Below the pieces are notes generated by a model. The model had not been told where the DNA came from and ran no database searches. It was given only the letters and a program-made list of their open reading frames with translations. The translations under genes were made by a program, and so were the position numbers. Below are positions 1 to 64,000 of a stretch of DNA of 64,000 bases, piece after piece (positions within the stretch are counted from its first letter, which is position 1; every line of letters starts with the position of its first letter). The stretch lies in UHGV virus genome UHGV-0076294. One strand, 5' to 3'. This stretch comes from a virus.

Positions 1-91
1 CAACAGTTTCTTTGAGGGGGGAGGTTGCGTTAAACCCGGCTGACGCTACGCCACCCGAGACGGTGTCTCGCGCTAAGAAGAAAAAATAATT

Positions 92-127
92 AGAGGGTGG
101 GGTAATCCCCACCCTCTTTTCTTTTTT
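92..127. terminator. Rho-independent terminator (bidirectional hairpin)
   Basis: agagggtgggg-taat-ccccaccctct followed by tttctttttt; A-tract on the other side. Confidence 0.7.
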
Positions 128-151
128 GTGTAAAAGAGGAGTTAAACGAAA

Positions 152-742
152 ATGGCTGAACGTTGGTCTAAAGAAGGTATCATTGAATCCAAAACCGATT
201 TGGAAGGTGGGTACGTAAACGACCCTGACGACAAAGGTGGAGAAACCTGTCACGGTGTAACTTTAGCTACTGCACGCGAATACGGCTACACAGGGAAAAT
301 GAAAGACCTCACCCGTGCACAAGCGTTTGATATTTACGATCGCGGTTGGTGGAAGAAGCTCAAACTCGATGAGATTTTCGCTATCTCACCGTTACTCGCA
401 GACCGGATGTTTGATTTTGGTATTAACGCAGGGCGTGCTAACTGTGTGAAATCGTTACAACGTATTCTCAACGTTTTAAATAACGAAGGGAAACTTTACG
501 CAGATATTGACACCGACGGCGGTATGGGTCCTAAGACACTGGGTGCGTTGAACGCGTACCTGAAATATCGTAAAGATGAAGGATTGAGCATTTTAATCTT
601 TGCGTTAATCTCGCACCAAGTAACTTACTACACGGAAATCTCCGAAAAACGTAAGAGAAACGAGAAATACACCTACGGATGGTACGGCCGCGTCTTCAGA
701 GAAATGGCAGATTATACGGTAAAAGCGGGGTTAGTAAAATGA
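152..742 (+). CDS. Peptidoglycan hydrolase, GH108-like lysozyme domain plus peptidoglycan-binding-like C-terminal domain (endolysin candidate)
   Basis: SD aagaggag upstream of ATG; N-terminal motif EGGYVNDPDDKGGETCHGVT is typical of GH108 muramidases; C-terminal half resembles PG-binding domain; recognised by eye, not searched. Confidence 0.7.
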   Translation: MAERWSKEGIIESKTDLEGGYVNDPDDKGGETCHGVTLATAREYGYTGKMKDLTRAQAFDIYDRGWWKKLKLDEIFAISPLLADRMFDFGINAGRANCVKSLQRILNVLNNEGKLYADIDTDGGMGPKTLGALNAYLKYRKDEGLSILIFALISHQVTYYTEISEKRKRNEKYTYGWYGRVFREMADYTVKAGLVK

Positions 743-858
743 ACTGGTTTGCTAAACTCTTAGCGTTATTGTGGAAAGCGTTAACGTCTGGTCGAAAACG
801 TAAAGACGAAAAGCGTGGACAAGAGTTCTTCTGGTTTTTGTAAGGAAAGGTGTGGGTA

Positions 859-1524
859 ATGGAAAAGCTTCAATATAAACGTTTAGACAATAAGTGGTTT
901 GTATTAACGGAGGATTACCATTATCCGTTTACGTTACGTGAGATTTATCACGACCACGTACACTTAGACCGTGCGGTTTATTTAACGGGCGTATTGCCTG
1001 ACACGCAACTGTGGTTAACAGCACCGAAAGGGTTCGTTACCGATTTAGCGTCAATTCCTGAACACCTCCAGGGAATTTTCCATCCTGACGGGCCTTGGGC
1101 ACCCGCAGCCTGTATTCACGACTTGTTATACCAAAAATGCAGTACGGAACGTAGCTACCCTATGACTCCTGGCGGTAACGTTTCGCGTATTATCGATAAA
1201 GAGTTCTCTGACTTAACATTCCTGCGTATTATGCAGTCGTTAGAAATCTCACCGTATATCTGCCAAACGTTTTATAAAGCCGTGGCGGGGTTCGGTTGGG
1301 ATGCTTACGTAGACCCTAACGCGAAACCGTCTTATACCACTAACGATTACCGTACGTTAGATTACAATCGAAACTATTTGTTCGTTCGTGAGTTTAGGGA
1401 GCCTGCTATTCCTGACCACGAACGTGTTGATATCACCACAGGTTGTCCCGTTAATGTCAAATACCTGAACATCAAACGGGCTTTTCTGTCTGGGAGGGAA
1501 GATGTTTCATCCAAATCCGAGTAA
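859..1524 (+). CDS. DUF1353-like protein
   Basis: Motif GFVTDLASIP resembles the TDxASIP signature of DUF1353; ATG at 859 preferred over GTG at 850 because of SD aggaaagg spacing. Confidence 0.5.
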   Translation: MEKLQYKRLDNKWFVLTEDYHYPFTLREIYHDHVHLDRAVYLTGVLPDTQLWLTAPKGFVTDLASIPEHLQGIFHPDGPWAPAACIHDLLYQKCSTERSYPMTPGGNVSRIIDKEFSDLTFLRIMQSLEISPYICQTFYKAVAGFGWDAYVDPNAKPSYTTNDYRTLDYNRNYLFVREFREPAIPDHERVDITTGCPVNVKYLNIKRAFLSGREDVSSKSE

Positions 1525-2017
1525 CTTTAAACTCAAAGAGTTAGTACCACAATCGTACATCGCCAAATACGGTGATTCTGCAATTCGGTTTATGAACCCG
1601 TTGTTAATGATCTCCCTACAACAGATTCGTAACCGTTTCGGCAGAATGGTGATTAACTCGTCTGCTGCGCAACAGCGTGGCCTAAGAACCTTAGACTTTT
1701 TCATCAACCAAGAAAAGCCTAAGGGCGGTAACTATAAACAACGTGCGTTACAACTCTACTCTGATTCAGGGAGTCAACACAAGTTCGGTAACGCAATTGA
1801 CGCGACACTGTTAGACTCAACGGTAAAACAAGTCCACGACTATATCGCCGCTAATCCTGACGAATTTCCATTCATTCACTTTATCGAATGCGACATCAGT
1901 TGGTTGCATATCGACGTTCGTAACCAACCGAATATCACGTTCTGGTCACCGAATCGCGGTACTGTGAAAGTCGTGAAACAAAGCCCTATCGATTGGAGCG
2001 CCTTAGTTAAAATCTAA
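1502..2017 (+). CDS. Peptidase M15-like (zinc D-Ala-D-Ala carboxypeptidase fold) cell-wall hydrolase candidate
   Basis: SD gggaggga before ATG; motif SQHKFGNAIDAT matches SxHxxGxAxD of M15 peptidases, later WLHID; start overlaps preceding gene. Confidence 0.5.
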   Translation: MFHPNPSNFKLKELVPQSYIAKYGDSAIRFMNPLLMISLQQIRNRFGRMVINSSAAQQRGLRTLDFFINQEKPKGGNYKQRALQLYSDSGSQHKFGNAIDATLLDSTVKQVHDYIAANPDEFPFIHFIECDISWLHIDVRNQPNITFWSPNRGTVKVVKQSPIDWSALVKI

Positions 2018-2079
2018 GCGCATAATCCTTAACTTAGGGTGATTGTACCTTATTTTGTATAAACCGTCTTAGAACGCGC

Positions 2080-2093
2080 TAGAACGCGTTCTA
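2080..2093. promoter_or_regulatory. 14-bp perfect palindrome tagaacgcgttcta (with adjacent direct repeat agaacgcg)
   Basis: Read directly between convergent genes; could be an operator or part of the terminator. Confidence 0.3.
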
Positions 2094-2108
2094 CGGACAA
2101 AATAAACC

Positions 2109-2142
2109 TACCCTCCTGCTTAGCAGGAGGGTATTTATTATT
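2109..2142. terminator. Rho-independent terminator between convergent genes
   Basis: ccctcctgc-tta-gcaggaggg followed by tatttattatt. Confidence 0.65.
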
Positions 2143-2617
2143 CTACCGGGTGCAGCATAGTGCCGGTATCCGGAATGCTACCTTCGTGACATCTGAAGAA
2201 CGTTACGCCTTTCCCTTCACCCGTTTTGTAGTTGATGGTAGAATACGCAAACGTTGGGGTTTTCGACAGTAACCCGTTTACACGGTAATAGCGCTCACCG
2301 GTAACGACGTTTAAGTTACCGTCAACTTTTCCTAACAAATCTTTATAAAGTTGCGGAGATTCGATTTTACCTTCGTTCCATGAAGCGACCCAATTCGCCC
2401 CTGTATCCATGACTAACACCGAAAGGGGCATCAGTTTTAGGCTAGACGGTACCGGTTTAAAATCAACGAATTCTTGGGAAGCGCCTGTACAGGTGTAAAT
2501 GACCATATCATGTTGGTCAACAGGTACGGTAGAGAACTGACCTTCTGCGTTCGGCTGAATAGCACAACTTGCCAATGTCATTACAAAAGCAACGACCACG
2601 AGAATGCGTTTTAGCAT
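2138..2617 (-). CDS. Putative lipoprotein
   Basis: N-terminal signal peptide with lipobox LASC (MLKRILVVVAFVMTLASC); SD aagggtgag. Confidence 0.55.
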   Translation of the reverse strand: MLKRILVVVAFVMTLASCAIQPNAEGQFSTVPVDQHDMVIYTCTGASQEFVDFKPVPSSLKLMPLSVLVMDTGANWVASWNEGKIESPQLYKDLLGKVDGNLNVVTGERYYRVNGLLSKTPTFAYSTINYKTGEGKGVTFFRCHEGSIPDTGTMLHPVE

Positions 2618-2757
2618 AATCTCACCCTTATTAAAATTAAGAAAAAATATTTTTTCAGGTTAGCGCCTACTGCCAACCGTCATATCTATATTTTACGAAA
2701 TGTCTAAAATAACATTCTTATGCAATCCACCCCTACCACTTACGAGGTAAAAAAAAG

Positions 2758-3285
2758 ATGGCTAAAGCCTTCAATCAACAGCTCATCGAAGCTGTAATTG
2801 CTAAAAACTCAGGAACCGCTTCTAATCTGACGGTTGGTGATGTCGATTTTGGTGCTGTTGCTGAGTTCAGCGGAGACGCTGGCCGCAACACTAAAATTAC
2901 ACTGACCGCCAAGGCAGAAAGCCAGAACTTCAAAGGCGAGAAAGAATTCCACTACACTCGTCTGGTCTCGCAAAGCCTCATTACGCTGACGGAAGTTACA
3001 GCAGAAACTACTGAAGTCGAAGATTCTGTTATCATCGCAAAACTCAACGAAGATATAGTCGCTAAAGGCTATACTGACGACGAGTTCAAAGCCGAAGAAT
3101 TGACCATTCAGAAAACTGATGCAGGTGAAGGTAATTTCAATTACACCGTTAGTGTAAACGAAGGTCATATCAAATTCTTAGCTGGACAAATCGCTGTTTA
3201 TAGCTATAAAAAGCCAGCGCCTGAAAAAGTAGCTCTGAGCGGTCTGGAAGGTGAGCTCGACGCCTTCACAGCTCCAGTAGCCTAA
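2758..3285 (+). CDS. Hypothetical protein, paralog of 3337-3870
   Basis: Strong SD gaggtaaaaaaaag; shares C-terminal GELDAFTA/GELDGFTA and internal NTKITLTA/NTKVTMTA with neighbour; followed by hairpin terminator. Confidence 0.6.
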   Translation: MAKAFNQQLIEAVIAKNSGTASNLTVGDVDFGAVAEFSGDAGRNTKITLTAKAESQNFKGEKEFHYTRLVSQSLITLTEVTAETTEVEDSVIIAKLNEDIVAKGYTDDEFKAEELTIQKTDAGEGNFNYTVSVNEGHIKFLAGQIAVYSYKKPAPEKVALSGLEGELDAFTAPVA

Positions 3286-3304
3286 TGCTTTTAACAACCA
3301 AACT

Positions 3305-3330
3305 AAGGCGGTAAATCCGCCTTATTAGGA
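3305..3330 (+). terminator. Hairpin terminator after 2758-3285
   Basis: aaggcgg-taaat-ccgcctt then att. Confidence 0.5.
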
Positions 3331-3336
3331 GAAAAA

Positions 3337-3870
3337 ATGGATAGTCAAGCTACTAACCAAATGCAGCTAGTCGAGTTATATAACGCTGCCAACACTGGTT
3401 TGCCGCACAAATTGGTGTCGTCTGAAGTAAAATTTGGTCTGCCCTCTGCAAACGACGACGGTGAAAAAAATACCAAAGTTACAATGACCGCTTTACCCGG
3501 CTCAGAAAATTTCCGTGGTCAGATTGAACTTAAGTACGACCGATTAAACCCCTCCATAATTTCTGATTCTCTGGGAGTGGTCAAACTCGAGGGGGAGATA
3601 GAAAAATGGCGGGAAGATAACTATGTTCGCGCCTATCTGCAACATTATATTAACCAAGTAAAACCCAAAGACACAATAGCCACAGGCGATATTGTTTATA
3701 GTTACGAAGAAGTAAAAGAACAGGATAAACTTGTCGCACTACGAGTTACCTGCACTGTCGCTGAAAGAAACCATAAATATCTGCAAGGCGTAATGCTTGT
3801 CTTTGAAGTTAGTCCAGAAAAGATCGATCTTTCCACCACCAACGGTGAGTTGGACGGTTTTACTGCTTAA
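3337..3870 (+). CDS. Hypothetical protein, paralog of 2758-3285
   Basis: SD aggagaaaaa; paralogous motifs as above; followed by bidirectional terminator. Confidence 0.6.
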   Translation: MDSQATNQMQLVELYNAANTGLPHKLVSSEVKFGLPSANDDGEKNTKVTMTALPGSENFRGQIELKYDRLNPSIISDSLGVVKLEGEIEKWREDNYVRAYLQHYINQVKPKDTIATGDIVYSYEEVKEQDKLVALRVTCTVAERNHKYLQGVMLVFEVSPEKIDLSTTNGELDGFTA

Positions 3871-3909
3871 TCGCTAAGTCAACTATTATAACAAAAAAAT
3901 AATAAGTTT

Positions 3910-3945
3910 ACCTACCTCCTTTACGGAGGTAGGTACTTTTTTTAT
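3910..3945. terminator. Bidirectional terminator between convergent operons
   Basis: acctacctcc-tttacg-gaggtaggt followed by actttttttatttt. Confidence 0.7.
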
Positions 3946-4616
3946 TTTATCCCCATTTCTAAAGCGTACGCTCGGATGGTATCATAATCACGCTGCTCGG
4001 CTAAAAGTCGAAGCTCTTTTTTCTGCTCGGTTTTCTGATTATGCAATTTCTGATCGCGTTTCACAATCGTTGCCATCAGTTCCTTACACTGCTCCAATGT
4101 GAACGGTTCCACTCGAGCGTTTGATGTGTCCAACCAGTAATCCGGTGCGGTTTCTGATTGGATATACTGACTTAACATCTGTCTTGACGTTGAGTCTGTT
4201 TGGAAATAACGTCCGTTTAATTCAATAGGCGCATAACGTTGCTCCTCATAAAGACGCTCCATCTCTATCATGATTTTCTGAACATCCTGATAGATATACC
4301 GCACCGTAGAACGAACGTTATTTCGTATTTCTTCTAAATCAATCTCAAGAACATCAGAGATAAATTCTTTCGCTTTCTGTAGCGTAAAATTAGCCTCAAT
4401 CTCTGACATATCATAACTGCGCATCTGTTCGATTGCGGCCTTATCTTCCAACCCTTCGATTAATTTGTAATGTAGAAGCGCACAAAAACCTGCACGGCCA
4501 CGATCCTCATTGCCAATTCGTTCCATGTAATTACCGTGCCGATCGATTGGAAGCCCTCGTGAGAAATAACGTTGGCGTATTTCCTCTTTCGTTAAGCTTT
4601 CGTCAATAACAGACAT
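3942..4616 (-). CDS. Hypothetical protein (last gene of radical SAM cluster operon)
   Basis: Long ORF, start overlaps upstream gene end; no recognisable motif. Confidence 0.5.
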   Translation of the reverse strand: MSVIDESLTKEEIRQRYFSRGLPIDRHGNYMERIGNEDRGRAGFCALLHYKLIEGLEDKAAIEQMRSYDMSEIEANFTLQKAKEFISDVLEIDLEEIRNNVRSTVRYIYQDVQKIMIEMERLYEEQRYAPIELNGRYFQTDSTSRQMLSQYIQSETAPDYWLDTSNARVEPFTLEQCKELMATIVKRDQKLHNQKTEQKKELRLLAEQRDYDTIRAYALEMGIK

Positions 4617-5164
4617 TCATCATCTCCTTTAACTAAACCCAGTTCAATTAACAATTCAAAATCGATTTGGCGAAATTTGTTATCAAAACCAGAATCCCAA
4701 TCGATATGTAACCCTTGTCGTTCTTCATCGGTAAGTTCAGGATAAATTAAACCAAGGAACGCTTCACGTTCTTCGTAAAATCCATCGATAGTAGAATCTG
4801 GATTTCGTGTTGCATAGATCGTAATGCCCGGAAAGGATAATCCTAATGCTGTTATAGATTCGACGCTCGGTTCTTGCAAGGCCCTGCGTAAAAGCACGAT
4901 TTTATGTCGTGGAAATTCTAGTACACGTTGTTCAAATCCAGGATTCCGTTTCTCAATTTCTGTAACTGAAAGATCGGTGAGTTCTGTGCAATACATTGGG
5001 ATAACTACGGTTACTCCGTGACGAATTAATAGTCGTTTAACATCGTCAGTGAAGTCTTCACCGTTAATTTGCACATAACAACCAAACAGTTTTGTGCTCT
5101 CTAAAAACTTTTCCAAAAAACGGAATTTACGCTTCGTAATATTGTGGATCAGAATTGGTTTCAT
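4592..5164 (-). CDS. Hypothetical protein (radical SAM cluster)
   Basis: ORF overlapping both neighbours (coupled translation); no recognisable motif. Confidence 0.5.
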   Translation of the reverse strand: MKPILIHNITKRKFRFLEKFLESTKLFGCYVQINGEDFTDDVKRLLIRHGVTVVIPMYCTELTDLSVTEIEKRNPGFEQRVLEFPRHKIVLLRRALQEPSVESITALGLSFPGITIYATRNPDSTIDGFYEEREAFLGLIYPELTDEERQGLHIDWDSGFDNKFRQIDFELLIELGLVKGDDECLLLTKA

Positions 5165-6449
5165 CTTTGGCTTCTCTCAATTGTTTTTCTTTCTGGGCAC
5201 GTTCACGTACGCAACGAGGGCAATAACACATGCTATTATCGTGAAAATCTTTCACTGACGTCGTGCCCATTTTCTGTTTCCAATATTCCGCAACCATCAA
5301 TTTTGCAGTTGTCCAGCCGCATTGACGGCGTTCGGCGTGATAAGCTTTGCGATCTTCTAGCGTCCCTTCTCCATTCTCGTAAGATGCAGCCGCACAACTA
5401 CCACAAGCGTGCTTCATTGGACAACCTAAACAGGTTTCAGGATAGTTGGTATATTGCGTCTGAATCTCTTCCAGCAATTTCCCGTCATCTAAGCTAACGA
5501 ATTCCCGGCCAACTAATTCAAATACGGCAGAACGTGATGTTACGGTTGACATGAAACGGTTACAACCGAAGATCTTACGATCGAATCCTAAGCAGGTCAT
5601 GTGTGTTAACGTACCGCAGAACGGACGTAAACGTTCTGGATTCAAACGTACAGTATCGTTATACAATAATTGGTCGCGCCAGTTTGGTTCCCAGATAGTA
5701 TCAAAATCTAACCCGTCTGGAATGATGTGCGACAAGGTGTTACGTGGGTTGGTGTGTAAGCCCTTCTCAACCCAATAATCAACCACATCCATCATCTGCA
5801 ATGCGATTGAAGTAGCCATGCTCCGTGGCATAATGTCTTCGAAGGTTACGTTGCCGGAAATAGTTCCACCGCCAGTAATATCAATTAATGATTTCATTCC
5901 AGCAGCATAGAACGGTAACGTTTCCAACGTAAAGGTCGCTTTTACACCAAGTTCTGCAATACCGACTTCTTTTAAGTAATTATAGCCCCGCACAGCGGCC
6001 TCGTAAGATCCTTCACGAGTTGTTGTAAAAATCCGGTACTTATCGTGCGATTCGGGCAATCCATCAATAGACACCCCAATAGAAAGCCTGTCTTTCCAAC
6101 GTTCAATAATTTCTCTATTCAAAGGTCTATCTAACAATGTTCCGTTAGTAGAAATGCTAAACATAAACGGCCGATTATGTTTTTCGCATAACTCTTCTGC
6201 GGTTTCAAATGCCGCCATTAATAACTTAGGCTGCATAAACGGCTCGCCGCCGATAATGTCGATAACGACCTCGATGTTTGTCAGGTCTTTATCCCTTTCG
6301 AAACAGGCATGTAAAAAATCAACGATATCTGCCGCTTTGTTATTCCGAGGATACTTACGTTCGTAACAATACTCACAGTCTAGGTTACACGATAAATTTG
6401 TAACGATCTGATAAGTCAGTTGTTTAGGATAACTATTTTCTTGACTCAT
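5127..6449 (-). CDS. Radical SAM enzyme with C-terminal SPASM/twitch-like Cys-rich domain
   Basis: CNLDCEYC (CxxxCxxC) near N-terminus, GGEP motif; C-terminal CGTLTHMTC...GC and CLGCPMKHACGSC cysteine clusters typical of SPASM auxiliary Fe-S domains. Confidence 0.8.
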   Translation of the reverse strand: MSQENSYPKQLTYQIVTNLSCNLDCEYCYERKYPRNNKAADIVDFLHACFERDKDLTNIEVVIDIIGGEPFMQPKLLMAAFETAEELCEKHNRPFMFSISTNGTLLDRPLNREIIERWKDRLSIGVSIDGLPESHDKYRIFTTTREGSYEAAVRGYNYLKEVGIAELGVKATFTLETLPFYAAGMKSLIDITGGGTISGNVTFEDIMPRSMATSIALQMMDVVDYWVEKGLHTNPRNTLSHIIPDGLDFDTIWEPNWRDQLLYNDTVRLNPERLRPFCGTLTHMTCLGFDRKIFGCNRFMSTVTSRSAVFELVGREFVSLDDGKLLEEIQTQYTNYPETCLGCPMKHACGSCAAASYENGEGTLEDRKAYHAERRQCGWTTAKLMVAEYWKQKMGTTSVKDFHDNSMCYCPRCVRERAQKEKQLREAKDETNSDPQYYEA

Positions 6450-7356
6450 TTTCCGCCCCTCTATTACGTTCTGCCATCACTACACGACGAATGTACTCGT
6501 AAGCTTCTACACCTATTGAGGAGGCTAGTTGGTTACACCCTGCTTTCGTAGCTATTGGTACATTTTTAAGTTGGTTTTCTTCCCCGTCCGCGTCTATCCT
6601 GAGACTTTCGCTACAGGCGTTACAAGCATGATCGAAGAATCTGTTTACAATAAAGCCGCAGTCTCTAGAATTTAGAACATTCAGTCTTTCTATATTCTCC
6701 TGAATTCTAAAATACCCGTAAATAAAGTTCATAACGTGATCGGGAGATAACGGTTTTGGCATGTTTTTGTCTAGTAATAAGGACATAGAACGAAAACCGT
6801 AATGGTAGATAGCAGTATATAATTGAATGATATCTTCATGCCATCTTTTATTGGATAAATTCTCCCTCGTAACAACAGCCCAAGTGTTAACATTATTCAA
6901 GCTGTAAATTACTTCTAACGCCTCATGGCAATTATCATCAATAAAGCGCTTAAAAGGCCGTTCAGAAAGATTAAACCCATCGATGCTAACATATATAGCA
7001 TCGAATTGTTTTAACAACGGTAGATGCGATTTACGCATTTTTAAACCGTTCGTGAACATTTGGTGTTTGAGTTCAGGACGGATCGTTTTTAATTCGTCAA
7101 CAAACGCCTCAATCTTTCGAGTTGCCAGTAGCGGTTCACCGCCAGTCCACTGAATTTCAGTAATGGTTGGGTTAGACGACAACGCTTTCAAAATTCGTTC
7201 ACGTTGAAACTCTCGCGGAGAATCTTCACGATGCATGTAATAGGCTCCGCCGCAGAAGCTACAGTCCAGATTACATTTGGATGTAGCAACTACGGACAAT
7301 ACGGTGGGTTTATTGTATAAACGATTCGATAACCTTGGCTCTACGTCGGTTGTCAT
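6433..7356 (-). CDS. Radical SAM enzyme (paralog of 9406-10320)
   Basis: CNLDCSFCGG (CxxxCxxC) and GGEPLL motifs; ATG at 7356 preferred (SD ggag) over 7371; 3' end overlaps start of SPASM gene. Confidence 0.8.
   Translation of the reverse strand: MTTDVEPRLSNRLYNKPTVLSVVATSKCNLDCSFCGGAYYMHREDSPREFQRERILKALSSNPTITEIQWTGGEPLLATRKIEAFVDELKTIRPELKHQMFTNGLKMRKSHLPLLKQFDAIYVSIDGFNLSERPFKRFIDDNCHEALEVIYSLNNVNTWAVVTRENLSNKRWHEDIIQLYTAIYHYGFRSMSLLLDKNMPKPLSPDHVMNFIYGYFRIQENIERLNVLNSRDCGFIVNRFFDHACNACSESLRIDADGEENQLKNVPIATKAGCNQLASSIGVEAYEYIRRVVMAERNRGAENESRK
6679..6773. repeat. 95-nt block identical to 9643-9737 (within paralogous radical SAM genes)
   Basis: Read directly; flanking coding sequence of the two paralogs is clearly diverged. 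Confidence 0.85.
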
Positions 7357-7377
7357 TGCAGGTGACTCCATCTATTT

Positions 7378-8265
7378 TTAAATATAGCCAATGGATAACA
7401 AAGGATCGTCGTAAGCGTTAACTCCGGGTTTTAATACAAATGGTGAATTGTAAGCCTCGATAATGCGATTAAGGTCCTTATAACGCACGTTTAAACGTTC
7501 TAAATCCGCCAACGTTACGTTACGTTCCAATACCGCCGACACTGCTGCTTTTTCTTCATCAGTTAACGTGACTTTCGTCATTAAGAAACTAACAAGTTTT
7601 GCTAAATCTGCTTCCGATGACGGGTGTTCACCAATACGTGTTTGAATTAAATGTTGCATCCACGGCTTACGAATACGTTTTGTGATTTCATGTTCATCTG
7701 TAAGGGCAACCCACACAGAGCGTTCGCGATCCCACACAAATTTATAACTGTACGCCATCAGATCGGCTAAGCAGTTGATGCCAAGCTCCTCGTAACCTTC
7801 TATTTCAATGTACGGTTCGGTATCAACATAGTTTTTTGTTTCTACAGGAACCAGTGCATAAAAGTACGGGAATGAACCGAGATAGTCTGGAGACCACCAA
7901 CGACGTGCTACAGGCTTCGCATTCAACTCTTTAAATGGCGTAAAGAACAATTCCAAATCTACAGAATTATTCAGAATACCGTCACTAAAGAAATATTTAC
8001 CGTCAACCAATTTACCGCGTAAATCTGAATCACCGGTAAACACCACTACGCTTTCTGCTGACAGATCGCGTATTTTAAAAGTGTTTTCTACTGAATAGTT
8101 ATTGCGATCGGTAAAAAAACGACCGCGCACTTTGGGCCATTCGCCAGGTAACTGAGTTAACAAACGAACTTTATCTTCCAAATGAGCGCGTATTGAATCG
8201 GGGGAAGAAATATGAAGTGGGTGGTTGAAAATTGTTTTATAGGCTAAATGCAAATCGTTTTTCAT
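7378..8265 (-). CDS. Hypothetical protein (radical SAM cluster)
   Basis: Long ORF between Cys-rich genes and radical SAM gene; no recognisable motif. Confidence 0.5.
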   Translation of the reverse strand: MKNDLHLAYKTIFNHPLHISSPDSIRAHLEDKVRLLTQLPGEWPKVRGRFFTDRNNYSVENTFKIRDLSAESVVVFTGDSDLRGKLVDGKYFFSDGILNNSVDLELFFTPFKELNAKPVARRWWSPDYLGSFPYFYALVPVETKNYVDTEPYIEIEGYEELGINCLADLMAYSYKFVWDRERSVWVALTDEHEITKRIRKPWMQHLIQTRIGEHPSSEADLAKLVSFLMTKVTLTDEEKAAVSAVLERNVTLADLERLNVRYKDLNRIIEAYNSPFVLKPGVNAYDDPLLSIGYI

Positions 8266-8277
8266 TGATTACTCCAA

Positions 8278-8757
8278 TTATTTTACGGTCAATCTGACGT
8301 TCAAGGTATAGAACCCGCCACGCCATTGCCTGCCGGTAACTTCAAATTCCGCAGTAAAGCCGTTTGATTTACTCGGTTGCTGCGTAATCGCCATGGTTCC
8401 GCCGGAATTACTTAATACTTCTAACGAGATAGAAACAGAAGATGCATTACCGATAGAGTCTATCTTAAAACTAGCCGCGTCTGTAAAATTGACACTGATA
8501 CCGTTACCCATCGCAACTTGTGGATAGGCGTAAGACTTGCCAGACAGTAACGATTTAAAGATCCTCATCGGTTTTTCTTTACCGGTTAATGTTGCGCATT
8601 GAATAAAGACGGTCCCAGTAGAGAAATTGATACGGACAACATCTTTAGCGTGTAGCTTAGACTCAACATAAACAACGGCTTTGTTATCGTAGGCGGGTCT
8701 TGATGGGGTTGGTGTGGAACCGCCGCCGGAGGGCTTACTTACCCCCCCCCCGCTCCC
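8278..8757 (-). CDS. Hypothetical protein; frame is open upstream of the first ATG (8568) up to the C10 tract, candidate frameshift fusion partner of the Cys-rich ORF 8739-8945
   Basis: ORF track gives 8278-8568; same frame has no stop from 8757 down to 8568 and no obvious SD before the ATG at 8568. Confidence 0.4.
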   Translation of the reverse strand, partial: GSGGGVSKPSGGGSTPTPSRPAYDNKAVVYVESKLHAKDVVRINFSTGTVFIQCATLTGKEKPMRIFKSLLSGKSYAYPQVAMGNGISVNFTDAASFKIDSIGNASSVSISLEVLSNSGGTMAITQQPSKSNGFTAEFEVTGRQWRGGFYTLNVRLTVK

Positions 8758-8945
8758 TTACTACAGCTACCGCTGCACGACCAACTACAACCACCGTTAC
8801 AATTATAATGACTTAAAGGTAACCCAGCTAGATTGTTGGTTGAAGAAACCGTCCCTTGGTTTGCAATATAGTTGTTTGCATTAGCGGTGGTGATATATCC
8901 CTCCGCTGTTACTAACCTGTCGCGTATGTTTTTAAGACTTATCAT
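8739..8945 (-). CDS. Cys-rich leader+core peptide C (short core, ends in poly-Gly encoded by C10 tract)
   Basis: Leader MISLKNIRDRL and junction HYNCNGGCSWSCSGSCS are paralogous to peptides A and B; start 3 nt after stop of peptide B. Confidence 0.55.
   Translation of the reverse strand: MISLKNIRDRLVTAEGYITTANANNYIANQGTVSSTNNLAGLPLSHYNCNGGCSWSCSGSCSKGAGGG
8742..8751 (-). repeat. C10 homopolymer (G10 on coding strand) at 3' end of Cys-rich ORF C
   Basis: Read directly; encodes the terminal GGG; a 1-nt frame change here joins an open downstream frame. Confidence 0.9.
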
Positions 8946-8948
8946 TTC

Positions 8949-9347
8949 TTATCTTCCAGTACACGATTGCTGACATCCGCCTCGACATGAACCCGAACAT
9001 GTTCCGGTGCAACTACTTGAACAACCACCCGAGCAGTTACCTGTGCACCCTCCTGAGCAGGTACTGCTACAACCTGTACAACCTGTACTACATCCTGAAA
9101 CACAGTTCGCTGAACAGGAAGAACCGCAGCCACCGGAGGCGTTGCCGGTGCAGCCGCCCGAACAACTTGAGCATGTCCAGCTACAGCTACCTCCGCAGTC
9201 ATAGTGAGTTCTCGGCTGTCCTCCAAACAGATCGCTATTATTAGTGGCTTTACCACGAATATAGTTCTGCACCGCACCAGTGTTTTTTAATGCAGTAGAG
9301 TCTATGTTATCCAGCCGGGCCTTTAAAGAAGATAAACCAATCGCCAT
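8949..9347 (-). CDS. Cys-rich leader+core peptide B (precursor-like; about 24 Cys at C-x3-C spacing)
   Basis: Leader about 45 aa then DCGGSCSWTCS followed by repeats such as CSGGCTGNCSGGCSSSC; SD aggt. Confidence 0.65.
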   Translation of the reverse strand: MAIGLSSLKARLDNIDSTALKNTGAVQNYIRGKATNNSDLFGGQPRTHYDCGGSCSWTCSSCSGGCTGNASGGCGSSCSANCVSGCSTGCTGCSSTCSGGCTGNCSGGCSSSCTGTCSGSCRGGCQQSCTGR

Positions 9348-9405
9348 TTTAATACCTACTGGTTTAGTGCCCCCTAGGACACATTATAATTCATTTTCTG
9401 TAAAA

Positions 9406-10320
9406 TTATCGTAGTTTTTCTGAGACTCTATTCTTAGCCCCTACCACACGACGTATATAGTCGTAAGCATCTAATCCAACCTTTCTGGCCAAGTCACTAC
9501 AACCATGCTGCGTTACGATTTCAACGTTCTTTACTTGGTTCTGGGCACCGTCAGACTCAATGCGAAAACAACGACTACACGTATTACAGGGTTCATCAAA
9601 TAACGCATTTAGCGTAAACGCACATTCACTTCGATTGGACGAATTCAGTCTTTCTATATTCTCCTGAATTCTAAAATACCCGTAAATAAAGTTCATAACG
9701 TGATCGGGAGATAACGGTTTTGGCATGTTTTTGTCTAAAACCAGCGACATCTCACAAAAACCATAATGGTAAATGTGGTTATGTAACGCAATTATATCTT
9801 CGTACCAACGTTTATCCCCAATACGCTCGCGTGTCAAGACCGCCCAAGTACGAATATTTTTCAATTCGTAAATTGTCTCCAAAACCTCGTATTGTTTTTC
9901 TTCGATAATCCTCATGAACGGACGCTCTGATTCTTTGAATCCATCCATGCTAAAAAAGATACTATCAAAACCCTTTAACAACGGTAGATGCGATTTACGC
10001 ATTTTTAAACCATTGGTATACAGGTAATGTTCGCAACGAGGATACTTCTCCCTTATCTCTTCTATAAGGGTATCAATTTTACGCGAGGCAAGTAATGGTT
10101 CGCCCCCTGACCATTGGATATTTGTGATAGTCGGGTTATTTTCCAGCGCCTCGATAATACTTTCCTTTTGTACTTCTGTGGTTGTATCCTCTCTATGCAT
10201 GTAATAGGCTCCGCCGCAGAAGCTACAGTCCAGATTACATTTGGACGTTGTAATCACGTTTAACGTTCTCGGATTACTGTAGAGCTTATCGGATACCGTC
10301 GGTCTAGTAAGTTCTTCCAT
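9406..10320 (-). CDS. Radical SAM enzyme (paralog of 6433-7356)
   Basis: CNLDCSFCGG motif; SD aagga; begins 19 nt after stop of peptide A. Confidence 0.8.
   Translation of the reverse strand: MEELTRPTVSDKLYSNPRTLNVITTSKCNLDCSFCGGAYYMHREDTTTEVQKESIIEALENNPTITNIQWSGGEPLLASRKIDTLIEEIREKYPRCEHYLYTNGLKMRKSHLPLLKGFDSIFFSMDGFKESERPFMRIIEEKQYEVLETIYELKNIRTWAVLTRERIGDKRWYEDIIALHNHIYHYGFCEMSLVLDKNMPKPLSPDHVMNFIYGYFRIQENIERLNSSNRSECAFTLNALFDEPCNTCSRCFRIESDGAQNQVKNVEIVTQHGCSDLARKVGLDAYDYIRRVVGAKNRVSEKLR
9643..9737. repeat. 95-nt block identical to 6679-6773
   Basis: Read directly. Confidence 0.85.
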
Positions 10321-10339
10321 TCGAACTGATCCTTATTTT

Positions 10340-10735
10340 TTATGGGTTAGAACAACCACCTGCACAAGAACCACTACACCCCGAGGAACAACGTCCAGCA
10401 CATCCCCCAGTACAAGTCCCACTACATCCTGAACAACCACCCGAACATGTTCCGGTGCAACCACTGCATTGATTACCACACGCAGAGGAACAGCTTCCTA
10501 CGCACACCGATGTACATGTACCTGAACAACTCGTACAACCATGCGTACAACCGTTTGAGCATGTCCAGCTACAGCTACCTCCGCAGTCTAATCGACCGGG
10601 TGTCCAACCTGAAAATGAATCAGCAGCATTATGTGCTTTCGACGCAACTTGCGGATCAACACGTGGCCCAGTTGCTATTCGGTTCTCTACGTTGGTGATT
10701 CGGTCACGTACGTTTTTAACACTGATCGCCATCAC
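10340..10735 (-). CDS. Cys-rich leader+core peptide A (precursor-like)
   Basis: Leader MMAISVKNVRDRITNVENRI..., junction RLDCGGSCSWTCS, core of C/G/S/T with C-x3-C periodicity; SD aaggat. Confidence 0.65.
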   Translation of the reverse strand: MMAISVKNVRDRITNVENRIATGPRVDPQVASKAHNAADSFSGWTPGRLDCGGSCSWTCSNGCTHGCTSCSGTCTSVCVGSCSSACGNQCSGCTGTCSGGCSGCSGTCTGGCAGRCSSGCSGSCAGGCSNP

Positions 10736-10754
10736 ATATCCTTAAAATAAAAAA

Positions 10755-10790
10755 GAATGGAGGACTACGTCCATAAACATAGTTCCTCCT
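10755..10790 (-). terminator. Imperfect hairpin with U-rich tail on minus strand between fibre gene and Cys-rich peptide A
   Basis: ggaggact...agttcctcc; minus strand reads hairpin then attctttttatttt. Confidence 0.4.
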
Positions 10791-10799
10791 GTAATTAAA

Positions 10800-11999
10800 T
10801 TATTTCGTACCCGCTTCTGCTTGTACGTCATCACGAGACGTCAGGTTAGCGTTAACGTGCACTGGGGCCTGAACCACGCCACCGTATCTCTTGTGGAGAT
10901 AACCTGTATGTGGGTTATCTGCCGCAATGTGGTTTTGTAGGTTTTGGTTCGCCTGACTGATTGCGTTCGTGTTATTATTAACCTGCTGTTTAAGCGCATC
11001 CAGGTTTTGTTGTAACTGATCGATTTTCTGATCGGTTTCTTGGCCATGTTGCTCTAACGCTTCAACACGCTGAATAACCTGATTCAGTTTTGTATTTAAA
11101 TCGTTGACACTCTTTTGCAGTTGTAACACTAACGAGTTCAGGTTCGCTAACGCTAAAGCCATTTTCTGGTAGTTTTGAGCAACCACGTTAAGTTGGTCGT
11201 TCCACGCTTCCAGAGAGCTGACAACAGCGTCAATACGCTTACCTAAAGCTTCATCTGCTTTCTTCAGTGCATTGATTTCCGTAATCGTTGCGTCGATAGC
11301 AGACTGGACGTCACGAATAAGCGCACGGATTTCAGTTTCTGTTAGTCCATTAACCTGATGGATATCAAGTTGGTGGACGTTACCGGTTGCATTGATGTGC
11401 GCATTTAAAGCGTCCAAGAAGTCGTTTTTCAGACTTTCCAGAATCGCTTTAATGTTCTCTAACTGTACCGCATCGCCAGAACTGATCGCGTCCTTAATGC
11501 CCGCCAATACAGCGATGATATATTCAAAGCCATAAATGTCACCTACGTCTTTATACGTCGGCGCTGACGGGAATGTATCTGGTACGTTACGTAAGTCTTT
11601 AAATGCAACTGTACGGTTATCGAGGTTTAGCTCAGCAATCGCTTGTTCGATAGCCACGATGTTTGCAGACTGTGGGCCACCAACTACCTGCGCAGATACC
11701 GTAATGTCTGTCGGAATCGCTGTGTTAGTGACCACAACCGCCATGACAATCTCGCGGTTTTTAGTCAGCTTTTCATAAGCCGGGTGTGCAAAAATCAACT
11801 CATAATCGGTACCACGTTCGTAGGTTGCATCCGGTCGGTTAGCAACGCGCAAACGAAACGTGTCCGCAAAGAACGGGCCGTCAGGAAAAGCAAAAGCACG
11901 GTTTACTTTACCTGTACCTAACGTAACCTGACGCTCCACAGCGTTAGACGTTAGCGAGCCTGTTAAATCTAAAGGATATTGGTAAACAATGGAGGCCAT
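10800..11999 (-). CDS. Tail fibre-like protein with coiled-coil region
   Basis: N-terminal module shared with the three large downstream proteins (PDGPFFADTFRL...GTDYEL); long Q/N/L-rich heptad-like segment; ATG at 11999 preferred over GTG at 12005. Confidence 0.5.
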   Translation of the reverse strand: MASIVYQYPLDLTGSLTSNAVERQVTLGTGKVNRAFAFPDGPFFADTFRLRVANRPDATYERGTDYELIFAHPAYEKLTKNREIVMAVVVTNTAIPTDITVSAQVVGGPQSANIVAIEQAIAELNLDNRTVAFKDLRNVPDTFPSAPTYKDVGDIYGFEYIIAVLAGIKDAISSGDAVQLENIKAILESLKNDFLDALNAHINATGNVHQLDIHQVNGLTETEIRALIRDVQSAIDATITEINALKKADEALGKRIDAVVSSLEAWNDQLNVVAQNYQKMALALANLNSLVLQLQKSVNDLNTKLNQVIQRVEALEQHGQETDQKIDQLQQNLDALKQQVNNNTNAISQANQNLQNHIAADNPHTGYLHKRYGGVVQAPVHVNANLTSRDDVQAEAGTK

Positions 12000-12039
12000 G
12001 GCCACTCTCCTTTATTCGAGACGTCCTTGTCCCGAGTCA

Positions 12040-15000
12040 TTAAGATGTAAACATAAGATTGAACTGGAGTTTGTCGATATCTCGAGTTTCAGCCGGATTC
12101 AACGCATCGAACGTAGTTGCCACATAAACCGTTAGCGTACCATCATCATACGAAGATTTCACCGGCGGATTAGTTCCAGTCTGACCATCTCTCACAACGA
12201 GTGCAGGCTCGCTGGGAAGATTATCAAACTGCCCTTTAACCGCTTTGTATACCAAACCGGACTGTGCAGATAACTCCGTGTCTGTGTACACACAGAACGG
12301 TGTATCGATGTCAGCTTGTTTGATAGTGGTACCGGATTCGACATCAATCAACTGTACTGCTCCAAACTTCGTGCGATAACTTTCATATTCGTTCTTCGGA
12401 ATAACAAAAGTAACGTGAACACGAACTTCTTCAGCGGGCTTAAAGCCAGTATGTTCTTTTTCCAAATACTGATTGGCTGATAGCGTCACTTTTTGTTCGG
12501 CCATCGAACCACCTGCCTGATTTATTCCGTACCGGGCTTCAACAATACCGGTTGGTGCAGCAAGTCGCAATTTCAGAGTTCGATTCGCCGTTCCTGGATT
12601 ACCTGGCACTTGAACGCGCAAACTCAATGCTAAGTAAGCATACGTTCCGGTAGTCGGTTTCGTATACGCACCTATCCATTTCATGTTCGCAGACGCTGCC
12701 TGCGAGTTCTCAGAAGCAGTAGCTGTCGCAATGTTAGCAGCTACCGCTTTCTGCCAGAATTGGTCGGCGCAGTTCTCATACGCTACTCTGGCCACGCTCT
12801 TATAACCCGAATACGTTTCCTGGATTGGTATCTTAGGACGCGTCGTGATGCCAGACAATGAACCCCATTTCTGGCCGTCAACATACCCTTCGCCCTTCGA
12901 CGCAGACGCCGTAGGTGCTTTAACGGGCTTGTTAATCAGTGTTAATAGAGGACCCGTCTTTCTGTCGAACGCTGCCGCTACATCGTGTTGGTCGATAATT
13001 GCTGCGTGGTCTTCCAGCTCTTTCACACGACCCAAGCGTTTTACTTTGTCGATACTGATATCAGTAATACGGCTGGAATCGGTGGTTACTGTCCCAACGA
13101 ACAGTCTTGTTGAAGTATCGGCTAACTGCTCCAAACCGATGCGGTATTGCGCGGTAGAACCCGACACCTCAGCGTGCACGTAGAACGTCTGGTTAGCGTG
13201 ATTGGACGGGAACTCGCTGCTTAAATCCACAGACCACGTTGGGAGTGTATAGCTGCTACTACCGAAATCTAACTTGACTTCTTCAGTCAGATACAGAATC
13301 CAACCTTCCGCTGTTTCCACACCGGCGATGATAACAGCCTGACCTCCGGTTGAGAAGGTCGTGTCGTTAACAAACTCTGCGGCTGTATACGCGTTACCTG
13401 AGCAGAAAACGCGGTCAGCTTTAGAGAAAATCAACGCCATCTTGTCCCAGTTACCCGCACCCATATAGCACCCAGATTCTGGGTTATGTGCAGGAGCCAT
13501 CTGTCGTAACTGCGACTTACCAGGAACGCGAGACCAACCTGAACCTGGGTCGTAGGTATACTTCGCGGCGTAACCTAGTGCGTTTAAGTCCCCGATATTT
13601 CGGATAGTTAACGTATAAGGTAGCCAGATACCGAAGTTAGTTCCATCCGCAGAAGCGAAAATAGGCTGTCCGACGCGACGGGTCTTATTACCAGCCTCCT
13701 CTCTTAACGACTGATAACTTAAACCGTAATCTTTATCCAGGAACCAATCCACCAACTTAAAGGTAGCTGAGTTGAACCGTAAGTAGCCATTCTCTTTAGA
13801 TGGACTCACCATGAAGTAATAGATATCAAGAATTCGACGTCCGTTACTTAAGGTTTTCATGCACGAAACTTGCAACAAGTCAAACTCGCACACGGTATTG
13901 ATACCCAACATCCAAAGAGCAAACAAGGCATTACCGGTTTGATGTGCAGCACTAATACGCTCGTTTGCGTATCCGTTCGCTTCACCAGAAGGCGCACCGT
14001 CAACGATCATCTGAATCATTTTCTGACGATCGGTTTCTTCTAACGTTAAGCGTTCAGAAGACAACGCAAAGTTACCGTAGATGTTACGATACGGGAACGT
14101 TTCTGCTTTGGTCAAATACCAACCATTTAATTGACCGTGACGTTCTTCAGGGATCATGCACGCCGCCATACAGCTAAGCTGTTCGTAAAGCGTTGCATCG
14201 ACTTCACGACGGTTGTTATTCGGTCCGTAGCCACTGTAACCCGGAACGTCGTAAGGTTTATTCGGATCAACTTCCACTTCGATGGTATAACGGTTACGTG
14301 GGTTTGACAACCACACCTTATTCGAACCACCAATTCCGACAGGATGAGAAAGACCGATGGTATAAATAGAACCACGACCTTTATCCCAGGTAAACGTTCC
14401 TTCGCCTGAGGTATTGTTTGGGTTATCGTAACGCAGATAATCGAAAAGCTCTTTGCCTTGCGTTCCTTTAATAGAAACGTTAGGCATCTGGTCTGCATCG
14501 TTAATCTGCCAACAGGAAAGCATCATTCCCGTACCGTTGGGTTTAGCATACGTCGCGAAACAACGATTGTTTGCTTGACCACCGCCCCACTTACGGCTGG
14601 TTTCTACAGTTGAACCATCCGCGAAAGAGAGTGTAGTAGCATCAGCCTTGATGGGGAAGCGTTCGCGGCCTTCTAACGTAACCTTGCCCGTCGACGTATC
14701 GATTGTAAAACTTGTTGCCCATTGACGAAAGTTAATTTGTGAGCTGTCAGCCGCTGCAAACCACACAGTAGGCATATGGTTCACACGAATCACGCCGTCG
14801 CGCACTGCACAAGCATGGTTACATTCTGGACCGTGAACAAAGTTGCAACCAATTGTCCATTTAGCCCGTGCTTCCGGCGTCAAATACGTAAAGAACTGAC
14901 CCGTTTGTGACTCTTCGGTTTTCTGGCCAATGCGTAGGCAGAGGTTATCTCCAAATTGTCCCATCTCCCCGTTTAGTGTTACGCGTTCAAACTCCAGCGT

Positions 15001-17223
15001 GGTGCTAGTAGACAAATCGTCCTTACGTAGACGCCAAGCTGCTACTGCGTAAGCAGAGTTATTTACCGTAGAGCGGAGAAGATAAACGTAATCCTCAACC
15101 AACACAACATCATCGGCTTCTGGCCACGGATTCCAGGTTTGTTCCACAGTACCGCTGGGGTTGCCGTTACGGTACACGGGCATCGTAACGCGACATACCA
15201 CCGTGTGTTTAGTGTGATCCATCGAACCATTAAACAACACCAAATAACGGTTATTATCAGAACCCAGACAAATAATCGCTTCCTGACCACCGATCAATAT
15301 AGCTTTCAGGGTCACTTCAGGATATTTACTCATCCCGGCAGGGTGATATTTCACTGAGGTCTGCTGCGGATTTACAAACGCGTTTGACGTGTTAATGTCA
15401 GCATAGCCGTAATAAATGGCTTCTGTACCCGGTACGCCGTTAGAACCGTTACGGAGCGAATAAACCTTACCCTGCTGATACCCAACAACCCCTTTTTGAT
15501 AAGACTGGTTTTTGGTATAACCCGAATAGTTACCTAGCGCTGGGATAGGTAAGAAGTTCTTGTTACCGAACTTCGCACCACCTACCGTCCACGCCGGTAA
15601 GATGGTATTCAGTTTATCAGAGACTTTCTTAATCTCTTTTGCGAACAGCCACCCTTGACGCGACGTGACAGCTTTATCGTTAGTAGTGTCAATCGCATCC
15701 CAGAGCTGCAAGATGCCGTCAACCGTTGCACTACCAATTGGAATGTTAACCAAGTCAGCAGTGGTGTGTGTATGCGTCTTCAAACTCTTGTTTTTCAACA
15801 CGTTCGTTAACGCTTTCGTCACCGGCTTAGCACTTGGCGTGGTGTTATCCATCTTATCGATACCGAAATCGGTTTTCGTTAAGGTTAACACCATACTGTC
15901 GCCTACCTTAACAAACCCTTTACCGTTAACGGTATAGTCATCGTCAACGTACAGGTCCAAGCGGTCTTTTAATTCGGTTACGGCTTTCTGGGAGATAGCA
16001 GTACCTAACGCCGCAGACGTGGAGATATTCGTAATCGAGAACAACCCATAAACTGATTCGGTCGCTGTGGGAATATTCGCGTTTAACGTAACCGGGTTAG
16101 TCTGTTTTGCGGTACCGTACGGTTTTACAGTGTCTGACGCTTTGAAATACGCGTTTGCTTCGAGCAACGTTACTGACGTCAGGTACATGTTCACCATTTC
16201 TGGCGTAACCAGATACACGGAGTTATAAACTGGCGCTAATACATCCTGTTCTGACCCCGAGTGAACCCAAAGCGTATTCAGACCCGCACTGAATTCAACC
16301 GCTAAACCCGATTCGTTGTTGTCCTGGTCTGCTTTAATCACCAACGGTTGTGGCGAGGTAATTAACCACTTATCACCACGAATACTGATGATGTGGCCAC
16401 CTGACGTTTTAAACGTTAATTCATTACTGTTCGTGGTACCCCATCGACCGTAAACGGTGCCGAGGGCTTCACCCATTAACTGGTCAACGTCCGATTGCTC
16501 AATACCCGCTGAACCCATCAGCGTAGCCAACTCGTCAATCGTCAACCCAAACGCTTTTGTAGCGTCAACAGCACGTCCTAATACGGGAAGAGCAGCAATG
16601 TCATCAGTGGTATAATGATGCGCGTTAGGGTTACGGTGATGCTGGTATAATTCTTCGTCGAAAACCTTTTTCCCGTTCTCGTAAATCAGGTTAGTGACTT
16701 CACTGAACGCAGCATCTAACTCCGTAGAACGCTTAATGATTTTCTTGCGAATGTCTTCTAACGCCTTAACAACCTCATCCCTCAGAATCGCTTCTTCTAA
16801 GTTAGCAGGCGGGTCGATAGGCTGAATAACCGGCGCATACGCCATTAGTTCAGACCAGTCCACGTTACGTGGGTCTTTCAGGTCAGTACGAACTAAGAAC
16901 TTCCCGATTTCAGATTGCGGTACACGATATTGACGTGCTACCCCTAAAATCTCATATTCGATTTCTGTTGCAGTAAGCAACATAAACCCGCCGTAAATCT
17001 GATCTTGTTCAGCTTCTGCGAGTTCTTTAAAGTAATAGCCTAAATAGTAGTCCAACCCCTCAATCAGAGTACGACGTCCGTTAGGCGCGGTATCGTCGGC
17101 TACTGTGAGTTTTAATCCGATACGATAAAAAGGTCCTTCAGGTGGAATGACCACGTTAAATCGGTTAGGGTACGTTGCTGTGCTTAGCGTACCGTTAAAC
17201 TGCGCCGCGTCTTCTCTCGGCAT
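12040..17223 (-). CDS. Large structural protein, tail fibre/spike candidate (1727 aa)
   Basis: SD aggagtc; N-terminal module IPPEGPFYRIGLKL...GLDYYL resembles tail-fibre attachment domains; G/S/T/N-rich beta-like composition. Confidence 0.5.
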   Translation of the reverse strand: MPREDAAQFNGTLSTATYPNRFNVVIPPEGPFYRIGLKLTVADDTAPNGRRTLIEGLDYYLGYYFKELAEAEQDQIYGGFMLLTATEIEYEILGVARQYRVPQSEIGKFLVRTDLKDPRNVDWSELMAYAPVIQPIDPPANLEEAILRDEVVKALEDIRKKIIKRSTELDAAFSEVTNLIYENGKKVFDEELYQHHRNPNAHHYTTDDIAALPVLGRAVDATKAFGLTIDELATLMGSAGIEQSDVDQLMGEALGTVYGRWGTTNSNELTFKTSGGHIISIRGDKWLITSPQPLVIKADQDNNESGLAVEFSAGLNTLWVHSGSEQDVLAPVYNSVYLVTPEMVNMYLTSVTLLEANAYFKASDTVKPYGTAKQTNPVTLNANIPTATESVYGLFSITNISTSAALGTAISQKAVTELKDRLDLYVDDDYTVNGKGFVKVGDSMVLTLTKTDFGIDKMDNTTPSAKPVTKALTNVLKNKSLKTHTHTTADLVNIPIGSATVDGILQLWDAIDTTNDKAVTSRQGWLFAKEIKKVSDKLNTILPAWTVGGAKFGNKNFLPIPALGNYSGYTKNQSYQKGVVGYQQGKVYSLRNGSNGVPGTEAIYYGYADINTSNAFVNPQQTSVKYHPAGMSKYPEVTLKAILIGGQEAIICLGSDNNRYLVLFNGSMDHTKHTVVCRVTMPVYRNGNPSGTVEQTWNPWPEADDVVLVEDYVYLLRSTVNNSAYAVAAWRLRKDDLSTSTTLEFERVTLNGEMGQFGDNLCLRIGQKTEESQTGQFFTYLTPEARAKWTIGCNFVHGPECNHACAVRDGVIRVNHMPTVWFAAADSSQINFRQWATSFTIDTSTGKVTLEGRERFPIKADATTLSFADGSTVETSRKWGGGQANNRCFATYAKPNGTGMMLSCWQINDADQMPNVSIKGTQGKELFDYLRYDNPNNTSGEGTFTWDKGRGSIYTIGLSHPVGIGGSNKVWLSNPRNRYTIEVEVDPNKPYDVPGYSGYGPNNNRREVDATLYEQLSCMAACMIPEERHGQLNGWYLTKAETFPYRNIYGNFALSSERLTLEETDRQKMIQMIVDGAPSGEANGYANERISAAHQTGNALFALWMLGINTVCEFDLLQVSCMKTLSNGRRILDIYYFMVSPSKENGYLRFNSATFKLVDWFLDKDYGLSYQSLREEAGNKTRRVGQPIFASADGTNFGIWLPYTLTIRNIGDLNALGYAAKYTYDPGSGWSRVPGKSQLRQMAPAHNPESGCYMGAGNWDKMALIFSKADRVFCSGNAYTAAEFVNDTTFSTGGQAVIIAGVETAEGWILYLTEEVKLDFGSSSYTLPTWSVDLSSEFPSNHANQTFYVHAEVSGSTAQYRIGLEQLADTSTRLFVGTVTTDSSRITDISIDKVKRLGRVKELEDHAAIIDQHDVAAAFDRKTGPLLTLINKPVKAPTASASKGEGYVDGQKWGSLSGITTRPKIPIQETYSGYKSVARVAYENCADQFWQKAVAANIATATASENSQAASANMKWIGAYTKPTTGTYAYLALSLRVQVPGNPGTANRTLKLRLAAPTGIVEARYGINQAGGSMAEQKVTLSANQYLEKEHTGFKPAEEVRVHVTFVIPKNEYESYRTKFGAVQLIDVESGTTIKQADIDTPFCVYTDTELSAQSGLVYKAVKGQFDNLPSEPALVVRDGQTGTNPPVKSSYDDGTLTVYVATTFDALNPAETRDIDKLQFNLMFTS

Positions 17224-17239
17224 CGTAAAGACTCCTACT

Positions 17240-17280
17240 TTTTAAATAAAATGGATACCCCTCCCCATTACAGGGAGGGG
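17240..17280 (-). terminator. Hairpin terminator between large fibre genes (minus strand)
   Basis: cccctcccc-attaca-gggagggg; minus strand tail T-rich. Confidence 0.55.
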
Positions 17281-17318
17281 TTACCTACGGACACACAACT
17301 GCCCGCAGGCAGCCTGTC

Positions 17319-20300
17319 CTAAGTACGATCCCCTAACTGCTTCCCGTTAAGTTCTCGTTTCAGTACAGAAAGTATCCATTTCCACGCTTTACTCGTGATA
17401 TGGTACGGATTCCGTTTCTCCATTAAGAACTGCTTTTCACCGCTACGCAGTTCGAAGCTCTGCGCATTAAGGTAGTCCTGACGATAGATTTTCTCATCAA
17501 AAACTTCCAATGAACAGGTAAAGTTAAGTTCGTACCCTTCAGGATTATTACCTGGTGGTTCTAAGACAATATAAATGTCCTGACCTACGCGTAAATCCCT
17601 TGGAGTGATGGTAATCGCTTTACCTACATCAGCGCTTGTTGACAGTGCAAACTCCGCACTATCGGTGGACGCTAAGTACGGGTCTTTCCCTGCATCGCCT
17701 ATAATTACCTTACCCGGCCAGTTGCACTTCACCGTCCCGGACACCTTTGCAATCCGATATTGTTGTCTCTCAACACCTTGTGCAAAACGGAGAATGAGTT
17801 TGTGACGATAACGACTTGCAGCGGCTTTAGTCGTACTCCACTCATTGTTCCAGGAGGTATGAAGTTCATTTTTCTTGGCCATTAATGCGCCACGAGACAG
17901 CTTACGTGGGAAGAATTGTGCTGGTAATTGCCCATCGTGGGAGGTCGCCACTCCCCCTTGTCCGGTTGGAAGTGCTATTGTTTCCGTAGGACAATAACTT
18001 AACTCGTACTCGTATGTTGCAGGATCGATCAATTTCTGATAGTAATCGCCGTCCTTACTGTTTGCTAACCAACCAACGGAAGAGTCCATATACGATTCAA
18101 ACAGTGAACGTAAATAATGATACTTATCAATATCGATATTACCCGTTTTTGGATCAATCAGCGCATGGTTAATAGTGAGGAGACACTTTTCACTCAAACC
18201 TTTAAACGCTAAACCCACTCCATCGCCGGTAAAGTAGTCTACCAGGTCAAATGGAAACGCCATCTCTATTTGTCGCAAGTCGATAGTCGTTGAACCAAAC
18301 TGCGAAAAAGATAGTGCTAATCGAAGTACACGAGTATTAACGTTATAACGATAACGAATCATCCCACGTGGCGCATGGTTAGCGGAGATCTTATCACCGC
18401 TTGGTCCCCAGCCAATTAAGTCGAGTATTTCGGCATTCGTTACTTCTCCATTAAACAAAACGTCTTTAGTCGTGACTTCAACCGATGTTTCCCTTCCGGC
18501 ATCCATTAACATCGAACCGTTATTCAACTCGAAGTTCTTAAGCCAGACTTCTGAAGTCGAACCGGCACCTACGCCCACCTTACAAGTTTTACTAGTAAGG
18601 TTAATACGCACATAACGACGTCCCGCCGTACCGCCCTGCGAGCTTGCACACAAAATAAGATCAGGTGCCGCAGACAGTGCCTTGGTCCCTCCAATGTCGT
18701 CGACATCGAAAACGAATGAGCCTTCGAACGTTGGTGCGTTATTTTCCTTCGGGTTAAATGGCGTAAACCAACAATAAGGCGTCGCACCCTCGGTTGAGAA
18801 AATCAACTCTAAGTCAGTTTTAACATTTAATCCGTGGGAATAAGAGAAAAGTCCCCGACTTAAGGTACAAAGCGTACCGCCACTTCCGCTACCTAACATT
18901 TTTCGATAAACTAAGGCACGTGGTTCAGCAATAGCGCGATTTAACAACGGCAGTCGTGGGTTATCCGTTAACGTCCAGTCGACAGAGCTGAGTCCGTGTG
19001 CCTTGCGAGTACCAATGTGTTCACTAACCTCGGCACTTTTCCCGAAATCGAACGTGGTTTCAAATCTCACGGTTTTATTCGCGTAGGATGATACACCCGC
19101 AACAATATCAACATAGCCGATATAACCACGCTCAGGATCGACCTCAAATCCTTGAACTGGTTCAGCACGCGAATACAAAGAGCCTGTGAGCATGTTAACG
19201 TACAGATAATGACGAATCCCTACATGCGTTGTAACAAACTCCTGAAGAAGCTCTACGCGCGTTTCAGGGCCACTGAAGTAAACAGGATAGTCACCATCGT
19301 AAACTTCAAATTGTACAGCTGCCGATTTTGCAGTATCGCTACATTCTGCTTTAACAGCAATTGTGTAGTTTTCAACATCTGGAGACGTTCCATAGTTCAT
19401 TAACAATGGCGACTCACCAGTAGCACCCACAACACCATTTACATAAACGGTTATTGTCCCACCGCCAGCGGCATAAACAAACAGCCTTTTCTGATGGGCT
19501 TTGACGCGCGTTTTAGCCAGCACCGATACAACGGACTGATCGCCCATCTGCGTAGCGCTTTTACCTACCGGAACTGACTGAAACCCCATTATTGGAGGAT
19601 CAACAATTCCATCCCAACTAATCCCGGTACCTTTACTAACCTTACCCGTAGGCCAAGTCAGTTCAAGCTGGTTATTCGGTGAGAACCAGTTAAACATTGG
19701 GGTAGTTTGCAGGTCAATCGCACCGGTAACGGTACTGTCGCCTTTCATACCGTTCAGCAAATAGAAACATTTCAAATCCTGAACAGAAATTGCAGTACCC
19801 TGGCTATTGAAACGCCAGTCTGCGCCTTTCACAGCAGCGAAATCCGTTACTGTTCCTTCTTTCGCGTTTGCTATCGCAGCAGCCACCACATCTAAACGGG
19901 CTGAAAGCTCTTTTAAGATGTCCGGTACAACCGCACGGTTCTCAACCAACCCGTTCTGGTTAGATGCATAACGACCAATACCGTAAATCGACTGCGAGGC
20001 TTTATAAATGCCTAACTCTGACCAGTCGTGGTGGTGACCGACATCTGCTAAACCACTAACCGATATATTCAGTTCAGTAGACAACGGTTTGTCGAGGTCT
20101 GCGGTGTTATCCGCTTGCCCTAATCCCAGGTCAGCTTTCGTGATCGTCCTGGAGCCGTCGTTCATTGACTTACCGTTAATCATGGTCGTTTTAGTCACGT
20201 ACCCTGATAAGTCGGTTGAATATGGCGTTAGTGACGCAGGGGTTGCTGCAACCCCAACCGTTTCTGTGCCTTTACCGGTTTTAAGTTTAACGACACCTTT

Positions 20301-21524
20301 TTCAGTGGTTGACGCTTTCGTCGGGTCGATAGCCCCCACGATAGGATCGGCTCGAGAACCTTTACCAGTGAAACTGATCCCATTACGGCCTTCGATATAC
20401 ACTTTGGAGTCATCAGGGTCGCTACCGCCACCAGAACCCGCATCCGGGTCTTGTTGGTATTCCATAAGTGCGGTGGTGGTCAGTAACGGGTTACCGTTTA
20501 GGGTGAGTTTGTTCATCCCTAAAGCATCTCCCGTTGACTCGATGCGTAACGTGTTTTTACCAGCACGCCAGTTAATGTAACGTCCCGCATCAGTGCCTTC
20601 CAGATGCCCTACCGCTAATACCACAGAACCATCGGATTTTAACGTAAAGCCGTCATTTGCAAAAACGATTTCTGACTCGCCGTTTTTTGAACGGAACTGT
20701 GCGCGGTTTCCTGACACCGTACAGTTAAACACACCCTGTACTTCCGAAGAAATCCAGTGGGAGATATACGTGTCGATAACCGACTGTGGCAAACGAAACG
20801 CTTTCAGTTCTTCCGTTAACGCTTTCAATTTTAACCCGTACGCCATAAAGGTGTCAGGTGTTTTCAGGTCAACGGGATGTGCATTAATTTGTGCGCTCGT
20901 GGTTTCGTGCGGGTTCGTCGCGGCGATATGTGCTGGGTAGTTAAACGCCTCGATTTCTTTACCCAACGCAGTCACTAGCGCTTTAACTTCGGCTAATTTA
21001 TCTTTAATTAGCTGGTTAGCGTCATCGGTTTTCAACTCAATATCGTGAATCGCTGACGCTAAGTATTTTTTGTTCAGCAAATCCGCCCAGGACGTTGCCG
21101 CAGGCGTAGCTGGGTATAACGACGGTCTACCGTCTAACAACAGCCAGTCTACACTGACTGGGTTATTCAAATATTTCACCAACTCGTCGAGCATGTCAAC
21201 GAACGGGTCGTAGAACGTACCGCCGAGCATTTGTCCTTCAAAGGTTACAATACCTTTAATGGATGGGTTGATAAGGTGTACCCCACAATACACGTTGGCT
21301 GCTACCGAGTCATCCAGTTCTGTCAGTTGGTATTGCAGTTCGTAGTCCACCCCACGACTTAGTGGGGTGGTTGAACCCGGTTGTCTGACGACCAAATCTT
21401 CAAAGAACGGGCGATGGTCTAAAATCACCACCCGATCGTTGTTGTTTTCTGACCCGATGATACGCTCCTCTAAGAAGTGATTCTCGGTTTTCGTCCCCCG
21501 AGGATCGTAAGGATACGCTTTCAT
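17319..21524 (-). CDS. Large structural protein, tail fibre/spike candidate (about 1400 aa)
   Basis: SD ggaga before ATG at 21524; N-terminal module LDHRPFFEDLVV...GVDYEL shared with neighbours. Confidence 0.5.
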   Translation of the reverse strand: MKAYPYDPRGTKTENHFLEERIIGSENNNDRVVILDHRPFFEDLVVRQPGSTTPLSRGVDYELQYQLTELDDSVAANVYCGVHLINPSIKGIVTFEGQMLGGTFYDPFVDMLDELVKYLNNPVSVDWLLLDGRPSLYPATPAATSWADLLNKKYLASAIHDIELKTDDANQLIKDKLAEVKALVTALGKEIEAFNYPAHIAATNPHETTSAQINAHPVDLKTPDTFMAYGLKLKALTEELKAFRLPQSVIDTYISHWISSEVQGVFNCTVSGNRAQFRSKNGESEIVFANDGFTLKSDGSVVLAVGHLEGTDAGRYINWRAGKNTLRIESTGDALGMNKLTLNGNPLLTTTALMEYQQDPDAGSGGGSDPDDSKVYIEGRNGISFTGKGSRADPIVGAIDPTKASTTEKGVVKLKTGKGTETVGVAATPASLTPYSTDLSGYVTKTTMINGKSMNDGSRTITKADLGLGQADNTADLDKPLSTELNISVSGLADVGHHHDWSELGIYKASQSIYGIGRYASNQNGLVENRAVVPDILKELSARLDVVAAAIANAKEGTVTDFAAVKGADWRFNSQGTAISVQDLKCFYLLNGMKGDSTVTGAIDLQTTPMFNWFSPNNQLELTWPTGKVSKGTGISWDGIVDPPIMGFQSVPVGKSATQMGDQSVVSVLAKTRVKAHQKRLFVYAAGGGTITVYVNGVVGATGESPLLMNYGTSPDVENYTIAVKAECSDTAKSAAVQFEVYDGDYPVYFSGPETRVELLQEFVTTHVGIRHYLYVNMLTGSLYSRAEPVQGFEVDPERGYIGYVDIVAGVSSYANKTVRFETTFDFGKSAEVSEHIGTRKAHGLSSVDWTLTDNPRLPLLNRAIAEPRALVYRKMLGSGSGGTLCTLSRGLFSYSHGLNVKTDLELIFSTEGATPYCWFTPFNPKENNAPTFEGSFVFDVDDIGGTKALSAAPDLILCASSQGGTAGRRYVRINLTSKTCKVGVGAGSTSEVWLKNFELNNGSMLMDAGRETSVEVTTKDVLFNGEVTNAEILDLIGWGPSGDKISANHAPRGMIRYRYNVNTRVLRLALSFSQFGSTTIDLRQIEMAFPFDLVDYFTGDGVGLAFKGLSEKCLLTINHALIDPKTGNIDIDKYHYLRSLFESYMDSSVGWLANSKDGDYYQKLIDPATYEYELSYCPTETIALPTGQGGVATSHDGQLPAQFFPRKLSRGALMAKKNELHTSWNNEWSTTKAAASRYRHKLILRFAQGVERQQYRIAKVSGTVKCNWPGKVIIGDAGKDPYLASTDSAEFALSTSADVGKAITITPRDLRVGQDIYIVLEPPGNNPEGYELNFTCSLEVFDEKIYRQDYLNAQSFELRSGEKQFLMEKRNPYHITSKAWKWILSVLKRELNGKQLGDRT

Positions 21525-21537
21525 CAAAAAAATCTCC

Positions 21538-24500
21538 TTAATCGCGAATGATTACCGCCTGCACTTTATTGCTGGTGTCGATAAACGACATTACGCGCTC
21601 CTTATTAAGATAAGGAGGTATCGGTAACGCAGCATAATCCGCCAGGTTGTTATTAAATTCAGTTGCCACTAACGCATTAAGCGTTTCGGGGTCTGAACTG
21701 GCACCGGCCAATTCCATAACGCGCACACGATTTAATGAGGAATAGTTGCTAATATAGTCCAACAACGTACCATAGACTTTATTCGCAGTTGCACTGTCTC
21801 CCGCAGAACGGACGTCGGCACGGACCTCATCCTCATAAAGTCCCCCTAAACCGTAGTAAATAGGGGTATACGGATCGTTAACGATAGGTTCAATATTGAA
21901 GCCAGTTAAACGGTCGGTTAATGGGATTTTCTGCGTAGTTCCCCCTGCTGCCGTACAGCTTACATATTTGTCCGTCGCAGATAAATGCACCCCGACAGTA
22001 TACGCAGTCCCCGCTAAGGTCAGTCTTGCACTAAACGTTATTGCGTTGGTTGCACTACGGGTGTGGGTAAATGATACTACAGGTTGTAATGAACTCCACG
22101 GTGCAGGTGTAACACGTTTCGTTGGTGTGAAACCTAACACTACTGATTTCCCGCTACCGAAGTTCAAACCGAACCCTGCGTAACAATACTCACCGTTACT
22201 GTCAGTTAAACGATATCCGCGAGTGATAAGTAACGACAACCGCATAAACTCGCCATCGGTGTTTTTCCAACAACCTAAAATGGTTTCTAACACCGTGCCG
22301 GTTTTTGCGTTGCTTTCTGTTTCCCAACTTACCCGCATTCCTGCGTTCTTAAAAGCTGGGAACATGTTGTGGATAAACCCGTGAACGTTATCGCTTACCC
22401 CTTTCGCATCAAACACCCACTTCGACGCAAGCTGATCGTATTTCACACCATCGAGTGCTTTATATCCACCGCCAACCACATAACGCCAATCTGCCTCGCC
22501 ACGCACAACCGCTTGAAGTCCAGAAGCCCAGCAGGGCGCACCTACTGTTAAATTGCTTAACCCCAGCACTGCACGCGGAGCAGAACGCTGAATATGTGCG
22601 TTGTCATTAGCGACGTGGTCTTTCAGCTCACGGAAATCGCCTAACCGTGTCACGTTTCGGAGTTCCACTACGTCAACTTGGGAAAGTTCGTTAACAATAA
22701 GCTTCCCAACACGCGTCATGGTGTCGGTTTCAGCTTGATTGTAACTATCGTGGACGATATACATTGCTCTATTGTCGACGATATCAACAAAGATCCCTGC
22801 GTGGATTAACGTTTGTGGGTTTGTGAAACGTTCGGTAACGTTAACCGTCATTAACGGTACGTCATACGTCTCACCACCAACGAAATACGTTGAAGCGGGG
22901 AGTGTAAGCAGAATGTTATCCTTAACGGTAACGTCAATTAAGTCGTTACCGGACTTACCAAAGCGAATAATGTCAACGCGAGCACCCGAGTCAACGCCAC
23001 CGACGGTATTCTCCAAATCTTCAATCTGGGAAGTCTGCGCCATCACCACACTACCATCGAGTGCTAAAGTGGCATCATCCACTTCCAGACCGAATTTAAT
23101 CAGACCCCGTTTCGTGGTGTCTGCGTTCGCAACACCGAATACGGAAGACGGGTGTTGGTGAACCTTCGGTGAGTATTTGTCCAGCTCGGTCTGCTGTGCA
23201 ACAGAAATCGGTAAGTCAACGTCCGGGGTATTCGCAACGTTACCTAAACCAAAGGTAATTTTGTCGATAGTAACCGAACTGGTAAGCTGCATGTCGTTGA
23301 TGTACGACTTGGCGGCAACTAACTTACCGGTAAACTCTGCGTCCAGTTTTTCAATTAACGCAGGGGTTGCTGCGAGGTTTTCAGCCGTACCGAATTCGTC
23401 CGTTAACTGCCAGCAGGCTAACGTCGTGACGTCGTTGGCAACCGGAAGGATAAACGTTGCGACAAACGGCGACGCTTTAATCCCGCTACCAGTAAGTTCC
23501 ACTGTAGCTGTAGATGCACCGTAGAATAATCCCGTGCCGCCTGCGGTATTACCCGGCAAATACGGCGCTACCGTAGTGGGGTCTAAGAGTTTCTTACCAC
23601 GCCACAATAATCCACGATCATCAGGGTATAGCACAAGCTGGTTATCGCCCGCCTGTAACGTTACCGGGTTGTTACCCACGTTAACGTCAGTAGAACCTTG
23701 ACCGATGAACTTAATGGATTTCGGATCAACGACAAACTGGGCACCTAAACGTGTCTCGTCAACAACATCAGGTGCTTTCTTAATGGTAACCGTGTTACCT
23801 TTGTTTTGCGAACTAATGGTGACAGCATCAGCAACGTTGTTAATCCACGTTTTAAAATGATATTGATTTTCCAACGCTTCTAGCGCAGAATCCATGTTAT
23901 CAAAATTAATTCTGGCACTGTAAGTTTTACCGTTTACCGTAACGACAGCATCGAACACGTTCCCCGTGCGCTTCAACTGGAAACGTAATGAGAAATCGCT
24001 GTTAGGTATTGCCGGATCAGGAGCTTGAGAAATATACCTTACCTGCGGAACTGTACCAACAGTATTAAGGCTTAGCGAAACTTCAATAGAGATAGTATCG
24101 CCCCAGATTCCGGCTTTTATCTCGACAAACTTGCCAGCGTTTGTGCCCGAGTTCTCGTAAAACCGCATAATCGCGGAACCGACCGCCTCATTACCCGACG
24201 CAGTTTTTATACCAGTGGCAATAAAGTCAATATCTTGCAGGTTAGCGGGTACCGCATTAAAAGAAGCACTAAATCCATTCTTCGTTCCTGTGTAACGAAG
24301 CTCGCCGTGATACCTGTGACCACTACTAACATAGCTTTCGCTAAAATAAGGGCTCACGTATTTAGACATCGAAACCGGATCAACTTCTGTCGTGAACGAA
24401 GTAAAACCGGGCAGCGTTCCAATGGTTCCGTCGGCCGTTTTCGTAGTTGACGTGCGCAGTAGTTTCTTTTGCGCAGTCAATGTTTCTTGCGTTGGATACT

Positions 24501-25863
24501 TAGCATTAACATAATCTGTTAACTGCGGCTTCGTTTTTCCGTAAGCTAACGCTGTATCCGTCGCAATACCGTTCAACTCTAACGCACGGATCGGGCCCCA
24601 CGTGTCGCTATGCGGATTGTCCTTACGTGTAACGTGTTCGTGCGCAGGTGCGTTGCGATAGAGCTGTTCTACTAACTGATGGTACTTAACGATTAGCTGA
24701 TAAACGTCGTTACTTACGTCTGCTTCTGGCGCACCAGGTAACGCAAGGAATTGAGCGTAATCGTTTTCAGCCGCCCACCAGTTTAAGTTAACGTTGGTTT
24801 TGTATTTCAGCCACTTCGCAACATCCGTTTTGGTGTAACCTGCTGAGAATTCGTCTGGCGGTGTGTCAACGTTAAAGGTGTAGTCCATAGACTGTTTGTT
24901 GGTCTTCACCTCGATAACGTATACACCGTTACCCGGTTGACGAACAACGCTAAACGTTAACTCGCCTTTTAATTCATCGTCGGTCAAACCGTTGATTAAC
25001 GTATAATCATAATCAGTTGAACCGCTGCCTAACGCAACCGTCAGTCGTAGGCCGATTTTACGTTGTTTTAATTGGAGACGAAGGATACTTGCGCCACCGT
25101 TCGCGTAGCACAACATCCAATCGATTTGTTCGTTCGGATTAATACTCCCCATGTTCGGAAAAATAGCCGGGATACGGTATTTCATCGACAGGGAATATTC
25201 ATTTAACGTGGTGGTTTTGTACGTAACGGAGAAACGACGTTTAGCGGTATTGTAAGTATACCCACCTTTGTTGTCGTACGTTGCGTACTGTTCAGACGTG
25301 ATAACCGTACCATTAGCGCGATGCTCGATATCTAACGTGTTACGCGCAATCGGGTCTACCCGATTCACCACGTTACCTAACGAATCACCTAAGCCTGCAA
25401 TGGCTTGCATTAATTCCAGTTCACCTTTCCAGTTTTCCCAGTCGAACTGAATGTCGACCGGTGGAAAGTAAACATCGCCGATAACGGTATCCCATTGACA
25501 CGCAGACGGGTATTTATCTTTATTGAGTTCGCGTTCTGCGGTAATCTGTTCTTGGGTCGCTTCACCGCAACCTACGGCGTGGTAATCTACCGTGAAATTC
25601 GATTTGTATTTGTCGTTAACAATCCAAATCATCCCGTGCACGAGGTAGGCTGTGCGCAACATACCGGTCTCGTACGGGTGTGTAATAACGTAATCGTCGC
25701 CTAAGGTCAGTATTTTGCCGCCGCTCTTGACCACCAGGGATGTGGTGAAAAAAGGGGCGTGGGCAGGTACCAACATTCGGTACTTCGTACCAATGACGGC
25801 GACCGCTTCACCGGTTATTTTATTCCCCGGTTCTTTGAAGTGTGGGTCTAGGACGACAGCCAT
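21538..25863 (-). CDS. Large structural protein, tail fibre/spike candidate (1441 aa)
   Basis: SD aggagtag; N-terminal module PAHAPFFTTSLVV...GDDYVI shared with neighbours. Confidence 0.5.
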   Translation of the reverse strand: MAVVLDPHFKEPGNKITGEAVAVIGTKYRMLVPAHAPFFTTSLVVKSGGKILTLGDDYVITHPYETGMLRTAYLVHGMIWIVNDKYKSNFTVDYHAVGCGEATQEQITAERELNKDKYPSACQWDTVIGDVYFPPVDIQFDWENWKGELELMQAIAGLGDSLGNVVNRVDPIARNTLDIEHRANGTVITSEQYATYDNKGGYTYNTAKRRFSVTYKTTTLNEYSLSMKYRIPAIFPNMGSINPNEQIDWMLCYANGGASILRLQLKQRKIGLRLTVALGSGSTDYDYTLINGLTDDELKGELTFSVVRQPGNGVYVIEVKTNKQSMDYTFNVDTPPDEFSAGYTKTDVAKWLKYKTNVNLNWWAAENDYAQFLALPGAPEADVSNDVYQLIVKYHQLVEQLYRNAPAHEHVTRKDNPHSDTWGPIRALELNGIATDTALAYGKTKPQLTDYVNAKYPTQETLTAQKKLLRTSTTKTADGTIGTLPGFTSFTTEVDPVSMSKYVSPYFSESYVSSGHRYHGELRYTGTKNGFSASFNAVPANLQDIDFIATGIKTASGNEAVGSAIMRFYENSGTNAGKFVEIKAGIWGDTISIEVSLSLNTVGTVPQVRYISQAPDPAIPNSDFSLRFQLKRTGNVFDAVVTVNGKTYSARINFDNMDSALEALENQYHFKTWINNVADAVTISSQNKGNTVTIKKAPDVVDETRLGAQFVVDPKSIKFIGQGSTDVNVGNNPVTLQAGDNQLVLYPDDRGLLWRGKKLLDPTTVAPYLPGNTAGGTGLFYGASTATVELTGSGIKASPFVATFILPVANDVTTLACWQLTDEFGTAENLAATPALIEKLDAEFTGKLVAAKSYINDMQLTSSVTIDKITFGLGNVANTPDVDLPISVAQQTELDKYSPKVHQHPSSVFGVANADTTKRGLIKFGLEVDDATLALDGSVVMAQTSQIEDLENTVGGVDSGARVDIIRFGKSGNDLIDVTVKDNILLTLPASTYFVGGETYDVPLMTVNVTERFTNPQTLIHAGIFVDIVDNRAMYIVHDSYNQAETDTMTRVGKLIVNELSQVDVVELRNVTRLGDFRELKDHVANDNAHIQRSAPRAVLGLSNLTVGAPCWASGLQAVVRGEADWRYVVGGGYKALDGVKYDQLASKWVFDAKGVSDNVHGFIHNMFPAFKNAGMRVSWETESNAKTGTVLETILGCWKNTDGEFMRLSLLITRGYRLTDSNGEYCYAGFGLNFGSGKSVVLGFTPTKRVTPAPWSSLQPVVSFTHTRSATNAITFSARLTLAGTAYTVGVHLSATDKYVSCTAAGGTTQKIPLTDRLTGFNIEPIVNDPYTPIYYGLGGLYEDEVRADVRSAGDSATANKVYGTLLDYISNYSSLNRVRVMELAGASSDPETLNALVATEFNNNLADYAALPIPPYLNKERVMSFIDTSNKVQAVIIRD

Positions 25864-25930
25864 TATCTACTCCTATAGTCCGTGGGCGTCGAGTTCATAC
25901 TATGACTTGAATCTATTGAGGAAAAGAGCT

Positions 25931-27193
25931 GTGACTACTGCTTATCAAGTACGGCCTGACAGCGCTTTTGGCTTCTCTCGAGAGACCCGTACCTGGGGAG
26001 CCATCGACGTCACGCAACCCTTAGAAACCTTGTGTTCTGATTACCATATTTTCGAAGTCGGTCTGAGTGCGCTTGGTAAAGACTATACGTTAATTAGCCA
26101 ATATCACCTCGCTGACTTACAAAACCGTACCGATACGTTACAAGACTGGCTGAATGAAAAAGCCGGTGTGGTTATCTCTGCGTTGAAAGACGGTTTACCG
26201 ACGTTAGAGTTTGATTGGGCACACTACCAATCGATTAATGCTGATGTTCCAGTAGAAACCTACCTGTGTCCTCACGGTTATCACTACAGTCAAGATTTCA
26301 GTATAGACGATGCTGACGACGTTGTGATTGTTTGCGAAGATAAATGGAGAGACAAATACCGTAACGGGGTGTTGTACAACATCAACGGACAATGGGTACC
26401 ACATCAGTCGGATACTGTTGGTGTACGTTTACCGGGTGCGGGTAAGATAGTACGTCGTGCAGGGACACCGGATATCGGGTGCATGGTCTTTAGTAAATTG
26501 GGGAATGTTAAAACGTACCCCATTGCTAATTTGACCTTAAACAAACTCGACACCACCCGTGACTATTATTCCACGTTAATGATTTCTTTACCGGAATCTA
26601 TTACGGGTAAAACCGTGGGGTTTGTTATCGGGGGTCTGATACACTGGTTACCGGTTACTGGGTACTTCTCCGACAAAGCCATTATGGTCTCGTTACCGAA
26701 CTTTGACGTTGCGCGTACTGTGCTAGAAACCCGACGTTATTACGACTGGGATAGCATCGGCGTTGGCGATCTGTCATCCCCGACCAGCGTACAGCGTATC
26801 CGCAACCCAGAAACGTTAAAGGCGCTTTTAACCCACGAGTCGTCGTTTATCTTTACGGTGGATAATCCGTATCTGGAAGAAGAAGTTGTGGGGGTTTCTC
26901 ACAACGCTATCTGGGGACGTTTATACCTTAAAGATCCTAATGATCCTGATGGGGAAAAACAACTGGGCTATCTGTTAAACCGCTTCGGTAAAACCGTTGC
27001 TTATTGGCCGACGTGGGAAGAAGGGGAATGGGTATTTAACACCACGGAATTCGACAGTCAAAACTACGTGTTCCGTGAAGCCCGCTGGTATAACCAGAAG
27101 AAAATTAACGATGCACAGGCAATCGTAGGGCCTTTCGGTCCCTGGGAAAAAGTCTATTTGGAAATGCATCGTTTCCGTGCAAGAAAAAAATAA
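25931..27193 (+). CDS. Hypothetical protein
   Basis: ORF track start 25715 lies inside the divergent fibre gene; GTG at 25931 with SD gaggaaaagag is the likely start; followed by strong terminator. Confidence 0.45.
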   Translation: MTTAYQVRPDSAFGFSRETRTWGAIDVTQPLETLCSDYHIFEVGLSALGKDYTLISQYHLADLQNRTDTLQDWLNEKAGVVISALKDGLPTLEFDWAHYQSINADVPVETYLCPHGYHYSQDFSIDDADDVVIVCEDKWRDKYRNGVLYNINGQWVPHQSDTVGVRLPGAGKIVRRAGTPDIGCMVFSKLGNVKTYPIANLTLNKLDTTRDYYSTLMISLPESITGKTVGFVIGGLIHWLPVTGYFSDKAIMVSLPNFDVARTVLETRRYYDWDSIGVGDLSSPTSVQRIRNPETLKALLTHESSFIFTVDNPYLEEEVVGVSHNAIWGRLYLKDPNDPDGEKQLGYLLNRFGKTVAYWPTWEEGEWVFNTTEFDSQNYVFREARWYNQKKINDAQAIVGPFGPWEKVYLEMHRFRARKK

Positions 27194-27197
27194 GTAA

Positions 27198-27240
27198 CCT
27201 CCTACCCTCTAAGAGGGTAGGAGTAGCACGTTTTTTTTTT
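27198..27240. terminator. Bidirectional terminator
   Basis: tcctaccctc-taa-gagggtagga followed by T10. Confidence 0.7.
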
Positions 27241-27243
27241 CAC

Positions 27244-27453
27244 TTAGTCTTTTTTGTAGACGATCGCGTTACCGTGCAGTTTGTTGTTACCGGAAATACC
27301 GATAACTTTAAACGCTTCACCGCCGATCTTTTCAGCTTCGACAGCCAGCTTAGCAGTAACGTCGTCTACGGTGTCACCGAAAGCGCTTACGTTACCGATT
27401 TTCTTGAACTCTTCAGGAATGTGTTCAGCAGAAGAGAATTCTTTAATAGCCAT
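27244..27453 (-). CDS. DUF1471 (YdgH/BhsA/McbA-like) small protein lacking a signal peptide
   Basis: IGNVSAFGDTVDDVTAKLAVEAEKIGGEAFKVIGISGNNKLHGNAIVYK closely follows the BhsA-family pattern (GTISA...LHGTAVIYK); SD ggagag. Confidence 0.7.
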   Translation of the reverse strand: MAIKEFSSAEHIPEEFKKIGNVSAFGDTVDDVTAKLAVEAEKIGGEAFKVIGISGNNKLHGNAIVYKKD

Positions 27454-27512
27454 AGCTACTCTCCAGTTAAAGAAAGGAAGGACTGTATCGTGTTACAACC
27501 AAAGCATAAGAT

Positions 27513-27537
27513 AGCTCCTCCCGGAAGGGAGGAGTAG
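27513..27537. other. GC-rich hairpin without U-tract
   Basis: ctcctccc-ggaa-gggaggag between DUF1471 gene and 27654-28619. Confidence 0.35.
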
Positions 27538-27653
27538 AGTGCGCGAAAAAAAGTGGCCTGCTTAACTAAACGATGAGGTTTAAGAAAAGTGTTGATAAGA
27601 AGCTTACCAACGTCAGGTCACAATATATAATACCAACGTAAGAAAAAGGGGAA

Positions 27654-28619
27654 TTATTGTGGTGGTGAAGTTGGGCCATGCTTGCCTTGGTGAATGTGTA
27701 CACTGAAGGTAATACCGGAAATCACCGCATCCTTAACTGTAAAGACACCCACACCTTCACCCGTACCACCGTATTTGAAGTTCTTAGCAACTTCCAAATT
27801 ACCGGTGAACATCGCTTCATTACCTTCTTGCTTAAAGTTCGGCGTTTTATACGTTGTGGAACCGGAGGCTTCGGTTAGCCATGTTTCTGTTTTAAAGGTA
27901 ACCGATTTCGACGCTTCAGTATTCCGAACTTCGCATTTCTCATTAATCGTTTTCGTTTCCAGGTTAATCGAACGTTTTGCGTAAATGAACGCATCTTCTT
28001 TGTTGATGTTCACTTTCGAAAGCATCGCGTTCTCAAAACCTAAATCGTCTTCCACCGAGTTAATGTAATACTTATTCCCTTTATGGTCAACGCACTGCCA
28101 CGATCCGTTAGCGTTATCGAATTGGAATAACCACGCCGCTTTCTCCCCGTTCACCATACTTGTTCTTAGCGTAACGTGTTTGTCAATCGTTGAGACGTTT
28201 AACACATACGCGTTCGACAAGTCATCCGCCATCTGGTTTTCAGGGTCAGCCGACCACGCGTAAACCGCATCTTCTAATCGCTTAACGTTAGCGAAGTTCA
28301 GATCAATCCAAAAATAAATATCCGTTTTCCCCAAACGTAACAAGATAACGTAATCTTCTCGTTTAACGTCAGGGGAATTAATTCGATTGGAGTTAAACTT
28401 CCACCACTTTGCCGTTATCGTGTTACCCGTCTTAATGGTTAGGTTATCTGTTGCACCAGATGTTTCATGCGTCTTTTCAGTTGCTGAAGAAACAGATTGT
28501 ACCACGGTAGGGTTAGCAAAGTTGGTTTCAATTGGTATCACTTTTACCCGATCTGTACCACGGGGTTTGTCTTCCGCGACGATACCAATTGAGAAAAAAT
28601 CAACGCTGGATTTCTCCAT
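27654..28619 (-). CDS. Hypothetical protein (possible baseplate/spike-associated; His-rich C-terminus)
   Basis: 321-aa beta-rich ORF; C-terminal GITFSVHIHQGKHG; functional assignment speculative. Confidence 0.4.
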   Translation of the reverse strand: MEKSSVDFFSIGIVAEDKPRGTDRVKVIPIETNFANPTVVQSVSSATEKTHETSGATDNLTIKTGNTITAKWWKFNSNRINSPDVKREDYVILLRLGKTDIYFWIDLNFANVKRLEDAVYAWSADPENQMADDLSNAYVLNVSTIDKHVTLRTSMVNGEKAAWLFQFDNANGSWQCVDHKGNKYYINSVEDDLGFENAMLSKVNINKEDAFIYAKRSINLETKTINEKCEVRNTEASKSVTFKTETWLTEASGSTTYKTPNFKQEGNEAMFTGNLEVAKNFKYGGTGEGVGVFTVKDAVISGITFSVHIHQGKHGPTSPPQ

Positions 28620-28647
28620 TAGGTCGTTCCTTAGATCGGAAATGTAA

Positions 28648-28670
28648 TCAGATATATTTTACTTAGGTGA
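28648..28670 (+). promoter_or_regulatory. Conserved intergenic motif cAGATATATTTTACTTAGGTGAG (candidate phage promoter)
   Basis: Near-identical copy at 32954-32976; related copies upstream of other plus-strand genes. Confidence 0.4.
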
Positions 28671-28673
28671 GTA

Positions 28674-28697
28674 GGGGCTGAAGTGCGAATTCAGCCC
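28674..28697 (+). other. Hairpin immediately downstream of candidate promoter motif
   Basis: ggggctgaa-gtgcg-ttcagcccc. Confidence 0.35.
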
Positions 28698-28926
28698 CTA
28701 TAGGCACGTTTCTTTTCGAAACGGATACTAACAATAGCGGAGGCTACCATGCTTGCTGAACAGAAAGACGGTATCGAAGAGGTAGTGAGACTCTTCCGTC
28801 ACTATTCACCTTATCTACCACGGTAATCATAGTATTACTTAAAATTTACAGATTGTCCCTTTATTCTGCTACTCGGGATACCGGTAGGGGGTAGGGGGCA
28901 ATCTGTATACGGATATAAATAGCGGA

Positions 28927-28943
28927 GGTATACGTAGTATACC
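28927..28943. promoter_or_regulatory. Inverted repeat ggtatac-gta-gtatacc (operator-like) upstream of 29005 gene
   Basis: 7-bp arms, 3-nt spacer, read directly. Confidence 0.3.
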
Positions 28944-29004
28944 GACATACTCTTCCCAGAGGAACGTAGTGACTTCCTTATTCCTTTTTAGGAGAATAAA
29001 CCCC

Positions 29005-29739
29005 ATGAGAGAATTATTAGACGATATCTTTACCAACACCAGTTTAGAACTTTCTTCTACGCTGGTTAACGAATTAATAAAACAATACCAACCTGCTAAG
29101 TTAGTCACTGTCAGGGTAGTTAACCCTAAAGATTATCTAGGCTGCGATATCATAGACGGTACGATCGATGAGTACGCAATTGGTATTTACGCCGACCGGG
29201 TCTTCTTTGTTCTTAATACCGAAACCGGTGTCATGTTAACCTACACGATGAGTAGTGATGCCGAACACGAAGTTGTAGCGGAACATATTCGCCACATTGC
29301 CAGCACGCCTACCTTTTCCGACGTTACGTTTATTGGGGGAAGCACTATGCTGACGTTATTCTCTTACTTCCCACTGTTTAGACATGGGGTAGGGCTAATC
29401 AAGCATGTAGAAAACCTTCCCGCTGATGTAGAATTAACGTTGCTCGGTCGGGACATCAGTCTTTATCCCTTAAAAGATAACGGTAAGTTATACGGTTTAC
29501 GTATCTATGTTTCTTGGTTAAAGGGATACCGTGTTATTGAACTGATTGCATCAGATTTAACAAAACAAATCCCAGAAGTGGAAACGATTTCTAAAGCCAC
29601 CCACCTAGTTGAGATTAACCCAGACGATCCGTTTTTACAGTATCACACAGAAATTGCCCTTCGTGGTATCGCTGCCGTAAAAGGGTGGGGGCGTGCTGAG
29701 CTTACGAAGGACTATCTGCTGTTAATTAAAACCGCGTAA
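29005..29739 (+). CDS. Hypothetical protein, member of GW...LL C-terminal paralog family
   Basis: SD aggagaa before ATG 29005 (GTG 28969 alternative); C-terminus AAVKGWGRAELTKDYLLLIK. Confidence 0.5.
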   Translation: MRELLDDIFTNTSLELSSTLVNELIKQYQPAKLVTVRVVNPKDYLGCDIIDGTIDEYAIGIYADRVFFVLNTETGVMLTYTMSSDAEHEVVAEHIRHIASTPTFSDVTFIGGSTMLTLFSYFPLFRHGVGLIKHVENLPADVELTLLGRDISLYPLKDNGKLYGLRIYVSWLKGYRVIELIASDLTKQIPEVETISKATHLVEINPDDPFLQYHTEIALRGIAAVKGWGRAELTKDYLLLIKTA

Positions 29740-29765
29740 GTAAAAAACCTAAAGGAGAAAATATC

Positions 29766-30323
29766 ATGTCTACTATTGAACTGAAACAACAAGTTATTGG
29801 ATTTGTTAAGCTGGGTGCAGGTAAACACCAACTTGATTATCCTTGCGTTATACAGTCTAACATTATCCCGGTCGATACAATGATTACCGGTCTTCAAGTT
29901 GAAGAATTTGATGGAGATGCTGTGGTTTGGGAACGCCATTTCACACGACTTAATTATCGTAAAGTCGGAGATAGTTTTACCGAAATATTCCGTCATCTGT
30001 TTTCCGGTACCGGATGGAAAGTAACGAGTGCGTTCTACGGTGGGAATGTTATTACGCTTCTAGACACGGGGAATGCACGTTATCTCGTGAACTTTACTTT
30101 CGCAAGACGCTACGCATATTTCCCCAACCCGCTTACGTGTACGTTAAGTAACCCAGGAATGCTACTAACAGATAAAGAAGCAGACGTTCTACTCGCCGAA
30201 CTGCGAAAAGACGGTTGCGACGTTGACGATTGGGAAACATTGATCGCTGTCGCTAAAGCACACGGTTGGTATACCGTACGTAAAATCGGTCGACAGTTGT
30301 TGTTCTTAGCTTATAATGTTTAA
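29766..30323 (+). CDS. Hypothetical protein, GW...QLLF paralog family
   Basis: SD aaaggagaaa; C-terminus AHGWYTVRKIGRQLLFLAYNV. Confidence 0.55.
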   Translation: MSTIELKQQVIGFVKLGAGKHQLDYPCVIQSNIIPVDTMITGLQVEEFDGDAVVWERHFTRLNYRKVGDSFTEIFRHLFSGTGWKVTSAFYGGNVITLLDTGNARYLVNFTFARRYAYFPNPLTCTLSNPGMLLTDKEADVLLAELRKDGCDVDDWETLIAVAKAHGWYTVRKIGRQLLFLAYNV

Positions 30324-30334
30324 AGGATGATATC

Positions 30335-31462
30335 ATGCATATCTACCATAACTCACCGTCACATAAACTTTATCTTGAATTGCTTTTCGAGGATTACAAG
30401 AAAGGTGTACCGAAAATACTACTCAGTATCCCCTGTGCCACACAAACTGATTTGTTCGGTCGCGTTTTTGGTTGTACTGTTAACGCTTTGCCAGAACCAA
30501 TCTGTGCACCTATAGATAATTGTGTTTTCGACGAGCGAATTGAGGGTTTTCAATTCACCTTTTACGTAAACGATTCTTTACCGTACGACAAACTTTACGT
30601 TCGTGAGTTGAAATCAAATCAGCGGTTAATGTACCGCGTCTACCCACCCCACAAAGGATCGTTACTGGAGTATAAAATCAGGCGGCTACCTTACGAGGGT
30701 GTGAAATTACTCGACCAGCAGGATATAGCTTTTCTGGAAGAACTTTGCGGATTCGAAATTGAGAAAATTCACGTAACCCAGGAAATATCCCGAAACGTAC
30801 CTAGTCGTCTCACCCCTAACGGCGGGTTTCCGTACGAGTTCACCGACACAGGGCTAAGGCTCGTAACCGAATTTAACGACGTAATGTATTACGCAGTGTG
30901 TATTGAACGTAAAGTAGTGGAGAAAGAAATGGCAAGTACATTGAAAGAAGAATTAGCTCAATTCATTCGTGACGTCGAAGAGAAAAGCAAGAGCGATCAC
31001 ATTTTCTCACAACGCTATCCTGAACTTATTGACGAAACCACCGATAGTGTCGTCGATGGTATACGCATTTTCCCAAGCAACCTTGCAACTTACCGACTGC
31101 CCAGCCTTAACCAGCTTAAAGTCATGGAAATGCTAAAAGACGTTTTAGCAAAAGCGGGTTGGGAATATCGTTTCGATTGCAATTTCGAAGGGATGGCGTT
31201 ATTCGTTACAAAGAAAAATTATAATTTGACAATCGATCTGCCCAAAAGTCAGTATTACAGTTTCTTCCCGAAAGCGGATGACCGCACTGAAAAAGAACCT
31301 GCGTTGTTACTTGATGCGGCAGAATCCAATACGCTAATGATGCGTCTGCGGATGGTTGACAAAAAGTTAAATACCGGCCATCTAACGACGATCGGTAAAG
31401 ATTACGGTTGGAAATCTGTCGAACCGTACGGCAGTCAGCTGCTGTTTGTTGCTGACCTTTAA
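30335..31462 (+). CDS. Hypothetical protein, GW...QLLF paralog family
   Basis: SD aaggatg; C-terminus LMMRLRMVD...YGWKSVEPYGSQLLFVADL. Confidence 0.55.
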   Translation: MHIYHNSPSHKLYLELLFEDYKKGVPKILLSIPCATQTDLFGRVFGCTVNALPEPICAPIDNCVFDERIEGFQFTFYVNDSLPYDKLYVRELKSNQRLMYRVYPPHKGSLLEYKIRRLPYEGVKLLDQQDIAFLEELCGFEIEKIHVTQEISRNVPSRLTPNGGFPYEFTDTGLRLVTEFNDVMYYAVCIERKVVEKEMASTLKEELAQFIRDVEEKSKSDHIFSQRYPELIDETTDSVVDGIRIFPSNLATYRLPSLNQLKVMEMLKDVLAKAGWEYRFDCNFEGMALFVTKKNYNLTIDLPKSQYYSFFPKADDRTEKEPALLLDAAESNTLMMRLRMVDKKLNTGHLTTIGKDYGWKSVEPYGSQLLFVADL

Positions 31463-31497
31463 TAAGTGAAACTACACTTTCTCTAACTGCCGCGCTT

Positions 31498-31524
31498 TAG
31501 TCGCGGCTTTTGTTAAGAAGGAAA
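31498..31524 (+). terminator. Hairpin terminator
   Basis: gccgcg-ctttagt-cgcggc followed by ttttgtt. Confidence 0.5.
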
Positions 31525-31529
31525 AAGAA

Positions 31530-32303
31530 ATGAAAATCCATTTAGACGACCTCTTTAAATCTGAACCGTATATGGTTAAAGGTTCGCTGGCTTCATTGTT
31601 GCTAGACGATAGATTTCATCGAACGCTGCAATTACAATCGGTCGAATCCGCGCCAACAGAAGACGTGGGTCTTTATCAACGTATCACTTATACGCGCGGA
31701 GAATATCGGCGATATAAACCTGATACGCTAACCGTTAAACTCTGGCAAGTGGCCACAGGCAAAGTATTAACTTATCGCGCTGTTGGTCTGTACTACGTTG
31801 AACGTGCCTACGCATGGTTAGAAGAAGTTAAAGAAATGGATTACGGCCGTTTAAGCAAAAGACTGCGCGATAATAACGCCAGTTTACCGCTACGTAATTA
31901 TTTCTCCACAATTGAAAATAGTCGTTGTTTCGTTTCACGCGAATCCATGATATTGCCTGGGGCTGATGTTCAGACGACACTAAAAGATGTGGTTGTGAGG
32001 AAAATCTTTCATGAATCTGAACACGTTGGATTTCGTATCTATTTAACGCACAAGAGGCCATTTACCGTGATTCATCTTGTTACCGTACCCGAAGGCTCGG
32101 CAGTCGTACGTGAACTTCCTGACGCACGTGACCGTAGTCCTAATGAGCCACTTTACTTAATGTCAGGAACAAAATCAGAATCTTTGATGTCCCGTTACAG
32201 CATGGTTGATGTTGTTGATACTGCTATGAAATTAGGTTGGAAAGAAGTACAACAGCACGGCAAACAATTGCTGTTTATCGCAGATGTAAATCTCAATAAC
32301 TAA
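31530..32303 (+). CDS. Hypothetical protein, GW...QLLF paralog family
   Basis: SD aagaaggaaaaag; C-terminus LMSRYSMVD...LGWKEVQQHGKQLLFIADV. Confidence 0.55.
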   Translation: MKIHLDDLFKSEPYMVKGSLASLLLDDRFHRTLQLQSVESAPTEDVGLYQRITYTRGEYRRYKPDTLTVKLWQVATGKVLTYRAVGLYYVERAYAWLEEVKEMDYGRLSKRLRDNNASLPLRNYFSTIENSRCFVSRESMILPGADVQTTLKDVVVRKIFHESEHVGFRIYLTHKRPFTVIHLVTVPEGSAVVRELPDARDRSPNEPLYLMSGTKSESLMSRYSMVDVVDTAMKLGWKEVQQHGKQLLFIADVNLNN

Positions 32304-32315
32304 AGAGGTGGTACC

Positions 32316-32894
32316 GTGTACCGATTAATAGAAATGAGAAAAGACGTTTGGTTGGAAAACCTCGTCGACGGGGAGCTTGAGGGAATAGAGCTTTCCTTAC
32401 CAGAGAGAGCGGACACGGTATTGGCCTTTCTGGTAAAACAGGCAGACCGTGAGCCGGTAGGAATCTTCAGCGTGGACTATAAAGACCCGCGAGGGATTCA
32501 TTTACGGAACATTTGCAGTGGTTTGGAAAACTTACCGGCTAATCCGTTCTTAAACTACGCAAAACGTAAACTCCGACCGGGACAACACCTCTGGGTAACG
32601 TTAGCGCCTGACATTAGAATCATGCGTGACGATTACTCGGCGTTTGTACAGGCAACGAAAGTCAGTCTGTATAACCCGAACGCAGAGCGTACCGATATGC
32701 CGTTTATAATTACCTTAGAAGACGATGGAACGCAAGAAGGTATTGAGGCAATTACGGAATTAGTAAACTCTTATCCGGTTGCCACTATCGAGTTAGAAAA
32801 CCCAAGTCGTTTACAACTGGGTGACCTGCTCGAATGGATTGAACTGAATACAGAATTCTTAATCAATTCTCGTCAGTATCGATTCGACGTTTAA
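32316..32894 (+). CDS. Hypothetical protein
   Basis: GTG start with SD aagaggtgg; followed by terminator. Confidence 0.5.
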   Translation: MYRLIEMRKDVWLENLVDGELEGIELSLPERADTVLAFLVKQADREPVGIFSVDYKDPRGIHLRNICSGLENLPANPFLNYAKRKLRPGQHLWVTLAPDIRIMRDDYSAFVQATKVSLYNPNAERTDMPFIITLEDDGTQEGIEAITELVNSYPVATIELENPSRLQLGDLLEWIELNTEFLINSRQYRFDV

Positions 32895-32898
32895 CAAC

Positions 32899-32930
32899 GG
32901 TGGGGTGTAAACCCCACCTTTTATTTTTTG
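32899..32930 (+). terminator. Rho-independent terminator
   Basis: ggtgggg-tgtaaa-ccccacc followed by ttttattttttg. Confidence 0.7.
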
Positions 32931-32953
32931 TTCTCTAACATTAAAAATAATCT

Positions 32954-32976
32954 CAGATATATATTACTTAGGTGAG
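32954..32976 (+). promoter_or_regulatory. Conserved motif cAGATATATATTACTTAGGTGAG (candidate promoter)
   Basis: Second near-identical copy; sits between terminator and secreted-protein gene block. Confidence 0.4.
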
Positions 32977-33023
32977 AGTTAAGATTAACTCTTTTACTTG
33001 TTAACCCCACGAGGAGAAAAACA

Positions 33024-33485
33024 ATGAAAATCTTCACTTCCTTTTTAATCGGCCTTCTCGCAATCGGATTCAATACTGCACACGCTGCAATCAATAGTTG
33101 GGAACAACTACAGAACCCAGGTCAAGCTGTTTACGAAATCGAAGACACCACCGGAAACGGACTGTCTATCAACTGTGACACTGAAACCGCGAATCGCAAA
33201 TTTTACGGTCGCATGGTTTGGTATTACGGGGAACCTGTAGGTGCAACTAACGCTGAAGACAACACGCTGGATATTGTCGTAAATGGCAAAACTTACAACA
33301 TCCCTACCGTGGATGGTAGTGACAAAGCAGAACTCGCTTGGGTGGCTTTCGTTAATGCTATCGGCAATGCCAAAACTTTCAGTGTGAATATCAACGGAAA
33401 CGAAGCCGCTAACTTTACCGTAGAAGGCGAACGTCTGTCTGAAACTTTCTTCCAGAACTGTGGACACACCCGTCCTAACAAATAA
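33024..33485 (+). CDS. Small secreted protein (signal peptide)
   Basis: SD gaggagaaaaa; N-terminus MKIFTSFLIGLLAIGFNTAHA. Confidence 0.55.
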   Translation: MKIFTSFLIGLLAIGFNTAHAAINSWEQLQNPGQAVYEIEDTTGNGLSINCDTETANRKFYGRMVWYYGEPVGATNAEDNTLDIVVNGKTYNIPTVDGSDKAELAWVAFVNAIGNAKTFSVNINGNEAANFTVEGERLSETFFQNCGHTRPNK

Positions 33486-33512
33486 GTATTAATCTTTTTA
33501 GAGTGCGTGAAA

Positions 33513-33899
33513 ATGAATATCAGAACTATACTTTATACCATCATTATTTTCTGTGCAGTCGGTATTACTGCCACTTATGCTTTCGGTGATTCGGATGTCC
33601 GCTATTACGAACCGGCTCCTGACTCACCGATTATCAACCCGGATGAGTCGCCTACGTTAATGCGCAGTTTCGGTAAACTGCAAGTTTATCGTTTAGTGCG
33701 TGGTGAATCGTGTACCGGATTACTCATTGCTGACACCCGTGCACAAGTCTACCAACGTCTGACGGATATCGCCTGCGAACAACCAAAAGTCATGTCGGTC
33801 AGTATTCATCCGTTAGAGGTCGGTAACTATACTGCTGTGGACTTCTTCCATAATGCAGAACTGATTGGTCGTATTACTTTAAATCGTAGCGCTGAATAA
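33513..33899 (+). CDS. Small secreted protein (signal peptide)
   Basis: N-terminus MNIRTILYTIIIFCAVGITATYA; ATG 33513 preferred over GTG 33507. Confidence 0.5.
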   Translation: MNIRTILYTIIIFCAVGITATYAFGDSDVRYYEPAPDSPIINPDESPTLMRSFGKLQVYRLVRGESCTGLLIADTRAQVYQRLTDIACEQPKVMSVSIHPLEVGNYTAVDFFHNAELIGRITLNRSAE

Positions 33900-33917
33900 T
33901 TTAATGGAGAAATTACA

Positions 33918-34400
33918 ATGAAACGTTTACACACCCTGATGCTCTTCGTGGCTATTCTGTTCACGGGCTTTAACTTTAACGCAGAAGCGGCTAGTGTAAA
34001 ACAAGCACTTAGTTGTAACCCGGAAGCCTGGGCTGAACAACCCGGTGCGTGTCCTGATATCAATACGCTCTATACCGACGACGCTACTTATAAAGCCGCG
34101 ATCGATAAAGCGTTGAAACCGGTCGGACTGGACGGATTATTCGGTAAAGATGGTGTAATGAATGGTCCTGGCGGCGATGTTATTCCCGTGCAAATCAACG
34201 GCAAAATCTGGCTTGAAGCTACTGGTTGTAAAAGCAATGCTTGTGGTTGGGAATACATCACGACGCTTTATAACCCGCAGACCCATGTCGTGGTAGGTTA
34301 CTATTACAACGTCGACCCAGGTTACCTGGTTTGGTTTGGCGATATCGGCGTTAATGAATTCGCCTATCTGGTTAAGAAATACGTAGCTACGGTTAATTAA
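33918..34400 (+). CDS. Small secreted protein (signal peptide, several Cys)
   Basis: SD tggaga; N-terminus MKRLHTLMLFVAILFTGFNFNAEA; paired cysteines suggest disulfides. Confidence 0.55.
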   Translation: MKRLHTLMLFVAILFTGFNFNAEAASVKQALSCNPEAWAEQPGACPDINTLYTDDATYKAAIDKALKPVGLDGLFGKDGVMNGPGGDVIPVQINGKIWLEATGCKSNACGWEYITTLYNPQTHVVVGYYYNVDPGYLVWFGDIGVNEFAYLVKKYVATVN

Positions 34401-34415
34401 TTTAAGGAGTCTGTC

Positions 34416-34826
34416 ATGAAAACGTTTATCAAAACTTTACTCGTTGCTGTAACTGTTCTGTTCTCTCTTAACGTAGCAGCAAAAACAGTAAAACTACCGG
34501 CGGGTATCAAATACGTCAACAGTACCGATGAATTCTACTGCACAGAAATCGACGGTCTGTATTGCCAGACAAAGAATTTGTTTGAATACAAAGGTAACAG
34601 ATATGTTTTCGTTGTTGAGCAAGGTGGTGCCTGGTGCTACGACAGCCCTATGTCGGTACTCAACCTGGAAACTTGGAAAGCACAGAAAATTGAATACAAA
34701 GACAACCAATTGTGTTCAGGCGAAAACAAACCGTTCTTCAAAATCAAAAATGGTGTCCCGACTGTAGGTATTATCGACACCTCTGGAGCACCAATCGTTG
34801 TAGCTCAGGACAAACTTAAAATCTAA
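34416..34826 (+). CDS. Small secreted protein (signal peptide)
   Basis: SD aaggag; N-terminus MKTFIKTLLVAVTVLFSLNVAA. Confidence 0.55.
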   Translation: MKTFIKTLLVAVTVLFSLNVAAKTVKLPAGIKYVNSTDEFYCTEIDGLYCQTKNLFEYKGNRYVFVVEQGGAWCYDSPMSVLNLETWKAQKIEYKDNQLCSGENKPFFKIKNGVPTVGIIDTSGAPIVVAQDKLKI

Positions 34827-34836
34827 GGAGTAAACC

Positions 34837-35226
34837 ATGCGTCTTATCTGCGCTTTGTTGGCGTTTTTCTCAATCGGAGTTATGGCTTCTACACACATCG
34901 ACGATTTATTACTTACCCCGGCAACGAACACAGACTATCACTACAACCCACCGGGTTTTGAAGTCTGCGAAGGCGATGCAGGCGAATGCCAAGAAGTTGG
35001 CGCAGATGGACGCTATATACTCGTAAAAGCAGACGGAGGAACAACCTGCCCTGCGGGTTATTATTTCGTACTTGACTCTGTAGCAAAAGAGGTACTTCCT
35101 GTAACGACCAAAACGTGTGACCCCACAGTTGTACTAACGCTTGCGAAAAGCAAATCACGTGACCGTCACTTTATTGTCATCGAAGAACGCGGTGAGATGT
35201 TAGGTGCTATCGAATTAGATTACTGA
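34837..35226 (+). CDS. Small secreted protein (signal peptide)
   Basis: SD aaggag; N-terminus MRLICALLAFFSIGVMAS; followed by terminator. Confidence 0.55.
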   Translation: MRLICALLAFFSIGVMASTHIDDLLLTPATNTDYHYNPPGFEVCEGDAGECQEVGADGRYILVKADGGTTCPAGYYFVLDSVAKEVLPVTTKTCDPTVVLTLAKSKSRDRHFIVIEERGEMLGAIELDY

Positions 35227-35237
35227 TGTGTAGTCTT

Positions 35238-35276
35238 GACCCCGGCACGTGCCGATTCGTCCGGGGTCCTTTTTAC
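35238..35276 (+). terminator. Hairpin terminator
   Basis: gaccccgg...ccggggtc followed by ctttttac. Confidence 0.55.
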
Positions 35277-35305
35277 GACCTGTTTTACCTAAAGGAGAAT
35301 TAAAA

Positions 35306-35782
35306 ATGCGTTTATCTAATGTTTATCAAGCGGCCCAATTCCATCACGAGCTGACGGCTAAGCCTGAATATATTCGCCACAACTTAACGGTGGCTTGGAA
35401 ACTGCTATTGATTGCTGATGCTGCACGACACAACGACCAGGAAACTATTATCAAAACCGTGCGTACTTTACGCCCTATTGACCTGGAAACAATTTGGTCG
35501 TTTGACTTAACTCGAATTTATCATCGTCGCTTTAATGCGGCGGTGGATGCGATACGTCCTTATTTCCACTATTTGCAAGCAACATCAGACTGTGGTCCAT
35601 CCTTAGAGTGGGTCTTGGTACAAAGCGTATGGAGCGATTACATTTATCTCCTATCTTTAGAGACGGGTGAATGCATTATCGCTAACGAGGTATTCTCAAC
35701 CAACGCCGAAATGTATCGTTCCCACGCTACTATCCAGGGTGTCTCACAGCCTATCTTATCACTCACGCACTTAGGGCTGTGA
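35306..35782 (+). CDS. Hypothetical protein
   Basis: SD aaaggagaa before ATG 35306; ORF-track start 35249 lies within the upstream terminator hairpin. Confidence 0.5.
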   Translation: MRLSNVYQAAQFHHELTAKPEYIRHNLTVAWKLLLIADAARHNDQETIIKTVRTLRPIDLETIWSFDLTRIYHRRFNAAVDAIRPYFHYLQATSDCGPSLEWVLVQSVWSDYIYLLSLETGECIIANEVFSTNAEMYRSHATIQGVSQPILSLTHLGL

Positions 35783-35785
35783 TTA

Positions 35786-35819
35786 GCCCGGCCCCGCTGT
35801 GTACGGGGCTTCTTTTTTG
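35786..35819 (+). terminator. Rho-independent terminator
   Basis: gccccg-ctgtgta-cggggc followed by ttctttttt. Confidence 0.65.
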
Positions 35820-35836
35820 CCAAAGGAAACTGAAAC

Positions 35837-36445
35837 ATGAACGAAATTACTTTGGTTCGTTTTATCGAAGCGATGCGACTAAACGAAGCTAATCCTCACT
35901 CTCCGTTATTTATCGATTTAATGGAGGAAGAAGTCGAAGGGTTCTTAGCGTACCCGCGTTTGAAAGCGTATTTCGAACGTAAAACACCAACCGCTTACGA
36001 AAAGCTGATGTACGCGTTAGATAACCGTACTACGCTAAATAATACGCCGTTTAAAGCGCTGGAAGCAATAGACCCTACCGGGGGTGCAGGTATCCCACAA
36101 CGTGTTGTGTTCTACTACATCGACAACGGTCGTATTAAGGCCGACGTTGTAAATTGGATCTCTGAAGGGGAAATTCCAGAAACGCGTACTTTTAACCTCT
36201 GCCCGGTAGAAGAAGGTTGGGTCGCAGGAACACATTATTCCTATCCGTATCAAAGCATCAAATCACCTTATCTGTACCCGGTGTATTTGGATGACGTTAC
36301 GCCAGGCAAATGTGTTCCCGTTACCAATCTGATTTGTTTACTGACGATGGAAGTTGTTGCGTCTGACGCAGGCCAGGCTTGGGTTGAGCAATCGAAAAAT
36401 ATCCAAAACTGGCAGGGGATGGGTTACAAACTCTACCAGCCGTAA
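35837..36445 (+). CDS. Hypothetical protein
   Basis: SD aaggaaa; no phosphoesterase motifs (not an Mre11/SbcD). Confidence 0.5.
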   Translation: MNEITLVRFIEAMRLNEANPHSPLFIDLMEEEVEGFLAYPRLKAYFERKTPTAYEKLMYALDNRTTLNNTPFKALEAIDPTGGAGIPQRVVFYYIDNGRIKADVVNWISEGEIPETRTFNLCPVEEGWVAGTHYSYPYQSIKSPYLYPVYLDDVTPGKCVPVTNLICLLTMEVVASDAGQAWVEQSKNIQNWQGMGYKLYQP

Positions 36446-36451
36446 TACCAC

Positions 36452-36492
36452 GAGAGAACCTTCGGGTTCTCTCCCTTCTCTTTTATTTTTTT
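36452..36492 (+). terminator. Rho-independent terminator upstream of Rad50-like gene
   Basis: gagagaacc-ttcg-ggttctctc followed by T-rich tract. Confidence 0.7.
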
Positions 36493-36528
36493 CTTTTTAC
36501 ACCACGCTCCGTGAATATGGAGGTGGAC

Positions 36529-39033
36529 ATGTTAAAAGTTGAACGTATTGTACTTAAAGGGTTTACCGGAATGGGATTACACGAAATCGAAACCTTCGAT
36601 TTTACTATCCATTCCCCAACCACCATTATCCTCGGTGGTAACGGCTGCGGTAAGACCAGCTTACTGTCCGTGTTTCTACCTATCGCACCTTCGAAATCCG
36701 AATTCCGTGACGGGGGTTCTTACACCAACATCTGTTTGGTTAACGACCATCGTTACAAATTTAAGGTTGCACGTAAAGGCAACTCACTGGTTTGCGATAT
36801 CGAGAACCTGACGACGGGCACCAAAATCGTCGAACAAGGTAATGCGAAAGTGTATAACTCTCGTGTAGAAGAAATCACGGGCATTACAAAAGAGATTAAA
36901 GAGTTACTGAACGGAGAAGTGCTTTTAACGGATGCAGGAACGGAACTGCGTCGTAAGTGGTTCTACCGTTTAAGTACGTCAGACTTAACTTACGCGTTAG
37001 GTTTTTATCAACGTTTACGAAAAAACCTGACGATGTTAAACGGCGGTATTGAAATCACCAGCCGCAAGATTGCAGAGTTGCGTACCCGCGTGATTGATAA
37101 CGAGGAAGAACGTCAGCAGTTAGCAACACGGTTAAAAGCATTAGAAGTGGATTTACGTGAAGTCAACAAACAGATTGAACAACTGCCTGGTCTGAATCGC
37201 GACGTTACGGTGGCAACGATTCAATCGCTATTGCTTAAAATCGAAGCACCGATTAATGCTATCTTGGAACACCGTGGCGGATTACCTACGGAAGAACGGG
37301 TAGAGGAAGCACGACGCGTTGAAGCCACTGCCCGTGAAGCGGTGGTCTCTGCTGAAACAGAACTGTCCATGCTAAACAAAGATTTGTCTTTGTTGATGGA
37401 CGAGTCTACCCGCCAAGATTACCTGATGCGGAATCACGAAGGGTTAAAGAACACGGTTGCAAAACTGCGTGAGTTATTAAAGCAGTGGGACACCGAACAT
37501 CTTTTCCCTGAACTGTTTGCGGAGACCGTTAACATCGACCAGCTTAAAGCAGCGACGGATGCGCGTGTCTGGGGACAACGTTTAGGAACAACGCTGGACG
37601 CCATTAAATCGACAGAACGGTTGAACGTACTGGAAGAGAAACTGTTGACCTTAGACCAAAACTCATCTGGGTTGCGTGACCGACTACAACGCGTTGAAAA
37701 CGTATTGCAGAACCTCAACCACGAACGGAATCACTATTTGGAAACCGCCGAGGTTGATTGTCCGCAGTGTCAATTTAAATTCCGTCCGGGCGTGCGTCGT
37801 TCTTTGCCTGAATTGGAAGAAGCCATTCGTGGACAAATGGAGCAACGTAATACGTTACAGACTCAGCTTGATTCCGTATTGCGAGACCGTACGGAATTAG
37901 AGTCGGACGTTAATTACATGCGTCAAGTACGAGAAATCGTTTTAACATACTCGAAAGACCCGGTATTGAGTTTGTTCTTTAAACGTCTCCAGGAGCGGAA
38001 TGTCTTTACGGATAACCGCAGTCAATTCGGCAGTTTGTGTGCAGAGTTCGATCGTGAACTTTATTCCGCAATTGAATACCACGAAACGAAACACCGTTTT
38101 GCTAAAGCGGAAAAAGAGTGGGCAAACGCAGTTGCAGCGGTAGGTAACGTTGACGGTGCACTACAGCAGAAAATTGCCTTCCAGCAGGAGCGTTTGGGTA
38201 AGGCGACAGAAACGCTCTCAGAGCGCCGTAGAGAGCACGCAGTTGCTAATGATACCTTTTGTTATCTAAACGAACTTAAAGCCACTGTAGACAATTTTAA
38301 TGCGGTTTTTGAGCGTTTAGAGAACGATGTTAAGGTAACATTAACCAATACGGTGGTCGAAACGTTATTAAACGCCCGAGAAAACAAGTTGGATGCGTTC
38401 ACCACAGCACGGGAACGGTACCGTCAGATGGAAAACGAGCTCAACCAACTTACTGCGTTAGAAAAGGAGTTATCGGATTTACAGGCACAGCAATTCAATA
38501 ACAAACTGATGATTCAAGCGTTCTCGCCCGAGAAAGGGGTATTACGCAAATACTTCTACAACGCTATCGTGAGAATCACAGAATTAATGACGCGCTATAT
38601 CGAACAAGTCTGGACCTACCCTATGCGGGTCATGCCGTGTGACTTAACCGATGGTGACTTAGACTACACGTTCCCAGTGCAGTTAAAAACCCATCCTGAA
38701 CCGGTACCTGACGTGCGGAAAGGGTCGAAAGCACAGCGAGCCATCTTTAATTTGATGTTTCGTTTAACCGCTTACAAAGCCCTGAAACTTCATCAGTATC
38801 CGCTACTGTTGGATGAACCGTCAGAAGGGATGGATGAGGAACACCGAAATAACCTCGTCGGGTTTATTAAAACCCTGGCGAATTCCGGTGAGTTCTCTCA
38901 GTTACTGGTGGTATCTCACGAAGCAGAAATTCATTCAAAACTTAACGAAGCCGCATACTGTGTTATTGAACCTGAAGGCGTAACACTGCCTGCGGTATAC
39001 AACGAGGGAGTAAAAATTGTCTACGCAAACTGA
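36529..39033 (+). CDS. Rad50/SbcC-like recombination ATPase (T4 gp46-like)
   Basis: Walker A GGNGCGKTS near N-terminus, long coiled-coil middle with CPQC zinc-hook-like motif, C-terminal Walker B LLLDEPSEGMD and following SHE; SD ggaggtgg before ATG 36529. Confidence 0.75.
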   Translation: MLKVERIVLKGFTGMGLHEIETFDFTIHSPTTIILGGNGCGKTSLLSVFLPIAPSKSEFRDGGSYTNICLVNDHRYKFKVARKGNSLVCDIENLTTGTKIVEQGNAKVYNSRVEEITGITKEIKELLNGEVLLTDAGTELRRKWFYRLSTSDLTYALGFYQRLRKNLTMLNGGIEITSRKIAELRTRVIDNEEERQQLATRLKALEVDLREVNKQIEQLPGLNRDVTVATIQSLLLKIEAPINAILEHRGGLPTEERVEEARRVEATAREAVVSAETELSMLNKDLSLLMDESTRQDYLMRNHEGLKNTVAKLRELLKQWDTEHLFPELFAETVNIDQLKAATDARVWGQRLGTTLDAIKSTERLNVLEEKLLTLDQNSSGLRDRLQRVENVLQNLNHERNHYLETAEVDCPQCQFKFRPGVRRSLPELEEAIRGQMEQRNTLQTQLDSVLRDRTELESDVNYMRQVREIVLTYSKDPVLSLFFKRLQERNVFTDNRSQFGSLCAEFDRELYSAIEYHETKHRFAKAEKEWANAVAAVGNVDGALQQKIAFQQERLGKATETLSERRREHAVANDTFCYLNELKATVDNFNAVFERLENDVKVTLTNTVVETLLNARENKLDAFTTARERYRQMENELNQLTALEKELSDLQAQQFNNKLMIQAFSPEKGVLRKYFYNAIVRITELMTRYIEQVWTYPMRVMPCDLTDGDLDYTFPVQLKTHPEPVPDVRKGSKAQRAIFNLMFRLTAYKALKLHQYPLLLDEPSEGMDEEHRNNLVGFIKTLANSGEFSQLLVVSHEAEIHSKLNEAAYCVIEPEGVTLPAVYNEGVKIVYAN

Positions 39034-39217
39034 TTGGTGGCGTCAGTTACTAAGCGTTTTAGGGTTTAGCGTCATGGTGCTGGTTGCCATTCTGTACGTG
39101 CTATTTTGTATAACGGCGATTTTATGGGTGGTCTTAGCGTACGCGATTAGGCTCACCTGGGGTTCAATTTGGCACCAACGCGAATGTGAGTGGCGGTGTG
39201 TTGGAGGGAAGTCATGA
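39017..39217 (+). CDS. Small membrane protein candidate
   Basis: TTG start with SD gagggag; hydrophobic stretch VLGFSVMVLVAILYVLFCITAILWVVLAYAI. Confidence 0.3.
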   Translation: MSTQTDWWRQLLSVLGFSVMVLVAILYVLFCITAILWVVLAYAIRLTWGSIWHQRECEWRCVGGKS

Positions 39218-39324
39218 TTGAGGGTATTCTGTTAACACTTGGGTCGTTGTGGATTATTGGGAAATCCCTCAACTGGCTGATTAATAAGTACGGATGGGCT
39301 TTCAAAGGCTCTACGCACAGTTAA
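39214..39324 (+). CDS. Small hydrophobic peptide candidate (36 aa; not in ORF track)
   Basis: SD ggaggg 5 nt before ATG; ATGA overlap with previous ORF; MIEGILLTLGSLWIIGKSLNWL...; followed by hairpin. Confidence 0.35.
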   Translation: MIEGILLTLGSLWIIGKSLNWLINKYGWAFKGSTHS

Positions 39325-39331
39325 GTTAGGA

Positions 39332-39360
39332 CCCCCTCCTGGGTAACTGGGAGGGTGTTT
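39332..39360 (+). terminator. Hairpin terminator
   Basis: ccctcc...ggaggg followed by tgtttt. Confidence 0.45.
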
Positions 39361-39374
39361 TACGAGGGAAAACC

Positions 39375-39503
39375 ATGACTGTTGTCAATACTACCAATGC
39401 TGCAATTGGCGCTTTATACAACGCGGAACTAACATGGGGTGCGGGTTTTATTACCGTACTACTTCTTGCCGCAGCCGCTTTTATCATTGGACGTTGGTTT
39501 TAA
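39375..39503 (+). CDS. Small membrane peptide candidate (42 aa; not in ORF track)
   Basis: SD gaggga; MTVVNTTNAAIGALYNAELTWGAGFITVLLLAAAAFIIGRWF has a clear TM segment. Confidence 0.35.
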   Translation: MTVVNTTNAAIGALYNAELTWGAGFITVLLLAAAAFIIGRWF

Positions 39504-39535
39504 TTTCATCTTTTTGCGTCTGTAAGGTCTGATAA

Positions 39536-39979
39536 ATGGAAATTTATTTGTTGAACGCACTTTCTAAAATCGGTGAAGAACAAGCGAAAGATTTACTCGC
39601 ACTTCATTACCGTTACTTAGATCATCAAGCAACGATGCTGAAAATCAAAACCGCTGTACCGAAATTAAACGTGCGTCAACTGATCGAAGGCAACTGTGTT
39701 GTTCTGATTTATATCGACGATGTTGCGGCGGGTTATTGCAGTTACCGTAATCGCAACGGGGTACTCAAAATTCGTTCGCTATACGTGCTGCCCGATTACC
39801 GTCAGCGTGGGGTAATGAAAGAAATCTTCAAAGCGATAGCCGCTGATGAAGCATTCGGTGAAATTGCAATTGGGATGTACACGAAGTGCAAAGAAGCGAA
39901 AGAGTATTTCATTCGTCGTGGCTACAAAGCAACCTATTCTCACGATAAAGAATGGGTGGATTTCAGTAAAACTTTCTAA
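39536..39979 (+). CDS. GNAT-family N-acetyltransferase
   Basis: Motif VLPDYRQRGVMKEIF matches the GNAT acetyl-CoA binding region (R/Q-x-x-G-x-G/A). Confidence 0.6.
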   Translation: MEIYLLNALSKIGEEQAKDLLALHYRYLDHQATMLKIKTAVPKLNVRQLIEGNCVVLIYIDDVAAGYCSYRNRNGVLKIRSLYVLPDYRQRGVMKEIFKAIAADEAFGEIAIGMYTKCKEAKEYFIRRGYKATYSHDKEWVDFSKTF

Positions 39980-40045
39980 AACAATAAAGGCTCTCTTGAC
40001 GTTCCTCACTATGAGTGTGAGAATTTTACGTCGGGAGAGCTACTT

Positions 40046-40282
40046 ATGTTAAACAGTTTCGGTGTAGGTGGAATGGATACAAGCATTTGCTGGAAAGAAT
40101 ACGAACGCGCAAAGGCATTTCTCCAGCATCCCAACGTGGGTAAGATCGGTCAGGTGTGCTTTGGTAAACCTGCACTGACAGCCTGTATTCAAGGTGCGTT
40201 AGGGACGCTGCCACCTGAATCACCTTTCGAGCCTAAGGAGAATCCAGATGTTACCAGGAACCCAAACCCCGTATCTATTTAG
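40046..40282 (+). CDS. Hypothetical protein
   Basis: SD gggagag; short ORF. Confidence 0.45.
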   Translation: MLNSFGVGGMDTSICWKEYERAKAFLQHPNVGKIGQVCFGKPALTACIQGALGTLPPESPFEPKENPDVTRNPNPVSI

Positions 40283-40622
40283 TGAACCACTGGATAACAG
40301 CGACATCTTACAAATCTGCTATCAGTGTCACGAAATCGGTGGTAGTGAACTTACGCGGGTTAATAAACTGCTGTGGCTGATTCCAGAAATCGAATTACCG
40401 TTTGTTAAGCCTAGCTTGTGGCGTCGTGGTGCGTGTCGCGAAGCGTATATGCTGTCAAAATTTAACATTAATCTGGAGAAGGTCTGGGAGAAGATGAACG
40501 ACACCCAAACCCGAGAACAGATTACTCACACGCTGGAATTGCACCTTGCCATGAAACGCCTCGGTCTCGAACACGAAGGACTGGAGTCCGTTATCAGTCA
40601 ATGGGTGAAAAGGAATCGTTAA
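40248..40622 (+). CDS. Hypothetical protein
   Basis: SD aaggagaa; overlaps previous gene. Confidence 0.5.
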   Translation: MLPGTQTPYLFSEPLDNSDILQICYQCHEIGGSELTRVNKLLWLIPEIELPFVKPSLWRRGACREAYMLSKFNINLEKVWEKMNDTQTREQITHTLELHLAMKRLGLEHEGLESVISQWVKRNR

Positions 40623-40695
40623 TGTCTAAAACGTATATAGCGATTTTGGTTGAGTTGGCGATTGGTGGTACGCGGTTTATCCCTGTGCATCAATT

Positions 40696-41220
40696 ATGCT
40701 TACCTCACTCGGTAAGACCGTTATGCTAACGATACTTCCAGAATCGGATATTGACAACGACCTGTTTAACGCCCCTGAGCGCTTCAAGGTCGTTACGATA
40801 AATTGTGTAGGGGCAATGGGTCGGGGTATCGCTTTAGCGTGCAGAGAACGCTATCCTGGTCTTTATCAGGACTACCGAGAACGTTGCTTCGCTAACGAGA
40901 TACGAATAGGGAATGTGTACGTTTATCCCGAGGAAAACTGCATTCTCTTACCAACTAAAACACATTGGAAACTGAAATCCCAGGTTTCTTATGTTATCGC
41001 GGGTATCACCGCGTTGGCAGATGCCGCAGAAAACTTAGAGGGTGGGGTGGCTTTACCGCCGTTAGGGATGGCCACCGGTTGGTTGACAAAAGCTGAACGT
41101 CAACAAATCTTTTTGTTTATCGAAAAGAAACTCGTACCAAGGAGACAACATTACCGTTTCTATTTACCCGAACCGCTTTACCAAGAAGCAAAACCTTTAA
41201 TTCCAAACCTTTTTAAATAG
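40696..41220 (+). CDS. Macro-domain-like protein (ADP-ribose binding/processing candidate)
   Basis: VVTINCVGAMGRGIALA resembles macro-domain VNAAN..GGGV motif and GGVALPPLGMATG resembles the IAFPAIStGiyG motif; start uncertain (40696 or 40723). Confidence 0.45.
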   Translation: MLTSLGKTVMLTILPESDIDNDLFNAPERFKVVTINCVGAMGRGIALACRERYPGLYQDYRERCFANEIRIGNVYVYPEENCILLPTKTHWKLKSQVSYVIAGITALADAAENLEGGVALPPLGMATGWLTKAERQQIFLFIEKKLVPRRQHYRFYLPEPLYQEAKPLIPNLFK

Positions 41221-41235
41221 ATATTATCATTAGGG
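41218..41235 (+). promoter_or_regulatory. AGATATTAT-type motif (candidate promoter) upstream of lytic transglycosylase gene
   Basis: tAGATATTATCATTAGGG; variant of the motif at 28648 and 32954. Confidence 0.3.
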
Positions 41236-41320
41236 CACACAACAAAGGAGTACCAGCTGTCCGCGCCGTGATTTCGTTCTACGGAATACGGAAATGTATA
41301 AATCCAACTGGAGAACTAGT

Positions 41321-42007
41321 ATGTTTCGTATCTTCTTTCTTTTACTGGTAACACTTTTCGCGTTTAACGCATACGCATCCAAATCCGCACCCAGTGCCAA
41401 ACACCATCGTGAATTCGAAATGATTCAAGACCGTTTCGAACGGGTAAAACCGTTGATTGTGGAAATCTCTCGAAAGCAGGGTGTTGATCCTAATTTAATG
41501 ACCACGCTAATCTATCGAGAGTCACGGTTTAATCCGAAGGCGTATAATCGAACGTCTAAAGCGCACAGTCTGGTTCAGATGCTACCGAGCACAAAGCGCA
41601 ATTTGCTAAAACTCTACGGTGCCGAAATCGGACTTAGTCGCAATGCGGATTTGTACAATCCTCGTAATGCGGTGCTATTGGCTTCCGTCTACGTTAAACA
41701 TTTAGAAAAGGGGTTAACTAAACGACTCAAACGCAAGCCCACTATTGCAGAAATAGCATTGGCTTATCACTGGGGTGAAAGCGGTGCACACGCCAGGATT
41801 AAAAGCAAGTCTCGGGCAGCACAACGAGAAATGGCGAGCTTTATGAAAGATGCAACGTTCTACAGTGCGAAAATCAACAAGCCTGTAGCATCTCGTCAGC
41901 TTGCGTTTGCGAAGAAACCAGAACGCCAGATTCAGTTAGCAGAAGTTAACCGAATTTGGGATACGATAAACACCAGTTTTCCATTTAAACAAGGAGTCAC
42001 CCTTTGA
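41321..42007 (+). CDS. Lytic transglycosylase (SLT domain) with signal peptide
   Basis: SD tggagaa before ATG 41321; signal peptide MFRIFFLLLVTLFAFNAYA; catalytic-region motif YRESRFNPKAYN...AHSLVQMLPST. Confidence 0.7.
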   Translation: MFRIFFLLLVTLFAFNAYASKSAPSAKHHREFEMIQDRFERVKPLIVEISRKQGVDPNLMTTLIYRESRFNPKAYNRTSKAHSLVQMLPSTKRNLLKLYGAEIGLSRNADLYNPRNAVLLASVYVKHLEKGLTKRLKRKPTIAEIALAYHWGESGAHARIKSKSRAAQREMASFMKDATFYSAKINKPVASRQLAFAKKPERQIQLAEVNRIWDTINTSFPFKQGVTL

Positions 42008-42513
42008 GCATCGTTGTAACCGATTGGTATAAAGGTATCACTAAGGCTACCCAAATTACTGCCCAGGACGTGTACAGTATCGTTCGTAGCAGTAACGAAG
42101 ACCAGATAAAGTCCGACGAAGACTTTGCAACGCGTCATGAGTTTTACGATGCCCTTAAAACGGCTTTCGGTGACGACGAAGAAGAAGGTTTAGAGTTTGA
42201 CTGGAACGTCAACCTTGCCTTATTGTGGATTTGCGGATTGCGTCCGAGTGTGAGAGACACGGAGCAAGGAAAAGTTCTGTTGTGGCATCACACCGGTAAA
42301 TACAATCCGAACCAGGTCTTTAAAGAAGCGTATATGGAAGCCACTGTAGAGTTACAGAATCTGCTGTTGGGTGAGAACACCTACTGTCAACGCAGCTTCC
42401 TGACGATTCTGGAGAAACTGGCGTCTACACACAAAATCTGGCGTCAGGCAGATGCCCCTGAGCACATCTTCGTTCTGGAATTTGCTGTGATTCCAAACCA
42501 GCCGTTCTTTTAA
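42004..42513 (+). CDS. Hypothetical protein
   Basis: TTG start with SD aaggag, overlapping previous stop; followed by terminator. Confidence 0.45.
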   Translation: MSIVVTDWYKGITKATQITAQDVYSIVRSSNEDQIKSDEDFATRHEFYDALKTAFGDDEEEGLEFDWNVNLALLWICGLRPSVRDTEQGKVLLWHHTGKYNPNQVFKEAYMEATVELQNLLLGENTYCQRSFLTILEKLASTHKIWRQADAPEHIFVLEFAVIPNQPFF

Positions 42514-42519
42514 TACTTG

Positions 42520-42554
42520 CCCCTAATCCAATCGGATTAGGGGTACTTTTATTT
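42520..42554 (+). terminator. Rho-independent terminator
   Basis: cccctaatcc-aatc-ggattagggg followed by tacttttattt. Confidence 0.7.
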
Positions 42555-42576
42555 ATTCCCCTAAAGGAGCAAAGGT

Positions 42577-43056
42577 ATGTTGAAGTTTATCTGGCGTTAC
42601 CCAACCCGCTTTTGGTTCGTGGTATTAGAGGTAATCACCGTTTTACTGTTAGTGACGTTCGTAAACGCCTCTACGAAACAAATGGTGATTTTCTGTGTAT
42701 TCGACGCTATACCGTTGTGGGTATTTGCAAAGATTATTAAGTTTTACATGATAAGCTGGGCGAACTACACCTGTCCATTTAAACCCAGAGAAATCATGAA
42801 CTGGTTGATGTATATCGAAGACCGTTTACCCGCTCAGTCTAAAACGTTAGGCTGGCAATCGATGTTGGATATTGCGCTAGAAACAAACGCAAAATTCCCT
42901 GGGTCAAAGAATCCTTATTTGCTGCTGGCTGTTATTGTTGCCCAGCAGAAACGTGCAGGCGAACGTTGGTTACCGAAAGAAGCGAAAGAGTATATTCGTA
43001 AACATCCGAAGGCTTTCTATTCCGTAGGTCAATGGCGTAACCTCCCACTCTTTTAA
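42577..43056 (+). CDS. Membrane protein (two predicted TM helices)
   Basis: SD aaaggagcaaagg; hydrophobic segments FWFVVLEVITVLLLVTFV and MVIFCVFDAIPLWVFAKII. Confidence 0.5.
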   Translation: MLKFIWRYPTRFWFVVLEVITVLLLVTFVNASTKQMVIFCVFDAIPLWVFAKIIKFYMISWANYTCPFKPREIMNWLMYIEDRLPAQSKTLGWQSMLDIALETNAKFPGSKNPYLLLAVIVAQQKRAGERWLPKEAKEYIRKHPKAFYSVGQWRNLPLF

Positions 43057-43109
43057 CTTTTTTACAAAACCCTTAGTTGATTTGAATAAACCTAAAGAGG
43101 ACTATTAAA

Positions 43110-44045
43110 ATGACTTTTCCATCTGAAGTAATTTACGAACTGGCTAACACACTACGTCGTCACTATAGCGCCAAGATGATGCAAACCCATGTGGGTGCGA
43201 CCGCTGACTTTTTGCGCGGCCATTTCCTGGGCAATAACCCGCCATCTATTACACAGGAAACGGTTTTCTCTATCGATCGTGCCTCCTTAATTCTTCCAAT
43301 CGACCACGCCATTGCGGTTCAAGAAGGGAATACGTTCAACTTCTCTATGGGAATGCGACGTTCGTCTATCGCCGTTAACTCAAACATGGGAAATAACCCG
43401 TCTTTCGTACAGAACACGCACTCTGCAGAACACGGTAACTGGTTCGTTGTTGTAGAACAAGGCGTGAATCAGTATGACGTTGTTGCAGCTCGCGATGAAT
43501 CTTTCTTTGAGCTGGGACAGATTTCTCGCCGTCGTGAAATTGCGCTTGACCTACGTCAAGGTAATATCGGATTAAGTGGGACCAGTGTCTATTTCATCCT
43601 GAGCAGTTGGGCACATGTAAGTTATGTGCTGAAAAATGCCAGTCCGACGTTCCACGCAACGACGGTAGAATTTCGTGGCCTTGAGATAGAATATCGTGAC
43701 GAAGAAGAAACGGTACCTGGCACAGAGGTCGCCATTTGTGAAAACTACGATGATCTGAAATCTGTGCTTGTTAAGCGTGATGTTTTCGAATCGTTAAACT
43801 TGGATTTCCCCGGCGATGAAAATGAAATATCCGTAGCTGACCTGGTAGAAACATTGTGTCAGAAAGACCAAGCTAACGAAATTAGCGACGAAGAAGCAGA
43901 ACTCTTCCAAGTTCAACAACTCATCAGCAAGGTTATCGGCGGTCAGGAAATTGTTGACACCCTTATGGCTTTACCACCGAAGAAACGTACTCAAAAGTAC
44001 ATTCGTGAACTGGTTCTTGAAAACCTGGGTCAAGCCAAAAAGTAA
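43110..44045 (+). CDS. Hypothetical protein, paralog of 44107-44655
   Basis: SD aagagga; N-terminal similarity to next gene; followed by terminator. Confidence 0.55.
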   Translation: MTFPSEVIYELANTLRRHYSAKMMQTHVGATADFLRGHFLGNNPPSITQETVFSIDRASLILPIDHAIAVQEGNTFNFSMGMRRSSIAVNSNMGNNPSFVQNTHSAEHGNWFVVVEQGVNQYDVVAARDESFFELGQISRRREIALDLRQGNIGLSGTSVYFILSSWAHVSYVLKNASPTFHATTVEFRGLEIEYRDEEETVPGTEVAICENYDDLKSVLVKRDVFESLNLDFPGDENEISVADLVETLCQKDQANEISDEEAELFQVQQLISKVIGGQEIVDTLMALPPKKRTQKYIRELVLENLGQAKK

Positions 44046-44052
44046 TTTAAAT

Positions 44053-44087
44053 CCCCTACTCCCGGAGGAGTAGGGTTAATTCTTTTT
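44053..44087 (+). terminator. Rho-independent terminator
   Basis: cccctactcc-cgga-ggagtaggg followed by ttaattcttttt. Confidence 0.65.
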
Positions 44088-44106
44088 CCATCTTAGGAGT
44101 ATTAAA

Positions 44107-44655
44107 ATGTTTCCATCATCTGAATATTTAACCCACCTGGCTTACGGTATTCGTCGAGGTTCTGTTTTCCGTACACGTTTAAAGGACGTAAATTTCCTGG
44201 CTAATTTCTTATTTAACCATTTGGGAGATGGAACTAACGTTTACAAAAAGATCACCACAACACAACTTTATTCCCTTATAGCGGCGTCTGAAATTGTACC
44301 TACAGATATTTGGCGATTCAAGCGTTATAACGGAGATATTACGATCAGTTTTCTTGATCATTCTCCTATTACCGTTGAAATCGTCGAACGCGTTGATATT
44401 AATAGTGAAGTGTCTGGTTGGAAGATTCTGTTTGATTGTGGCAATCGTTATGCGGTACTTGGCTCCTCTGATGAACGTGACTTCCCATTCGACAAACCCT
44501 ACTACTACCTCAGCGAAGATGATTTCCCGGATAAAGAATCCAATATCTTTTTAAACGGGGATACCGTTTACTTCATTTTTCGTACTTGGAACGATGTTGC
44601 TGCTATGATTGCTCAAGGTGTCATCGATTACCGTAAACTAGAAGTCGACATTTAA
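44107..44655 (+). CDS. Hypothetical protein, paralog of 43110-44045
   Basis: SD aggag; followed by bidirectional terminator. Confidence 0.55.
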   Translation: MFPSSEYLTHLAYGIRRGSVFRTRLKDVNFLANFLFNHLGDGTNVYKKITTTQLYSLIAASEIVPTDIWRFKRYNGDITISFLDHSPITVEIVERVDINSEVSGWKILFDCGNRYAVLGSSDERDFPFDKPYYYLSEDDFPDKESNIFLNGDTVYFIFRTWNDVAAMIAQGVIDYRKLEVDI

Positions 44656-44661
44656 AATAAA

Positions 44662-44700
44662 AGCTACCCTACTCCTTTTCGGGAGTAGGGTAATTTCTTT
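44662..44700. terminator. Bidirectional terminator between convergent genes
   Basis: ccctactcc-ttttcg-ggagtaggg followed by taatttctttt. Confidence 0.65.
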
Positions 44701-45323
44701 TAGTTAACTAACCCGTTAGCTTTAAGAATCTCTAACATCTGGTTGTTTAACTCTTTTAATTTTTTGTTTTCGTTTGTCAACGAAGTAACTTGTTCTGACA
44801 ACGGAATAGCCTCTCGAATTTTCCTTTTCCGAGCCGCTTCCATTTGCAGGTGTTGCTCCTCCGTCACTTTCCCTTCATACTCCATGGTCGTGATTTCGAC
44901 TTTCGGGTCGATACCCAACGTACGGGTAAGAATATCCGAAACGTCTTTAGTCATCACCGACACATCTACATAATCCGGTACAAACGATAAGTCCACCACC
45001 ATCACATTACGCTGGTACGCGATTCCCGATAAACCGGGGCACGATTCTACGTAAGTGTCGGGGATATAAACGACTTGACCATCGCGTGATTTAAACGTAA
45101 GTATTGACGCGTTAACAGTGGCATCAGCAAGATATTCTTCTCGCTCCAACCCAACGGGCTTGTAATACTCGTTGTAAACATCAATATTCTGACGTACTAA
45201 ATCTGGGAAGGTACGTGATGCCTCCACCGTGAAGATAACCGTTTCGGCTAACGTAAACGGTGTTTTTACCTTAAATAAACCCGTTGTGTTAACGGGAACC
45301 AAAAGAGGTAAACGCGTAGCCAT
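44700..45323 (-). CDS. Hypothetical protein
   Basis: ORF on minus strand ending at bidirectional terminator; C-terminal coiled-coil-like KKLKELNNQMLEILK. Confidence 0.5.
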   Translation of the reverse strand: MATRLPLLVPVNTTGLFKVKTPFTLAETVIFTVEASRTFPDLVRQNIDVYNEYYKPVGLEREEYLADATVNASILTFKSRDGQVVYIPDTYVESCPGLSGIAYQRNVMVVDLSFVPDYVDVSVMTKDVSDILTRTLGIDPKVEITTMEYEGKVTEEQHLQMEAARKRKIREAIPLSEQVTSLTNENKKLKELNNQMLEILKANGLVN

Positions 45324-45326
45324 TCA

Positions 45327-46760
45327 TTACTCCTCGTCGATTTCAGTGTACCATTTCGCTTTACGAGACAGTATGCGATATTCGACGTTATCGTATTCAA
45401 ACACCCAGAAGTAGTTATCGGGATCAGCTTCATCAACGAGTTTCACGACATCCAGACTGGTCTGGTACGGATGGTATTCTTCCGCTGCTATTAGTGCCTG
45501 GAAGAACAATGCTAACCACTCGGTGGTGGATTTTGACATTCGTGCAATGTCTGGGTTCGTTGTTGCAATCAGTGCGTAGTCTGGTAACGTCTCGTGTAAG
45601 GTATTCTTACGAGTGTCGTTCTCAGGGCCACTGATAACCACCATGTTCAGCGATTTATACACGGTAGGTAAATCGGTAACATCCGTTGTCGGTTTGCTTA
45701 CCGTATTACTATTTCTTTCTGCAACAGACTGATCAGACCATTCCCCAAACTTTGTAATGGCTTTGACCCAGAAATCATATGGAAGGATGGGGGAATAGAG
45801 AGCCGCCACGTCTTCCTCATTCGGTATACCACGGATTTTCCACCCCGGAACCATTGTGAATTTCGTAGTGGTAAAGATCTCAGGGAATACCTTCACCCCA
45901 ATCGGAACCGTAAAGCTGGAGTTTGCAAGAATATGTTCACGCAACGCTTGCTTTATTTTCGTTGGGTTTTTTCCTGCACGTCCGTAAATGATAACCGACA
46001 TTGGAACAACCAGTGTTGACTCGTAGTTTTCTTGGTCATGCCAGGTGTAGTAGTTAGTTTGGATGGCAGTATACGGGAACCCTGCCATTAACTCGTTGAT
46101 TTTCTTATGGTGTTCGGTAAGGTTAAACCCTTCCATCGCTTTTTCAACGACTGACTTTGTGGCCAAGAATGTGTCGATTGGCTCAATCGGCATCTGTACT
46201 TCGATTTCAAAACCCGTGTAGTCCTGGTCGAAGTCTTCATCCGAGAACCAAACTATGATTTGGTTATCTACATCAGTGTCATCTTGTACTTGATCTGCTG
46301 TTGCTTCATATTTCCAGCTCACCCAACGTGGGAACCAGTTACTGTTCGTCTGGATCATCGCACCGGACTGAACACCGGAAATGGTTGTTTGGAATTGACC
46401 TAATAATAGGCGCTGGAATTCAAGTTCGTCATTTCTCAGATTCCCCAAGATGGCTTGCTGGTAAATCCATTGAGAAACGGTTAGAATATGATCAGAAAAC
46501 TCGGCTGGAACAACAACCGTCTGTTTTTCTCGTTTAGACGTAAATGTCACCAACTGCACTTGCAGATTGGATTTAGTAAACGTCTGTTTACTCTTCGCGT
46601 ACGAGAGGGTCAGATCAGACAGCTCACCTACCGGAGCGGTGACGCCGTCCTGATTGTCAAACAGAGCCGGTATCTGAATAAAACCTTGTAAGTCTAACAT
46701 AATTAAAAATACTCCGAGGTGAGCAATGGGTTCATTTCTTAAAGTGCTTCCGTTCTTCAT
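45327..46760 (-). CDS. Hypothetical protein (477 aa)
   Basis: Long ORF; start uncertain (46760 overlaps the divergent plus-strand gene; in-frame ATG at 46700 is an alternative). Confidence 0.45.
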   Translation of the reverse strand: MKNGSTLRNEPIAHLGVFLIMLDLQGFIQIPALFDNQDGVTAPVGELSDLTLSYAKSKQTFTKSNLQVQLVTFTSKREKQTVVVPAEFSDHILTVSQWIYQQAILGNLRNDELEFQRLLLGQFQTTISGVQSGAMIQTNSNWFPRWVSWKYEATADQVQDDTDVDNQIIVWFSDEDFDQDYTGFEIEVQMPIEPIDTFLATKSVVEKAMEGFNLTEHHKKINELMAGFPYTAIQTNYYTWHDQENYESTLVVPMSVIIYGRAGKNPTKIKQALREHILANSSFTVPIGVKVFPEIFTTTKFTMVPGWKIRGIPNEEDVAALYSPILPYDFWVKAITKFGEWSDQSVAERNSNTVSKPTTDVTDLPTVYKSLNMVVISGPENDTRKNTLHETLPDYALIATTNPDIARMSKSTTEWLALFFQALIAAEEYHPYQTSLDVVKLVDEADPDNYFWVFEYDNVEYRILSRKAKWYTEIDEE

Positions 46761-47229
46761 TCAGATGTTGATGGAAGCATTTAAACCAGGAGAAGGAGAG
46801 AACGTATCAAGAGCAAACAAGATAATGACTTTAATCATCACGGTCTTGTTATCCTACTCGGCTTTCGTCTCCTATGCGTACGTAGTGCAGTTTCACAAGC
46901 TCGTTACAGTACAATCGCATGATCAATACATGTCGCAATCTTACCAAGAGATGAAGCAAGATCGTGACAAACTGAAAGATGATAATGGTAGATTATACGA
47001 CAAGCTCTTTATTTGCCTCGGCCAGAAACCGCCATATGAAAGCGGGTACAGCTCGGTAAAAGAAGACGTCTCTGCCAAAGATTTAACACCTAAGAAACCA
47101 GAAACTCCTGTTAGCCCAGCTTCAACACCAGAACAACGCAAAGAAGCTTCGGCACGACCTGTTGGTAGTCAAGACGCTAACAGTTTCCGTCAGGAGATCA
47201 TAAAGACGTTATCGTCACCTAAGGAGTAA
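46726..47229 (+). CDS. Membrane-anchored protein (N-terminal TM, charged coiled-coil-like and Pro/Ser-rich tail)
   Basis: SD gaggtga; TM segment IMTLIITVLLSYSAFVSYAYVV. Confidence 0.5.
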   Translation: MGSFLKVLPFFIQMLMEAFKPGEGENVSRANKIMTLIITVLLSYSAFVSYAYVVQFHKLVTVQSHDQYMSQSYQEMKQDRDKLKDDNGRLYDKLFICLGQKPPYESGYSSVKEDVSAKDLTPKKPETPVSPASTPEQRKEASARPVGSQDANSFRQEIIKTLSSPKE

Positions 47230-47232
47230 CTG

Positions 47233-47688
47233 ATGAAATCGCTGTTATTCATCATGATTTTGTGCGTGGGTTTGGTGAGTAATAGCTATGGAGAACCCGG
47301 TAAACGGTCATCCTATACTGCGTTACAGCCTCCGCCAGCGCCACCTATCATGTTAAATTGGAAAATTGATAAAGACGCGATGCGGGAATATGTTGCGGAT
47401 GTGAATACATACGCTTATTACGTTTATCTCTACACACGAAACTTAAATCAGCAAGCAGTCAAACGCGGGTGGAATCCACCGATGTTAGCACCTATCTGCG
47501 AACGGTTTGAAATTCCTAAATTACATTCCGTTCCAGAAAAGATGCTATTAGACGAGAAAGCGTTAACGCCACAAGAAATCAGTCGGGATTTATCACGTAA
47601 ACTGAATTCGTTGTTGTGGAATTATCGCTCTGACCGGCAAGCTTTATTAGACGCCTACGATCAGTATCTGACAACGTGTTTGAACTGA
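47233..47688 (+). CDS. Secreted protein (signal peptide, Pro-rich N-terminal region)
   Basis: SD aaggag; MKSLLFIMILCVGLVSNSYG then LQPPPAPP; followed by terminator. Confidence 0.5.
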   Translation: MKSLLFIMILCVGLVSNSYGEPGKRSSYTALQPPPAPPIMLNWKIDKDAMREYVADVNTYAYYVYLYTRNLNQQAVKRGWNPPMLAPICERFEIPKLHSVPEKMLLDEKALTPQEISRDLSRKLNSLLWNYRSDRQALLDAYDQYLTTCLN

Positions 47689-47693
47689 CAACG

Positions 47694-47733
47694 CCTCCTG
47701 TATCCTTCGGGGTACAGGAGGTATTTTCTTTTT
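47694..47733 (+). terminator. Rho-independent terminator
   Basis: cctcctgtatcc-ttcg-gggtacaggagg followed by tattttcttttt. Confidence 0.65.
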
Positions 47734-47775
47734 AACGTTTAACCCCCTTCTAATGTATAGAGAAAGGAGCTTAAC

Positions 47776-48510
47776 ATGACATACCCGAAAACGATTCAAC
47801 CCACCTTACCGACGCTGGTAATTGGTGCTGACGCAGAAACCAAATCACTGCGTCCTGATGCGTATTTGTTAACCACAGGCTTAGTTGCCTTTGACGTACC
47901 GACTTTAAAAATGGTAGGGTCGTCGTATATGCGTATTGATCCTAACGACCCTAAAGCAAAAGCTGTGTTCCACGAAGACCCGCAAACCGTGGGGTGGTGG
48001 GAAGGTAAAGGAGAACCTGAATACGCGCCGTCTCGTGAAGCCTACACGGAAGCATGGGGTGGTACAACTCCTATGCCGGAAGCGCTGTGGGCAATGCGGA
48101 AGTGGTTAGACGAAATCACCGGCAAACACAATTTCGTTATTACCATGCGTGGGCCAGATTTCGATTCTCCGATTTTCATGAACGCGTTCGCACAATGTGA
48201 CGTCCCTCCAGGTAAGTTCCGTAAGTTTAGTGCGTTAGACAGCGACCGCACCGCAGAGCGTTTAGCGCTGGCGTTTGGTTTTGAGCCTGACTTGACCGTT
48301 GAGCAAGTTTACTGGACGCGGGGTAAACCGGCATTTGAACACCATGCTTTGTGGGATGCCGCGAAAGAAGCGTACACCACCGCACGTATTTATCACCTTG
48401 CACTGATTACCCGCGAGTATGGGTACGAACGTGCTAAAACCTGTCACGAAGAACTGAAAACCGGTGAGTATATTCCACCACAGATTCGTGATCAGTTAAC
48501 CAGGGATTAA
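47776..48510 (+). CDS. DEDDh-type 3'-5' exonuclease (DexA-like)
   Basis: SD aaaggagc; Exo I-like GADAET near N-terminus and Exo III-like HHALWDAAKEAYTTARIY near C-terminus. Confidence 0.6.
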   Translation: MTYPKTIQPTLPTLVIGADAETKSLRPDAYLLTTGLVAFDVPTLKMVGSSYMRIDPNDPKAKAVFHEDPQTVGWWEGKGEPEYAPSREAYTEAWGGTTPMPEALWAMRKWLDEITGKHNFVITMRGPDFDSPIFMNAFAQCDVPPGKFRKFSALDSDRTAERLALAFGFEPDLTVEQVYWTRGKPAFEHHALWDAAKEAYTTARIYHLALITREYGYERAKTCHEELKTGEYIPPQIRDQLTRD

Positions 48511-48512
48511 GA

Positions 48513-50024
48513 ATGAAGAACGTTGATGTTGCTGTACTTTATACCGACGGTAGCCATTTAACCTCACCGATGGGAACAGGCGGTGGGATTCACGGCTACC
48601 TGTTTAACAAGGAAGAGATTGTTGACGGTGGCGTTTATCGCCACCCTACCATTCCCGAAGGGATTACGACCTCTGGTTATCGTCAGATTAACAAAGAGGA
48701 AAAACTTCCTGCGTTACCAGACTCTGTTGAGTTCGTAGACTGTGTTATTCCGGTACCGAAACACCACCACTCTGATGTTGCAGAGATTGTTGCTTTTTTA
48801 ACCGTTTTCGAAAAAGCACCGTTCGTTGCAAAAAACTACGTTATCTATATCGACGCGTCTTACGTTGTGAATACGTTTAACGATTGGATTGACGGTTGGG
48901 CTAAGCGGGACTGGCGACGGGCTGATGGAACCCCTATCGCGAACCTTGAACTGGTTCAACGGATGTGGGAAATTAAGAAACGTCTGAAGAGAGAAGGGAA
49001 AGGGATTCGTGTTCTTAAAATCAAAGGACACTCTGGTCACTACGGTAACGAACGGGCTGACGGGCTGGCACGAAAGGGATCATCCATCTCTGCGCACGGA
49101 GAAGGTTTAGATTATCAGGCGTACTGGTCAGCAGACGAAATCCCGGAAGAACAGCAGGAAGAAATCGTCAGTGAAGGCGTTAACGTTGCCGCGTTTCCTG
49201 ATATTTGCGTAACTAAGTTCTGTTACCCGATGGTAAATGAGCAACACCCTACGGTTAAAGTAAACGGTGAAAATCTCTATTACATGTTCGGGGGTAACCA
49301 CGCAAAACAGAAGGACGATATTGTCTTCGTCGGAAAATACATCCCTGATGCGCAGTTTTGTGTGATGTTTACACGTGAACCGTGGACGAACGTTTACGAT
49401 TTGGTTAACGCCCACGCTGCTAAAGCCTGGGAGGGCGTACCACGTTTGCGTCAGTTTGACCCTATCGCTGTTGTGTTCAACCTGTTCGTAAAACGTAAGA
49501 AGTTTGCGGAAGCAGCGGCTAACGGTATCCCGGTTGACAAAATGCACTTTAGCGAAGACAAAAACCTGTGGATGTACGAAGACTTGTCTATCAGTCGTAT
49601 TCTGCGTCCCGCGTTATTGTCATACCGCTGCGTAACCATTCGTGATGAACTGGCAGAGTGGCTGCGTGACTGTTTGGAAGGCAAATCGAACGTTGTCTTA
49701 AATGACATTACCGATTTGCTTTATGACGAAAAAGGTAAACCCACCAAAGACTTTTACCGAAACGTGGATAAAGGGTTTGACGTTTCCATTAAAATTCCTA
49801 ACGGGAAGGTTGACGTTAAAACTATTCTGACGCGTGCTATCGACATACCGACACGTACGGAAATCAACCGTATCAAAGAACCAAACGGGAGATTCTACAT
49901 TGCCGTACGACGTCCAGAACGTCAGTATATTGAATATGCGTTAGTGTATATCGGTGAGAAGTATCATGGTCTGTGGTGTGGTTATTATTCAAACAAACGA
50001 ATATTGACCGATAAGGAACTTTGA
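48513..50024 (+). CDS. RNase HI-like domain protein with about 300-aa C-terminal extension
   Basis: LYTDGS, IDASYVVN, and KIKGHSGHYGNERADGLARKG match catalytic motifs of type 1 RNase H; C-terminal two-thirds has no recognisable motif. Confidence 0.7.
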   Translation: MKNVDVAVLYTDGSHLTSPMGTGGGIHGYLFNKEEIVDGGVYRHPTIPEGITTSGYRQINKEEKLPALPDSVEFVDCVIPVPKHHHSDVAEIVAFLTVFEKAPFVAKNYVIYIDASYVVNTFNDWIDGWAKRDWRRADGTPIANLELVQRMWEIKKRLKREGKGIRVLKIKGHSGHYGNERADGLARKGSSISAHGEGLDYQAYWSADEIPEEQQEEIVSEGVNVAAFPDICVTKFCYPMVNEQHPTVKVNGENLYYMFGGNHAKQKDDIVFVGKYIPDAQFCVMFTREPWTNVYDLVNAHAAKAWEGVPRLRQFDPIAVVFNLFVKRKKFAEAAANGIPVDKMHFSEDKNLWMYEDLSISRILRPALLSYRCVTIRDELAEWLRDCLEGKSNVVLNDITDLLYDEKGKPTKDFYRNVDKGFDVSIKIPNGKVDVKTILTRAIDIPTRTEINRIKEPNGRFYIAVRRPERQYIEYALVYIGEKYHGLWCGYYSNKRILTDKEL

Positions 50025-50692
50025 TGCTGATTGTTTTTAGTCAAGCGTTATCGATGGCACCGAGTTATATCCAGATACGCTTTTCAGCAATTGCGCGTCA
50101 GCAGTGGGGCTTTAAAGCCCCCTATTCTGACGACCACTATACACTCGGTGAAGTAGCACTTGAACTTGCTTTACGTTCATTGTGGGAAATCATTGCATTG
50201 TACAATGCAGGTTGTGATATACCGAAAGATTGTTTCCCACAGCGGGTGATTGCACAAGGCACTACGAACACTTACGGTAATCCGGCATTGGTGGAAGAGT
50301 GCTTAGGCTACGCTAACCAGTCTGGGGAACTGCAACATAACTTTAATCTGGTGATTAACAAAGTCTGGAGTGAGCTGGAAAGCTACCCTGAAAAGATTAT
50401 CTGGTTTGATCGTAACCAATTCGTTAAGGAGGTGGCCAGTAAACGACCCGTACGTTTAGTTGCCTTAAAGCCCACCGACCTTGATTTGAAACAAACCTAT
50501 CCCTTCCCAGAGGAAATTCGACTTTCTCCAGAAACCGTAGGTCACACTATTTTCAAACAAGGTGACGCCTGGATACTTCCTCACGATCTAGACCGTTTCC
50601 TGCTCAACTCCGATCAGATTCACTCCGGCTATGATTCTCTCGTAAAAGAGTTTCACATCGATCCCTATTTCGCTAAAAACTTTCTTAGATAG
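50024..50692 (+). CDS. Hypothetical protein
   Basis: SD aagga before ATG 50024, overlapping previous stop. Confidence 0.5.
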   Translation: MLIVFSQALSMAPSYIQIRFSAIARQQWGFKAPYSDDHYTLGEVALELALRSLWEIIALYNAGCDIPKDCFPQRVIAQGTTNTYGNPALVEECLGYANQSGELQHNFNLVINKVWSELESYPEKIIWFDRNQFVKEVASKRPVRLVALKPTDLDLKQTYPFPEEIRLSPETVGHTIFKQGDAWILPHDLDRFLLNSDQIHSGYDSLVKEFHIDPYFAKNFLR

Positions 50693-50706
50693 ATATTATT
50701 CAGGTG
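50691..50706 (+). promoter_or_regulatory. AGATATTAT-type motif (candidate promoter)
   Basis: tAGATAGATATTATTCAGGTG upstream of 50730 gene. Confidence 0.3.
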
Positions 50707-50729
50707 TAGAACCCTCGGAGTTAATCACC

Positions 50730-51467
50730 ATGTTGAAAGTTTATGTCCCTCAATTACAACGTATTAATCCCTCGTTGTTCGAGGGATTCTTTTATAAAAT
50801 TTGGCCACAATACTTCAATGAACACCTGAAAGACTCAAAATGGTCATCTGTCCAAGGAGAATTCTTTTACACCGCACAATCAGCCTGTACAAATGTCTTT
50901 ACCCACCTCATCTCTGAGGTTATTGACGCTGTCAACACCAACCGAAACTTTGACCTTCGTGACGTCATAATAGATCTCTCAGCGATCTTCGATAACTACG
51001 ATTGCGATGACGCAGTATTCGAACATTTCTCCTCTGAAGATGTGTGGGAGGCCGTTTATCAATGGCTAGAATACTACGTGAATTTTCTACTTTCCTCGAA
51101 CATGTTAGAAAATTACAATAAAGCACTCTTTCCCATTTATAACGACTTAATGAACGTTAAACTGACAAAGAATCTCGTTGGTTTTTGGTATTCGACCTAC
51201 GACGCTGAAAGCAGGTTGTGGGAAAAAGAAATGATCGCTTACGGCATCGAGCGCGGCGATTATGATGAATTATATCGATGTTATTGGCCATTCAATCATT
51301 ACGAAAAAGGGTGTCAAGGCGATCCGTATTTGTGGTCTTTTTATTTCTGTAATCAGACTGGTGTTATTTATCTTGAAGACACCGGTGTACGAATCCCTAA
51401 CGGTACTGATGTAACATACTGCCAATTACGTAAAGACCGGGCTGACGCCATTTATCAGGATTATTAA
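50730..51467 (+). CDS. Hypothetical protein
   Basis: ORF preceded by conserved AGATATTAT motif and SD ggag. Confidence 0.5.
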   Translation: MLKVYVPQLQRINPSLFEGFFYKIWPQYFNEHLKDSKWSSVQGEFFYTAQSACTNVFTHLISEVIDAVNTNRNFDLRDVIIDLSAIFDNYDCDDAVFEHFSSEDVWEAVYQWLEYYVNFLLSSNMLENYNKALFPIYNDLMNVKLTKNLVGFWYSTYDAESRLWEKEMIAYGIERGDYDELYRCYWPFNHYEKGCQGDPYLWSFYFCNQTGVIYLEDTGVRIPNGTDVTYCQLRKDRADAIYQDY

Positions 51468-51468
51468 C

Positions 51469-52011
51469 ATGAAATTACTTATCGATTTTTCTCTGAGTTC
51501 GTCACGCGACAGGCTAAATAAAATACTTACTGAAATGCGAAGTAAAGTGACGTTAGAATTGCACGATGCGATAGCGGTATACGAGAGAAAGCTAACGAAA
51601 GAGAACAACGGGGAGACCGTGGTGATCTTAGACGCTAAAGCGATGGTGGATTTTCTGGTAGACGTTTTAGAAAGACGGATACACGCAGTGATAGAACGAC
51701 CCTACCTGGTTCGTGTGACCGACCCAGACACTACGGTAGATTCGATACTGGAAAAAGCATTCGTTGACGCAGCACACTATTTACAAAATCATTCCCCAGA
51801 CGATTTCGAAACGATTTACGTTGGTGTTATACAGCAACAGAATGCTGAAACCAACATAGTCGATACTGTGTGCTGGAGCGATATTCTTACTAATGAAACC
51901 ATGTCTCGCATTCGAGATATCTTTATTGAAAATTTGGCATTAGTAAAAAGGGTGTGTAGTTCCGAGATTATTTATTTATCATCGAAATACGAAAAACCTA
52001 AAGGGGTATAA
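51469..52011 (+). CDS. Hypothetical protein
   Basis: Start immediately after previous stop (taacATG). Confidence 0.5.
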   Translation: MKLLIDFSLSSSRDRLNKILTEMRSKVTLELHDAIAVYERKLTKENNGETVVILDAKAMVDFLVDVLERRIHAVIERPYLVRVTDPDTTVDSILEKAFVDAAHYLQNHSPDDFETIYVGVIQQQNAETNIVDTVCWSDILTNETMSRIRDIFIENLALVKRVCSSEIIYLSSKYEKPKGV

Positions 52012-52013
52012 CC

Positions 52014-52538
52014 ATGGATATTTTAATTCAGCTTCGTAAGAAAACAACCATTGCCACGCCGATAGCGTTAGAGGAGAAAATCTCTGGCGCGGTTGCACGC
52101 AAGCTCTGTGGTGCTCACGGCTTTAGCAGTCATCAGGAACAGGTCGTTACTGCCGCCACATTACACAACTTACGGCACACAGTACATTACTGTTTAGCTG
52201 ACAACGTCACCATCACTCTTGATGATGGCGCAGCAGCCGACCAACTGCGTCGTGAAATTGACCACAAGATCGGCGTTTATAAAAGACGTTTTGATCGTGC
52301 CTGTGCACGTTTAACCGATGACAAGGAATTATGGAAACGTTTGAAACTTGAAATTGAGTATGCGGCGCAGCGTTACGGGATTGGCGGTACCGAACCGTTG
52401 CTGTCCGAACAAGAAATCATGTTAGCAATCGAAGTTTACATCACCGTTTGTATCGCCATCCTGAAAGAAACCGACTACGAAATTACAAAAGCGTTGTTAA
52501 ACACCGCAGACAGACTCACCCCAATTTTAGGACAGTAA
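52014..52538 (+). CDS. Hypothetical protein
   Basis: SD aaagggg; tightly packed. Confidence 0.5.
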   Translation: MDILIQLRKKTTIATPIALEEKISGAVARKLCGAHGFSSHQEQVVTAATLHNLRHTVHYCLADNVTITLDDGAAADQLRREIDHKIGVYKRRFDRACARLTDDKELWKRLKLEIEYAAQRYGIGGTEPLLSEQEIMLAIEVYITVCIAILKETDYEITKALLNTADRLTPILGQ

Positions 52539-52539
52539 A

Positions 52540-53025
52540 ATGAACTTAAATGCAATTATCAATCTCTCTAATAGCGACATTGTCCACGAGTTTCTGAACC
52601 ACTGCGATCGCACAGAACAGTCTATCCGTAACATGTTAGCTCCGAAAACAGTGGATGCCATTTGGATAGCTTCACAGGCAGCGGGCGTTATCGTTGCAAG
52701 ATATCGCGCGACATTACTAATGAGTCTGGACATTTTCTTCGATCGACCAGGGCCTATTACATGGACTTCTATCGGACGTCGGCTTTATGACATACGTATC
52801 GAAACCCTACGCTCGATAATTAATGGCTGGCACAACGGGTATATGCCTGACGTAATAGTACCCTACACTGTTCCCGAATGGCGACGCTTTTATAGTCAGA
52901 TTTGGAGTAATGAAAGCGTTTATCATGAAATAGTGGCTCTTATCAGTGCTGACCAAAGCCAACTTGCATACCAGCTATGGGAGTGGCTAAAAGCTAATTA
53001 TCCTGATTACGTCAAAATCGACTAA
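52540..53025 (+). CDS. Hypothetical protein
   Basis: Start 1 nt after previous stop; followed by terminator. Confidence 0.5.
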   Translation: MNLNAIINLSNSDIVHEFLNHCDRTEQSIRNMLAPKTVDAIWIASQAAGVIVARYRATLLMSLDIFFDRPGPITWTSIGRRLYDIRIETLRSIINGWHNGYMPDVIVPYTVPEWRRFYSQIWSNESVYHEIVALISADQSQLAYQLWEWLKANYPDYVKID

Positions 53026-53030
53026 TAGAC

Positions 53031-53063
53031 ACCCTAGCTTCGGCTAGGGTTACTTTATTTTTA
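53031..53063 (+). terminator. Rho-independent terminator
   Basis: ccctagc-ttcg-gctaggg followed by ttactttattttt. Confidence 0.65.
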
Positions 53064-53084
53064 ACCATTTTAGGAGAATATACC

Positions 53085-54017
53085 ATGTATTTGTACAAAA
53101 GTAAAAAAGTAAAAGGTATTAAAGACTGCCTTAGACAAATGGGGAGTCAGCATCTAGAAAATGTCATGGAAGAAAATCAAACAAAAGAAAATCCTGTCTC
53201 GAAATGGATAAAAAAGAATCGTAATCATCTAACCAATAGCTTTATACCGTATAATGAAGATTTAGGTCTCAAAGATCCACGTTCCCTTCACGCTCAAACA
53301 TTGGCAATTGGATGGCTATACGGCGGGGCTTCCTTAATATCCGATCGAGCACTTAGAGAACTTGTTTTTGAGACTGAGATGCCCAGTAAATTCCCTGAAG
53401 AATGGTTGGACTTTATACCTACTTGGACTGTGGCAATCGATGTAGGTAAAGAGGATGAGACTTTCTTTCTCGGTTATCGAAAAAATGGGAAGAGAAGGTT
53501 TATTATAATTGCTACAAATACTGATTACGGGTTAACAGAAGGCGTTACCACGATTGCCACTTGTTCGTTAGAGCTTCGTAGTGCAGGAAACGGACTTGTG
53601 GAAATCGACTATGCCGACGGTGTGGAGAACGAACAAGAAAAGATGCTATGGTTATCTCTGGCCAAAGCCGCCACATCGATGATATTTCTGTGTACGCTAA
53701 TCCCACCTAATCTCAAAACGTCTTACAATGACGTTAAGTTCAAAGAAATCAAAAAGAACGGCAGTATTAGCTACGAAGTCAAACCTCGTGAACGTGATGT
53801 TAAAGTGGATATCACACCAGGACAAGTAAAATATCTAAAAGGATTTAACACCGACTTGAAAGCCATGCAGGGTATCAAACACGCTAAAGCTGCGCACATT
53901 CGTCGTGCCCACTGGCGTAGATACTGGGTTGGTCCAAGAAACGGTGAAAGAAAAAGAAAACTTTGCTGGATTCCACCGACATTTGTTCGCGGCTACGTAC
54001 CCCACACGCAAGACTAG
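53085..54017 (+). CDS. Hypothetical protein, paralog of 54028-54912 (C-terminal AHIRRAHW...W.GP...W.W..PTF motif)
   Basis: SD aggagaa; C-terminus AAHIRRAHWRRYWVGPRNGERKRKLCWIPPTFVRG. Confidence 0.55.
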   Translation: MYLYKSKKVKGIKDCLRQMGSQHLENVMEENQTKENPVSKWIKKNRNHLTNSFIPYNEDLGLKDPRSLHAQTLAIGWLYGGASLISDRALRELVFETEMPSKFPEEWLDFIPTWTVAIDVGKEDETFFLGYRKNGKRRFIIIATNTDYGLTEGVTTIATCSLELRSAGNGLVEIDYADGVENEQEKMLWLSLAKAATSMIFLCTLIPPNLKTSYNDVKFKEIKKNGSISYEVKPRERDVKVDITPGQVKYLKGFNTDLKAMQGIKHAKAAHIRRAHWRRYWVGPRNGERKRKLCWIPPTFVRGYVPHTQD

Positions 54018-54027
54018 GAGAATTATA

Positions 54028-54912
54028 ATGTTAAGACGCAGAATTTATGGAGACACGCTTCGACGTATTAGTGAAGCTATAGAGACTGCACACAAAGACT
54101 TGTTTGGTCTGAAGGAAGATCGTTTTCTAACGTTTGTCAGGGAACACAAGAGGCAACTTCCTGTAACCTTTCTGCCCGTTAACGACCCAACGTACCGTGT
54201 GTTCGGCACCACCAAACAGGTGCCGTATTCTATTCGCCAATCGTTAGGTTTGGGCTGGCAATACGCAGGTATTGAAATTATCTCTGATAAAGAGTTGATG
54301 GGACTACTTGCAGACACAGAACGTTTAACGGATATTCCGTACGCGTGGATTGAAGCAATTCCTTCATTCACCTTTTCCGTGACTGTAAAGATTAACGAAC
54401 TACCCGCTACGCTCTTTATCGGTCGTCGTAAATTCGAAGGTGAGGAAGTATTGTTCGTTTTACGATGGGTGGAGATAAATCAGCGGCACTGTTGGTCAAC
54501 CAAGATTTATCGGTTCAACAGAAAGGCAGATGACTTTGTTAGTTTAGAGCCTTACTTTGCTAACGAGTCAAAGGACGAGGAACTTCTGGATGAGGTACAT
54601 ATCGGTTTATATCTTTCCTCGCGGGTGAAGAAATCGGAACGCGAGAGACGGGAATACCGTGGTAGAACGACACGTTACGTACCTGATACAGAAATCCTCC
54701 CACGCAGAGAACCTGTCGTCGTTGACGTAAGTCCAGTACAACGCGAAGACTTAGAAAAACAACGCAGGGAAGGCAGGAGAATCTGTTTAACGCCTCATCG
54801 CGCAGCACACATACGCAGGGCTCATTGGAAACGGGTCTGGTGTGGGCCAATGACAGGACCACGCTGGCAGGAGTGGCGATGGATTGCACCCACCTTTATA
54901 TCTGGTTTTTAA
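54028..54912 (+). CDS. Hypothetical protein, paralog of 53085-54017
   Basis: SD aggagaa before ATG 54028; C-terminus AAHIRRAHWKRVWCGPMTGPRWQEWRWIAPTFISGF. Confidence 0.55.
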   Translation: MLRRRIYGDTLRRISEAIETAHKDLFGLKEDRFLTFVREHKRQLPVTFLPVNDPTYRVFGTTKQVPYSIRQSLGLGWQYAGIEIISDKELMGLLADTERLTDIPYAWIEAIPSFTFSVTVKINELPATLFIGRRKFEGEEVLFVLRWVEINQRHCWSTKIYRFNRKADDFVSLEPYFANESKDEELLDEVHIGLYLSSRVKKSERERREYRGRTTRYVPDTEILPRREPVVVDVSPVQREDLEKQRREGRRICLTPHRAAHIRRAHWKRVWCGPMTGPRWQEWRWIAPTFISGF

Positions 54913-54928
54913 TGTGAAAATAAAGATT

Positions 54929-54976
54929 ACCCCTAGACCACAAGGTCTAGGGGTAGCTTTTACTTTTTATTTTTTG
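54929..54976. terminator. Bidirectional terminator between convergent genes
   Basis: cccctagacc-acaa-ggtctagggg followed by tagcttttactttttatttttt. Confidence 0.7.
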
Positions 54977-55722
54977 TTTGCCTTCAGCGCTTTCAGGCGT
55001 TCAGCCGTCACGTTCAGACATTCAATCAATTCGTTCACCTGTTTCATGAACAAACCAAACAGTTCAACCCAATCGGATGCAAAGTCTAACATCGCTGTCA
55101 GTTCTTTTGCCACGTTAGGATGAATGTTTTGTTCAGACAGAATCGTTGCAGAGGCTTTAATAGACTCGATGGATTTGTCGATGTTCGTACGAAGTTTCTT
55201 CGTGATTTCAACGTTCAGTGCTTTTGCACGGTTAAACGCAATATCGATCTCCGTAGCACTGTGGTACGTTTTCTCAATCGGACGCTGGTCAATAACGTTG
55301 TTGATGTAAGACTTAGCCAACTGGTTAACCAGGTCTTTCGGATTCACGTTACGTAACGGAATGTTAACGTTTTTATAACGGAAACCGATAGGTAATGACA
55401 GTACGCCCACATCATGTGTAAGGGCGGAAAGTTGCAACTCAACAGGTAAAAGGACACCGTCGTAGATCTTCTGTAATGAACTCCATACCGATTCTAAGCG
55501 GTTAATGTGATCCATTACGTAGGTATTGAAGCCTGGCGGTACAATAACCAACATGCCTGCAAAGTGTAAGAATTTTTCCTGTTGCATCCACTTGGAAACG
55601 TCTGACATGTCGTCGTAAGTGGTTAATGCAATCTCTTGTTGAGGGCCACTGAACCCTTTGGGTAAGATTGCAGACGCTTTAGCGGCAAAGCTAGTTAACG
55701 CTGCAAGTGGATTTACGTTCAT
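54967..55722 (-). CDS. Hypothetical protein
   Basis: Minus-strand ORF bracketed by bidirectional terminator. Confidence 0.5.
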   Translation of the reverse strand: MNVNPLAALTSFAAKASAILPKGFSGPQQEIALTTYDDMSDVSKWMQQEKFLHFAGMLVIVPPGFNTYVMDHINRLESVWSSLQKIYDGVLLPVELQLSALTHDVGVLSLPIGFRYKNVNIPLRNVNPKDLVNQLAKSYINNVIDQRPIEKTYHSATEIDIAFNRAKALNVEITKKLRTNIDKSIESIKASATILSEQNIHPNVAKELTAMLDFASDWVELFGLFMKQVNELIECLNVTAERLKALKANKK

Positions 55723-55819
55723 TTAAAACCTCGGATTATAAGTCAGGGTTACATAGTAAAGTCTTTTTACAGTTCATCCTGAACTTATGACCGAGATTAT
55801 CTCATAAAGGTAAAGCTCG

Positions 55820-56119
55820 ATGAAAATCAAATTACTGACTCGAAACACCACGCCTCGTCTGGAACCGGAAATCTATCTTACCCCGGTGAAAAAAGACAAA
55901 GAAGGTAAGCCTATTCAAGTAGGTAAGATTCTTAGCGTGACCTCTTTACCTAACGGTAAGCGCGTGATGGAATTAGAAATCGACGAGCGCAACAAACGTC
56001 GTTTCGAGTCTATTGAGAACCCCTATCCTGAAAAATCGGAAGAAGTCACCGAGTGGGTAGAGACCTACTTTGAATTCTGGCACAAACGCCGTCTTCTTCT
56101 TCCGACCAAGAATCGTTAA
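55820..56119 (+). CDS. Hypothetical protein
   Basis: SD aaaggtaaag; basic C-terminus. Confidence 0.45.
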   Translation: MKIKLLTRNTTPRLEPEIYLTPVKKDKEGKPIQVGKILSVTSLPNGKRVMELEIDERNKRRFESIENPYPEKSEEVTEWVETYFEFWHKRRLLLPTKNR

Positions 56120-56134
56120 TTATTGGAGCGCTAA

Positions 56135-57631
56135 ATGGCAGGCCCAACTAAGCAAGTTATCGGTGAAGTAATTCGTCCTCGTTTTAACGTTTATACCATC
56201 ATGGACCACGCCTTAGGCAACTACGAAAGAGGCGAAGATGGTTTATACTACCTTAACGGTGGTTTTGCCCACATCATGGGTTTCGCGGGTCGTGGTAACA
56301 CCTTCAAATCCACACTGTTGGATTTCTGTATCTTCCAAATCCTACAACGCTATAAAGCAGAGTGGGGTTCGAAATACGATACCGAAGTGTCTGCTGCCCT
56401 CGATCGCTTAGAGACCGGTTATATTTCTGCCATGCACGCCAACGGTATTGACGATGGAACTTCGGTACTGGAACTTATTCACGAAGGTCGTTATAACCTC
56501 GTTGGTTCTGACGTGATGCCAGGGGAACAATATTACAGTGACTATATTCGTGATGAAGTGGAAAAACGCTTCAAGCAGTATATGTCTGGTAAAACGCGTG
56601 TAACGCCGTTCCTCGACCCGGTTCGTCGTAAGCAAAAAGAAATCCTTGACCCGTGGCTGTATTCTATCGACTCCCTGTCGGAGTGGCACTCGTCTTCTCT
56701 GGAAGACAAGCACGCTAAAACGGATATCGGTGATTCCGATCAGAACATCCTCAACGCCCACGACGCCTTACAGAAATCGAACATGATGAGCCGTTGGCCG
56801 TCTGCGTTTGCCCGTGGTGGTTTCTACATGGGCTTTGTTGCACAGATGGCCGATGACTCCGGTAAGGCGATGGCAGGCGGTCGTCAAGGACAGAAAGCAA
56901 ATGCGAAACTGCTGGACGATGCGAACGACGATCTCAAATTCGCAGGGATTCCTCGTCGTCAGTTAAGCTTCCTGACTAACTCGTTTATTGTTGCGACAAA
57001 ATCAGGCGAGCTGAAAAAAGACCAGAGTTATAACGCCCAGACCGGTGTTAACGAAGAACTTTACCCAACCGCACGTTCAAAAGCCATGAACGCGTCGGTT
57101 AACGACCTGAAAGTTATCACCTTTACGCAGTACCGTGCTAAAGGCGGTCACACAGGCGTGAAGTTCCAGATGATCTTCTCGCAAGAGATGGGTCTACTGT
57201 ATCACCTGAGCCTGTGGCACTACCTGAGTGATACCCTGAAAAAATCCGAATTTGGATTTACATCCAGCGGTAGCGGTGGTTCCATTAAAGAACTCCAGAT
57301 TCTGCCTGGTGTTAAATTCCAGCGTACGACGATTCGCGACATGATCGACGATAACCCGAAACTGCGTCGGGCATTAGAAATCACGGCCGCGATTGCGTAC
57401 ATGCAGAACAACTACCATCGTTTAGAGGTTAAATACCACCTCACGATGGAAGAAATCTACAAACTCATTGATGAAAAATGGGATTGGAATGAGATTCTGG
57501 AGAACACCGTAGAATACTGGATGTTTAAAGACCAAGAAACGAAAGGTGGTAAACGTACGTTAACTGCCCGTACGATTCTGGGTATGGCCGTGGACGGCCT
57601 GGAACCGAAGTTCCTCACCAAAAAGAAATAA
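56135..57631 (+). CDS. ATPase candidate with RecA/UvsX-like Walker motifs (recombinase-like, uncertain)
   Basis: GFAGRGNTFKST resembles the UvsX-type P-loop (G....FKS) and LYSIDSL a RecA-type Walker B; length (498 aa) atypical. Confidence 0.3.
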   Translation: MAGPTKQVIGEVIRPRFNVYTIMDHALGNYERGEDGLYYLNGGFAHIMGFAGRGNTFKSTLLDFCIFQILQRYKAEWGSKYDTEVSAALDRLETGYISAMHANGIDDGTSVLELIHEGRYNLVGSDVMPGEQYYSDYIRDEVEKRFKQYMSGKTRVTPFLDPVRRKQKEILDPWLYSIDSLSEWHSSSLEDKHAKTDIGDSDQNILNAHDALQKSNMMSRWPSAFARGGFYMGFVAQMADDSGKAMAGGRQGQKANAKLLDDANDDLKFAGIPRRQLSFLTNSFIVATKSGELKKDQSYNAQTGVNEELYPTARSKAMNASVNDLKVITFTQYRAKGGHTGVKFQMIFSQEMGLLYHLSLWHYLSDTLKKSEFGFTSSGSGGSIKELQILPGVKFQRTTIRDMIDDNPKLRRALEITAAIAYMQNNYHRLEVKYHLTMEEIYKLIDEKWDWNEILENTVEYWMFKDQETKGGKRTLTARTILGMAVDGLEPKFLTKKK

Positions 57632-57636
57632 AGTCG

Positions 57637-57663
57637 TTAGGGTAGGGTAATCCCCTACCCTAG
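57637..57663 (+). other. GC-rich hairpin (weak terminator or RNA processing site)
   Basis: tagggtaggg-taat-cccctaccct, no clear U-tract. Confidence 0.35.
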
Positions 57664-57676
57664 CTAAGGAGTCGTT

Positions 57677-57976
57677 ATGCGTTATCAAACGGAGATTGTG
57701 GAGCGCTTAAGCGAAGGTTTAGCCAGCGTCAGTCTGGAAACAGCAGCGGCATTTCGTGAGACTTTCGCTACTTTCTTTCCCGATCGTGAATCTTTTTGTT
57801 TAAAGGTCGGTGAATATTATTCCAAGTTACTCGAACACTACGGTTACCCGCCGGTGAAATTCGACGTACCTGAAAACACCGACGACATCAGTTATTGGAT
57901 TGAAACCCTCGAAGCAGGGACACTTTCCAACTTGCGTAAGGCGGTAGAAAATGAGACTCGATCCAGCGCGGCGTAA
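57677..57976 (+). CDS. Hypothetical protein
   Basis: SD aaggag. Confidence 0.5.
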   Translation: MRYQTEIVERLSEGLASVSLETAAAFRETFATFFPDRESFCLKVGEYYSKLLEHYGYPPVKFDVPENTDDISYWIETLEAGTLSNLRKAVENETRSSAA

Positions 57977-58619
57977 AAAAGCAGAAGCTTACGCCTTACA
58001 AATCTTAAACCTGGTTGACCCCTCTGGGATTAATGCAGAGGCAGCAAAGAAAGCTTTTGCTCGAATGACAGACGAACAGTTTAATCGTCTTCGTGAAGGG
58101 CTACCGATTTACAACCCGGTTGGCAGCAAAGTTAAAATAGACCACATGCGAAACGTTGAGCTATGTCGTGTTTTAGGTTTGAACCTGGAACAGCGGTTGT
58201 GGTTAACTGAGCCGAAAACGGGTGTTTTCCATCGTACCCGCTACCCACATCTGGTATTGCGCTTGCCTGCGCGTCGTCAAACGCAGATGCAAGAAAAGAA
58301 AATGGCAGTAGCGAAGAACGACAAAGTTCGTGATAAACTCTCCGGTCAAGTTGTTGGTCCTTCTAAAGCATCTGGTGTATCTTTCCCAGAAGCGTACATC
58401 ATGTACTCCGATGGTCACGACTGGACACTGAAAGAGTTTCTGTGGGCGCGTGGGGGTAACGAAGCTTTACAACGTGCGTTCTATCAATCGTTACGTCAAA
58501 CCGGTAAGGGACGTATTGACCTGCCGGGAGCAGAACGTACCAGTTCGAAAGCAACACGTACCTGGTCTGCGTATCTGAAAGCGATGCACATTGGTAACAA
58601 CATAGGCCATCCGTCATGA
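57951..58619 (+). CDS. Hypothetical protein
   Basis: Overlaps previous gene; basic protein. Confidence 0.45.
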   Translation: MRLDPARRKKAEAYALQILNLVDPSGINAEAAKKAFARMTDEQFNRLREGLPIYNPVGSKVKIDHMRNVELCRVLGLNLEQRLWLTEPKTGVFHRTRYPHLVLRLPARRQTQMQEKKMAVAKNDKVRDKLSGQVVGPSKASGVSFPEAYIMYSDGHDWTLKEFLWARGGNEALQRAFYQSLRQTGKGRIDLPGAERTSSKATRTWSAYLKAMHIGNNIGHPS

Positions 58620-59338
58620 GATTTTCTCGACGTTTTTTGATTGATATCGATGCGTTGTTTGACACCCGAATCGGTTGGGTCAAAGCCATCAAACCTGAAA
58701 GATTGGAAATTATGGATTACGACGTTTATCGTCGTCGTTTTACGGAGGAATGGGCGACTGTCTTGGGGTTTGAGAATTGGAAAGAGGAATATCAGAAACG
58801 TGATAAACGCGCGTTAATGAATGCGGAACCCACCGAACTGTTGTTGACGATGAAGAACGAGTTCGAATGTATGTTACTCGAAATCGAGATGCATTCGCCT
58901 ATCGAAAAACCGACGCTGACAATTAACACCTGGCCGTATACTGATCTTACTGACCAAGAAATGCAAACGTTCTTGCAGATGTTCCGTATCTATTACGATA
59001 TGGTGCAGGTTGAGTTAGTGTCGTGGCCGCATTCGGAACTTACGCCGGGTCGTTTAGCGACAGCTTGGGATTGTTGGATAATGTACGATTGGTTCGCTTG
59101 GATTGAACTCAATGCGAAACATCTGAAAAAGCCTATCCCTAGCTTTACCATTACGCACCCTGCCCTGCTAACGCCGGAACTTACAAAAGAGACGGTAGAG
59201 CAGCTTAAACGCGATGGTGTGAATCCGTTCAAGGAACACATCCGGTTTATGGCAGAGTGGGTCGGTGTCGACCCACGTGATTCTGCGCTATTTAGTCTGG
59301 CTCGTCCGAAGAAGGACGCGCAAACGCCGCAGTCATAA
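58616..59338 (+). CDS. Hypothetical protein
   Basis: ATGA overlap with previous stop. Confidence 0.5.
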   Translation: MRFSRRFLIDIDALFDTRIGWVKAIKPERLEIMDYDVYRRRFTEEWATVLGFENWKEEYQKRDKRALMNAEPTELLLTMKNEFECMLLEIEMHSPIEKPTLTINTWPYTDLTDQEMQTFLQMFRIYYDMVQVELVSWPHSELTPGRLATAWDCWIMYDWFAWIELNAKHLKKPIPSFTITHPALLTPELTKETVEQLKRDGVNPFKEHIRFMAEWVGVDPRDSALFSLARPKKDAQTPQS

Positions 59339-59756
59339 TGGACTTCACGTCAATTTGTTCGCCAACCGGAGCCAACTCCCCTTCCGAGATTTCTACGTTA
59401 GGAATGTCTGGAAGGGTGGGTTGGTAACCATTATTTTCATCAAGTTCTTCATCGTGACGTTTTATTTTCACGTTACCGCGTTGCATCAGAATTGTATTCA
59501 GTGCGTTAGCCAAGTCTTGGTTCGCTTCACTGTTTTTCTGGGCAGCGGCAACACGACGTTTAGAAATGATCTGCTTATCTAGGTCGTTTAATAACGTCCC
59601 GATACGATCCACAGTCTTTAAGTCTTTGTGAGCATTAGGATCGTCTAAGATTAGATTGACGATTCTGACACGGGCTTGTTGCGTTTGGCGGAGAAGCGAT
59701 TCTTCGTCGTCTACTTCACCATCTAACGCCTGGTATTTCACTTCTTCTTCAGCCAT
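59292..59756 (-). CDS. Hypothetical protein
   Basis: Minus-strand ORF convergent with 58616-59338, overlapping 3' ends. Confidence 0.45.
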   Translation of the reverse strand: MAEEEVKYQALDGEVDDEESLLRQTQQARVRIVNLILDDPNAHKDLKTVDRIGTLLNDLDKQIISKRRVAAAQKNSEANQDLANALNTILMQRGNVKIKRHDEELDENNGYQPTLPDIPNVEISEGELAPVGEQIDVKSIMTAAFARPSSDEPD

Positions 59757-59787
59757 TTAAAACCACCTCATTTTCAAAAAGAAGTCA

Positions 59788-59808
59788 GACAGATATTATT
59801 TACGTGAG
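59788..59808 (+). promoter_or_regulatory. AGATATTAT-type motif (candidate promoter)
   Basis: cAGACAGATATTATTTACGTGAG upstream of 59829 gene. Confidence 0.3.
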
Positions 59809-59828
59809 ACATTCTTTCGGAGTGAATT

Positions 59829-60377
59829 ATGTTTACAGGATTAATAACACGTTTTAAGAAACGTCTACAGCAAAAGCGTTTACAGGCTCTCAGAGAGTCT
59901 CTAAGGCAGGAGTTTCATAAGAACATCCATAACCCCTGCGCGAGAACGTTTAGCGGCTTACGGTTGCTTACGTTGCCTATAAACGTAGATACCGAACCCT
60001 ACCACCCCAGCTTACGTGGTAATCTCGAGTTACGTATCGCTAATCTCGATATTCTTTACCAACGTCTTGCTTTTTATATCAACGAATACCAACGCACGAT
60101 TAATGGAACCTCTATCGAGTGGTTATCATTGCCAGAGTCGTTAAGTAAACAAAAAGACTCATCGGAAAACCGCTGGTTAGACACTTATTTTGGGACGTCC
60201 AATCCGGCGGTTGCCTATTATAAGCTAACGCAGTTACTCGAGCTTATCGAACCTTACGAAGATATTTTCTTAAAGCCCAAGACCGATGAAGATCGGGCAT
60301 TGGTAAATCACTGTGCACATTTGTTTCGTGAAATGGAGGTACTCATCGAACACTACCTTTTAAACCGACCTGTTTAA
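59829..60377 (+). CDS. Hypothetical protein
   Basis: Preceded by conserved AGATATTAT motif and SD ggag. Confidence 0.5.
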   Translation: MFTGLITRFKKRLQQKRLQALRESLRQEFHKNIHNPCARTFSGLRLLTLPINVDTEPYHPSLRGNLELRIANLDILYQRLAFYINEYQRTINGTSIEWLSLPESLSKQKDSSENRWLDTYFGTSNPAVAYYKLTQLLELIEPYEDIFLKPKTDEDRALVNHCAHLFREMEVLIEHYLLNRPV

Positions 60378-60410
60378 TAATCAGTTAACCCCTTGTAACA
60401 AGGTGAAGTG

Positions 60411-61223
60411 ATGGATAACGAAGCAAAAGCAAAACTGCAACGAGACGAAGAAGAACGTGCGGGTAAACCGTTGCAAAAACTTTACTGGGAATATAAAACT
60501 CAGATTGGGTGGGAACCTAAAGATTATAAGCTTGCAGTTGCAAGACACATCCTGTCCCCTGATTTCCGCACACGTTCGAAGGCCGTTCTCGAAGATCGAG
60601 TACAACGCATCTCAACGAAACTTACCTCAGGTAACAACCGTGACTTACCAGTTGACCTCACGTGGCGAGGTTTCACGGAAGGGTTAGTGATTACCGGGGT
60701 GGAATCGTTGAGAATCTGTATAACGACTTACCGTGGACGTTTCCAGACAAAAACCATTTCTGAAGTCACCACACGAGTGCGTGACGATCTTATCCGCTAC
60801 GATTTTGAAGACTGTAACGAGAAACCGACGGCCAGTGCTAGTACGGAACTGAATCGTTTCTTCCGAGATTGTGCGGGGACAGCAAAGACGATGGAGCACC
60901 CCCTTTCGAGACTCCTGTGGACAATCTTTGCGAATATCAAAATGACTTCGGATTGGTGGCATCGACTTTCAACGAACTATGTTAATAATCCAGAGAACTG
61001 TCTTCCTATCGCTTCTAAACGCAATGACATGCGGCACAATATGCAGCACAACATGCGACTGAAAAAGAAGCTGTCTTGGAAATGGTTTATGAGGATACTC
61101 AAGGCGATTGATGTGAAGAAATTCGATATTCTGTTGACGTTAAAACGCAAAAACGACAACAAGATTTACGAAGTCGTTCACACGGTTGACCTCGAGGCTT
61201 ATCAATTTCGGAGTACAGAATGA
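60411..61223 (+). CDS. Hypothetical protein
   Basis: SD aaggtgaa before ATG 60411. Confidence 0.5.
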   Translation: MDNEAKAKLQRDEEERAGKPLQKLYWEYKTQIGWEPKDYKLAVARHILSPDFRTRSKAVLEDRVQRISTKLTSGNNRDLPVDLTWRGFTEGLVITGVESLRICITTYRGRFQTKTISEVTTRVRDDLIRYDFEDCNEKPTASASTELNRFFRDCAGTAKTMEHPLSRLLWTIFANIKMTSDWWHRLSTNYVNNPENCLPIASKRNDMRHNMQHNMRLKKKLSWKWFMRILKAIDVKKFDILLTLKRKNDNKIYEVVHTVDLEAYQFRSTE

Positions 61224-62494
61224 AACTCGATCAGATAACCGGCCAGATTAACAAAGGTCAATCGGCTATCGACAACTCGGTTAATACCGCGAAGAATGCG
61301 GTTAACCGAGTACAGTCTACGGTAGAGAACGCCGAACGTGGCATTCAGAATACCGTAGATAAAGTCAGCCAGCTTTCCGATCGTGCCGGTGAAACCTTTA
61401 ACAAACTCATCAGCGGTGGAAGTGAACTGACCTCAAAAATCGGTAACCTATTCGGCGGTAGTGACATTGCCAGCGTGGGGGGTACCAAAACAGCAGGCAG
61501 CTCCACCTCCGGTGTTTCCCCAGGACAAAAAGTTCCTGGGTTTGCTTCTAACACTAAAGAGACACTACCTGTTCTCGATCCGCAGAAGCGTGATGTTTCA
61601 GAACCTTTCAAAAAGGTTAATGAGGAAGGGCTTAAAGCACTAGGGTATCTGTCACCCGGTGACTCAGGAAGTTTACTGGGCAAAGGTTGGGACAGCATTT
61701 CGTCGCTGAGTGATTCTCTTCTATCAGGAATTGGTACTGACTTCTCCTCCGTGAAGAAGCGTCTCGAAGGAACGCTGAATATCGCAGGTCAACTGGCTAA
61801 GCTTCCTTCAGAAATCAGTCATGAAGTCAACAACTTTATGTCTGAAGTCAACAGTATGCGTTACCAGATAACCTCGGTTATTGATGACGTACAACACACG
61901 TTTGACAGCTATAAAGACCTTGACGATTTCTTAGCCATCGACAACTTGATTAACAGTTTCAAAGGCAGCGACAGTTTTTCAGCGTTAGACATTAACACGT
62001 CGTCTGCTTTGATCTACGGTCTGTCTACGAAACTTAACAGTTACGGATTGCCTGCAAAAATCGACCCGATGATTCAGGCTATCAGTGACGATCAAGCAAA
62101 AGAGGCGCTTTACGGGGAGCTGATGATTCAAGCTGCTGCTACCGGTAACTTGGACTCAACAGAATATTACCTGAACAAACTTCAGGAAGGTCAGGGCAAA
62201 CAGATTGCGGAAACCGTGATTCAAAACATCATGGCTAACTTGCGTGTGGAAACCGGTACGAGTTTTAGTACGTACGGTACACGAATGTTAGCATTATTTA
62301 AAGCACTTGATGCCAAATGGGATAAAACGAAAAACGTTACTCCTGAAACTACCGAACTGAAACTTTATACTTACGCAGGCGCTAACGCGATACAAGCGCT
62401 GATGACCACCGAAAAACGTAACTACGTTTTAGCGGCAGGTAGTGTAAGTTATCAGTCTACCGATGAAATCGTGGAAGACTACTTTGCAATCTAA
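61220..62494 (+). CDS. Hypothetical protein (Ser/Gly-rich, possible virion internal protein)
   Basis: ATGA overlap; low-complexity S/G/T-rich segments. Confidence 0.5.
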   Translation: MKLDQITGQINKGQSAIDNSVNTAKNAVNRVQSTVENAERGIQNTVDKVSQLSDRAGETFNKLISGGSELTSKIGNLFGGSDIASVGGTKTAGSSTSGVSPGQKVPGFASNTKETLPVLDPQKRDVSEPFKKVNEEGLKALGYLSPGDSGSLLGKGWDSISSLSDSLLSGIGTDFSSVKKRLEGTLNIAGQLAKLPSEISHEVNNFMSEVNSMRYQITSVIDDVQHTFDSYKDLDDFLAIDNLINSFKGSDSFSALDINTSSALIYGLSTKLNSYGLPAKIDPMIQAISDDQAKEALYGELMIQAAATGNLDSTEYYLNKLQEGQGKQIAETVIQNIMANLRVETGTSFSTYGTRMLALFKALDAKWDKTKNVTPETTELKLYTYAGANAIQALMTTEKRNYVLAAGSVSYQSTDEIVEDYFAI

Positions 62495-62504
62495 GAGGCC
62501 GGAT

Positions 62505-63326
62505 ATGTCCGAACCACAATTACTGCGCTCCGTATTAAAGAAAATCAAAAGTCAAAGTGAAGACATTCAATCACTGGCTTTAACGCTCGGTTATGCGCCG
62601 GGTGACTTACGTTCTAAATCCTACGTGAACGCGTCAAGCATTGTACTCACGCCTGATGAGCTCCTTGCTTATGTCCTATACCTGAGACGGTTAGGCTATG
62701 TTTGTGCTTTACCTGAACAACTCCCGTTTACCGATGGGGTGAACCACATCAACTTTTACTCCAACGGTCGTACTACCGTGGGTAAGATGATCAGTAACTT
62801 CTACGCGAAACCTGACGGGTCAAAATTCGACACGATACACGGTCAGTTCCTGACGTTAGAAGGTTACTATCACTACTTGCGTATCGTTGACTACATGTTA
62901 CACATGGGTTACTCGATTAAAACGATGGGACGTCTGGAGACTGAATTTCCTGATATTCTTCGTTTACGTACGTTAACGGGTGCTGAGTGTATTCAGTTAG
63001 GTCGTCGATTAAAAGCGGCAATTTACGGGAAAACGGATTACCGTCCCGGTGAGTTTAGTAGCTACGCGACTGGCGCATTTAAGAATGCGCTGCTGCGTAA
63101 GTTGCACCTGTTGCAATACGACGGGTCTTGTTTAGGTAATACCCTGTCTTACTGCCATTCGATGAATCTTCCGTTCTTGCATTATTACGTCATGAACGGT
63201 CGGGTGATTACACCACCACATTCTGAATGGCTTCCTAATCTGGTGGTTTCTATTGTTGAAAACATCGACTATAACGACTCGACGTTCGATATTACGGACG
63301 TCAGTGAACGTATGGGATTAATCTAA
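62505..63326 (+). CDS. Hypothetical protein
   Basis: SD aagagg before ATG 62505; ORF-track start 62463 lies within previous gene. Confidence 0.5.
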   Translation: MSEPQLLRSVLKKIKSQSEDIQSLALTLGYAPGDLRSKSYVNASSIVLTPDELLAYVLYLRRLGYVCALPEQLPFTDGVNHINFYSNGRTTVGKMISNFYAKPDGSKFDTIHGQFLTLEGYYHYLRIVDYMLHMGYSIKTMGRLETEFPDILRLRTLTGAECIQLGRRLKAAIYGKTDYRPGEFSSYATGAFKNALLRKLHLLQYDGSCLGNTLSYCHSMNLPFLHYYVMNGRVITPPHSEWLPNLVVSIVENIDYNDSTFDITDVSERMGLI

Positions 63327-63985
63327 TGGGATTGTTCGATACCCTAGCGCGGCTGGATAAAGCGCAGGAAGAAGAAATCATTCGTGTTGCTGGTGAGTCC
63401 ATTAAACACGAAGTCGAAAAGGAATACTGCGTTTGGGTAAAACCTACGCAAGCGGGATGGGATTGGCTCCACGCACAAGAAGCCAAGATGTTCATGGACA
63501 TTCTCATGCCGATAGAAGGTGGGCGTCGTCGTATCCGTATTAAAGAAGACGGTACGGCACAGCTAACGCTTAAGCGTAAGTTCCAGGACGGAAAGGTTGA
63601 AGAGAATTCGGATATCGGTATTAGTTCCGCACTCTCTTTTTACAAAGACGGTTATTTGGCACACCTGGTGAAACGTATTCACTTAGAGCCGGGTGAATTA
63701 GCCGAGAAAGGGGCTAAGCATTGGGATATTGATATTTTCACTATCACCACCGGACACCCTGCCATTGAAGTTTCAGCTGACTTTAACGATCTCATCACCG
63801 AGATGCGTAGTAGCACCAGCGTTGGTGACTGGGTGAAAGTTGAACTGGAAGTCGAACGTTACGAGATTGCAGATGTGCTGTCTGTAATTCCGTTTGAGTT
63901 TGACGGCCATATTCCGGCTACGCCGAAAGATCCTGAAGACCAAGAATATCTTCGTGATTACTGGGATTCAGTTACCCGTATGTAA
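63326..63985 (+). CDS. Hypothetical protein
   Basis: TAATG stop/start overlap. Confidence 0.5.
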   Translation: MGLFDTLARLDKAQEEEIIRVAGESIKHEVEKEYCVWVKPTQAGWDWLHAQEAKMFMDILMPIEGGRRRIRIKEDGTAQLTLKRKFQDGKVEENSDIGISSALSFYKDGYLAHLVKRIHLEPGELAEKGAKHWDIDIFTITTGHPAIEVSADFNDLITEMRSSTSVGDWVKVELEVERYEIADVLSVIPFEFDGHIPATPKDPEDQEYLRDYWDSVTRM

Positions 63986-64000
63986 CACCTACCCTACTCC

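Follow-up and report, generated by a model that had tools for sequence, protein, structure and literature searches.

Radical SAM peptide maturases are known for small secreted natural products. Freyrasin of the PapB system is a ranthipeptide with six Cys-X3-Asp thioether rings and occurs as a small free peptide. CteB has a substrate rich in Cys and generates a thioether linkage to Thr, and the SPASM enzyme QhpD installs several intramolecular Cys thioethers in QhpC, the gamma subunit of quinohemoprotein amine dehydrogenase. Both PapB and QhpD require Asp or Glu residues as acceptors. The original paper on the CXXX-repeat family is said to be that of Haft and Basu from 2011, and we know of no CXXX-repeat system that has been characterised experimentally. 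The class is abundant, with 422 clusters in a library of 1.8 billion proteins and some proteins of approximately 150 units. Our literature searches did not bring up any account of CXXX-repeat chemistry or of phage fibres as substrates of radical SAM enzymes.

The window analysed here, the complete stretch of 64,000 nucleotides from the virus genome UHGV-0076294, a giant phage of the SPN3US-like type, carries three genes for Cys-rich proteins, designated A68, B132 and C131, which form one minus-strand gene cluster with the gene of a long SPASM enzyme (Table 1). On balance, we lean towards the view that the Cys ladder of these proteins is a fibre-tip domain that is cross-linked by the radical SAM enzymes, probably via thioethers.

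Table 1 Features of the Cys-ladder locus and its surroundings (positions within the window)
Feature	Position	Strand	Size	Remarks
Long radical SAM/SPASM enzyme	5127..6449	minus	440 aa	SPN3US gp163 homologue
Short radical SAM enzyme, first copy	6433..7371	minus	312 aa	SPN3US gp164 homologue; Pfam Radical_SAM 48.7 bits
Accessory protein	7378..8265	minus	295 aa	SPN3US gp165 homologue; phrog_8030
G10 run and open -1 frame	8278..8751	minus		G10 at 8742-8751; frame enters 96-aa ORF 8278-8568
A-type paralogue (A68)	8739..8945	minus	68 aa	4 Cys only
B-type Cys-ladder protein (B132)	8949..9347	minus	132 aa	20 Cys and one Ala-substituted slot
Short radical SAM enzyme, second copy	9406..10320	minus	304 aa	Pfam Radical_SAM 53.5 bits; phrog_1802
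C-type Cys-ladder protein (C131)	10340..10732	minus	130 aa	from ATG 10732; 21 Cys
Coiled-coil virion structural protein	10800..12005	minus	401 aa	SPN3US gp167 homologue; phrog_2163, E 3e-104
Tail or baseplate-fibre protein	12040..17223	minus	1727 aa	SPN3US gp168 homologue

In C131, a helical N-terminal segment of approximately 50 amino acids is followed by the junction LDCGGSCSWTCS and then by CXXX and CXX units. The junction of B132 is HYDCGGSCSWTCS, and A68 shares the N-terminal segment and the junction (HYNCNGGCSWSCSGSCS) with its long paralogues and possesses the junction motif without the long Cys ladder. The consensus common to the three junctions is Y/L-D/N-C-x3-C-S-W-S/T-C, the Trp of which is invariant throughout the proteins of alignment A2. 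Apart from the few residues named below, the cores of B132 and C131 consist of Cys (24-26%) and small spacers only, and both cores quoted in the first-pass annotation are indeed found on the minus strand, CSGGCTGNCSGGCSSSCTGTCSGSCRGGC in B132 and CSGCTGTCSGGCSGCSGTCTGGCAGRCSSGCSGSC in C131. The N-terminal segment could equally be a leader of the RiPP type.

By their pattern of sequence conservation, A68, B132 and C131 are genuine translated paralogues. In the Cys frame, pN/pS amounts to 0.20 for A68, 0.24 for C131 and 0.26 for B132, with pS of approximately 0.75-0.8. A comparison across relatives from Seoulvirus, Erskinevirus and Machinavirus revealed invariant Cys columns in all three proteins (20 of 20 in B132 from seven phages, 21 of 21 in C131 from six phages, and four of four in A68). 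The other frames have pN/pS values above 1.5, with the exception of the codon-antisense frame, a mimic of the coding frame, and the overlapping antisense ORFs were thus rightly suspected to be spurious. An AAGGA Shine-Dalgarno sequence is clear at the C-type gene and at the second short radical SAM gene, and the B- and A-type genes have weak SD-like motifs. The program-made ORF list lets C131 begin at GTG 10735 (ORF 10340-10735); the likely start is ATG 10732, with AAGGA located 8 nt upstream. Several GenBank records annotate the spurious wrong-frame ORFs over the Cys genes. Since the annotation of several deposited jumbo-phage genomes omits the Cys genes or has them in a wrong frame, they are hidden from proteomics, and this mis-annotation also hides them from receptor-binding-protein prediction for phage therapy.

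The Cys periodicity in B132 and C131 is far above chance. Among the 19 Cys-to-Cys spacings of B132, 16 equal four residues, two equal three and one equals eight; among the 20 of C131, 17 equal four and three equal three; the three spacings of A68 all equal four. Shuffling of the core residues gave a mean of approximately 2.1 spacings of four with a maximum of 9-10, and none of 200,000 shuffles reached 16 or 17. The periodicity had been described as strict C-x3-C. The period of four clearly dominates, but it is not strict, since C-x2-C steps occur even within the second of the quoted cores. The spacing of eight in B132 represents a slot with Ala in place of Cys, which is kept in all orthologues, and neither C-C nor C-x-C occurs in any of the three proteins. 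Indels that convert CXXX to CXX differ between orthologues at a constant Cys count. TRF detected no 12-nt array over positions 8600-10800, which rules out a recent 12-nt DNA tandem repeat as origin of the periodicity. Of the units in the related proteins, 71% have S/T at X1, 55% have G at X2 and 87% have G/S/T at X3, in agreement with the small spacer residues described before. The accompanying claim that aromatic and charged residues are missing past the junction is nearly correct; the exceptions are one R (CRGGC) and a terminal R in B132, and one H and one R in C131. Asp and Glu are absent from the cores of B132 and C131, and Asp accounts for approximately 1% of the spacer positions in the tier-1 proteins.

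The 3' end of the A68 gene falls within the G10 run. A -1 shift at this run would yield a conceptual A-long protein of 222 aa, and this fusion aligns over its full length (E 7e-42) to P0019, a protein of 220 aa that is encoded as an in-frame fusion in contig L104. The geometry of the G10 region is kept in relatives, but with a deletion or stops.

Judged by family models, A68, B132 and C131 are the phage form of the CXXX-repeat class of radical SAM targets. With TIGR04114 (cutoff 20), B132 scores 22.3 bits and C131 a marginal 20.1 bits, and A68 does not match this model. All three proteins match phrog_6085 (C131 E 6e-40, B132 E 3e-39, A68 E 8e-25), and precomputed matches to PF27846 (tSAM_targ_Cxxx_rpt) exist for the relatives P0004, P0005 and P0012. 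A Pfam scan of the Cys proteins, with a set of models that did not contain PF27846, gave no match to any model, metallothionein included. That curated family models for this class already exist had escaped the first-pass annotation.

CXXX ORFs are tied specifically to one clade of SPASM radical SAM enzymes. The tier-1 loci comprise the window and L001-L029, with some phage regions represented more than once; in 29 of 29 cases, they have a CXXX ORF and an accessory homologue, and in all but one a short radical SAM enzyme. The repeats of the CXXX ORFs listed for these loci end 4-13 residues short of the C-terminus, and in L029 the short and the long enzyme are fused in a single ORF of 686 aa. 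For bona fide TIGR04115 enzymes on viral contigs, a CXXX ORF lies nearby in 66 of 74 loci; these tier-2 enzymes score 434-521 bits with TIGR04115, the tier-1 relatives 144-155 bits. Bacterial loci were collected by a profile search with the radical SAM profile A4 and contain mostly unrelated SPASM enzymes, which serve as a negative control for CXXX adjacency. A CXXX ORF was located nearby for 10 of 11 related radical SAM enzymes in bacterial genomes, in contrast to five of 69 unrelated SPASM enzymes. Related loci were searched from the radical SAM side; an alignment search with the Cys proteins confirmed only nine of 58 pattern matches, probably because tblastn handles low-complexity sequence poorly.

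The long enzyme possesses the CX3CX2C motif (CNLDCEYC at residues 21-28, with C21, C25 and C28) and the seven Cys of a SPASM domain (278, 296, 340, 343, 349, 352 and 377), which are invariant in 19 diverse homologues. There is no N-terminal RRE, and the radical SAM motif begins already at residue 21. The best NCBIfam match is TIGR04115 with 118 bits, followed by PapB with 114 bits (cutoff 340); the SCIFF maturase model gives 58.8 bits (cutoff 425) and the QhpD family 57.5 bits. The protein lies below every curated equivalog cutoff, and functional transfer from TIGR04115 is weak, because the 118 bits compare with a cutoff of 350. Among the family matches are also generic ones to anSME and to families that form cyclophanes. 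The sole sequence match in the PDB is CteB (5wgg, E 1e-11), whose residues 105-266 align to residues 19-180 of the long enzyme. The first short radical SAM gene has approximately 70% nucleotide identity to the gene of the 'putative radical SAM superfamily protein 2' of SPN3US-like phages. The second copy, an insertion that separates the B-type from the C-type gene, is 63% identical to the first and carries CX3CX2C at residues 28-35 and the conserved C-terminal Cys 245 and 274; such an extra copy also occurs in the IMG/VR relatives L016 and L017. The accessory protein could not be assigned to a family or a function, and no fold relative was detected. An interpretation as a defence or anti-defence system was dropped, since with PADLOC the only similarity was a generic one to viperins in the radical SAM core.

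The coiled-coil protein gene is located directly upstream of the C-type gene, and the adjacent large protein matches SPN3US_0168 in length and position and marks the tail-fibre neighbourhood. In SPN3US, gp167 was detected in virions (PMC5694885 supplement), gp167-171 are listed in the virion proteome (PMC5694885) and gp168 is a tail protein resembling phiKZ gp131 at the baseplate periphery (PMC5105663). Neither the accessory protein nor the radical SAM enzymes are present in SPN3US virions (PMC5694885), which fits a role as maturation factors. The Cys proteins could not show up in this proteome, because the ORFs searched were annotated in wrong frames. Besides its published virion proteomics, SPN3US offers an amber-mutant genetic system.

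Elsewhere, homologues begin with N-terminal domains of tail fibres, and the same junction and ladder come after these. The four-part module is located 3' of Phage_T7_tail fibre genes in the podophages L005-L007, after a Phage_tail_fib gene in a P2-like prophage of Campylobacter (L013) and after GpJ in a lambda-like prophage of Deferribacter (L014), and recognisable fibre proteins of these T7-like, P2-like and lambda-like phages have the ladder as their extreme C-terminus. The fibre domains on the homologues with junction and ladder are Phage_tail_fib (L013), phrog_910, phrog_5073 and tail-fibre PHROGs (P0288). The three proteins of the window have only the short pre-ladder segment of approximately 50 aa and no recognisable fibre-attachment domain, and their genes adjoin those of the gp167 and gp168 homologues. 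The ladder as a C-terminal module of tail fibres in several unrelated phage types had not been noticed in the first reading of the sequence.

If the fibre-tip interpretation is correct, the ladder would be processed in the infected cell by the SPASM enzyme with its two auxiliary Fe-S clusters, the short radical SAM enzyme, present in two copies, and the 295-aa accessory protein, presumably with some division of labour between them. The enzymes would most likely remove hydrogen atoms from residues of the spacers, to which the Cys sulfurs would then be bonded as thioether bridges, so that the product might be a covalently stapled rod or knob. As the cores in the window lack Asp and Glu, only Ser, Thr or Gly would be left as thioether acceptors. 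Disulfides cannot form in the reducing cytoplasm; thioether cross-links could form there and would persist outside the cell. The mature ladder might then be incorporated into the virion as the distal part of an appendage of the tail-fibre type. In SPN3US-like jumbo phages, the ladder seems to have become three small separate proteins with genes between the fibre and the maturation genes.

From the sequence, a repetitive cross-linked or metal-coordinating scaffold had originally been proposed instead of a globular fold, with a ladder of thioethers, a metallothionein-like cluster or a beta-solenoid as options and structure prediction of the cores as a check. An AlphaFold model of B132 (monomer, unmodified, alignment of 21 sequences) has a pLDDT of 47.8, with 31-48 and no strands in the core, and hence shows no fold there; with regard to an ordered structure of the modified protein, it is neutral. 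Together with the CXXX target match and the radical SAM linkage, the missing fold speaks for the cross-linked scaffold, and the metallothionein-like and beta-solenoid options found no support. The thioether ladder fits best among the three options, owing to the kinship of the long enzyme to TIGR04115, PapB and CteB only, and it is from this kinship that we infer the chemistry itself.

We consider it unlikely that the ladder is modified by another radical SAM chemistry, such as formation of formylglycine or dehydroalanine, epimerisation, a Trp cyclophane at CSW, or inter-chain links. This would be in line with enzymes that remain under all equivalog cutoffs and have anSME and cyclophane-forming families among their generic matches, with cores devoid of the acceptors used by PapB and QhpD, and with the invariant junction Trp; moreover, the presence of two radical SAM types beside an accessory protein points to multiple reactions. 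However, the nearest families (TIGR04115 and PapB) and the CteB structure match are mostly Cys-thioether formers, the strict conservation of every Cys fits Cys as the reactive donor, and the formylglycine motif C-x-P/A-x-R is not present.

It is rather improbable that the three proteins are precursors of a free RiPP, i.e. a toxin, signal or anti-competitor peptide, with a cleaved leader of approximately 50 aa and a product that is not part of the virion. A conserved N-terminal segment and a Cys core of hypervariable length beside SPASM enzymes is a classic RiPP layout, and the missing fibre-attachment domain as well as the non-virion enzymes and accessory protein would also suit such a product. 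But no protease or exporter was recognised among the screened cluster genes, the genes are always found within tail modules, and the same segment, junction and ladder end bona fide tail-fibre proteins in podophages, siphophages and P2-like phages. Furthermore, lytic jumbo phages of three genera keep the exact Cys counts.

Slightly less probable still is a scaffold of metal thiolates that would resemble metallothionein or consist of a chain of Fe-S or Zn sites, for instance along the axis of a trimer, with thiols left free for the metal. Metal-stabilised fibre shafts exist in other phages, e.g. with the His-Fe sites of the T4 gp37 needle, and such a precedent, the high Cys content with small spacers and a core without a predicted fold of its own are compatible with this idea. 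Against it, no metallothionein model of Pfam matched, the regular period of four is unlike the C-x-C and C-C motifs of metallothioneins, and the tight, specific co-occurrence with a SPASM clade, the fusion of short and long enzyme and the accessory protein are left unexplained. An unmodified, disulfide-laddered beta-solenoid that folds after release from the cell is hardly credible: regular Cys repeats with Thr, Ser and Gly do recall the solenoids of beetle antifreeze proteins, but a period of four is too short for a solenoid turn, the CXXX/CXX indels vary among orthologues at a fixed Cys number, the dedicated enzymes are left out of account, and the AlphaFold core lacks strands or a solenoid, which is a weak negative for an unmodified monomer.

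The interpretation as a cross-linked fibre tip might reach beyond the window, and we propose this tentatively, as possible rather than probable. A Cys ladder cross-linked by a radical SAM pair and an accessory protein would then terminate the tail fibres in four or more unrelated phage lineages (SPN3US-like jumbo myoviruses, T7-like podoviruses, P2-like myoviruses and lambda-like siphoviruses); the jumbo form would be split into three small proteins that co-assemble and have equal ladders of 21 slots each. It may also be that the bacterial 'CXXX-repeat' systems are for the most part fibre modules of phages or prophages. If true, radical chemistry of the RiPP type would extend to structural proteins of viruses, for which we found no described precedent, a virus would be seen to install covalent cross-links in a reducing cytoplasm, and the CXXX-repeat class would be given a function.

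Several known systems share single aspects with the locus. The His-x-His iron sites of T4 gp37 and the polyglycine-II domain of S16 gp38 are low-complexity repeat modules rich in small residues at the distal end of fibres; in contrast to the proposed tip, they fold without enzymatic cross-linking and have no Cys ladder. With QhpD/QhpC, the locus would have in common that the modified subunit remains in a larger assembly and does not become a free peptide, but this system uses Asp/Glu acceptors, its substrate has no repeats and there is no connection to phages. Among solved structures, only that of CteB, from the SCIFF/CteB (thermocellin) system, shows sequence similarity to the long enzyme; nevertheless, CteB has an N-terminal RRE of approximately 100 aa, which the long enzyme lacks, and the SCIFF peptide contains six Cys in 45 residues without a period of four. 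PapB/freyrasin resembles the locus in its repeated four-residue Cys motif and in a SPASM enzyme without N-terminal RRE extension. According to PMC12373016, PapB links Cys to Asp at its beta-carbon, or to other residues that bear a carboxylate. The window differs from this system in its cores without Asp/Glu and in a long enzyme with 114 bits compared to the cutoff of 340, and freyrasin is not a fibre domain. The CXXX-repeat system (TIGR04114 target, TIGR04117 paralogues, TIGR04115 maturase, PF27846) likewise has Cys at every fourth residue, small spacers and an adjoining SPASM enzyme. However, the long enzyme of the window represents a sister clade of TIGR04115 (118 versus 350 bits), the variant of the window has in addition a short radical SAM enzyme and the 295-aa accessory protein as well as, in the majority of its members, the CSW junction, and its relatives carry the ladder at the extreme C-terminus of tail fibres.

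The three paralogous Cys-rich genes A68, B132 and C131 are real and under purifying selection. Codon alignments of the orthologous trio from phages of three genera (SEGD1, STsAS, pEa_SNUABM_29, phiEaH2, Asesino and pSal-SNUABM-04) gave a pN/pS of 0.20-0.26 for the Cys frame at nearly saturated synonymous differences, and the Cys columns are invariant in all three orthologue alignments (4/4 in A, 20/20 in B and 21/21 in C). In the remaining frames pN/pS exceeds 1.5; the one departure, the codon-antisense frame, always mirrors the coding frame. This bears out the suggestion of the first-pass annotation that the overlapping ORFs are spurious products of low-complexity sequence. A clear AAGGA ribosome-binding site is present at the C-type gene and at the 304-aa radical SAM gene; the Shine-Dalgarno-like motifs of the B- and A-type genes are only weak.

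SPN3US_0166, SEGD1_169/170 and pEaSNUABM29_00267/268 are wrong-frame annotations. More generally, the deposited genomes of SEGD1 (L001), SPN3US (L003), pEa_SNUABM_29 (L009) and phiEaH2 (L010) either omit the Cys genes or overlay them with wrong-frame or antisense ORFs, and therefore the Cys proteins could not have been detected in published virion proteomics. The C-type gene of SEGD1 (L001, 8925-9316) has a frameshift between the N-terminal segment and the Cys core, perhaps through an error in sequencing or through inactivation in this strain; the gene is intact in SPN3US and STsAS.

The region around the Cys genes shares approximately 70% nucleotide identity with phages of Salmonella, Escherichia and Proteus from the SPN3US/SEGD1 group (Seoulvirus), whose genomes measure about 240 kb; this region is collinear with them.

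Genes of the Cys-rich cluster and its surroundings, with positions in the window
Feature	Position	Strand
1727-aa protein, SPN3US gp168 homologue	12040-17223	minus
401-aa coiled-coil protein, gp167 homologue	10800-12005	minus
C131, Cys-rich	10340-10732	minus
Radical SAM enzyme, 304 aa	9406-10320	minus
B132, Cys-rich	8949-9347	minus
A68, Cys-rich	8739-8945	minus
96-aa ORF	8278-8568	minus
295-aa protein, gp165 homologue, phrog_8030	7378-8265	minus
Radical SAM enzyme, 312 aa, gp164 homologue	6433-7371	minus
Radical SAM/SPASM enzyme, 440 aa, gp163 homologue	5127-6449	minus

[quoted passage not shown] The list of SPN3US virion proteins includes gp160 and gp167-171 and none of gp161-166, and so not gp165, the homologue of the 295-aa accessory protein (PMC5694885 supplement). 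In the window, the Cys genes are flanked by genes for virion fibre proteins on one side and for non-virion maturation proteins on the other. The long radical SAM gene is followed, on its own strand, by genes for a 224-aa DUF4376 protein (3942-4616) and for a protein of 190 aa without family match, both conserved across SPN3US-like phages.

A68 terminates (…KGAGGG*) within a run of ten G residues on the minus strand (8742-8751), from which the -1 frame is open through the 96-aa ORF down to 8278. A -1 slip or an eleventh G would yield a predicted product of 222 aa, alignable from end to end with P0019 (E 7e-42), an in-frame fusion in contig L104. This geometry is retained in relatives: in L025 the run is G6, the extension is shortened and the -1 frame is open, and in L015 and L024 the corresponding frame contains stops. 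The arrangement might be a site of slippage, programmed or phase-variable, the result of a sequencing error in the homopolymer, or the decaying relic of a C-terminal domain.

Both core strings quoted in the first-pass annotation are found in the ORFs. The C-x3-C periodicity, which had been called strict, is dominant but not without exceptions: the 20 Cys of B132 are separated by 16 spacings of four residues, two of three and one of eight, the 21 Cys of C131 by 17 spacings of four and three of three, and only the four Cys of A68 follow the rule throughout. After shuffling of the core residues (200,000 trials), spacings of four averaged about two and never exceeded ten. Tandem Repeats Finder detected no 12-nt tandem array, so the period is kept at the protein level and does not result from recent DNA duplication. 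Across the related proteins, the first spacer position is S/T in 71%, the second G in 55% and the third G/S/T in 87% of cases; the cores are nearly, but not entirely, devoid of charged and aromatic residues, since a few charged or imidazole residues occur. The Cys counts of B (20) and C (21) are constant in three phage genera despite differing lengths of the CXXX/CXX units, the shortening of CXXX to CXX being found at different places in different phages. One slot of the B-type ladder is Ala in every orthologue, and therefore both ladders comprise 21 slots. It is tempting to speculate that these equal ladders and the conserved trio reflect a side-by-side co-assembly.

The Cys proteins are members of the CXXX-repeat target class. 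B132 and C131 match TIGR04114 (tSAM_targ_Cxxx, NCBIfam) with 22.3 and 20.1 bits at a cutoff of 20, each of A68, B132 and C131 has a match in PHROG 6085, a family of unknown function by annotation (E 1e-25 to 1e-40), and PF27846 (tSAM_targ_Cxxx_rpt) is precomputed on database relatives. When 1.84 billion representative proteins were searched by profile, 422 clusters reached an E value of 0.001 or better, among them fusions with fibre domains of tail collar fibre and tail fibre PHROGs as well as giant proteins with approximately 150-160 CXXX units. In some of these proteins, of 1,500-1,800 aa, such units run consecutively over roughly the C-terminal third.

A specific linkage ties the Cys proteins to a clade of SPASM radical SAM enzymes, to the short radical SAM enzyme and to the accessory protein. 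For this analysis, 80 IMG/VR loci retrieved by the long-enzyme profile were scanned with a custom ORF and HMM pipeline. Tier 1 (long enzyme with at least 390 bits) consists of the window and L001-L029, repeat fetches of the same phage regions included; a CXXX ORF and a homologue of the accessory protein occur in every locus, and a short enzyme in all except L027. The ladders of the tier-1 CXXX ORFs listed by the scan end 4-13 residues from the C-terminus. Tier 2 (L030-L103, 180-230 bits) has a CXXX ORF with 14-126 Cys nearby in 66 of the 74 loci, at least some of which have tail or lysis neighbourhoods, and in the IMG/VR scan short enzyme and accessory protein were absent from these loci. Three of four sampled tier-2 enzymes pass the cutoff of the putative maturase family TIGR04115 (434-521 bits), and the fourth is just below it (290). 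The control, loci from bacterial genomes with SPASM enzymes split at 170 bits, gave a CXXX ORF near 10/11 enzymes at or above this value compared to 5/69 other SPASM enzymes. The tier-2 Cys proteins and P0185-P0190 have a different conserved N-terminal domain and the junction …SSGC…C-S/T-G-L-C, and TIGR04115-related radical SAM enzymes are frequently found on viral contigs, next to CXXX proteins.

Residues 21-28 of the long enzyme are CNLDCEYC, and another seven of its Cys stay invariant across 19 homologues with identities down to 31%; the enzyme thus carries the SPASM signature. Its top curated family is TIGR04115, "radical SAM peptide maturase, CXXX-repeat target family" (118 bits, cutoff 350), with the ranthipeptide maturase PapB nearly level (114 bits). 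By sequence, CteB, a thioether synthase of the SCIFF system, is its only match among solved structures; CteB has an N-terminal RRE domain that the phage enzyme lacks, the alignment beginning after it. The two short enzymes are paralogues (63% identity), each with CX3CX2C and conserved C-terminal Cys at 245 and 274. The extra copy sits between the C-type and B-type genes; the IMG/VR relatives L016 and L017 have it in the same place, and SPN3US, the Erwinia phages and L015 have a single copy. Short and long enzymes are fused to one 686-aa ORF in L029 (IMG/VR contig 3300028886_000034, 7131-9191), a classic sign that they work together. The genes next to this ORF encode a homologue of the accessory protein and a tail-fibre-like protein of 451 aa with a terminal Cys ladder. 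The AlphaFold model of the accessory protein is confident (pLDDT 86) and had no structural relatives in PDB or BFVD.

In several phage lineages, fibre proteins carry a homologous ladder as their C-terminal end. Some homologues of B132, with about 210 aa, combine a tail-fibre-like N-terminal half (hit to phrog_5073) with a C-terminal half in which the pre-ladder segment (…NA..L.G....Y-Y/H-D/R-C..GCSWTC…) and the ladder of B132 recur. In T7-like podophages, their genes lie immediately behind one that encodes a Phage_T7_tail (fibre N-terminal) domain, and in the two loci long enough for the whole module, short radical SAM enzyme, 242-aa protein and long radical SAM enzyme are encoded downstream. 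The long-enzyme search also led to two prophages. A P2-like prophage of Campylobacter pinnipediorum encodes a 384-aa Phage_tail_fib protein with the terminal …GCNGCSGSCSGSCSSGCTACSGCSGSCSG…, followed by a 250-aa protein and the long and short enzymes. In a lambda-like prophage of Deferribacter abyssi, a 302-aa fibre downstream of GpJ possesses KATNADQLGGQAGSYYRCSDCSWTCS and then 29 Cys, and the same three partner genes follow. The more distant jumbo-phage contig L004 has a trio (two long, one short) with an accessory gene and two radical SAM enzymes. An HMM from the jumbo-phage accessory proteins alone detects the 240-300-aa partner in the podophage, prophage and L004 lineages (E 1e-43 to 3e-5).

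Kinship to PapB, CteB and TIGR04115 suggests that the radical SAM enzymes turn the Cys thiols into thioether bridges. Since the cores lack Asp and Glu, the acceptors would have to be Ser, Thr or Gly. The mature ladder might then be a covalently stapled fibre tip, because disulfides cannot form in the cytoplasm, where the virion is assembled, and the three small Cys proteins are probably virion components. The main rivals of this stapled tip are a radical SAM chemistry of another kind, a free RiPP with cleaved leader, and a metal-thiolate scaffold. A beta-solenoid core, also considered in the first-pass annotation, finds no support in structure prediction: AlphaFold places helices at residues 5-33 of B132 and leaves the core without structure (pLDDT 31-48), a weak negative, as the model is an unmodified monomer.

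Within our incomplete coverage of the literature, which leaves prior publication possible, we found no description of the tail-fibre context of the CXXX ladder, of the variant that becomes four-part through a second radical SAM enzyme and an accessory protein without detectable fold relative, or of any chemistry of the class. There is a sizeable chance that radical SAM chemistry is put to a new use here, in virus structure. The Cys ladder as such is not a new observation, since curated models of the CXXX-repeat target class already exist.

What the first reader, a model, noticed from the sequence alone, without database searches (positions are those of the whole stretch)
10800..25863. Four consecutive large proteins share an N-terminal module; likely a multi-fibre/spike receptor-binding set
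Seen in sequence: the 399-, 1727-, ~1400- and 1441-aa products all begin with a related segment of about 80 aa with the pattern hydrophobic-x-P-x(2,4)-PFF/PFY ... G-x-DY-x-L. Their downstream regions are unrelated, long and G/S/T/N-rich. Established knowledge: phages with several receptor-binding proteins often reuse a conserved N-terminal attachment domain on divergent distal domains. Inference: this is a tail fibre/tailspike module with four alternative or branched receptor-binding proteins. The radical SAM/Cys-rich cluster is transcribed in the same direction immediately downstream of it.
Basis: partly seen in the sequence, partly recalled or inferred. Interest (0 to 1): 0.45.

Follow-up and report, generated by a model that had tools for sequence, protein, structure and literature searches.

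The report
Jumbo-phage baseplate fibre gene set
These four neighbouring genes encode the tail-fibre proteins of an SPN3US/phiKZ-type giant phage; all four start with the same baseplate-anchoring domain, an arrangement already described for related phages, so the finding is correct but largely ordinary.

Summary
Four consecutive minus-strand genes (1441, 1402, 1727 and 399/401 aa) begin with one homologous module. It is about 160-185 aa long, not 80, and no other ORF in the 64 kb window carries it. The claim that the downstream regions are unrelated is only partly right: B and C are collinear for about 500 aa, A, B and C share a fibre-shaft block, and A and C share a distal domain.

The genes are orthologues of Salmonella phage SPN3US gp170, gp169, gp168 and gp167. 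Published wild-type versus tailless proteomics scores all four as tail proteins. The module is the "gp131-like N-terminal domain" of phiKZ gp131/133/134/135. A 2026 cryo-EM atlas places that domain, six copies per site with a six-helix bundle, at 12 fibre-attachment sites beneath gp130. The gp130 homologue is the divergently transcribed neighbour (25931-27193).

The distal half of the 1727-aa protein models as a beta-propeller, like lectins and glycosidases, not as a beta-helix depolymerase.

The tail-fibre interpretation is therefore supported. "Four alternative or branched fibres" may really be a co-assembled hexameric fibre base. This is a new member of a known kind, of low interest. Minor new points are the 400-aa protein as a fourth family member, a lineage-specific 200-aa insertion in A, and a very large module family that has no Pfam match.

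The parts
21538..25863 (-). Gene A, 1441 aa, orthologue of SPN3US gp170 / Asesino gp190. It has the N-module, two insertions, a fibre-shaft block and a distal domain.
25360..25863 (-). gp131-like N-terminal module of A (aa 1-168)
23764..24396 (-). Lineage-specific insertion in A (aa about 490-700). It is absent from SPN3US gp170 and Asesino gp190, and has no match in PHROGs or phage records.
23002..23694 (-). Fibre-shaft block of A (aa 724-954), with the GLGxxxNTxDxDxPxS and HxH motifs. It is shared with B and C.
22384..22878 (-). Distal domain of A (aa 996-1160), homologous to C aa 1321-1498
17319..21527 (-). Gene B, 1402 aa (TTG start; ATG one codon later), orthologue of SPN3US gp169 / Asesino gp189
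20988..21527 (-). gp131-like N-terminal module of B (aa 1-180)
19941..20378 (-). Fibre-shaft block of B (aa 384-529)
12040..17223 (-). Gene C, 1727 aa, orthologue of SPN3US gp168 / Asesino gp188
16699..17223 (-). gp131-like N-terminal module of C (aa 1-175)
15601..16302 (-). Fibre-shaft block of C (aa 308-541). It gives a marginal match to the AP22 gp53 putative tail fibre, PDB 4mtm.
14389..15489 (-). Predicted beta-propeller region of C (aa about 579-945; about 28 strands in the model)
12730..13263 (-). Distal domain of C (aa 1321-1498), homologous to A aa 996-1160
10800..12005 (-). Gene D, 401 aa (399 from ATG at 11999), orthologue of SPN3US gp167 / Asesino gp187. It has the N-module plus a long coiled coil and no globular distal domain.
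11451..12005 (-). gp131-like N-terminal module of D (aa 1-185). The beta-sandwich at residues 11-125 has pLDDT of about 90.
10923..11339 (-). Predicted continuous helix / coiled coil of D (aa 223-361)
25931..27193 (+). Divergently transcribed gene, 420 aa (GTG start with GAGGA upstream), homologous to phiKZ gp130 / SPN3US gp171. In phiKZ this is the outer-baseplate protein beneath which the fibres dock.
   Evidence: PMC13250141
17257..17281 (-). Hairpin with an 11-bp stem followed by a T-rich tail, in the gap between B and C. It is a possible internal terminator or RNA-stability element.

Best explanation
The four genes encode the peripheral baseplate fibre set of an SPN3US-like, phiKZ-related giant myovirus.

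Each protein begins with a gp131-like N-terminal domain: a small beta-sandwich at about residues 11-125, then a linker and an amphipathic helix, then an H-x(n)-N-P/A/V-H motif. By homology to phiKZ, this part docks under the gp130-type outer-baseplate protein, which here is encoded divergently at 25931-27193. In phiKZ the domains dock in groups of six, with their helices forming a six-helix bundle.

The variable C-terminal parts project towards the cell and bind the host surface. They comprise the fibre-shaft repeats in A, B and C, a beta-propeller in C, and so far unassigned beta-rich domains in A and B. D is a short member that carries only a coiled coil.

Shown here:
- homology of all four modules to each other and to phiKZ gp131/133/134/135;
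- synteny with a gp130 homologue;
- the beta-propeller fold in C;
- the N-to-C decline in conservation.

Shown by others, for orthologues: location in the tail (SPN3US) and position at the fibre-attachment sites (phiKZ).

Inferred: co-assembly of the paralogues into hexameric fibre bases, and carbohydrate binding by the distal domains.
For: Identity of the phage and synteny:
- The window is SPN3US/phiEaH2/Asesino-like and syntenic with Asesino gp187-190 and SPN3US gp167-170.

Homology of the module:
- A profile of the four window N-termini hits phiKZ gp131, gp135, gp134 and gp133 at residues about 5-170 (E 3e-21, 1e-20, 2e-10, 2e-7).
- hhalign of the C family against gp131 aligns the N-terminal 24-236 only (E 9e-6).
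- The PFF, GxDY and H..NPH landmarks sit at the same positions in phiKZ gp131.

The neighbour:
- The upstream divergent ORF is homologous to phiKZ gp130 (E 3e-11).
- The arrangement "gp130 homologue next to N-module paralogues" recurs in phiKZ, PhiPA3, SPN3US and Asesino (4 paralogues each) and in RSF1 and LucasX (2 each).

Published evidence for orthologues:
- SPN3US gp167-171 are tail proteins: 293-572 PSMs in wild type against 2-5 in tailless particles (PMC10052503 Table S2).
- gp168-170 are described as "paralog family C", baseplate/tail-fibre candidates similar to gp131 (PMC5694885; PMC5105663).
- The phiKZ atlas reports 12 fibres, each site having six gp131-like N-domains and a six-helix bundle beneath gp130 (PMC13250141).

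The module family as a whole:
- It has 3333 representative clusters. Among the 150 best hits listed, all but one repeat-protein false positive match within the first about 200 residues (most at about 1-170), on proteins of 159-2164 aa.
- Distant members end in Peptidase_S74 or Gp53-like_C domains.

Structure and conservation:
- The D model has a confident N-domain and long helices.
- Identity to orthologues falls from 70-86% at the N-terminus to 20-40% at the C-terminus.
Against: - There is no virion or structural data for this phage itself.
- The N-domain model has no significant match in the PDB copy (best E 0.03). The phiKZ atlas coordinates were evidently not in that copy, so structural identity with the gp131 N-domain rests on sequence profiles.
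- In phiKZ the fibre region was fitted with AlphaFold models into 4.4-6 A density, and its authors call the heterohexamer composition a candidate.
- The distal domains of A and B were not modelled.
- Receptor binding is not shown for any member of the family.
Confidence: 0.85

Rival explanations
1. Four independent homotrimeric fibres or spikes. Each occupies its own docking position on the baseplate and offers alternative receptor specificities.
For: - Homotrimers are the rule for phage fibres (established knowledge).
- Distant N-module proteins carry the Peptidase_S74 intramolecular chaperone typical of homotrimers.
- Paralogue numbers of 2 or 4, multiplied by 3, would fill one or two six-domain sites with pairs of homotrimers.
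- A, B and C have different lengths and different distal domains.
Against: - The phiKZ atlas describes the two sites per star lobe as nearly indistinguishable and proposes a mixed gp131x3+gp133+gp134+gp135 base.
- SPN3US PSM per kDa is not 1:1:1:1: about 2.4 (gp167): 1: 1.4: 1. This measure is crude.
Confidence: 0.35
2. An obligate hetero-oligomeric fibre. A D homotrimer and one copy each of A, B and C form each six-domain base. One fibre would then carry three different distal heads.
For: - This is analogous to the phiKZ candidate heterohexamer.
- The spacing between the H..NPH landmark and the DNTxDxDKPxS landmark is nearly equal in B (273) and C (264), and is inferred to be about 265 in the A-type orthologues of SPN3US and Asesino, once the about 205-aa insertion of this lineage's A is subtracted.
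- SPN3US abundance of about 2.4:1:1.4:1 approaches 3:1:1:1.
- A beta-propeller is a monomeric fold, compatible with splayed single-chain heads.
Against: - There is no direct evidence.
- A carries an extra about 208 aa between the N-module and the H..NPH motif.
- Spectral counts per kDa favour small proteins.
- No orthology maps D to gp131.
- RSF1 and LucasX have only two paralogues in the locus examined.
Confidence: 0.3
3. Mainly structural outer-baseplate or strut proteins with no direct role in receptor recognition. Host recognition would be carried out by other proteins.
For: - D has no globular distal domain.
- No receptor binding has been demonstrated for any family member.
- The SPN3US papers say "baseplate/tail fiber candidate".
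Against: - The steep N-to-C decline in conservation, and the replacement of distal parts between close relatives (the SPFM phages match only 2-4% of C's distal 1200 aa), are typical of host-range determinants.
- C's distal region has a lectin/glycosidase-like propeller.
- The shaft carries fibre motifs and weak tail-fibre PHROG hits.
Confidence: 0.1
4. Head or packaging proteins, as the PHROG category label suggests.
For: The PHROG category "head and packaging" is attached to phrog_2163, 7557 and 8078.
Against: The label comes from the generic annotation "virion structural protein". The SPN3US orthologues are lost in tailless particles.
Confidence: 0.02

Closest known systems
SPN3US gp167-gp170 ("paralog family C" = gp168/169/170) with gp171; Asesino gp187-191
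   Same: - Gene order, strand arrangement and sizes match: 400/1727/1376/1237 aa against 401/1727/1402/1441 aa.
- Identity is 45-77%.
- The divergent gp171 neighbour and the downstream radical-SAM genes are the same.
   Different: - A has a 200-aa insertion with no known homologue.
- The distal parts have diverged to 20-40% identity.
- The literature lists three family members; the 400-aa protein is shown here to carry the same module.
- The window has a second Cys-rich / radical-SAM pair downstream.
phiKZ gp131, gp133, gp134, gp135 (gp131-like N-terminal domain; fibre base under gp130)
   Same: - The N-terminal module is homologous over about 160 aa, with the same PFF, GxDY and H..NPH landmarks.
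- There are four paralogues in a row.
- A divergent gp130 homologue sits alongside.
- One member has a beta-propeller in its distal part.
   Different: - Three of the window proteins are 2-4 times longer than any of the phiKZ paralogues (457-771 aa).
- There is no sequence similarity beyond about residue 240.
- There is no counterpart of the small gp132.
- Which window protein, if any, plays the role of gp131 is unknown.
T7 gp17-type N-terminal fibre attachment domain (Pfam Phage_T7_tail)
   Same: - Both are a small N-terminal beta domain that anchors a fibre.
- The motif order is similar (PF..Y/F ... TDY/G.DY).
- The top four Foldseek hits of the D model are podovirus tail complexes (E 0.03-0.07).
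   Different: - There is no Pfam hit.
- hhalign probability is 16% over 30 columns.
- T7 gp17 docks on the gp11/gp12 tail of a podovirus, not on a myovirus baseplate.
Beta-propeller lectins and glycosidases, and the phage phi92/K1F endosialidase propeller
   Different: - Identity is 5-13%.
- No catalytic residues were examined.
- No Peptidase_S74 chaperone is present in the window proteins.

Membership tests
phiKZ gp131-like fibre proteins / SPN3US paralog family C | N-terminal domain homologous to the gp131 N-terminus | tested here: met
   The profile of the window modules hits phiKZ gp131/135/134/133 (E 3e-21 to 2e-7). hhalign of the C family against gp131 gives E 9e-6. phrog_2163 hits all four.
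phiKZ gp131-like fibre proteins / SPN3US paralog family C | The module sits at the extreme N-terminus and is followed by a helix (the bundle element) and an H-x(n)-NPH motif | tested here: met
   Hits lie at about residues 1-170 in nearly all of the 150 best representatives. The D model has helices at 160-205. H..NPH lies at 195-203 in B, C and D, and at 408 in A after an insertion.
phiKZ gp131-like fibre proteins / SPN3US paralog family C | Several paralogues in tandem, beside a divergently transcribed gp130/gp171 homologue | tested here: met
   The window has four paralogues and a gp130 homologue at 25931-27193. The same layout occurs in phiKZ, PhiPA3, SPN3US, Asesino, RSF1 and LucasX.
phiKZ gp131-like fibre proteins / SPN3US paralog family C | Protein is part of the tail of the virion | not testable with these tools
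   Known only for orthologues: SPN3US gp167-171 are scored "Tail" (PMC10052503 Table S2).
phiKZ gp131-like fibre proteins / SPN3US paralog family C | Six N-domains and a six-helix bundle at each fibre-attachment site | not testable with these tools
   This is a cryo-EM observation in phiKZ only. No multimer prediction was available.
phiKZ gp131-like fibre proteins / SPN3US paralog family C | gp131-type seven-bladed beta-propeller at the distal end | tested here: inconclusive
T7 gp17-type N-terminal attachment domain | Match to Pfam Phage_T7_tail, or profile-profile homology to gp17 N-termini | tested here: not met
   No Pfam hit at E<=10. hmmsearch gives E>10, and hhalign gives probability 16% over 30 columns.
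T7 gp17-type N-terminal attachment domain | Structural similarity of the N-domain | tested here: inconclusive
   The top Foldseek hits are 9efk, 7y22_e, 7ey9_b and 8ck1_B, all podovirus tail complexes, but with E 0.03-0.07 and TM 0.3-0.4. Chain identities were not verified.
Tailspike depolymerase (right-handed parallel beta-helix) | Beta-helix fold in the distal region | tested here: not met
   The model of C aa 528-1727 gives propeller hits and no beta-helix hits. There are no pectate-lyase or beta-helix Pfam hits in A-D. The A and B distal parts were not modelled.
Fibres with a C-terminal intramolecular chaperone (Peptidase_S74) | PF13884 domain at the C-terminus | tested here: not met
   It is absent from A-D. 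It is present in distant N-module proteins such as LucasX_307.

The most novel reading that the evidence does not exclude
The four paralogues may not be alternative fibres but subunits of one hetero-hexameric fibre base: a D trimer plus one copy each of A, B and C. A single fibre would then splay into three different monomeric receptor-binding heads.

A second possibility is that the gp131-like module is a very distant relative of the T7 gp17 anchor domain. That would unite podovirus and giant-myovirus fibre attachment.
Probability: 0.25. Interest if true: 0.55.

Novelty: new member of a known kind. Interest (0 to 1): 0.22.

Why it matters
The result assigns function to about 15 kb of otherwise "hypothetical" sequence in an unsequenced relative of SPN3US. 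It identifies the likely host-range determinants, the distal parts of A, B and C, and their docking partner.

It also adds the 400-aa protein as a fourth carrier of the gp131-like module. That gives four module proteins, as in phiKZ and PhiPA3, and bears on the proposed six-domain fibre base.

More generally, the module is a very large family with no Pfam match (3333 representative clusters at 50% identity). A curated model would improve fibre annotation in giant phages.

Tried and rejected
- Pfam and NCBIfam scans of the four proteins and of their N-modules found nothing except coiled-coil noise in D.
- Single-sequence searches against PDB sequences gave only a marginal hit of C to the AP22 gp53 tail fibre (E 0.12) and coiled-coil noise for D.
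- Profile searches of the N-module and of the shaft block against PDB found nothing useful. The phiKZ atlas chains appear not to be in the PDB copy.
- Foldseek of the D model against PDB gave no hit below E 1e-3.
- The T7 gp17 hypothesis was tested with hmmsearch and hhalign against T7, K1F, gh-1 and phiKMV N-termini and was not significant.
- A test for internal duplication in A (residues 160-480 against 480-730) was negative.
- The inserted segment of A had no PHROG hit and no phage tblastn match.
- The sigma-70 promoter and terminator scan was no better than shuffles, as expected for a phage that uses its own RNA polymerases.
- The viral-contig locus search returned only close relatives, so diverse loci were taken from annotated phage records instead.
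- The first word-indexed homologue search with the four-sequence profile returned mostly fragments.
- The "head and packaging" PHROG label was rejected on the basis of the published proteomics.
Full report
**What is there.** Positions 10800-25863 hold four consecutive minus-strand ORFs:
- A, 21538-25863, 1441 aa.
- B, 17319-21527, 1402 aa with a TTG start; an ATG follows one codon later.
- C, 12040-17223, 1727 aa.
- D, 10800-12005, 401 aa from GTG, or 399 aa from the ATG used by its homologues.

The gaps between them are 10, 95 and 34 nt. Megablast and tblastn place the window in the SPN3US / phiEaH2 / Asesino group of giant phages related to phiKZ. D is 77% identical to its SPN3US counterpart. 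At the DNA level only small parts match, at 72-77%. The genes are syntenic with Asesino gp190-187 and SPN3US gp170-167, whose sizes are 1237, 1376, 1727 and 400 aa.

**Checking the observation.** The similarity is homology rather than chance.
- phrog_2163, a profile built independently of this window, hits the N-termini of D, C, B and A with E 3e-104, 4e-44, 3e-30 and 2e-15.
- BLASTP links B to C (5e-18) and B to D (8e-8).
- A profile of the four N-termini, searched against 1.84 billion representative proteins, found 3333 proteins at E<=1e-3 and 2227 at E<=1e-10. Among the 150 best hits listed, all but one repeat-protein false positive match within the first about 200 residues (most at about 1-170), in proteins of 159 to 2164 aa.
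- A 148-sequence profile of that family hits exactly these four among the 257 six-frame ORFs of at least 60 aa in the window.
- As a caveat, leave-one-out profiles built from the window's own three other sequences recover B and D but not A or C. Membership of A and C depends on outside profiles.

The module is about 160-185 aa, not 80.

"Downstream regions unrelated" is only partly correct.
- B and C are collinear over about 500 residues.
- A 724-954, B 384-529 and C 308-541 share a shaft block with the motifs AS/T-x-x-x-G-h-h-x-h, GLG-x-x-DNT-x-D-x-DKP-x-S and HxH.
- A 996-1160 is homologous to C 1321-1498.
- G+S+T+N content is about 30% downstream in A, B and C against 24.5% background, but it is not raised in D.

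**What the module is.** The window profile hits the N-termini of phiKZ gp131, gp135, gp134 and gp133 (E 3e-21, 1e-20, 2e-10 and 2e-7; module positions 3-160 against residues about 5-170). It hits nothing else among the neighbouring phiKZ proteins. hhalign of the C family against gp131 aligns only gp131 residues 24-236 (E 9e-6). In gp131 the PFF, GxDY and H-x-NPH landmarks lie at 46, 66 and 185, matching B, C and D.

The ORF transcribed divergently from A runs from 25931 to 27193 (GTG start preceded by GAGGA; 420 aa). It is homologous to phiKZ gp130 (E 3e-11) and is 75-82% identical to SPN3US gp171 and Asesino gp191. The layout "gp130 homologue divergent from a run of N-module genes" recurs in several phages. 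phiKZ, PhiPA3, SPN3US and Asesino have four module genes each. Ralstonia phage RSF1 and Xanthomonas phage LucasX have two each in the 30-kb loci examined.

**What is known about these families.**
- The SPN3US papers define "paralog family C" as gp168, gp169 and gp170, and describe them as baseplate/tail-fibre candidates similar to phiKZ gp131. These proteins are absent from a tailless mutant. gp168 is "expected essential" and gp171 is essential (PMC5105663; PMC5694885).
- In triplicate proteomics, gp167, 168, 169, 170 and 171 gave 293, 530, 572, 361 and 83 PSMs in wild type against 0.7-5 in tailless heads. All are scored "Tail" (PMC10052503 Table S2).
- gp167, the orthologue of D, is not listed in family C. 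The profiles here show that it carries the same module.
- The 2026 phiKZ atlas reports twelve peripheral fibres. [quoted passage not shown] The candidate composition is gp131x3 + gp133 + gp134 + gp135. The authors fitted AlphaFold models into 4.4-6 A density (PMC13250141).

**Structure predictions.** The D model used 81 aligned sequences and has a mean pLDDT of 76. It shows a confident beta-sandwich with one helix at residues 11-125 (pLDDT about 90), helices at 160-205, and a continuous helix at 223-361. D is therefore the module plus a coiled coil, with no globular head.

Foldseek against the PDB gave no match below E 1e-3. The four best hits (E 0.03-0.07) are chains of podovirus tail complexes: LME-1, Kp7, T7 entry 7ey9 and Carin-1. 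However, Pfam finds nothing, and hhalign against the N-termini of T7, K1F, gh-1 and phiKMV gives 16% probability over 30 columns, aligning just the PFF...G.DY stretch. I score that link as not established.

**Other evidence for a host-recognition role.**
- Identity to the SPN3US and Asesino orthologues falls from 70-86% in the first 100 residues to 20-40% at the C-termini of A, B and C. D stays at 67-84% throughout.
- Among close relatives, the distal 1200 residues of C are replaced outright. The SPFM phages match only 2-4% of that region.
- Distant carriers of the module end in Peptidase_S74 (chaperone of endosialidase) or Gp53-like_C tail-fibre domains, above the Pfam thresholds.
- The shaft block of A, B and C each hits phrog_35419, "tail fiber protein", at E about 1e-4.
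- C's shaft block gives a marginal match to the AP22 gp53 fibre, PDB 4mtm.

**How it most likely works.** The N-modules anchor the proteins under the gp130-type protein at the outer rim of the baseplate. The helix after the module contributes to a bundle. The shaft and distal domains reach the cell surface, with C presenting a lectin- or glycosidase-like propeller. This much I hold at about 0.85.

How the four combine is open. In the phiKZ model there are six domains per site and two sites per sixth of the baseplate, which makes twelve domains. That number could be filled in two ways:
- By four homotrimers. This fits the paralogue counts of 2 or 4.
- By mixed bases. SPN3US PSM per kDa is about 6.7: 2.8: 3.8: 2.7 for gp167:168:169:170, or 2.4:1:1.4:1. 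That lies between 1:1:1:1 and the 3:1:1:1 expected for "D3 + A+B+C", but spectral counts are too crude to decide. The spacing from the H..NPH landmark to the DNT motif is 273 in B and 264 in C. It is inferred to be about 265 in the A-type proteins of SPN3US and Asesino, after subtracting the about 205-aa insertion from the 469 measured in this lineage's A. Equal spacing would permit in-register co-assembly, but it is equally explained by common descent.

**Novelty.** The phenomenon is published for SPN3US and phiKZ: paralogous fibre proteins sharing an N-terminal anchor next to the docking protein. This locus is a new member. The small additions are:
- D-type proteins as a fourth family member.
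- An insertion of about 200 aa in A (residues about 490-700), absent from SPN3US and Asesino and without any match in PHROGs or 50,697 phage records.
- The size of the module family, which has no Pfam match.

**Surroundings.** Immediately downstream, on the same strand, lie two very Cys-rich paralogues of 131 and 132 aa, with 21 and 20 Cys in GCSGxC-type repeats. They are interleaved with three radical-SAM ORFs. SPN3US and Asesino have a simpler version of this cluster. RSF1 also has radical-SAM, Fe-S and 2OG genes directly after its fibre genes. I did not pursue whether this linkage is functional.

Noticed in passing
window 10340-10735 (-) and 8949-9347 (-), with 9406-10320, 6433-7371 and 5127-6449 (-): Two paralogous small proteins (phrog_6085; 131 and 132 aa) carry 21 and 20 cysteines in GCSGxC / C-x2-4-C repeats after a Cys-free leader of about 50 aa. 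They are interleaved with three radical-SAM ORFs. This looks like RiPP-type precursor and maturase pairs. From the annotation tables, the SPN3US and Asesino loci appear to have a simpler version, and the window appears to have an extra pair.
   Followed up: partly
L018 (Ralstonia phage RSF1) 17656-28023, compared with window 5127-10320: Radical-SAM, Fe-S oxidoreductase and 2OG-Fe(II) oxygenase genes directly follow the two N-module fibre genes in the distantly related RSF1. The linkage between the fibre cluster and the radical-SAM cluster therefore appears conserved across giant-phage lineages.
   Followed up: no
window 23719-24426 (-), A residues about 480-715: This segment is inserted relative to SPN3US gp170 and Asesino gp190. 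It has no PHROG hit and no tblastn match in 50,697 phage records. It is not a duplication of A residues 160-480.
   Followed up: yes
window 17257-17281 (-): A strong hairpin (11-bp stem, 7 G-C pairs, T-rich tail) lies in the 95-nt gap between genes B and C. It is the only large intergenic gap within the four-gene run. A similar hairpin at 27199-27223 follows the gp130 homologue.
   Followed up: no
window 25864-25930: Only 67 nt separate the divergent starts of gene A (ATG at 25863, minus strand) and the gp130 homologue (GTG at 25931). The mechanical ORF call from TTG at 25715 overextends the gp130 homologue by 72 codons and overlaps gene A.
   Followed up: yes
P0015, P0017, P0009; loci L009-L012 and L015: Proteins 94-98% identical to D and C occur in hundreds of Logan assembly members and in several IMG/VR contigs. 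A 98%-identical fragment is filed under Salmonella Enteritidis. Very close relatives of this phage are therefore common in public data although no named isolate matches.
   Followed up: no
window 27654-28619 (-): A baseplate assembly protein homologue (phrog_3216, E 1e-113) lies just beyond the gp130 homologue, as in SPN3US and Asesino. The fibre cluster therefore abuts other baseplate genes.
   Followed up: partly

Follow-up and report, generated by a model that had tools for sequence, protein, structure and literature searches.

A signal-less DUF1471 domain protein encoded beside the central spike gene of a Seoul-like jumbo phage and its possible routes to the host envelope

How might a domain family that works in the envelope of enterobacterial cells act when it is encoded by a phage and made without an export signal? 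This question is raised by a short gene in a 64,000-nucleotide stretch of the virus genome UHGV-0076294 (referred to as the window), which a sequence-only reading had described as a host-derived moron of the BhsA/DUF1471 type that may act in the cytoplasm and possibly affect the stress or biofilm physiology of the host. We examined the identity of the encoded protein, the signals around its gene, the distribution and exchange of the gene among related phages, and the published virion data on its homologue in SPN3US.

Identity and genomic setting of the 69-aa protein

The coding sequence at 27244..27453 on the minus strand, which starts with ATG and includes its stop codon, specifies a 69-aa protein. 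In a Pfam scan with E values up to 1, PF07338 (YdgH_BhsA-like, formerly DUF1471) alone was returned and no PAAR family appeared; the match reached 40.3 bits (E = 3.4e-10), above the gathering score of 27 bits, and aligned residues 17-67 to profile positions 2-55 of 55. The fold agrees with this, in that the AlphaFold2 model obtained from a 37-sequence alignment (pLDDT 86.5) has a beta-beta-alpha-beta-beta topology and its best Foldseek matches were 4evu (YdgH-C), 2ma8 (SrfN), 2jna (STM0082) and 2noc (YahO), with TM scores of 0.63-0.73. Profile and fold together bear out the earlier assignment to the DUF1471 (BhsA/YdgH/McbA) family. The protein shares this domain profile and topology, and the C-terminal strands with the signature G-N-N-x-L-H-G-x-A...Y-K, with the bacterial DUF1471/YhcN-family proteins (BhsA/YcfR, McbA, YbiJ, YahO, SrfN and YdgH); unlike these, it lacks a Sec signal peptide, falls below all NCBIfam equivalog cut-offs and is encoded in a phage tail-gene module. 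The NCBIfam models for BhsA, YbiJ, YahO, McbA and YhcN aligned to it through their mature parts only (profile positions ~30-86) and at scores far below their equivalog cut-offs, as illustrated by the BhsA equivalog NF047859, which reached 47.4 bits over profile positions 30-85 against a cut-off of 90. The match to phrog_8068 was full length (E = 1.1e-31, residues 1-69 on profile positions 1-70 of 70), and RefSeq entry WP_079772428.1 ('DUF1471 domain-containing protein') is identical to the protein. We regard its identity as settled: it belongs to the gp172/phrog_8068 family and is a DUF1471 domain protein without a signal peptide.

The namesake of this family, SPN3US gp172 (SPN3US_0172, AEP84005.1), is likewise a 69-aa protein with a PF07338 domain (43.5 bits) and no signal peptide, and its gene occupies the same slot between the gp173 spike gene and gp171; the two proteins are only 43% identical, and they belong to different allele types (described below), gp172 to type B and the window protein to type A.

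The lack of a signal peptide, which had been proposed together with the impossibility of extending the frame, was confirmed from several sides. Because an in-frame stop lies 14 codons upstream of the ATG, with no ATG, GTG or TTG in between, the ORF is not extendable upstream. At the N-terminus MAIKEFSSAEHIPEEFKK a hydrophobic core is missing, the highest Kyte-Doolittle mean over 9 residues being 0.52, compared with 2.3-2.9 in bacterial homologues, and the first 20 residues carry a net charge of -1. In a joint alignment, the phage DUF1471 proteins start approximately at the cleavage region of the bacterial signal peptides. By upstream frame, hydropathy, charge and alignment alike, the Sec signal peptide characteristic of the family is missing. 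DUF1471 proteins are confined to Enterobacterales, and predicted periplasmic signal sequences are common to them; YdgH function requires periplasmic localisation, a signal-less construct being non-functional in the cytoplasm, and isolated DUF1471 domains are monomers (PMC11705850). Both this work and our homologue searches, in which the family was otherwise enterobacterial and signal-bearing, uphold the view of DUF1471 as a normally periplasmic enterobacterial family.

The window belongs to a phiKZ-related, Seoul-like (SPN3US/phiEaH2-related), nucleus-forming jumbo phage of about 224 kb with an enterobacterial host. The closest deposited phage DNA is that of phiEaH2, with 76% identity over part of the region, and near-identical copies were found as 222-kb circular 'plasmids' in E. 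coli 98232 (95.7%) and Enterobacter ludwigii 51A:C (97.6%), as well as in metagenomic contigs of 221-225 kb. The phage fits the 'Seoul-like' cluster of chimalliviruses, which has been described as non-temperate yet persistent (10.1101/2024.12.31.630880).

The upstream neighbour of the DUF1471 gene, at 27654..28619, encodes the central tail spike or puncturing device, a homologue of SPN3US gp173, and is read from the same minus strand, so the earlier statement that the ORF sits alone on the opposite strand was mistaken; what lies on the other strand is the convergent neighbour at 25931..27193 (plus strand, GTG start, 420 aa). The latter is a homologue of SPN3US gp171, an essential tail-associated protein (PMC5105663), and on its far side are three giant paralogues that correspond to SPN3US gp168-170. 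Since homologues of gp168-171 and gp173 are found alongside, the ORF is located inside the tail, baseplate and fibre module. The spike protein matches phrog_3216 and phiKZ gp164 (PDB 6orj), the likeness lying in its N-terminal part, while its C-terminal 55 aa resemble the Mu gp45 apex domain and contain the conserved ITFxxHxH motif (HxH).

Terminator, hairpins and promoter-like motif

The gene had been described as lying between a bidirectional terminator and a GC hairpin, and folding corroborates both elements. Downstream, an 11-bp hairpin at 27199..27223 forms a bidirectional intrinsic terminator common to the ORF and the convergent gp171-like gene; it folds at -21.8 kcal/mol on either strand (z = -3.5 and -5.2), scores as a terminator, is flanked by A10 at 27231-27240 and a T-run at 27184-27190, and is kept in all relatives. 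In an Rfam scan of 27100-29000, the only match, to a PyrG leader on this hairpin, stayed below threshold (31.8 versus 65 bits, E = 0.08) and was treated as chance. Upstream, an 8-bp GC hairpin on the minus strand (CTCCTCCC-TTCC-GGGAGGAG, 27515..27534) folds at -15.8 kcal/mol (z = -2.7) and probably marks the end of the spike-gene transcript. Hairpins of other sequence occupy this position in phiEaH2, SNUABM29 and SPAsTU, and none is present there in SPN3US. Farther upstream, a conserved CCACTTTTTTT block on the minus strand (27546..27556) is unique in the window and invariant in the five type A/B phages. A conserved structured RNA in the spacer between the spike and DUF1471 genes (160-200 nt, five phages) was also considered and not retained, RNAalifold backing the hairpin only (-3.4 kcal/mol, covariation term positive).

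A Shine-Dalgarno sequence GGAGAG lies at 27459..27464 (minus strand), 5 nt upstream of the ATG, and is kept as TGGAGA or TGAGGA in all relatives. As to a promoter of its own, the answer is divided: no sigma-70-like promoter facing the ORF was found on its strand, and a conserved phiKZ-type motif, TATGC, is present at 27504..27508 (minus strand), where a putative transcription start at G27505 would give a 52-nt 5' UTR. The motif matches the TATG core, with G as +1, that is necessary in phiKZ late promoters for the non-virion phage RNA polymerase (nvRNAP), phages of the phiKZ type using their own RNA polymerases for transcription (PMC4666361). Each of the eight phages compared has the motif 50-58 nt ahead of the ATG, in a spacer that is otherwise poorly conserved. 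Of the 15 TATG motifs in the intergenic DNA of the window, 14 precede a gene in sense orientation; orientation is informative for only 5 of them, which are in unidirectional gaps, and the four divergent gaps have TATG on seven of their eight sides. TATG is not enriched in the intergenic DNA of the window overall (15 versus 14.2 expected), and only orientation and conservation across phages are suggestive of promoter function.

Four relatives additionally have AATTTAC at about -26 to -20, an element resembling that of phiKZ middle promoters. The window differs from these SPN3US-type relatives in lacking AATTTAC, because the GC hairpin directly abuts TATGC on its upstream side. A composite promoter 'TTTAC-N13-20-TRTG', seen twice in the spacers of relatives, was discarded, as it is not enriched in the window (14 versus 13.4 expected). 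We infer from these motifs that the DUF1471 gene would be read from TATGC by the phage's own RNA polymerase and not by the host sigma-70 RNA polymerase, and that its product would be made in the cytoplasm, during middle or late infection.

Distribution, origin and allelic exchange

A word-indexed protein search recovered only four relatives, so that an exhaustive HMM search was needed; applied to 1.84 billion representatives, it gave 40 matches. Four clusters among these have no signal peptide and a phage-type N-terminus, two short sequences (56-57 aa) without the entire N-terminus are probably truncated gene calls, and those of the other matches that were inspected had typical signal peptides. 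No close relative was found in a scan of 185,579 bacterial species-representative genomes. By tblastn, at the threshold used, the gene was detected in 30 phage records with Erwinia, Salmonella and Cronobacter hosts, and all phages carrying it infect Enterobacterales.

Across Seoulvirus, Erskinevirus, Derbicusvirus and Wellingtonvirus, the gene occupies one slot, in an invariant order of spike gene, spacer of 200-310 nt, DUF1471 gene of 67-73 aa, bidirectional terminator and convergent gp171-like gene, which is kept in SPAsTU, phiEaH2, CR5, SNUABM29, SPLA1a, Phobos, SPN3US, SNUABM38 and Wellington. The divergent copies in this slot (SPN3US gp172 and those of SPLA1a, Phobos and pEa_SNUABM_38) all score above the Pfam threshold. 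In Ea35-70, Joad and Vibrio phage Yong MS32, the slot is empty and the spike gene is followed directly by the convergent gene, and in phiKZ it holds the PAAR-like gene gp163.1. The DUF1471 gene is consequently a clade-specific insertion, the slot being empty or otherwise filled in other phiKZ-like phages. Like the ORF, phiKZ gp163.1 is a small gene directly downstream of the central-spike gene (gp164) and ahead of a convergent structural gene, but the two are unrelated in sequence and fold. A replacement of the phiKZ PAAR tip by the DUF1471 protein was therefore rejected: the spike of the window clade already has a Mu gp45-like HxH apex, a feature missing from phiKZ gp164, so that the gene need not be a PAAR substitute.

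Since DUF1471 proteins are confined to Enterobacterales and elsewhere bear signal peptides (PMC11705850), capture from a host by an ancestor of the Enterobacterales-infecting clade is indicated, and on these comparisons of sequence a host-derived origin is a sound inference. Like phage morons in the Hendrix/Juhala sense, the gene is an addition that separates two conserved neighbours found side by side in the related phages Ea35-70, Joad and Vibrio phage Yong MS32, and it brings along a terminator and a promoter-like element; it is reasonable to speak of a host-derived gene with moron-like architecture. It differs from classical morons in its non-temperate jumbo carrier, its promoter-like element of phage-RNA-polymerase type, its ancient conservation and the occurrence of its product in virion preparations.

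Pairwise dN/dS values of 0.09-0.18 among close homologues indicate purifying selection, and the gene is thus functional. The alleles fall into three types that have diverged deeply, with about 40-48% identity between types: type A in the window phage, SPAsTU and phiEaH2, type B in SPN3US and SNUABM29, and type C in CR5, Phobos and SNUABM38. Allele type varies independently of both flanking genes, spike and gp171. For instance, SPAsTU and SNUABM29 are 82% identical in the spike and 89% in gp171, with only 41% in the DUF1471 protein, and SPAsTU and phiEaH2 are 88% identical in the DUF1471 protein, with only 71% in the spike. Such independence from the flanking genes amounts to cassette replacement. 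Moreover, Wellington and Kwan have two DUF1471 copies in the slot, of 73 aa and 186 aa, both without a signal peptide, the longer one consisting of a DUF1471 domain and an acidic, apparently disordered tail of 120 aa. This pattern of swapping and duplication is typical of an accessory module facing a variable external partner and not of a tightly fitted structural subunit.

Virion association and candidate roles

The only direct information on where such a protein resides comes from SPN3US. In CsCl-purified wild-type virions, gp172 was represented by 4 unique peptides and 6 spectra with 81% coverage; the authors describe it as the smallest protein of the virion, scarce and without a known function, and leave its status unresolved (PMC5694885). 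Elsewhere it is labelled 'Tail', based on a tailless mutant (PMC7411985 Table S2). The label depends on a scarce protein of 7 kDa not being detected when tailless heads were analysed. In the nine SPN3US preparations, the counts were 6, 3, 0, 2, 13, 0, 0, 0, 0 for gp172, 8, 0, 17, 0, 0, 0, 3, 27, 26 for the spike gp173, and 35, 4, 36, 0, 6, 2, 23, 39, 39 for gp171 (PMC7411985 Table S2). The gp172 counts do not track those of the tail proteins: they peak in a crude debris pellet (13 PSM), amount to 2 PSM in a 'heads' sample and are zero in three purified tail-containing samples, loss of the 7-kDa protein from gels being a possible artefact that the authors themselves raise (PMC7411985). In a PDB sequence search, no virion or baseplate chain homologous to the ORF protein was found. 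The virion association of gp172 is reported, ambiguous and not secure.

The explanation that we tentatively prefer, at somewhat less than even odds, is that the domain retains an envelope-directed activity and is brought to the envelope by the phage particle, at least in part on its tail side. An ancestor of the SPN3US-like jumbo phages (Seoul-, Erskine-, Derbicus- and Wellington-virus) would have captured an enterobacterial DUF1471 gene of the BhsA/McbA/YbiJ type and kept the mature domain alone, and the ORF in the window would be the local copy of this clade-specific accessory gene, set up as its own transcription unit after the spike gene. Because DUF1471 domains act in the cell envelope and this protein has no Sec route, we propose that it would exit together with the phage; at least some of it may be carried on the tail side of the particle, where SPN3US gp172 has been reported. 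In the next host it may then bind the envelope, as a small module working at the outer membrane or in the periplasm while the phage adsorbs and penetrates. The cassette-like swapping of alleles points to a partner in the host, more than to one among the neighbouring virion proteins.

Tail-side carriage is favoured by the detection of gp172 in CsCl-purified virions, the 'Tail' label and the position of the gene inside the tail module. Against it stand counts that do not follow the tail proteins, the lack of a homologue in solved virion and baseplate structures, the monomeric state of isolated DUF1471 domains (PMC11705850), which would be unusual for a spike partner, an allele type that varies independently of the spike and gp171, and the second copy in Wellington-like phages with its disordered tail, which would suit an accessory factor still evolving better than a fixed part of the structure. 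The main rival, which we hold to be somewhat less probable, is that the protein is a non-structural, abundant middle or late cytoplasmic protein that only contaminates the virion preparations, perhaps an assembly chaperone for the spike or gp171, or a factor in the persistent infections of Seoul-like phages. The peak of a 7-kDa protein in the crude pellet (13 PSM), its erratic occurrence in purified particles and the 2 PSM in 'heads' speak for such a role, as do the promoter-like motif of its own, the strong Shine-Dalgarno sequence, the 5'-UTR hairpin in relatives and the strong terminator. A clade-limited, swappable and duplicable cassette is, in addition, what is typical of an accessory gene, and the occurrence of the phage as a ~222-kb 'plasmid' in E. 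coli and Enterobacter isolates, together with the persistent Seoul-like cluster (10.1101/2024.12.31.630880), would suit a persistence factor. Against such a role speaks the 81% coverage of gp172 in CsCl-purified wild-type virions (PMC5694885); moreover, no cytoplasmic partner is known for any DUF1471 domain and signal-less YdgH gave no complementation in the cytoplasm (PMC11705850), and the co-variation with spike or gp171 alleles that a dedicated chaperone might show is missing.

Three further roles are each unlikely to a different degree. A variant of tail-side carriage, which we hold to be unlikely, is that the protein rides on or near the spike as an effector, is deposited in the periplasm or outer membrane at contraction, and there mimics or competes with the DUF1471 stress proteins of the host; the resulting change in envelope permeability or stress signalling would favour genome entry or a persistent, non-lethal infection, and the diverged, swappable alleles and the Wellington duplication would reflect different host envelope targets. 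Still less probable is a release at lysis, after which the protein would bind envelope debris or neighbouring cells with no attachment to virions, possibly masking receptors so that progeny are spared from debris, or altering the surface of uninfected siblings. The enrichment of gp172 in the debris-rich pellet from differential centrifugation would be expected from this, but that pellet also held proheads and tails; the family is envelope-associated, lysis is one of only two exits open to a signal-less protein, and allelic diversification is compatible with a variable target on the host surface, whereas dilution after lysis would render an extracellular soluble 7-kDa factor inefficient. The least probable role, and in our judgement an improbable one, is one that develops the original proposal, a classical moron acting in the cytoplasm for the host's benefit, on stress resistance or biofilm formation. 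What speaks for it is that an additional, self-contained unit follows the spike gene, equipped with a terminator and a promoter-like element and missing from this slot in other phiKZ-like phages, and the persistence of the phage in bacterial isolates makes a phenotype of carrier cells conceivable. The acquisition is, however, neither recent nor isolated, the gene being a conserved phrog_8068 member in four genera; the phage is non-temperate; there is no sigma-70-like promoter, and phages of the phiKZ type transcribe with their own RNA polymerases (PMC4666361); in the one protein tested, DUF1471 function needs the periplasm (PMC11705850); and the homologue gp172 has been found in purified virions (PMC5694885).

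The DUF1471 gene is a real but largely ordinary accessory gene. The protein was already present in RefSeq and PHROGs, several phage records carry a DUF1471 or BhsA-like annotation, and proteomic data exist for the SPN3US homologue. Our literature searches found nothing that links gp172 to DUF1471, to a missing signal peptide or to cassette exchange, and nothing on BhsA or a 'multiple stress resistance protein' in jumbo or Erwinia phages. The finding mainly joins the missing signal peptide to the DUF1471 annotation in GenBank and RefSeq and to the detection of gp172 in virions by proteomics, three things not explicitly connected before. If the protein does work from the virion, the phage would have re-routed a periplasmic host domain by deleting its export signal and delivering it through the tail, which would give a first functional handle on SPN3US gp172 and on the poorly understood DUF1471 family. 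Moreover, since jumbo phages of the Seoul-like kind are under consideration for therapy and persist in clinical isolates of Enterobacterales, an accessory gene directed at the host envelope could bear on their host range or persistence.

Allelic exchange of the DUF1471 cassette

Comparison of the window with phage records L001, L002, L004, and L008 revealed a sharp allelic discontinuity that was limited to the DUF1471 cassette (27244-27453, minus strand). For instance, SPAsTU and pEa_SNUABM_29 shared 82% identity in the spike protein and 89% in gp171, versus 41% in the DUF1471 protein. Given this restriction to a single cassette, the sequence pattern implies that the DUF1471 cassette was exchanged between lineages by recombination. 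In the Wellington-like phages (Erwinia phage Wellington, L026, 1801-2647; Kwan, L027), the same slot was occupied by a tandem pair of signal-less DUF1471 genes, the second of which encodes a 186-aa protein whose DUF1471 domain precedes an acidic, low-complexity stretch of ∼120 aa, and an extra 52-aa ORF lies between the first copy and the spike gene.

Conserved blocks and noncoding gaps

Besides the TATGC motif, two conserved blocks were observed on the minus strand of the spacer between the spike and DUF1471 genes. The CCACTTTTTTT block (27546-27556), which occurs once in the window, was invariant in the five phages of allele types A (the window phage, SPAsTU, and phiEaH2) and B (SPN3US and SNUABM29), although the surrounding spacer was variable. 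The other block (27616-27653), a second promoter-like element in addition to TATGC, is located immediately 3' of the spike stop codon and consists of CTTAC (27642-27638), 12 nt, and TATTG (27625-27621), with 16 nt between the C of the former and the G of the latter. Relatives carry ATTTAC followed by TAATG, TAGTG, or TATG, and in SPN3US that G lies 17 nt past the C of ATTTAC. This composite pattern was not enriched elsewhere in the window. The block could be the start of a short transcript ending at the GC hairpin (27515-27534, minus strand) or of a long leader. Elsewhere in the window, two unusually long noncoding gaps were found, namely, the 349 nt that separate the spike gene from its divergent upstream neighbor (28620-28968), holding a GC hairpin, and a 318-nt gap (39218-39535), holding a short ORF for the hydrophobic peptide MTVVNTTNAAIGALYNAELTWGAGFITVLLLAAAAFIIGRWF.

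Spike architecture and giant paralogues

The spike protein (27654-28619, minus strand) showed a chimeric architecture, with residues 4-259 matching phiKZ gp164 (PDB 6orj) and residues 266-320 matching the Mu gp45 apex domain. The apex contains an ITFxxHxH motif that is kept in all SPN3US-like relatives and is likely metal binding. In contrast, phiKZ lacks the Mu gp45-like apex and has a PAAR-like gp163.1 gene in the slot where the window has the DUF1471 gene. Three consecutive giant genes (12040-25863, minus strand; 1,727, 1,402, and 1,441 aa) are paralogous to one another, with PHROG matches in common, and correspond to gp168-170 of SPN3US (paralogue family C), which are putative baseplate or fiber proteins.

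Occurrence in bacterial isolates

The exact 69-aa DUF1471 protein was indexed in 1,836 blocks of public assemblies. No close isolate of the window phage was found in the phage collection searched. The phage (∼222 to 225 kb) occurred in NZ_CP173450.1 (L028), NZ_CP134650.1 (L029), and records L013 to L017. It was deposited as a circular "plasmid" both of a urinary Escherichia coli isolate, at 95.7% identity, and of Enterobacter ludwigii isolated from a gull, at 97.6%. Such occurrence in bacterial isolates agrees with the persistent Seoul-like jumbo phages described in a preprint (10.1101/2024.12.31.630880).
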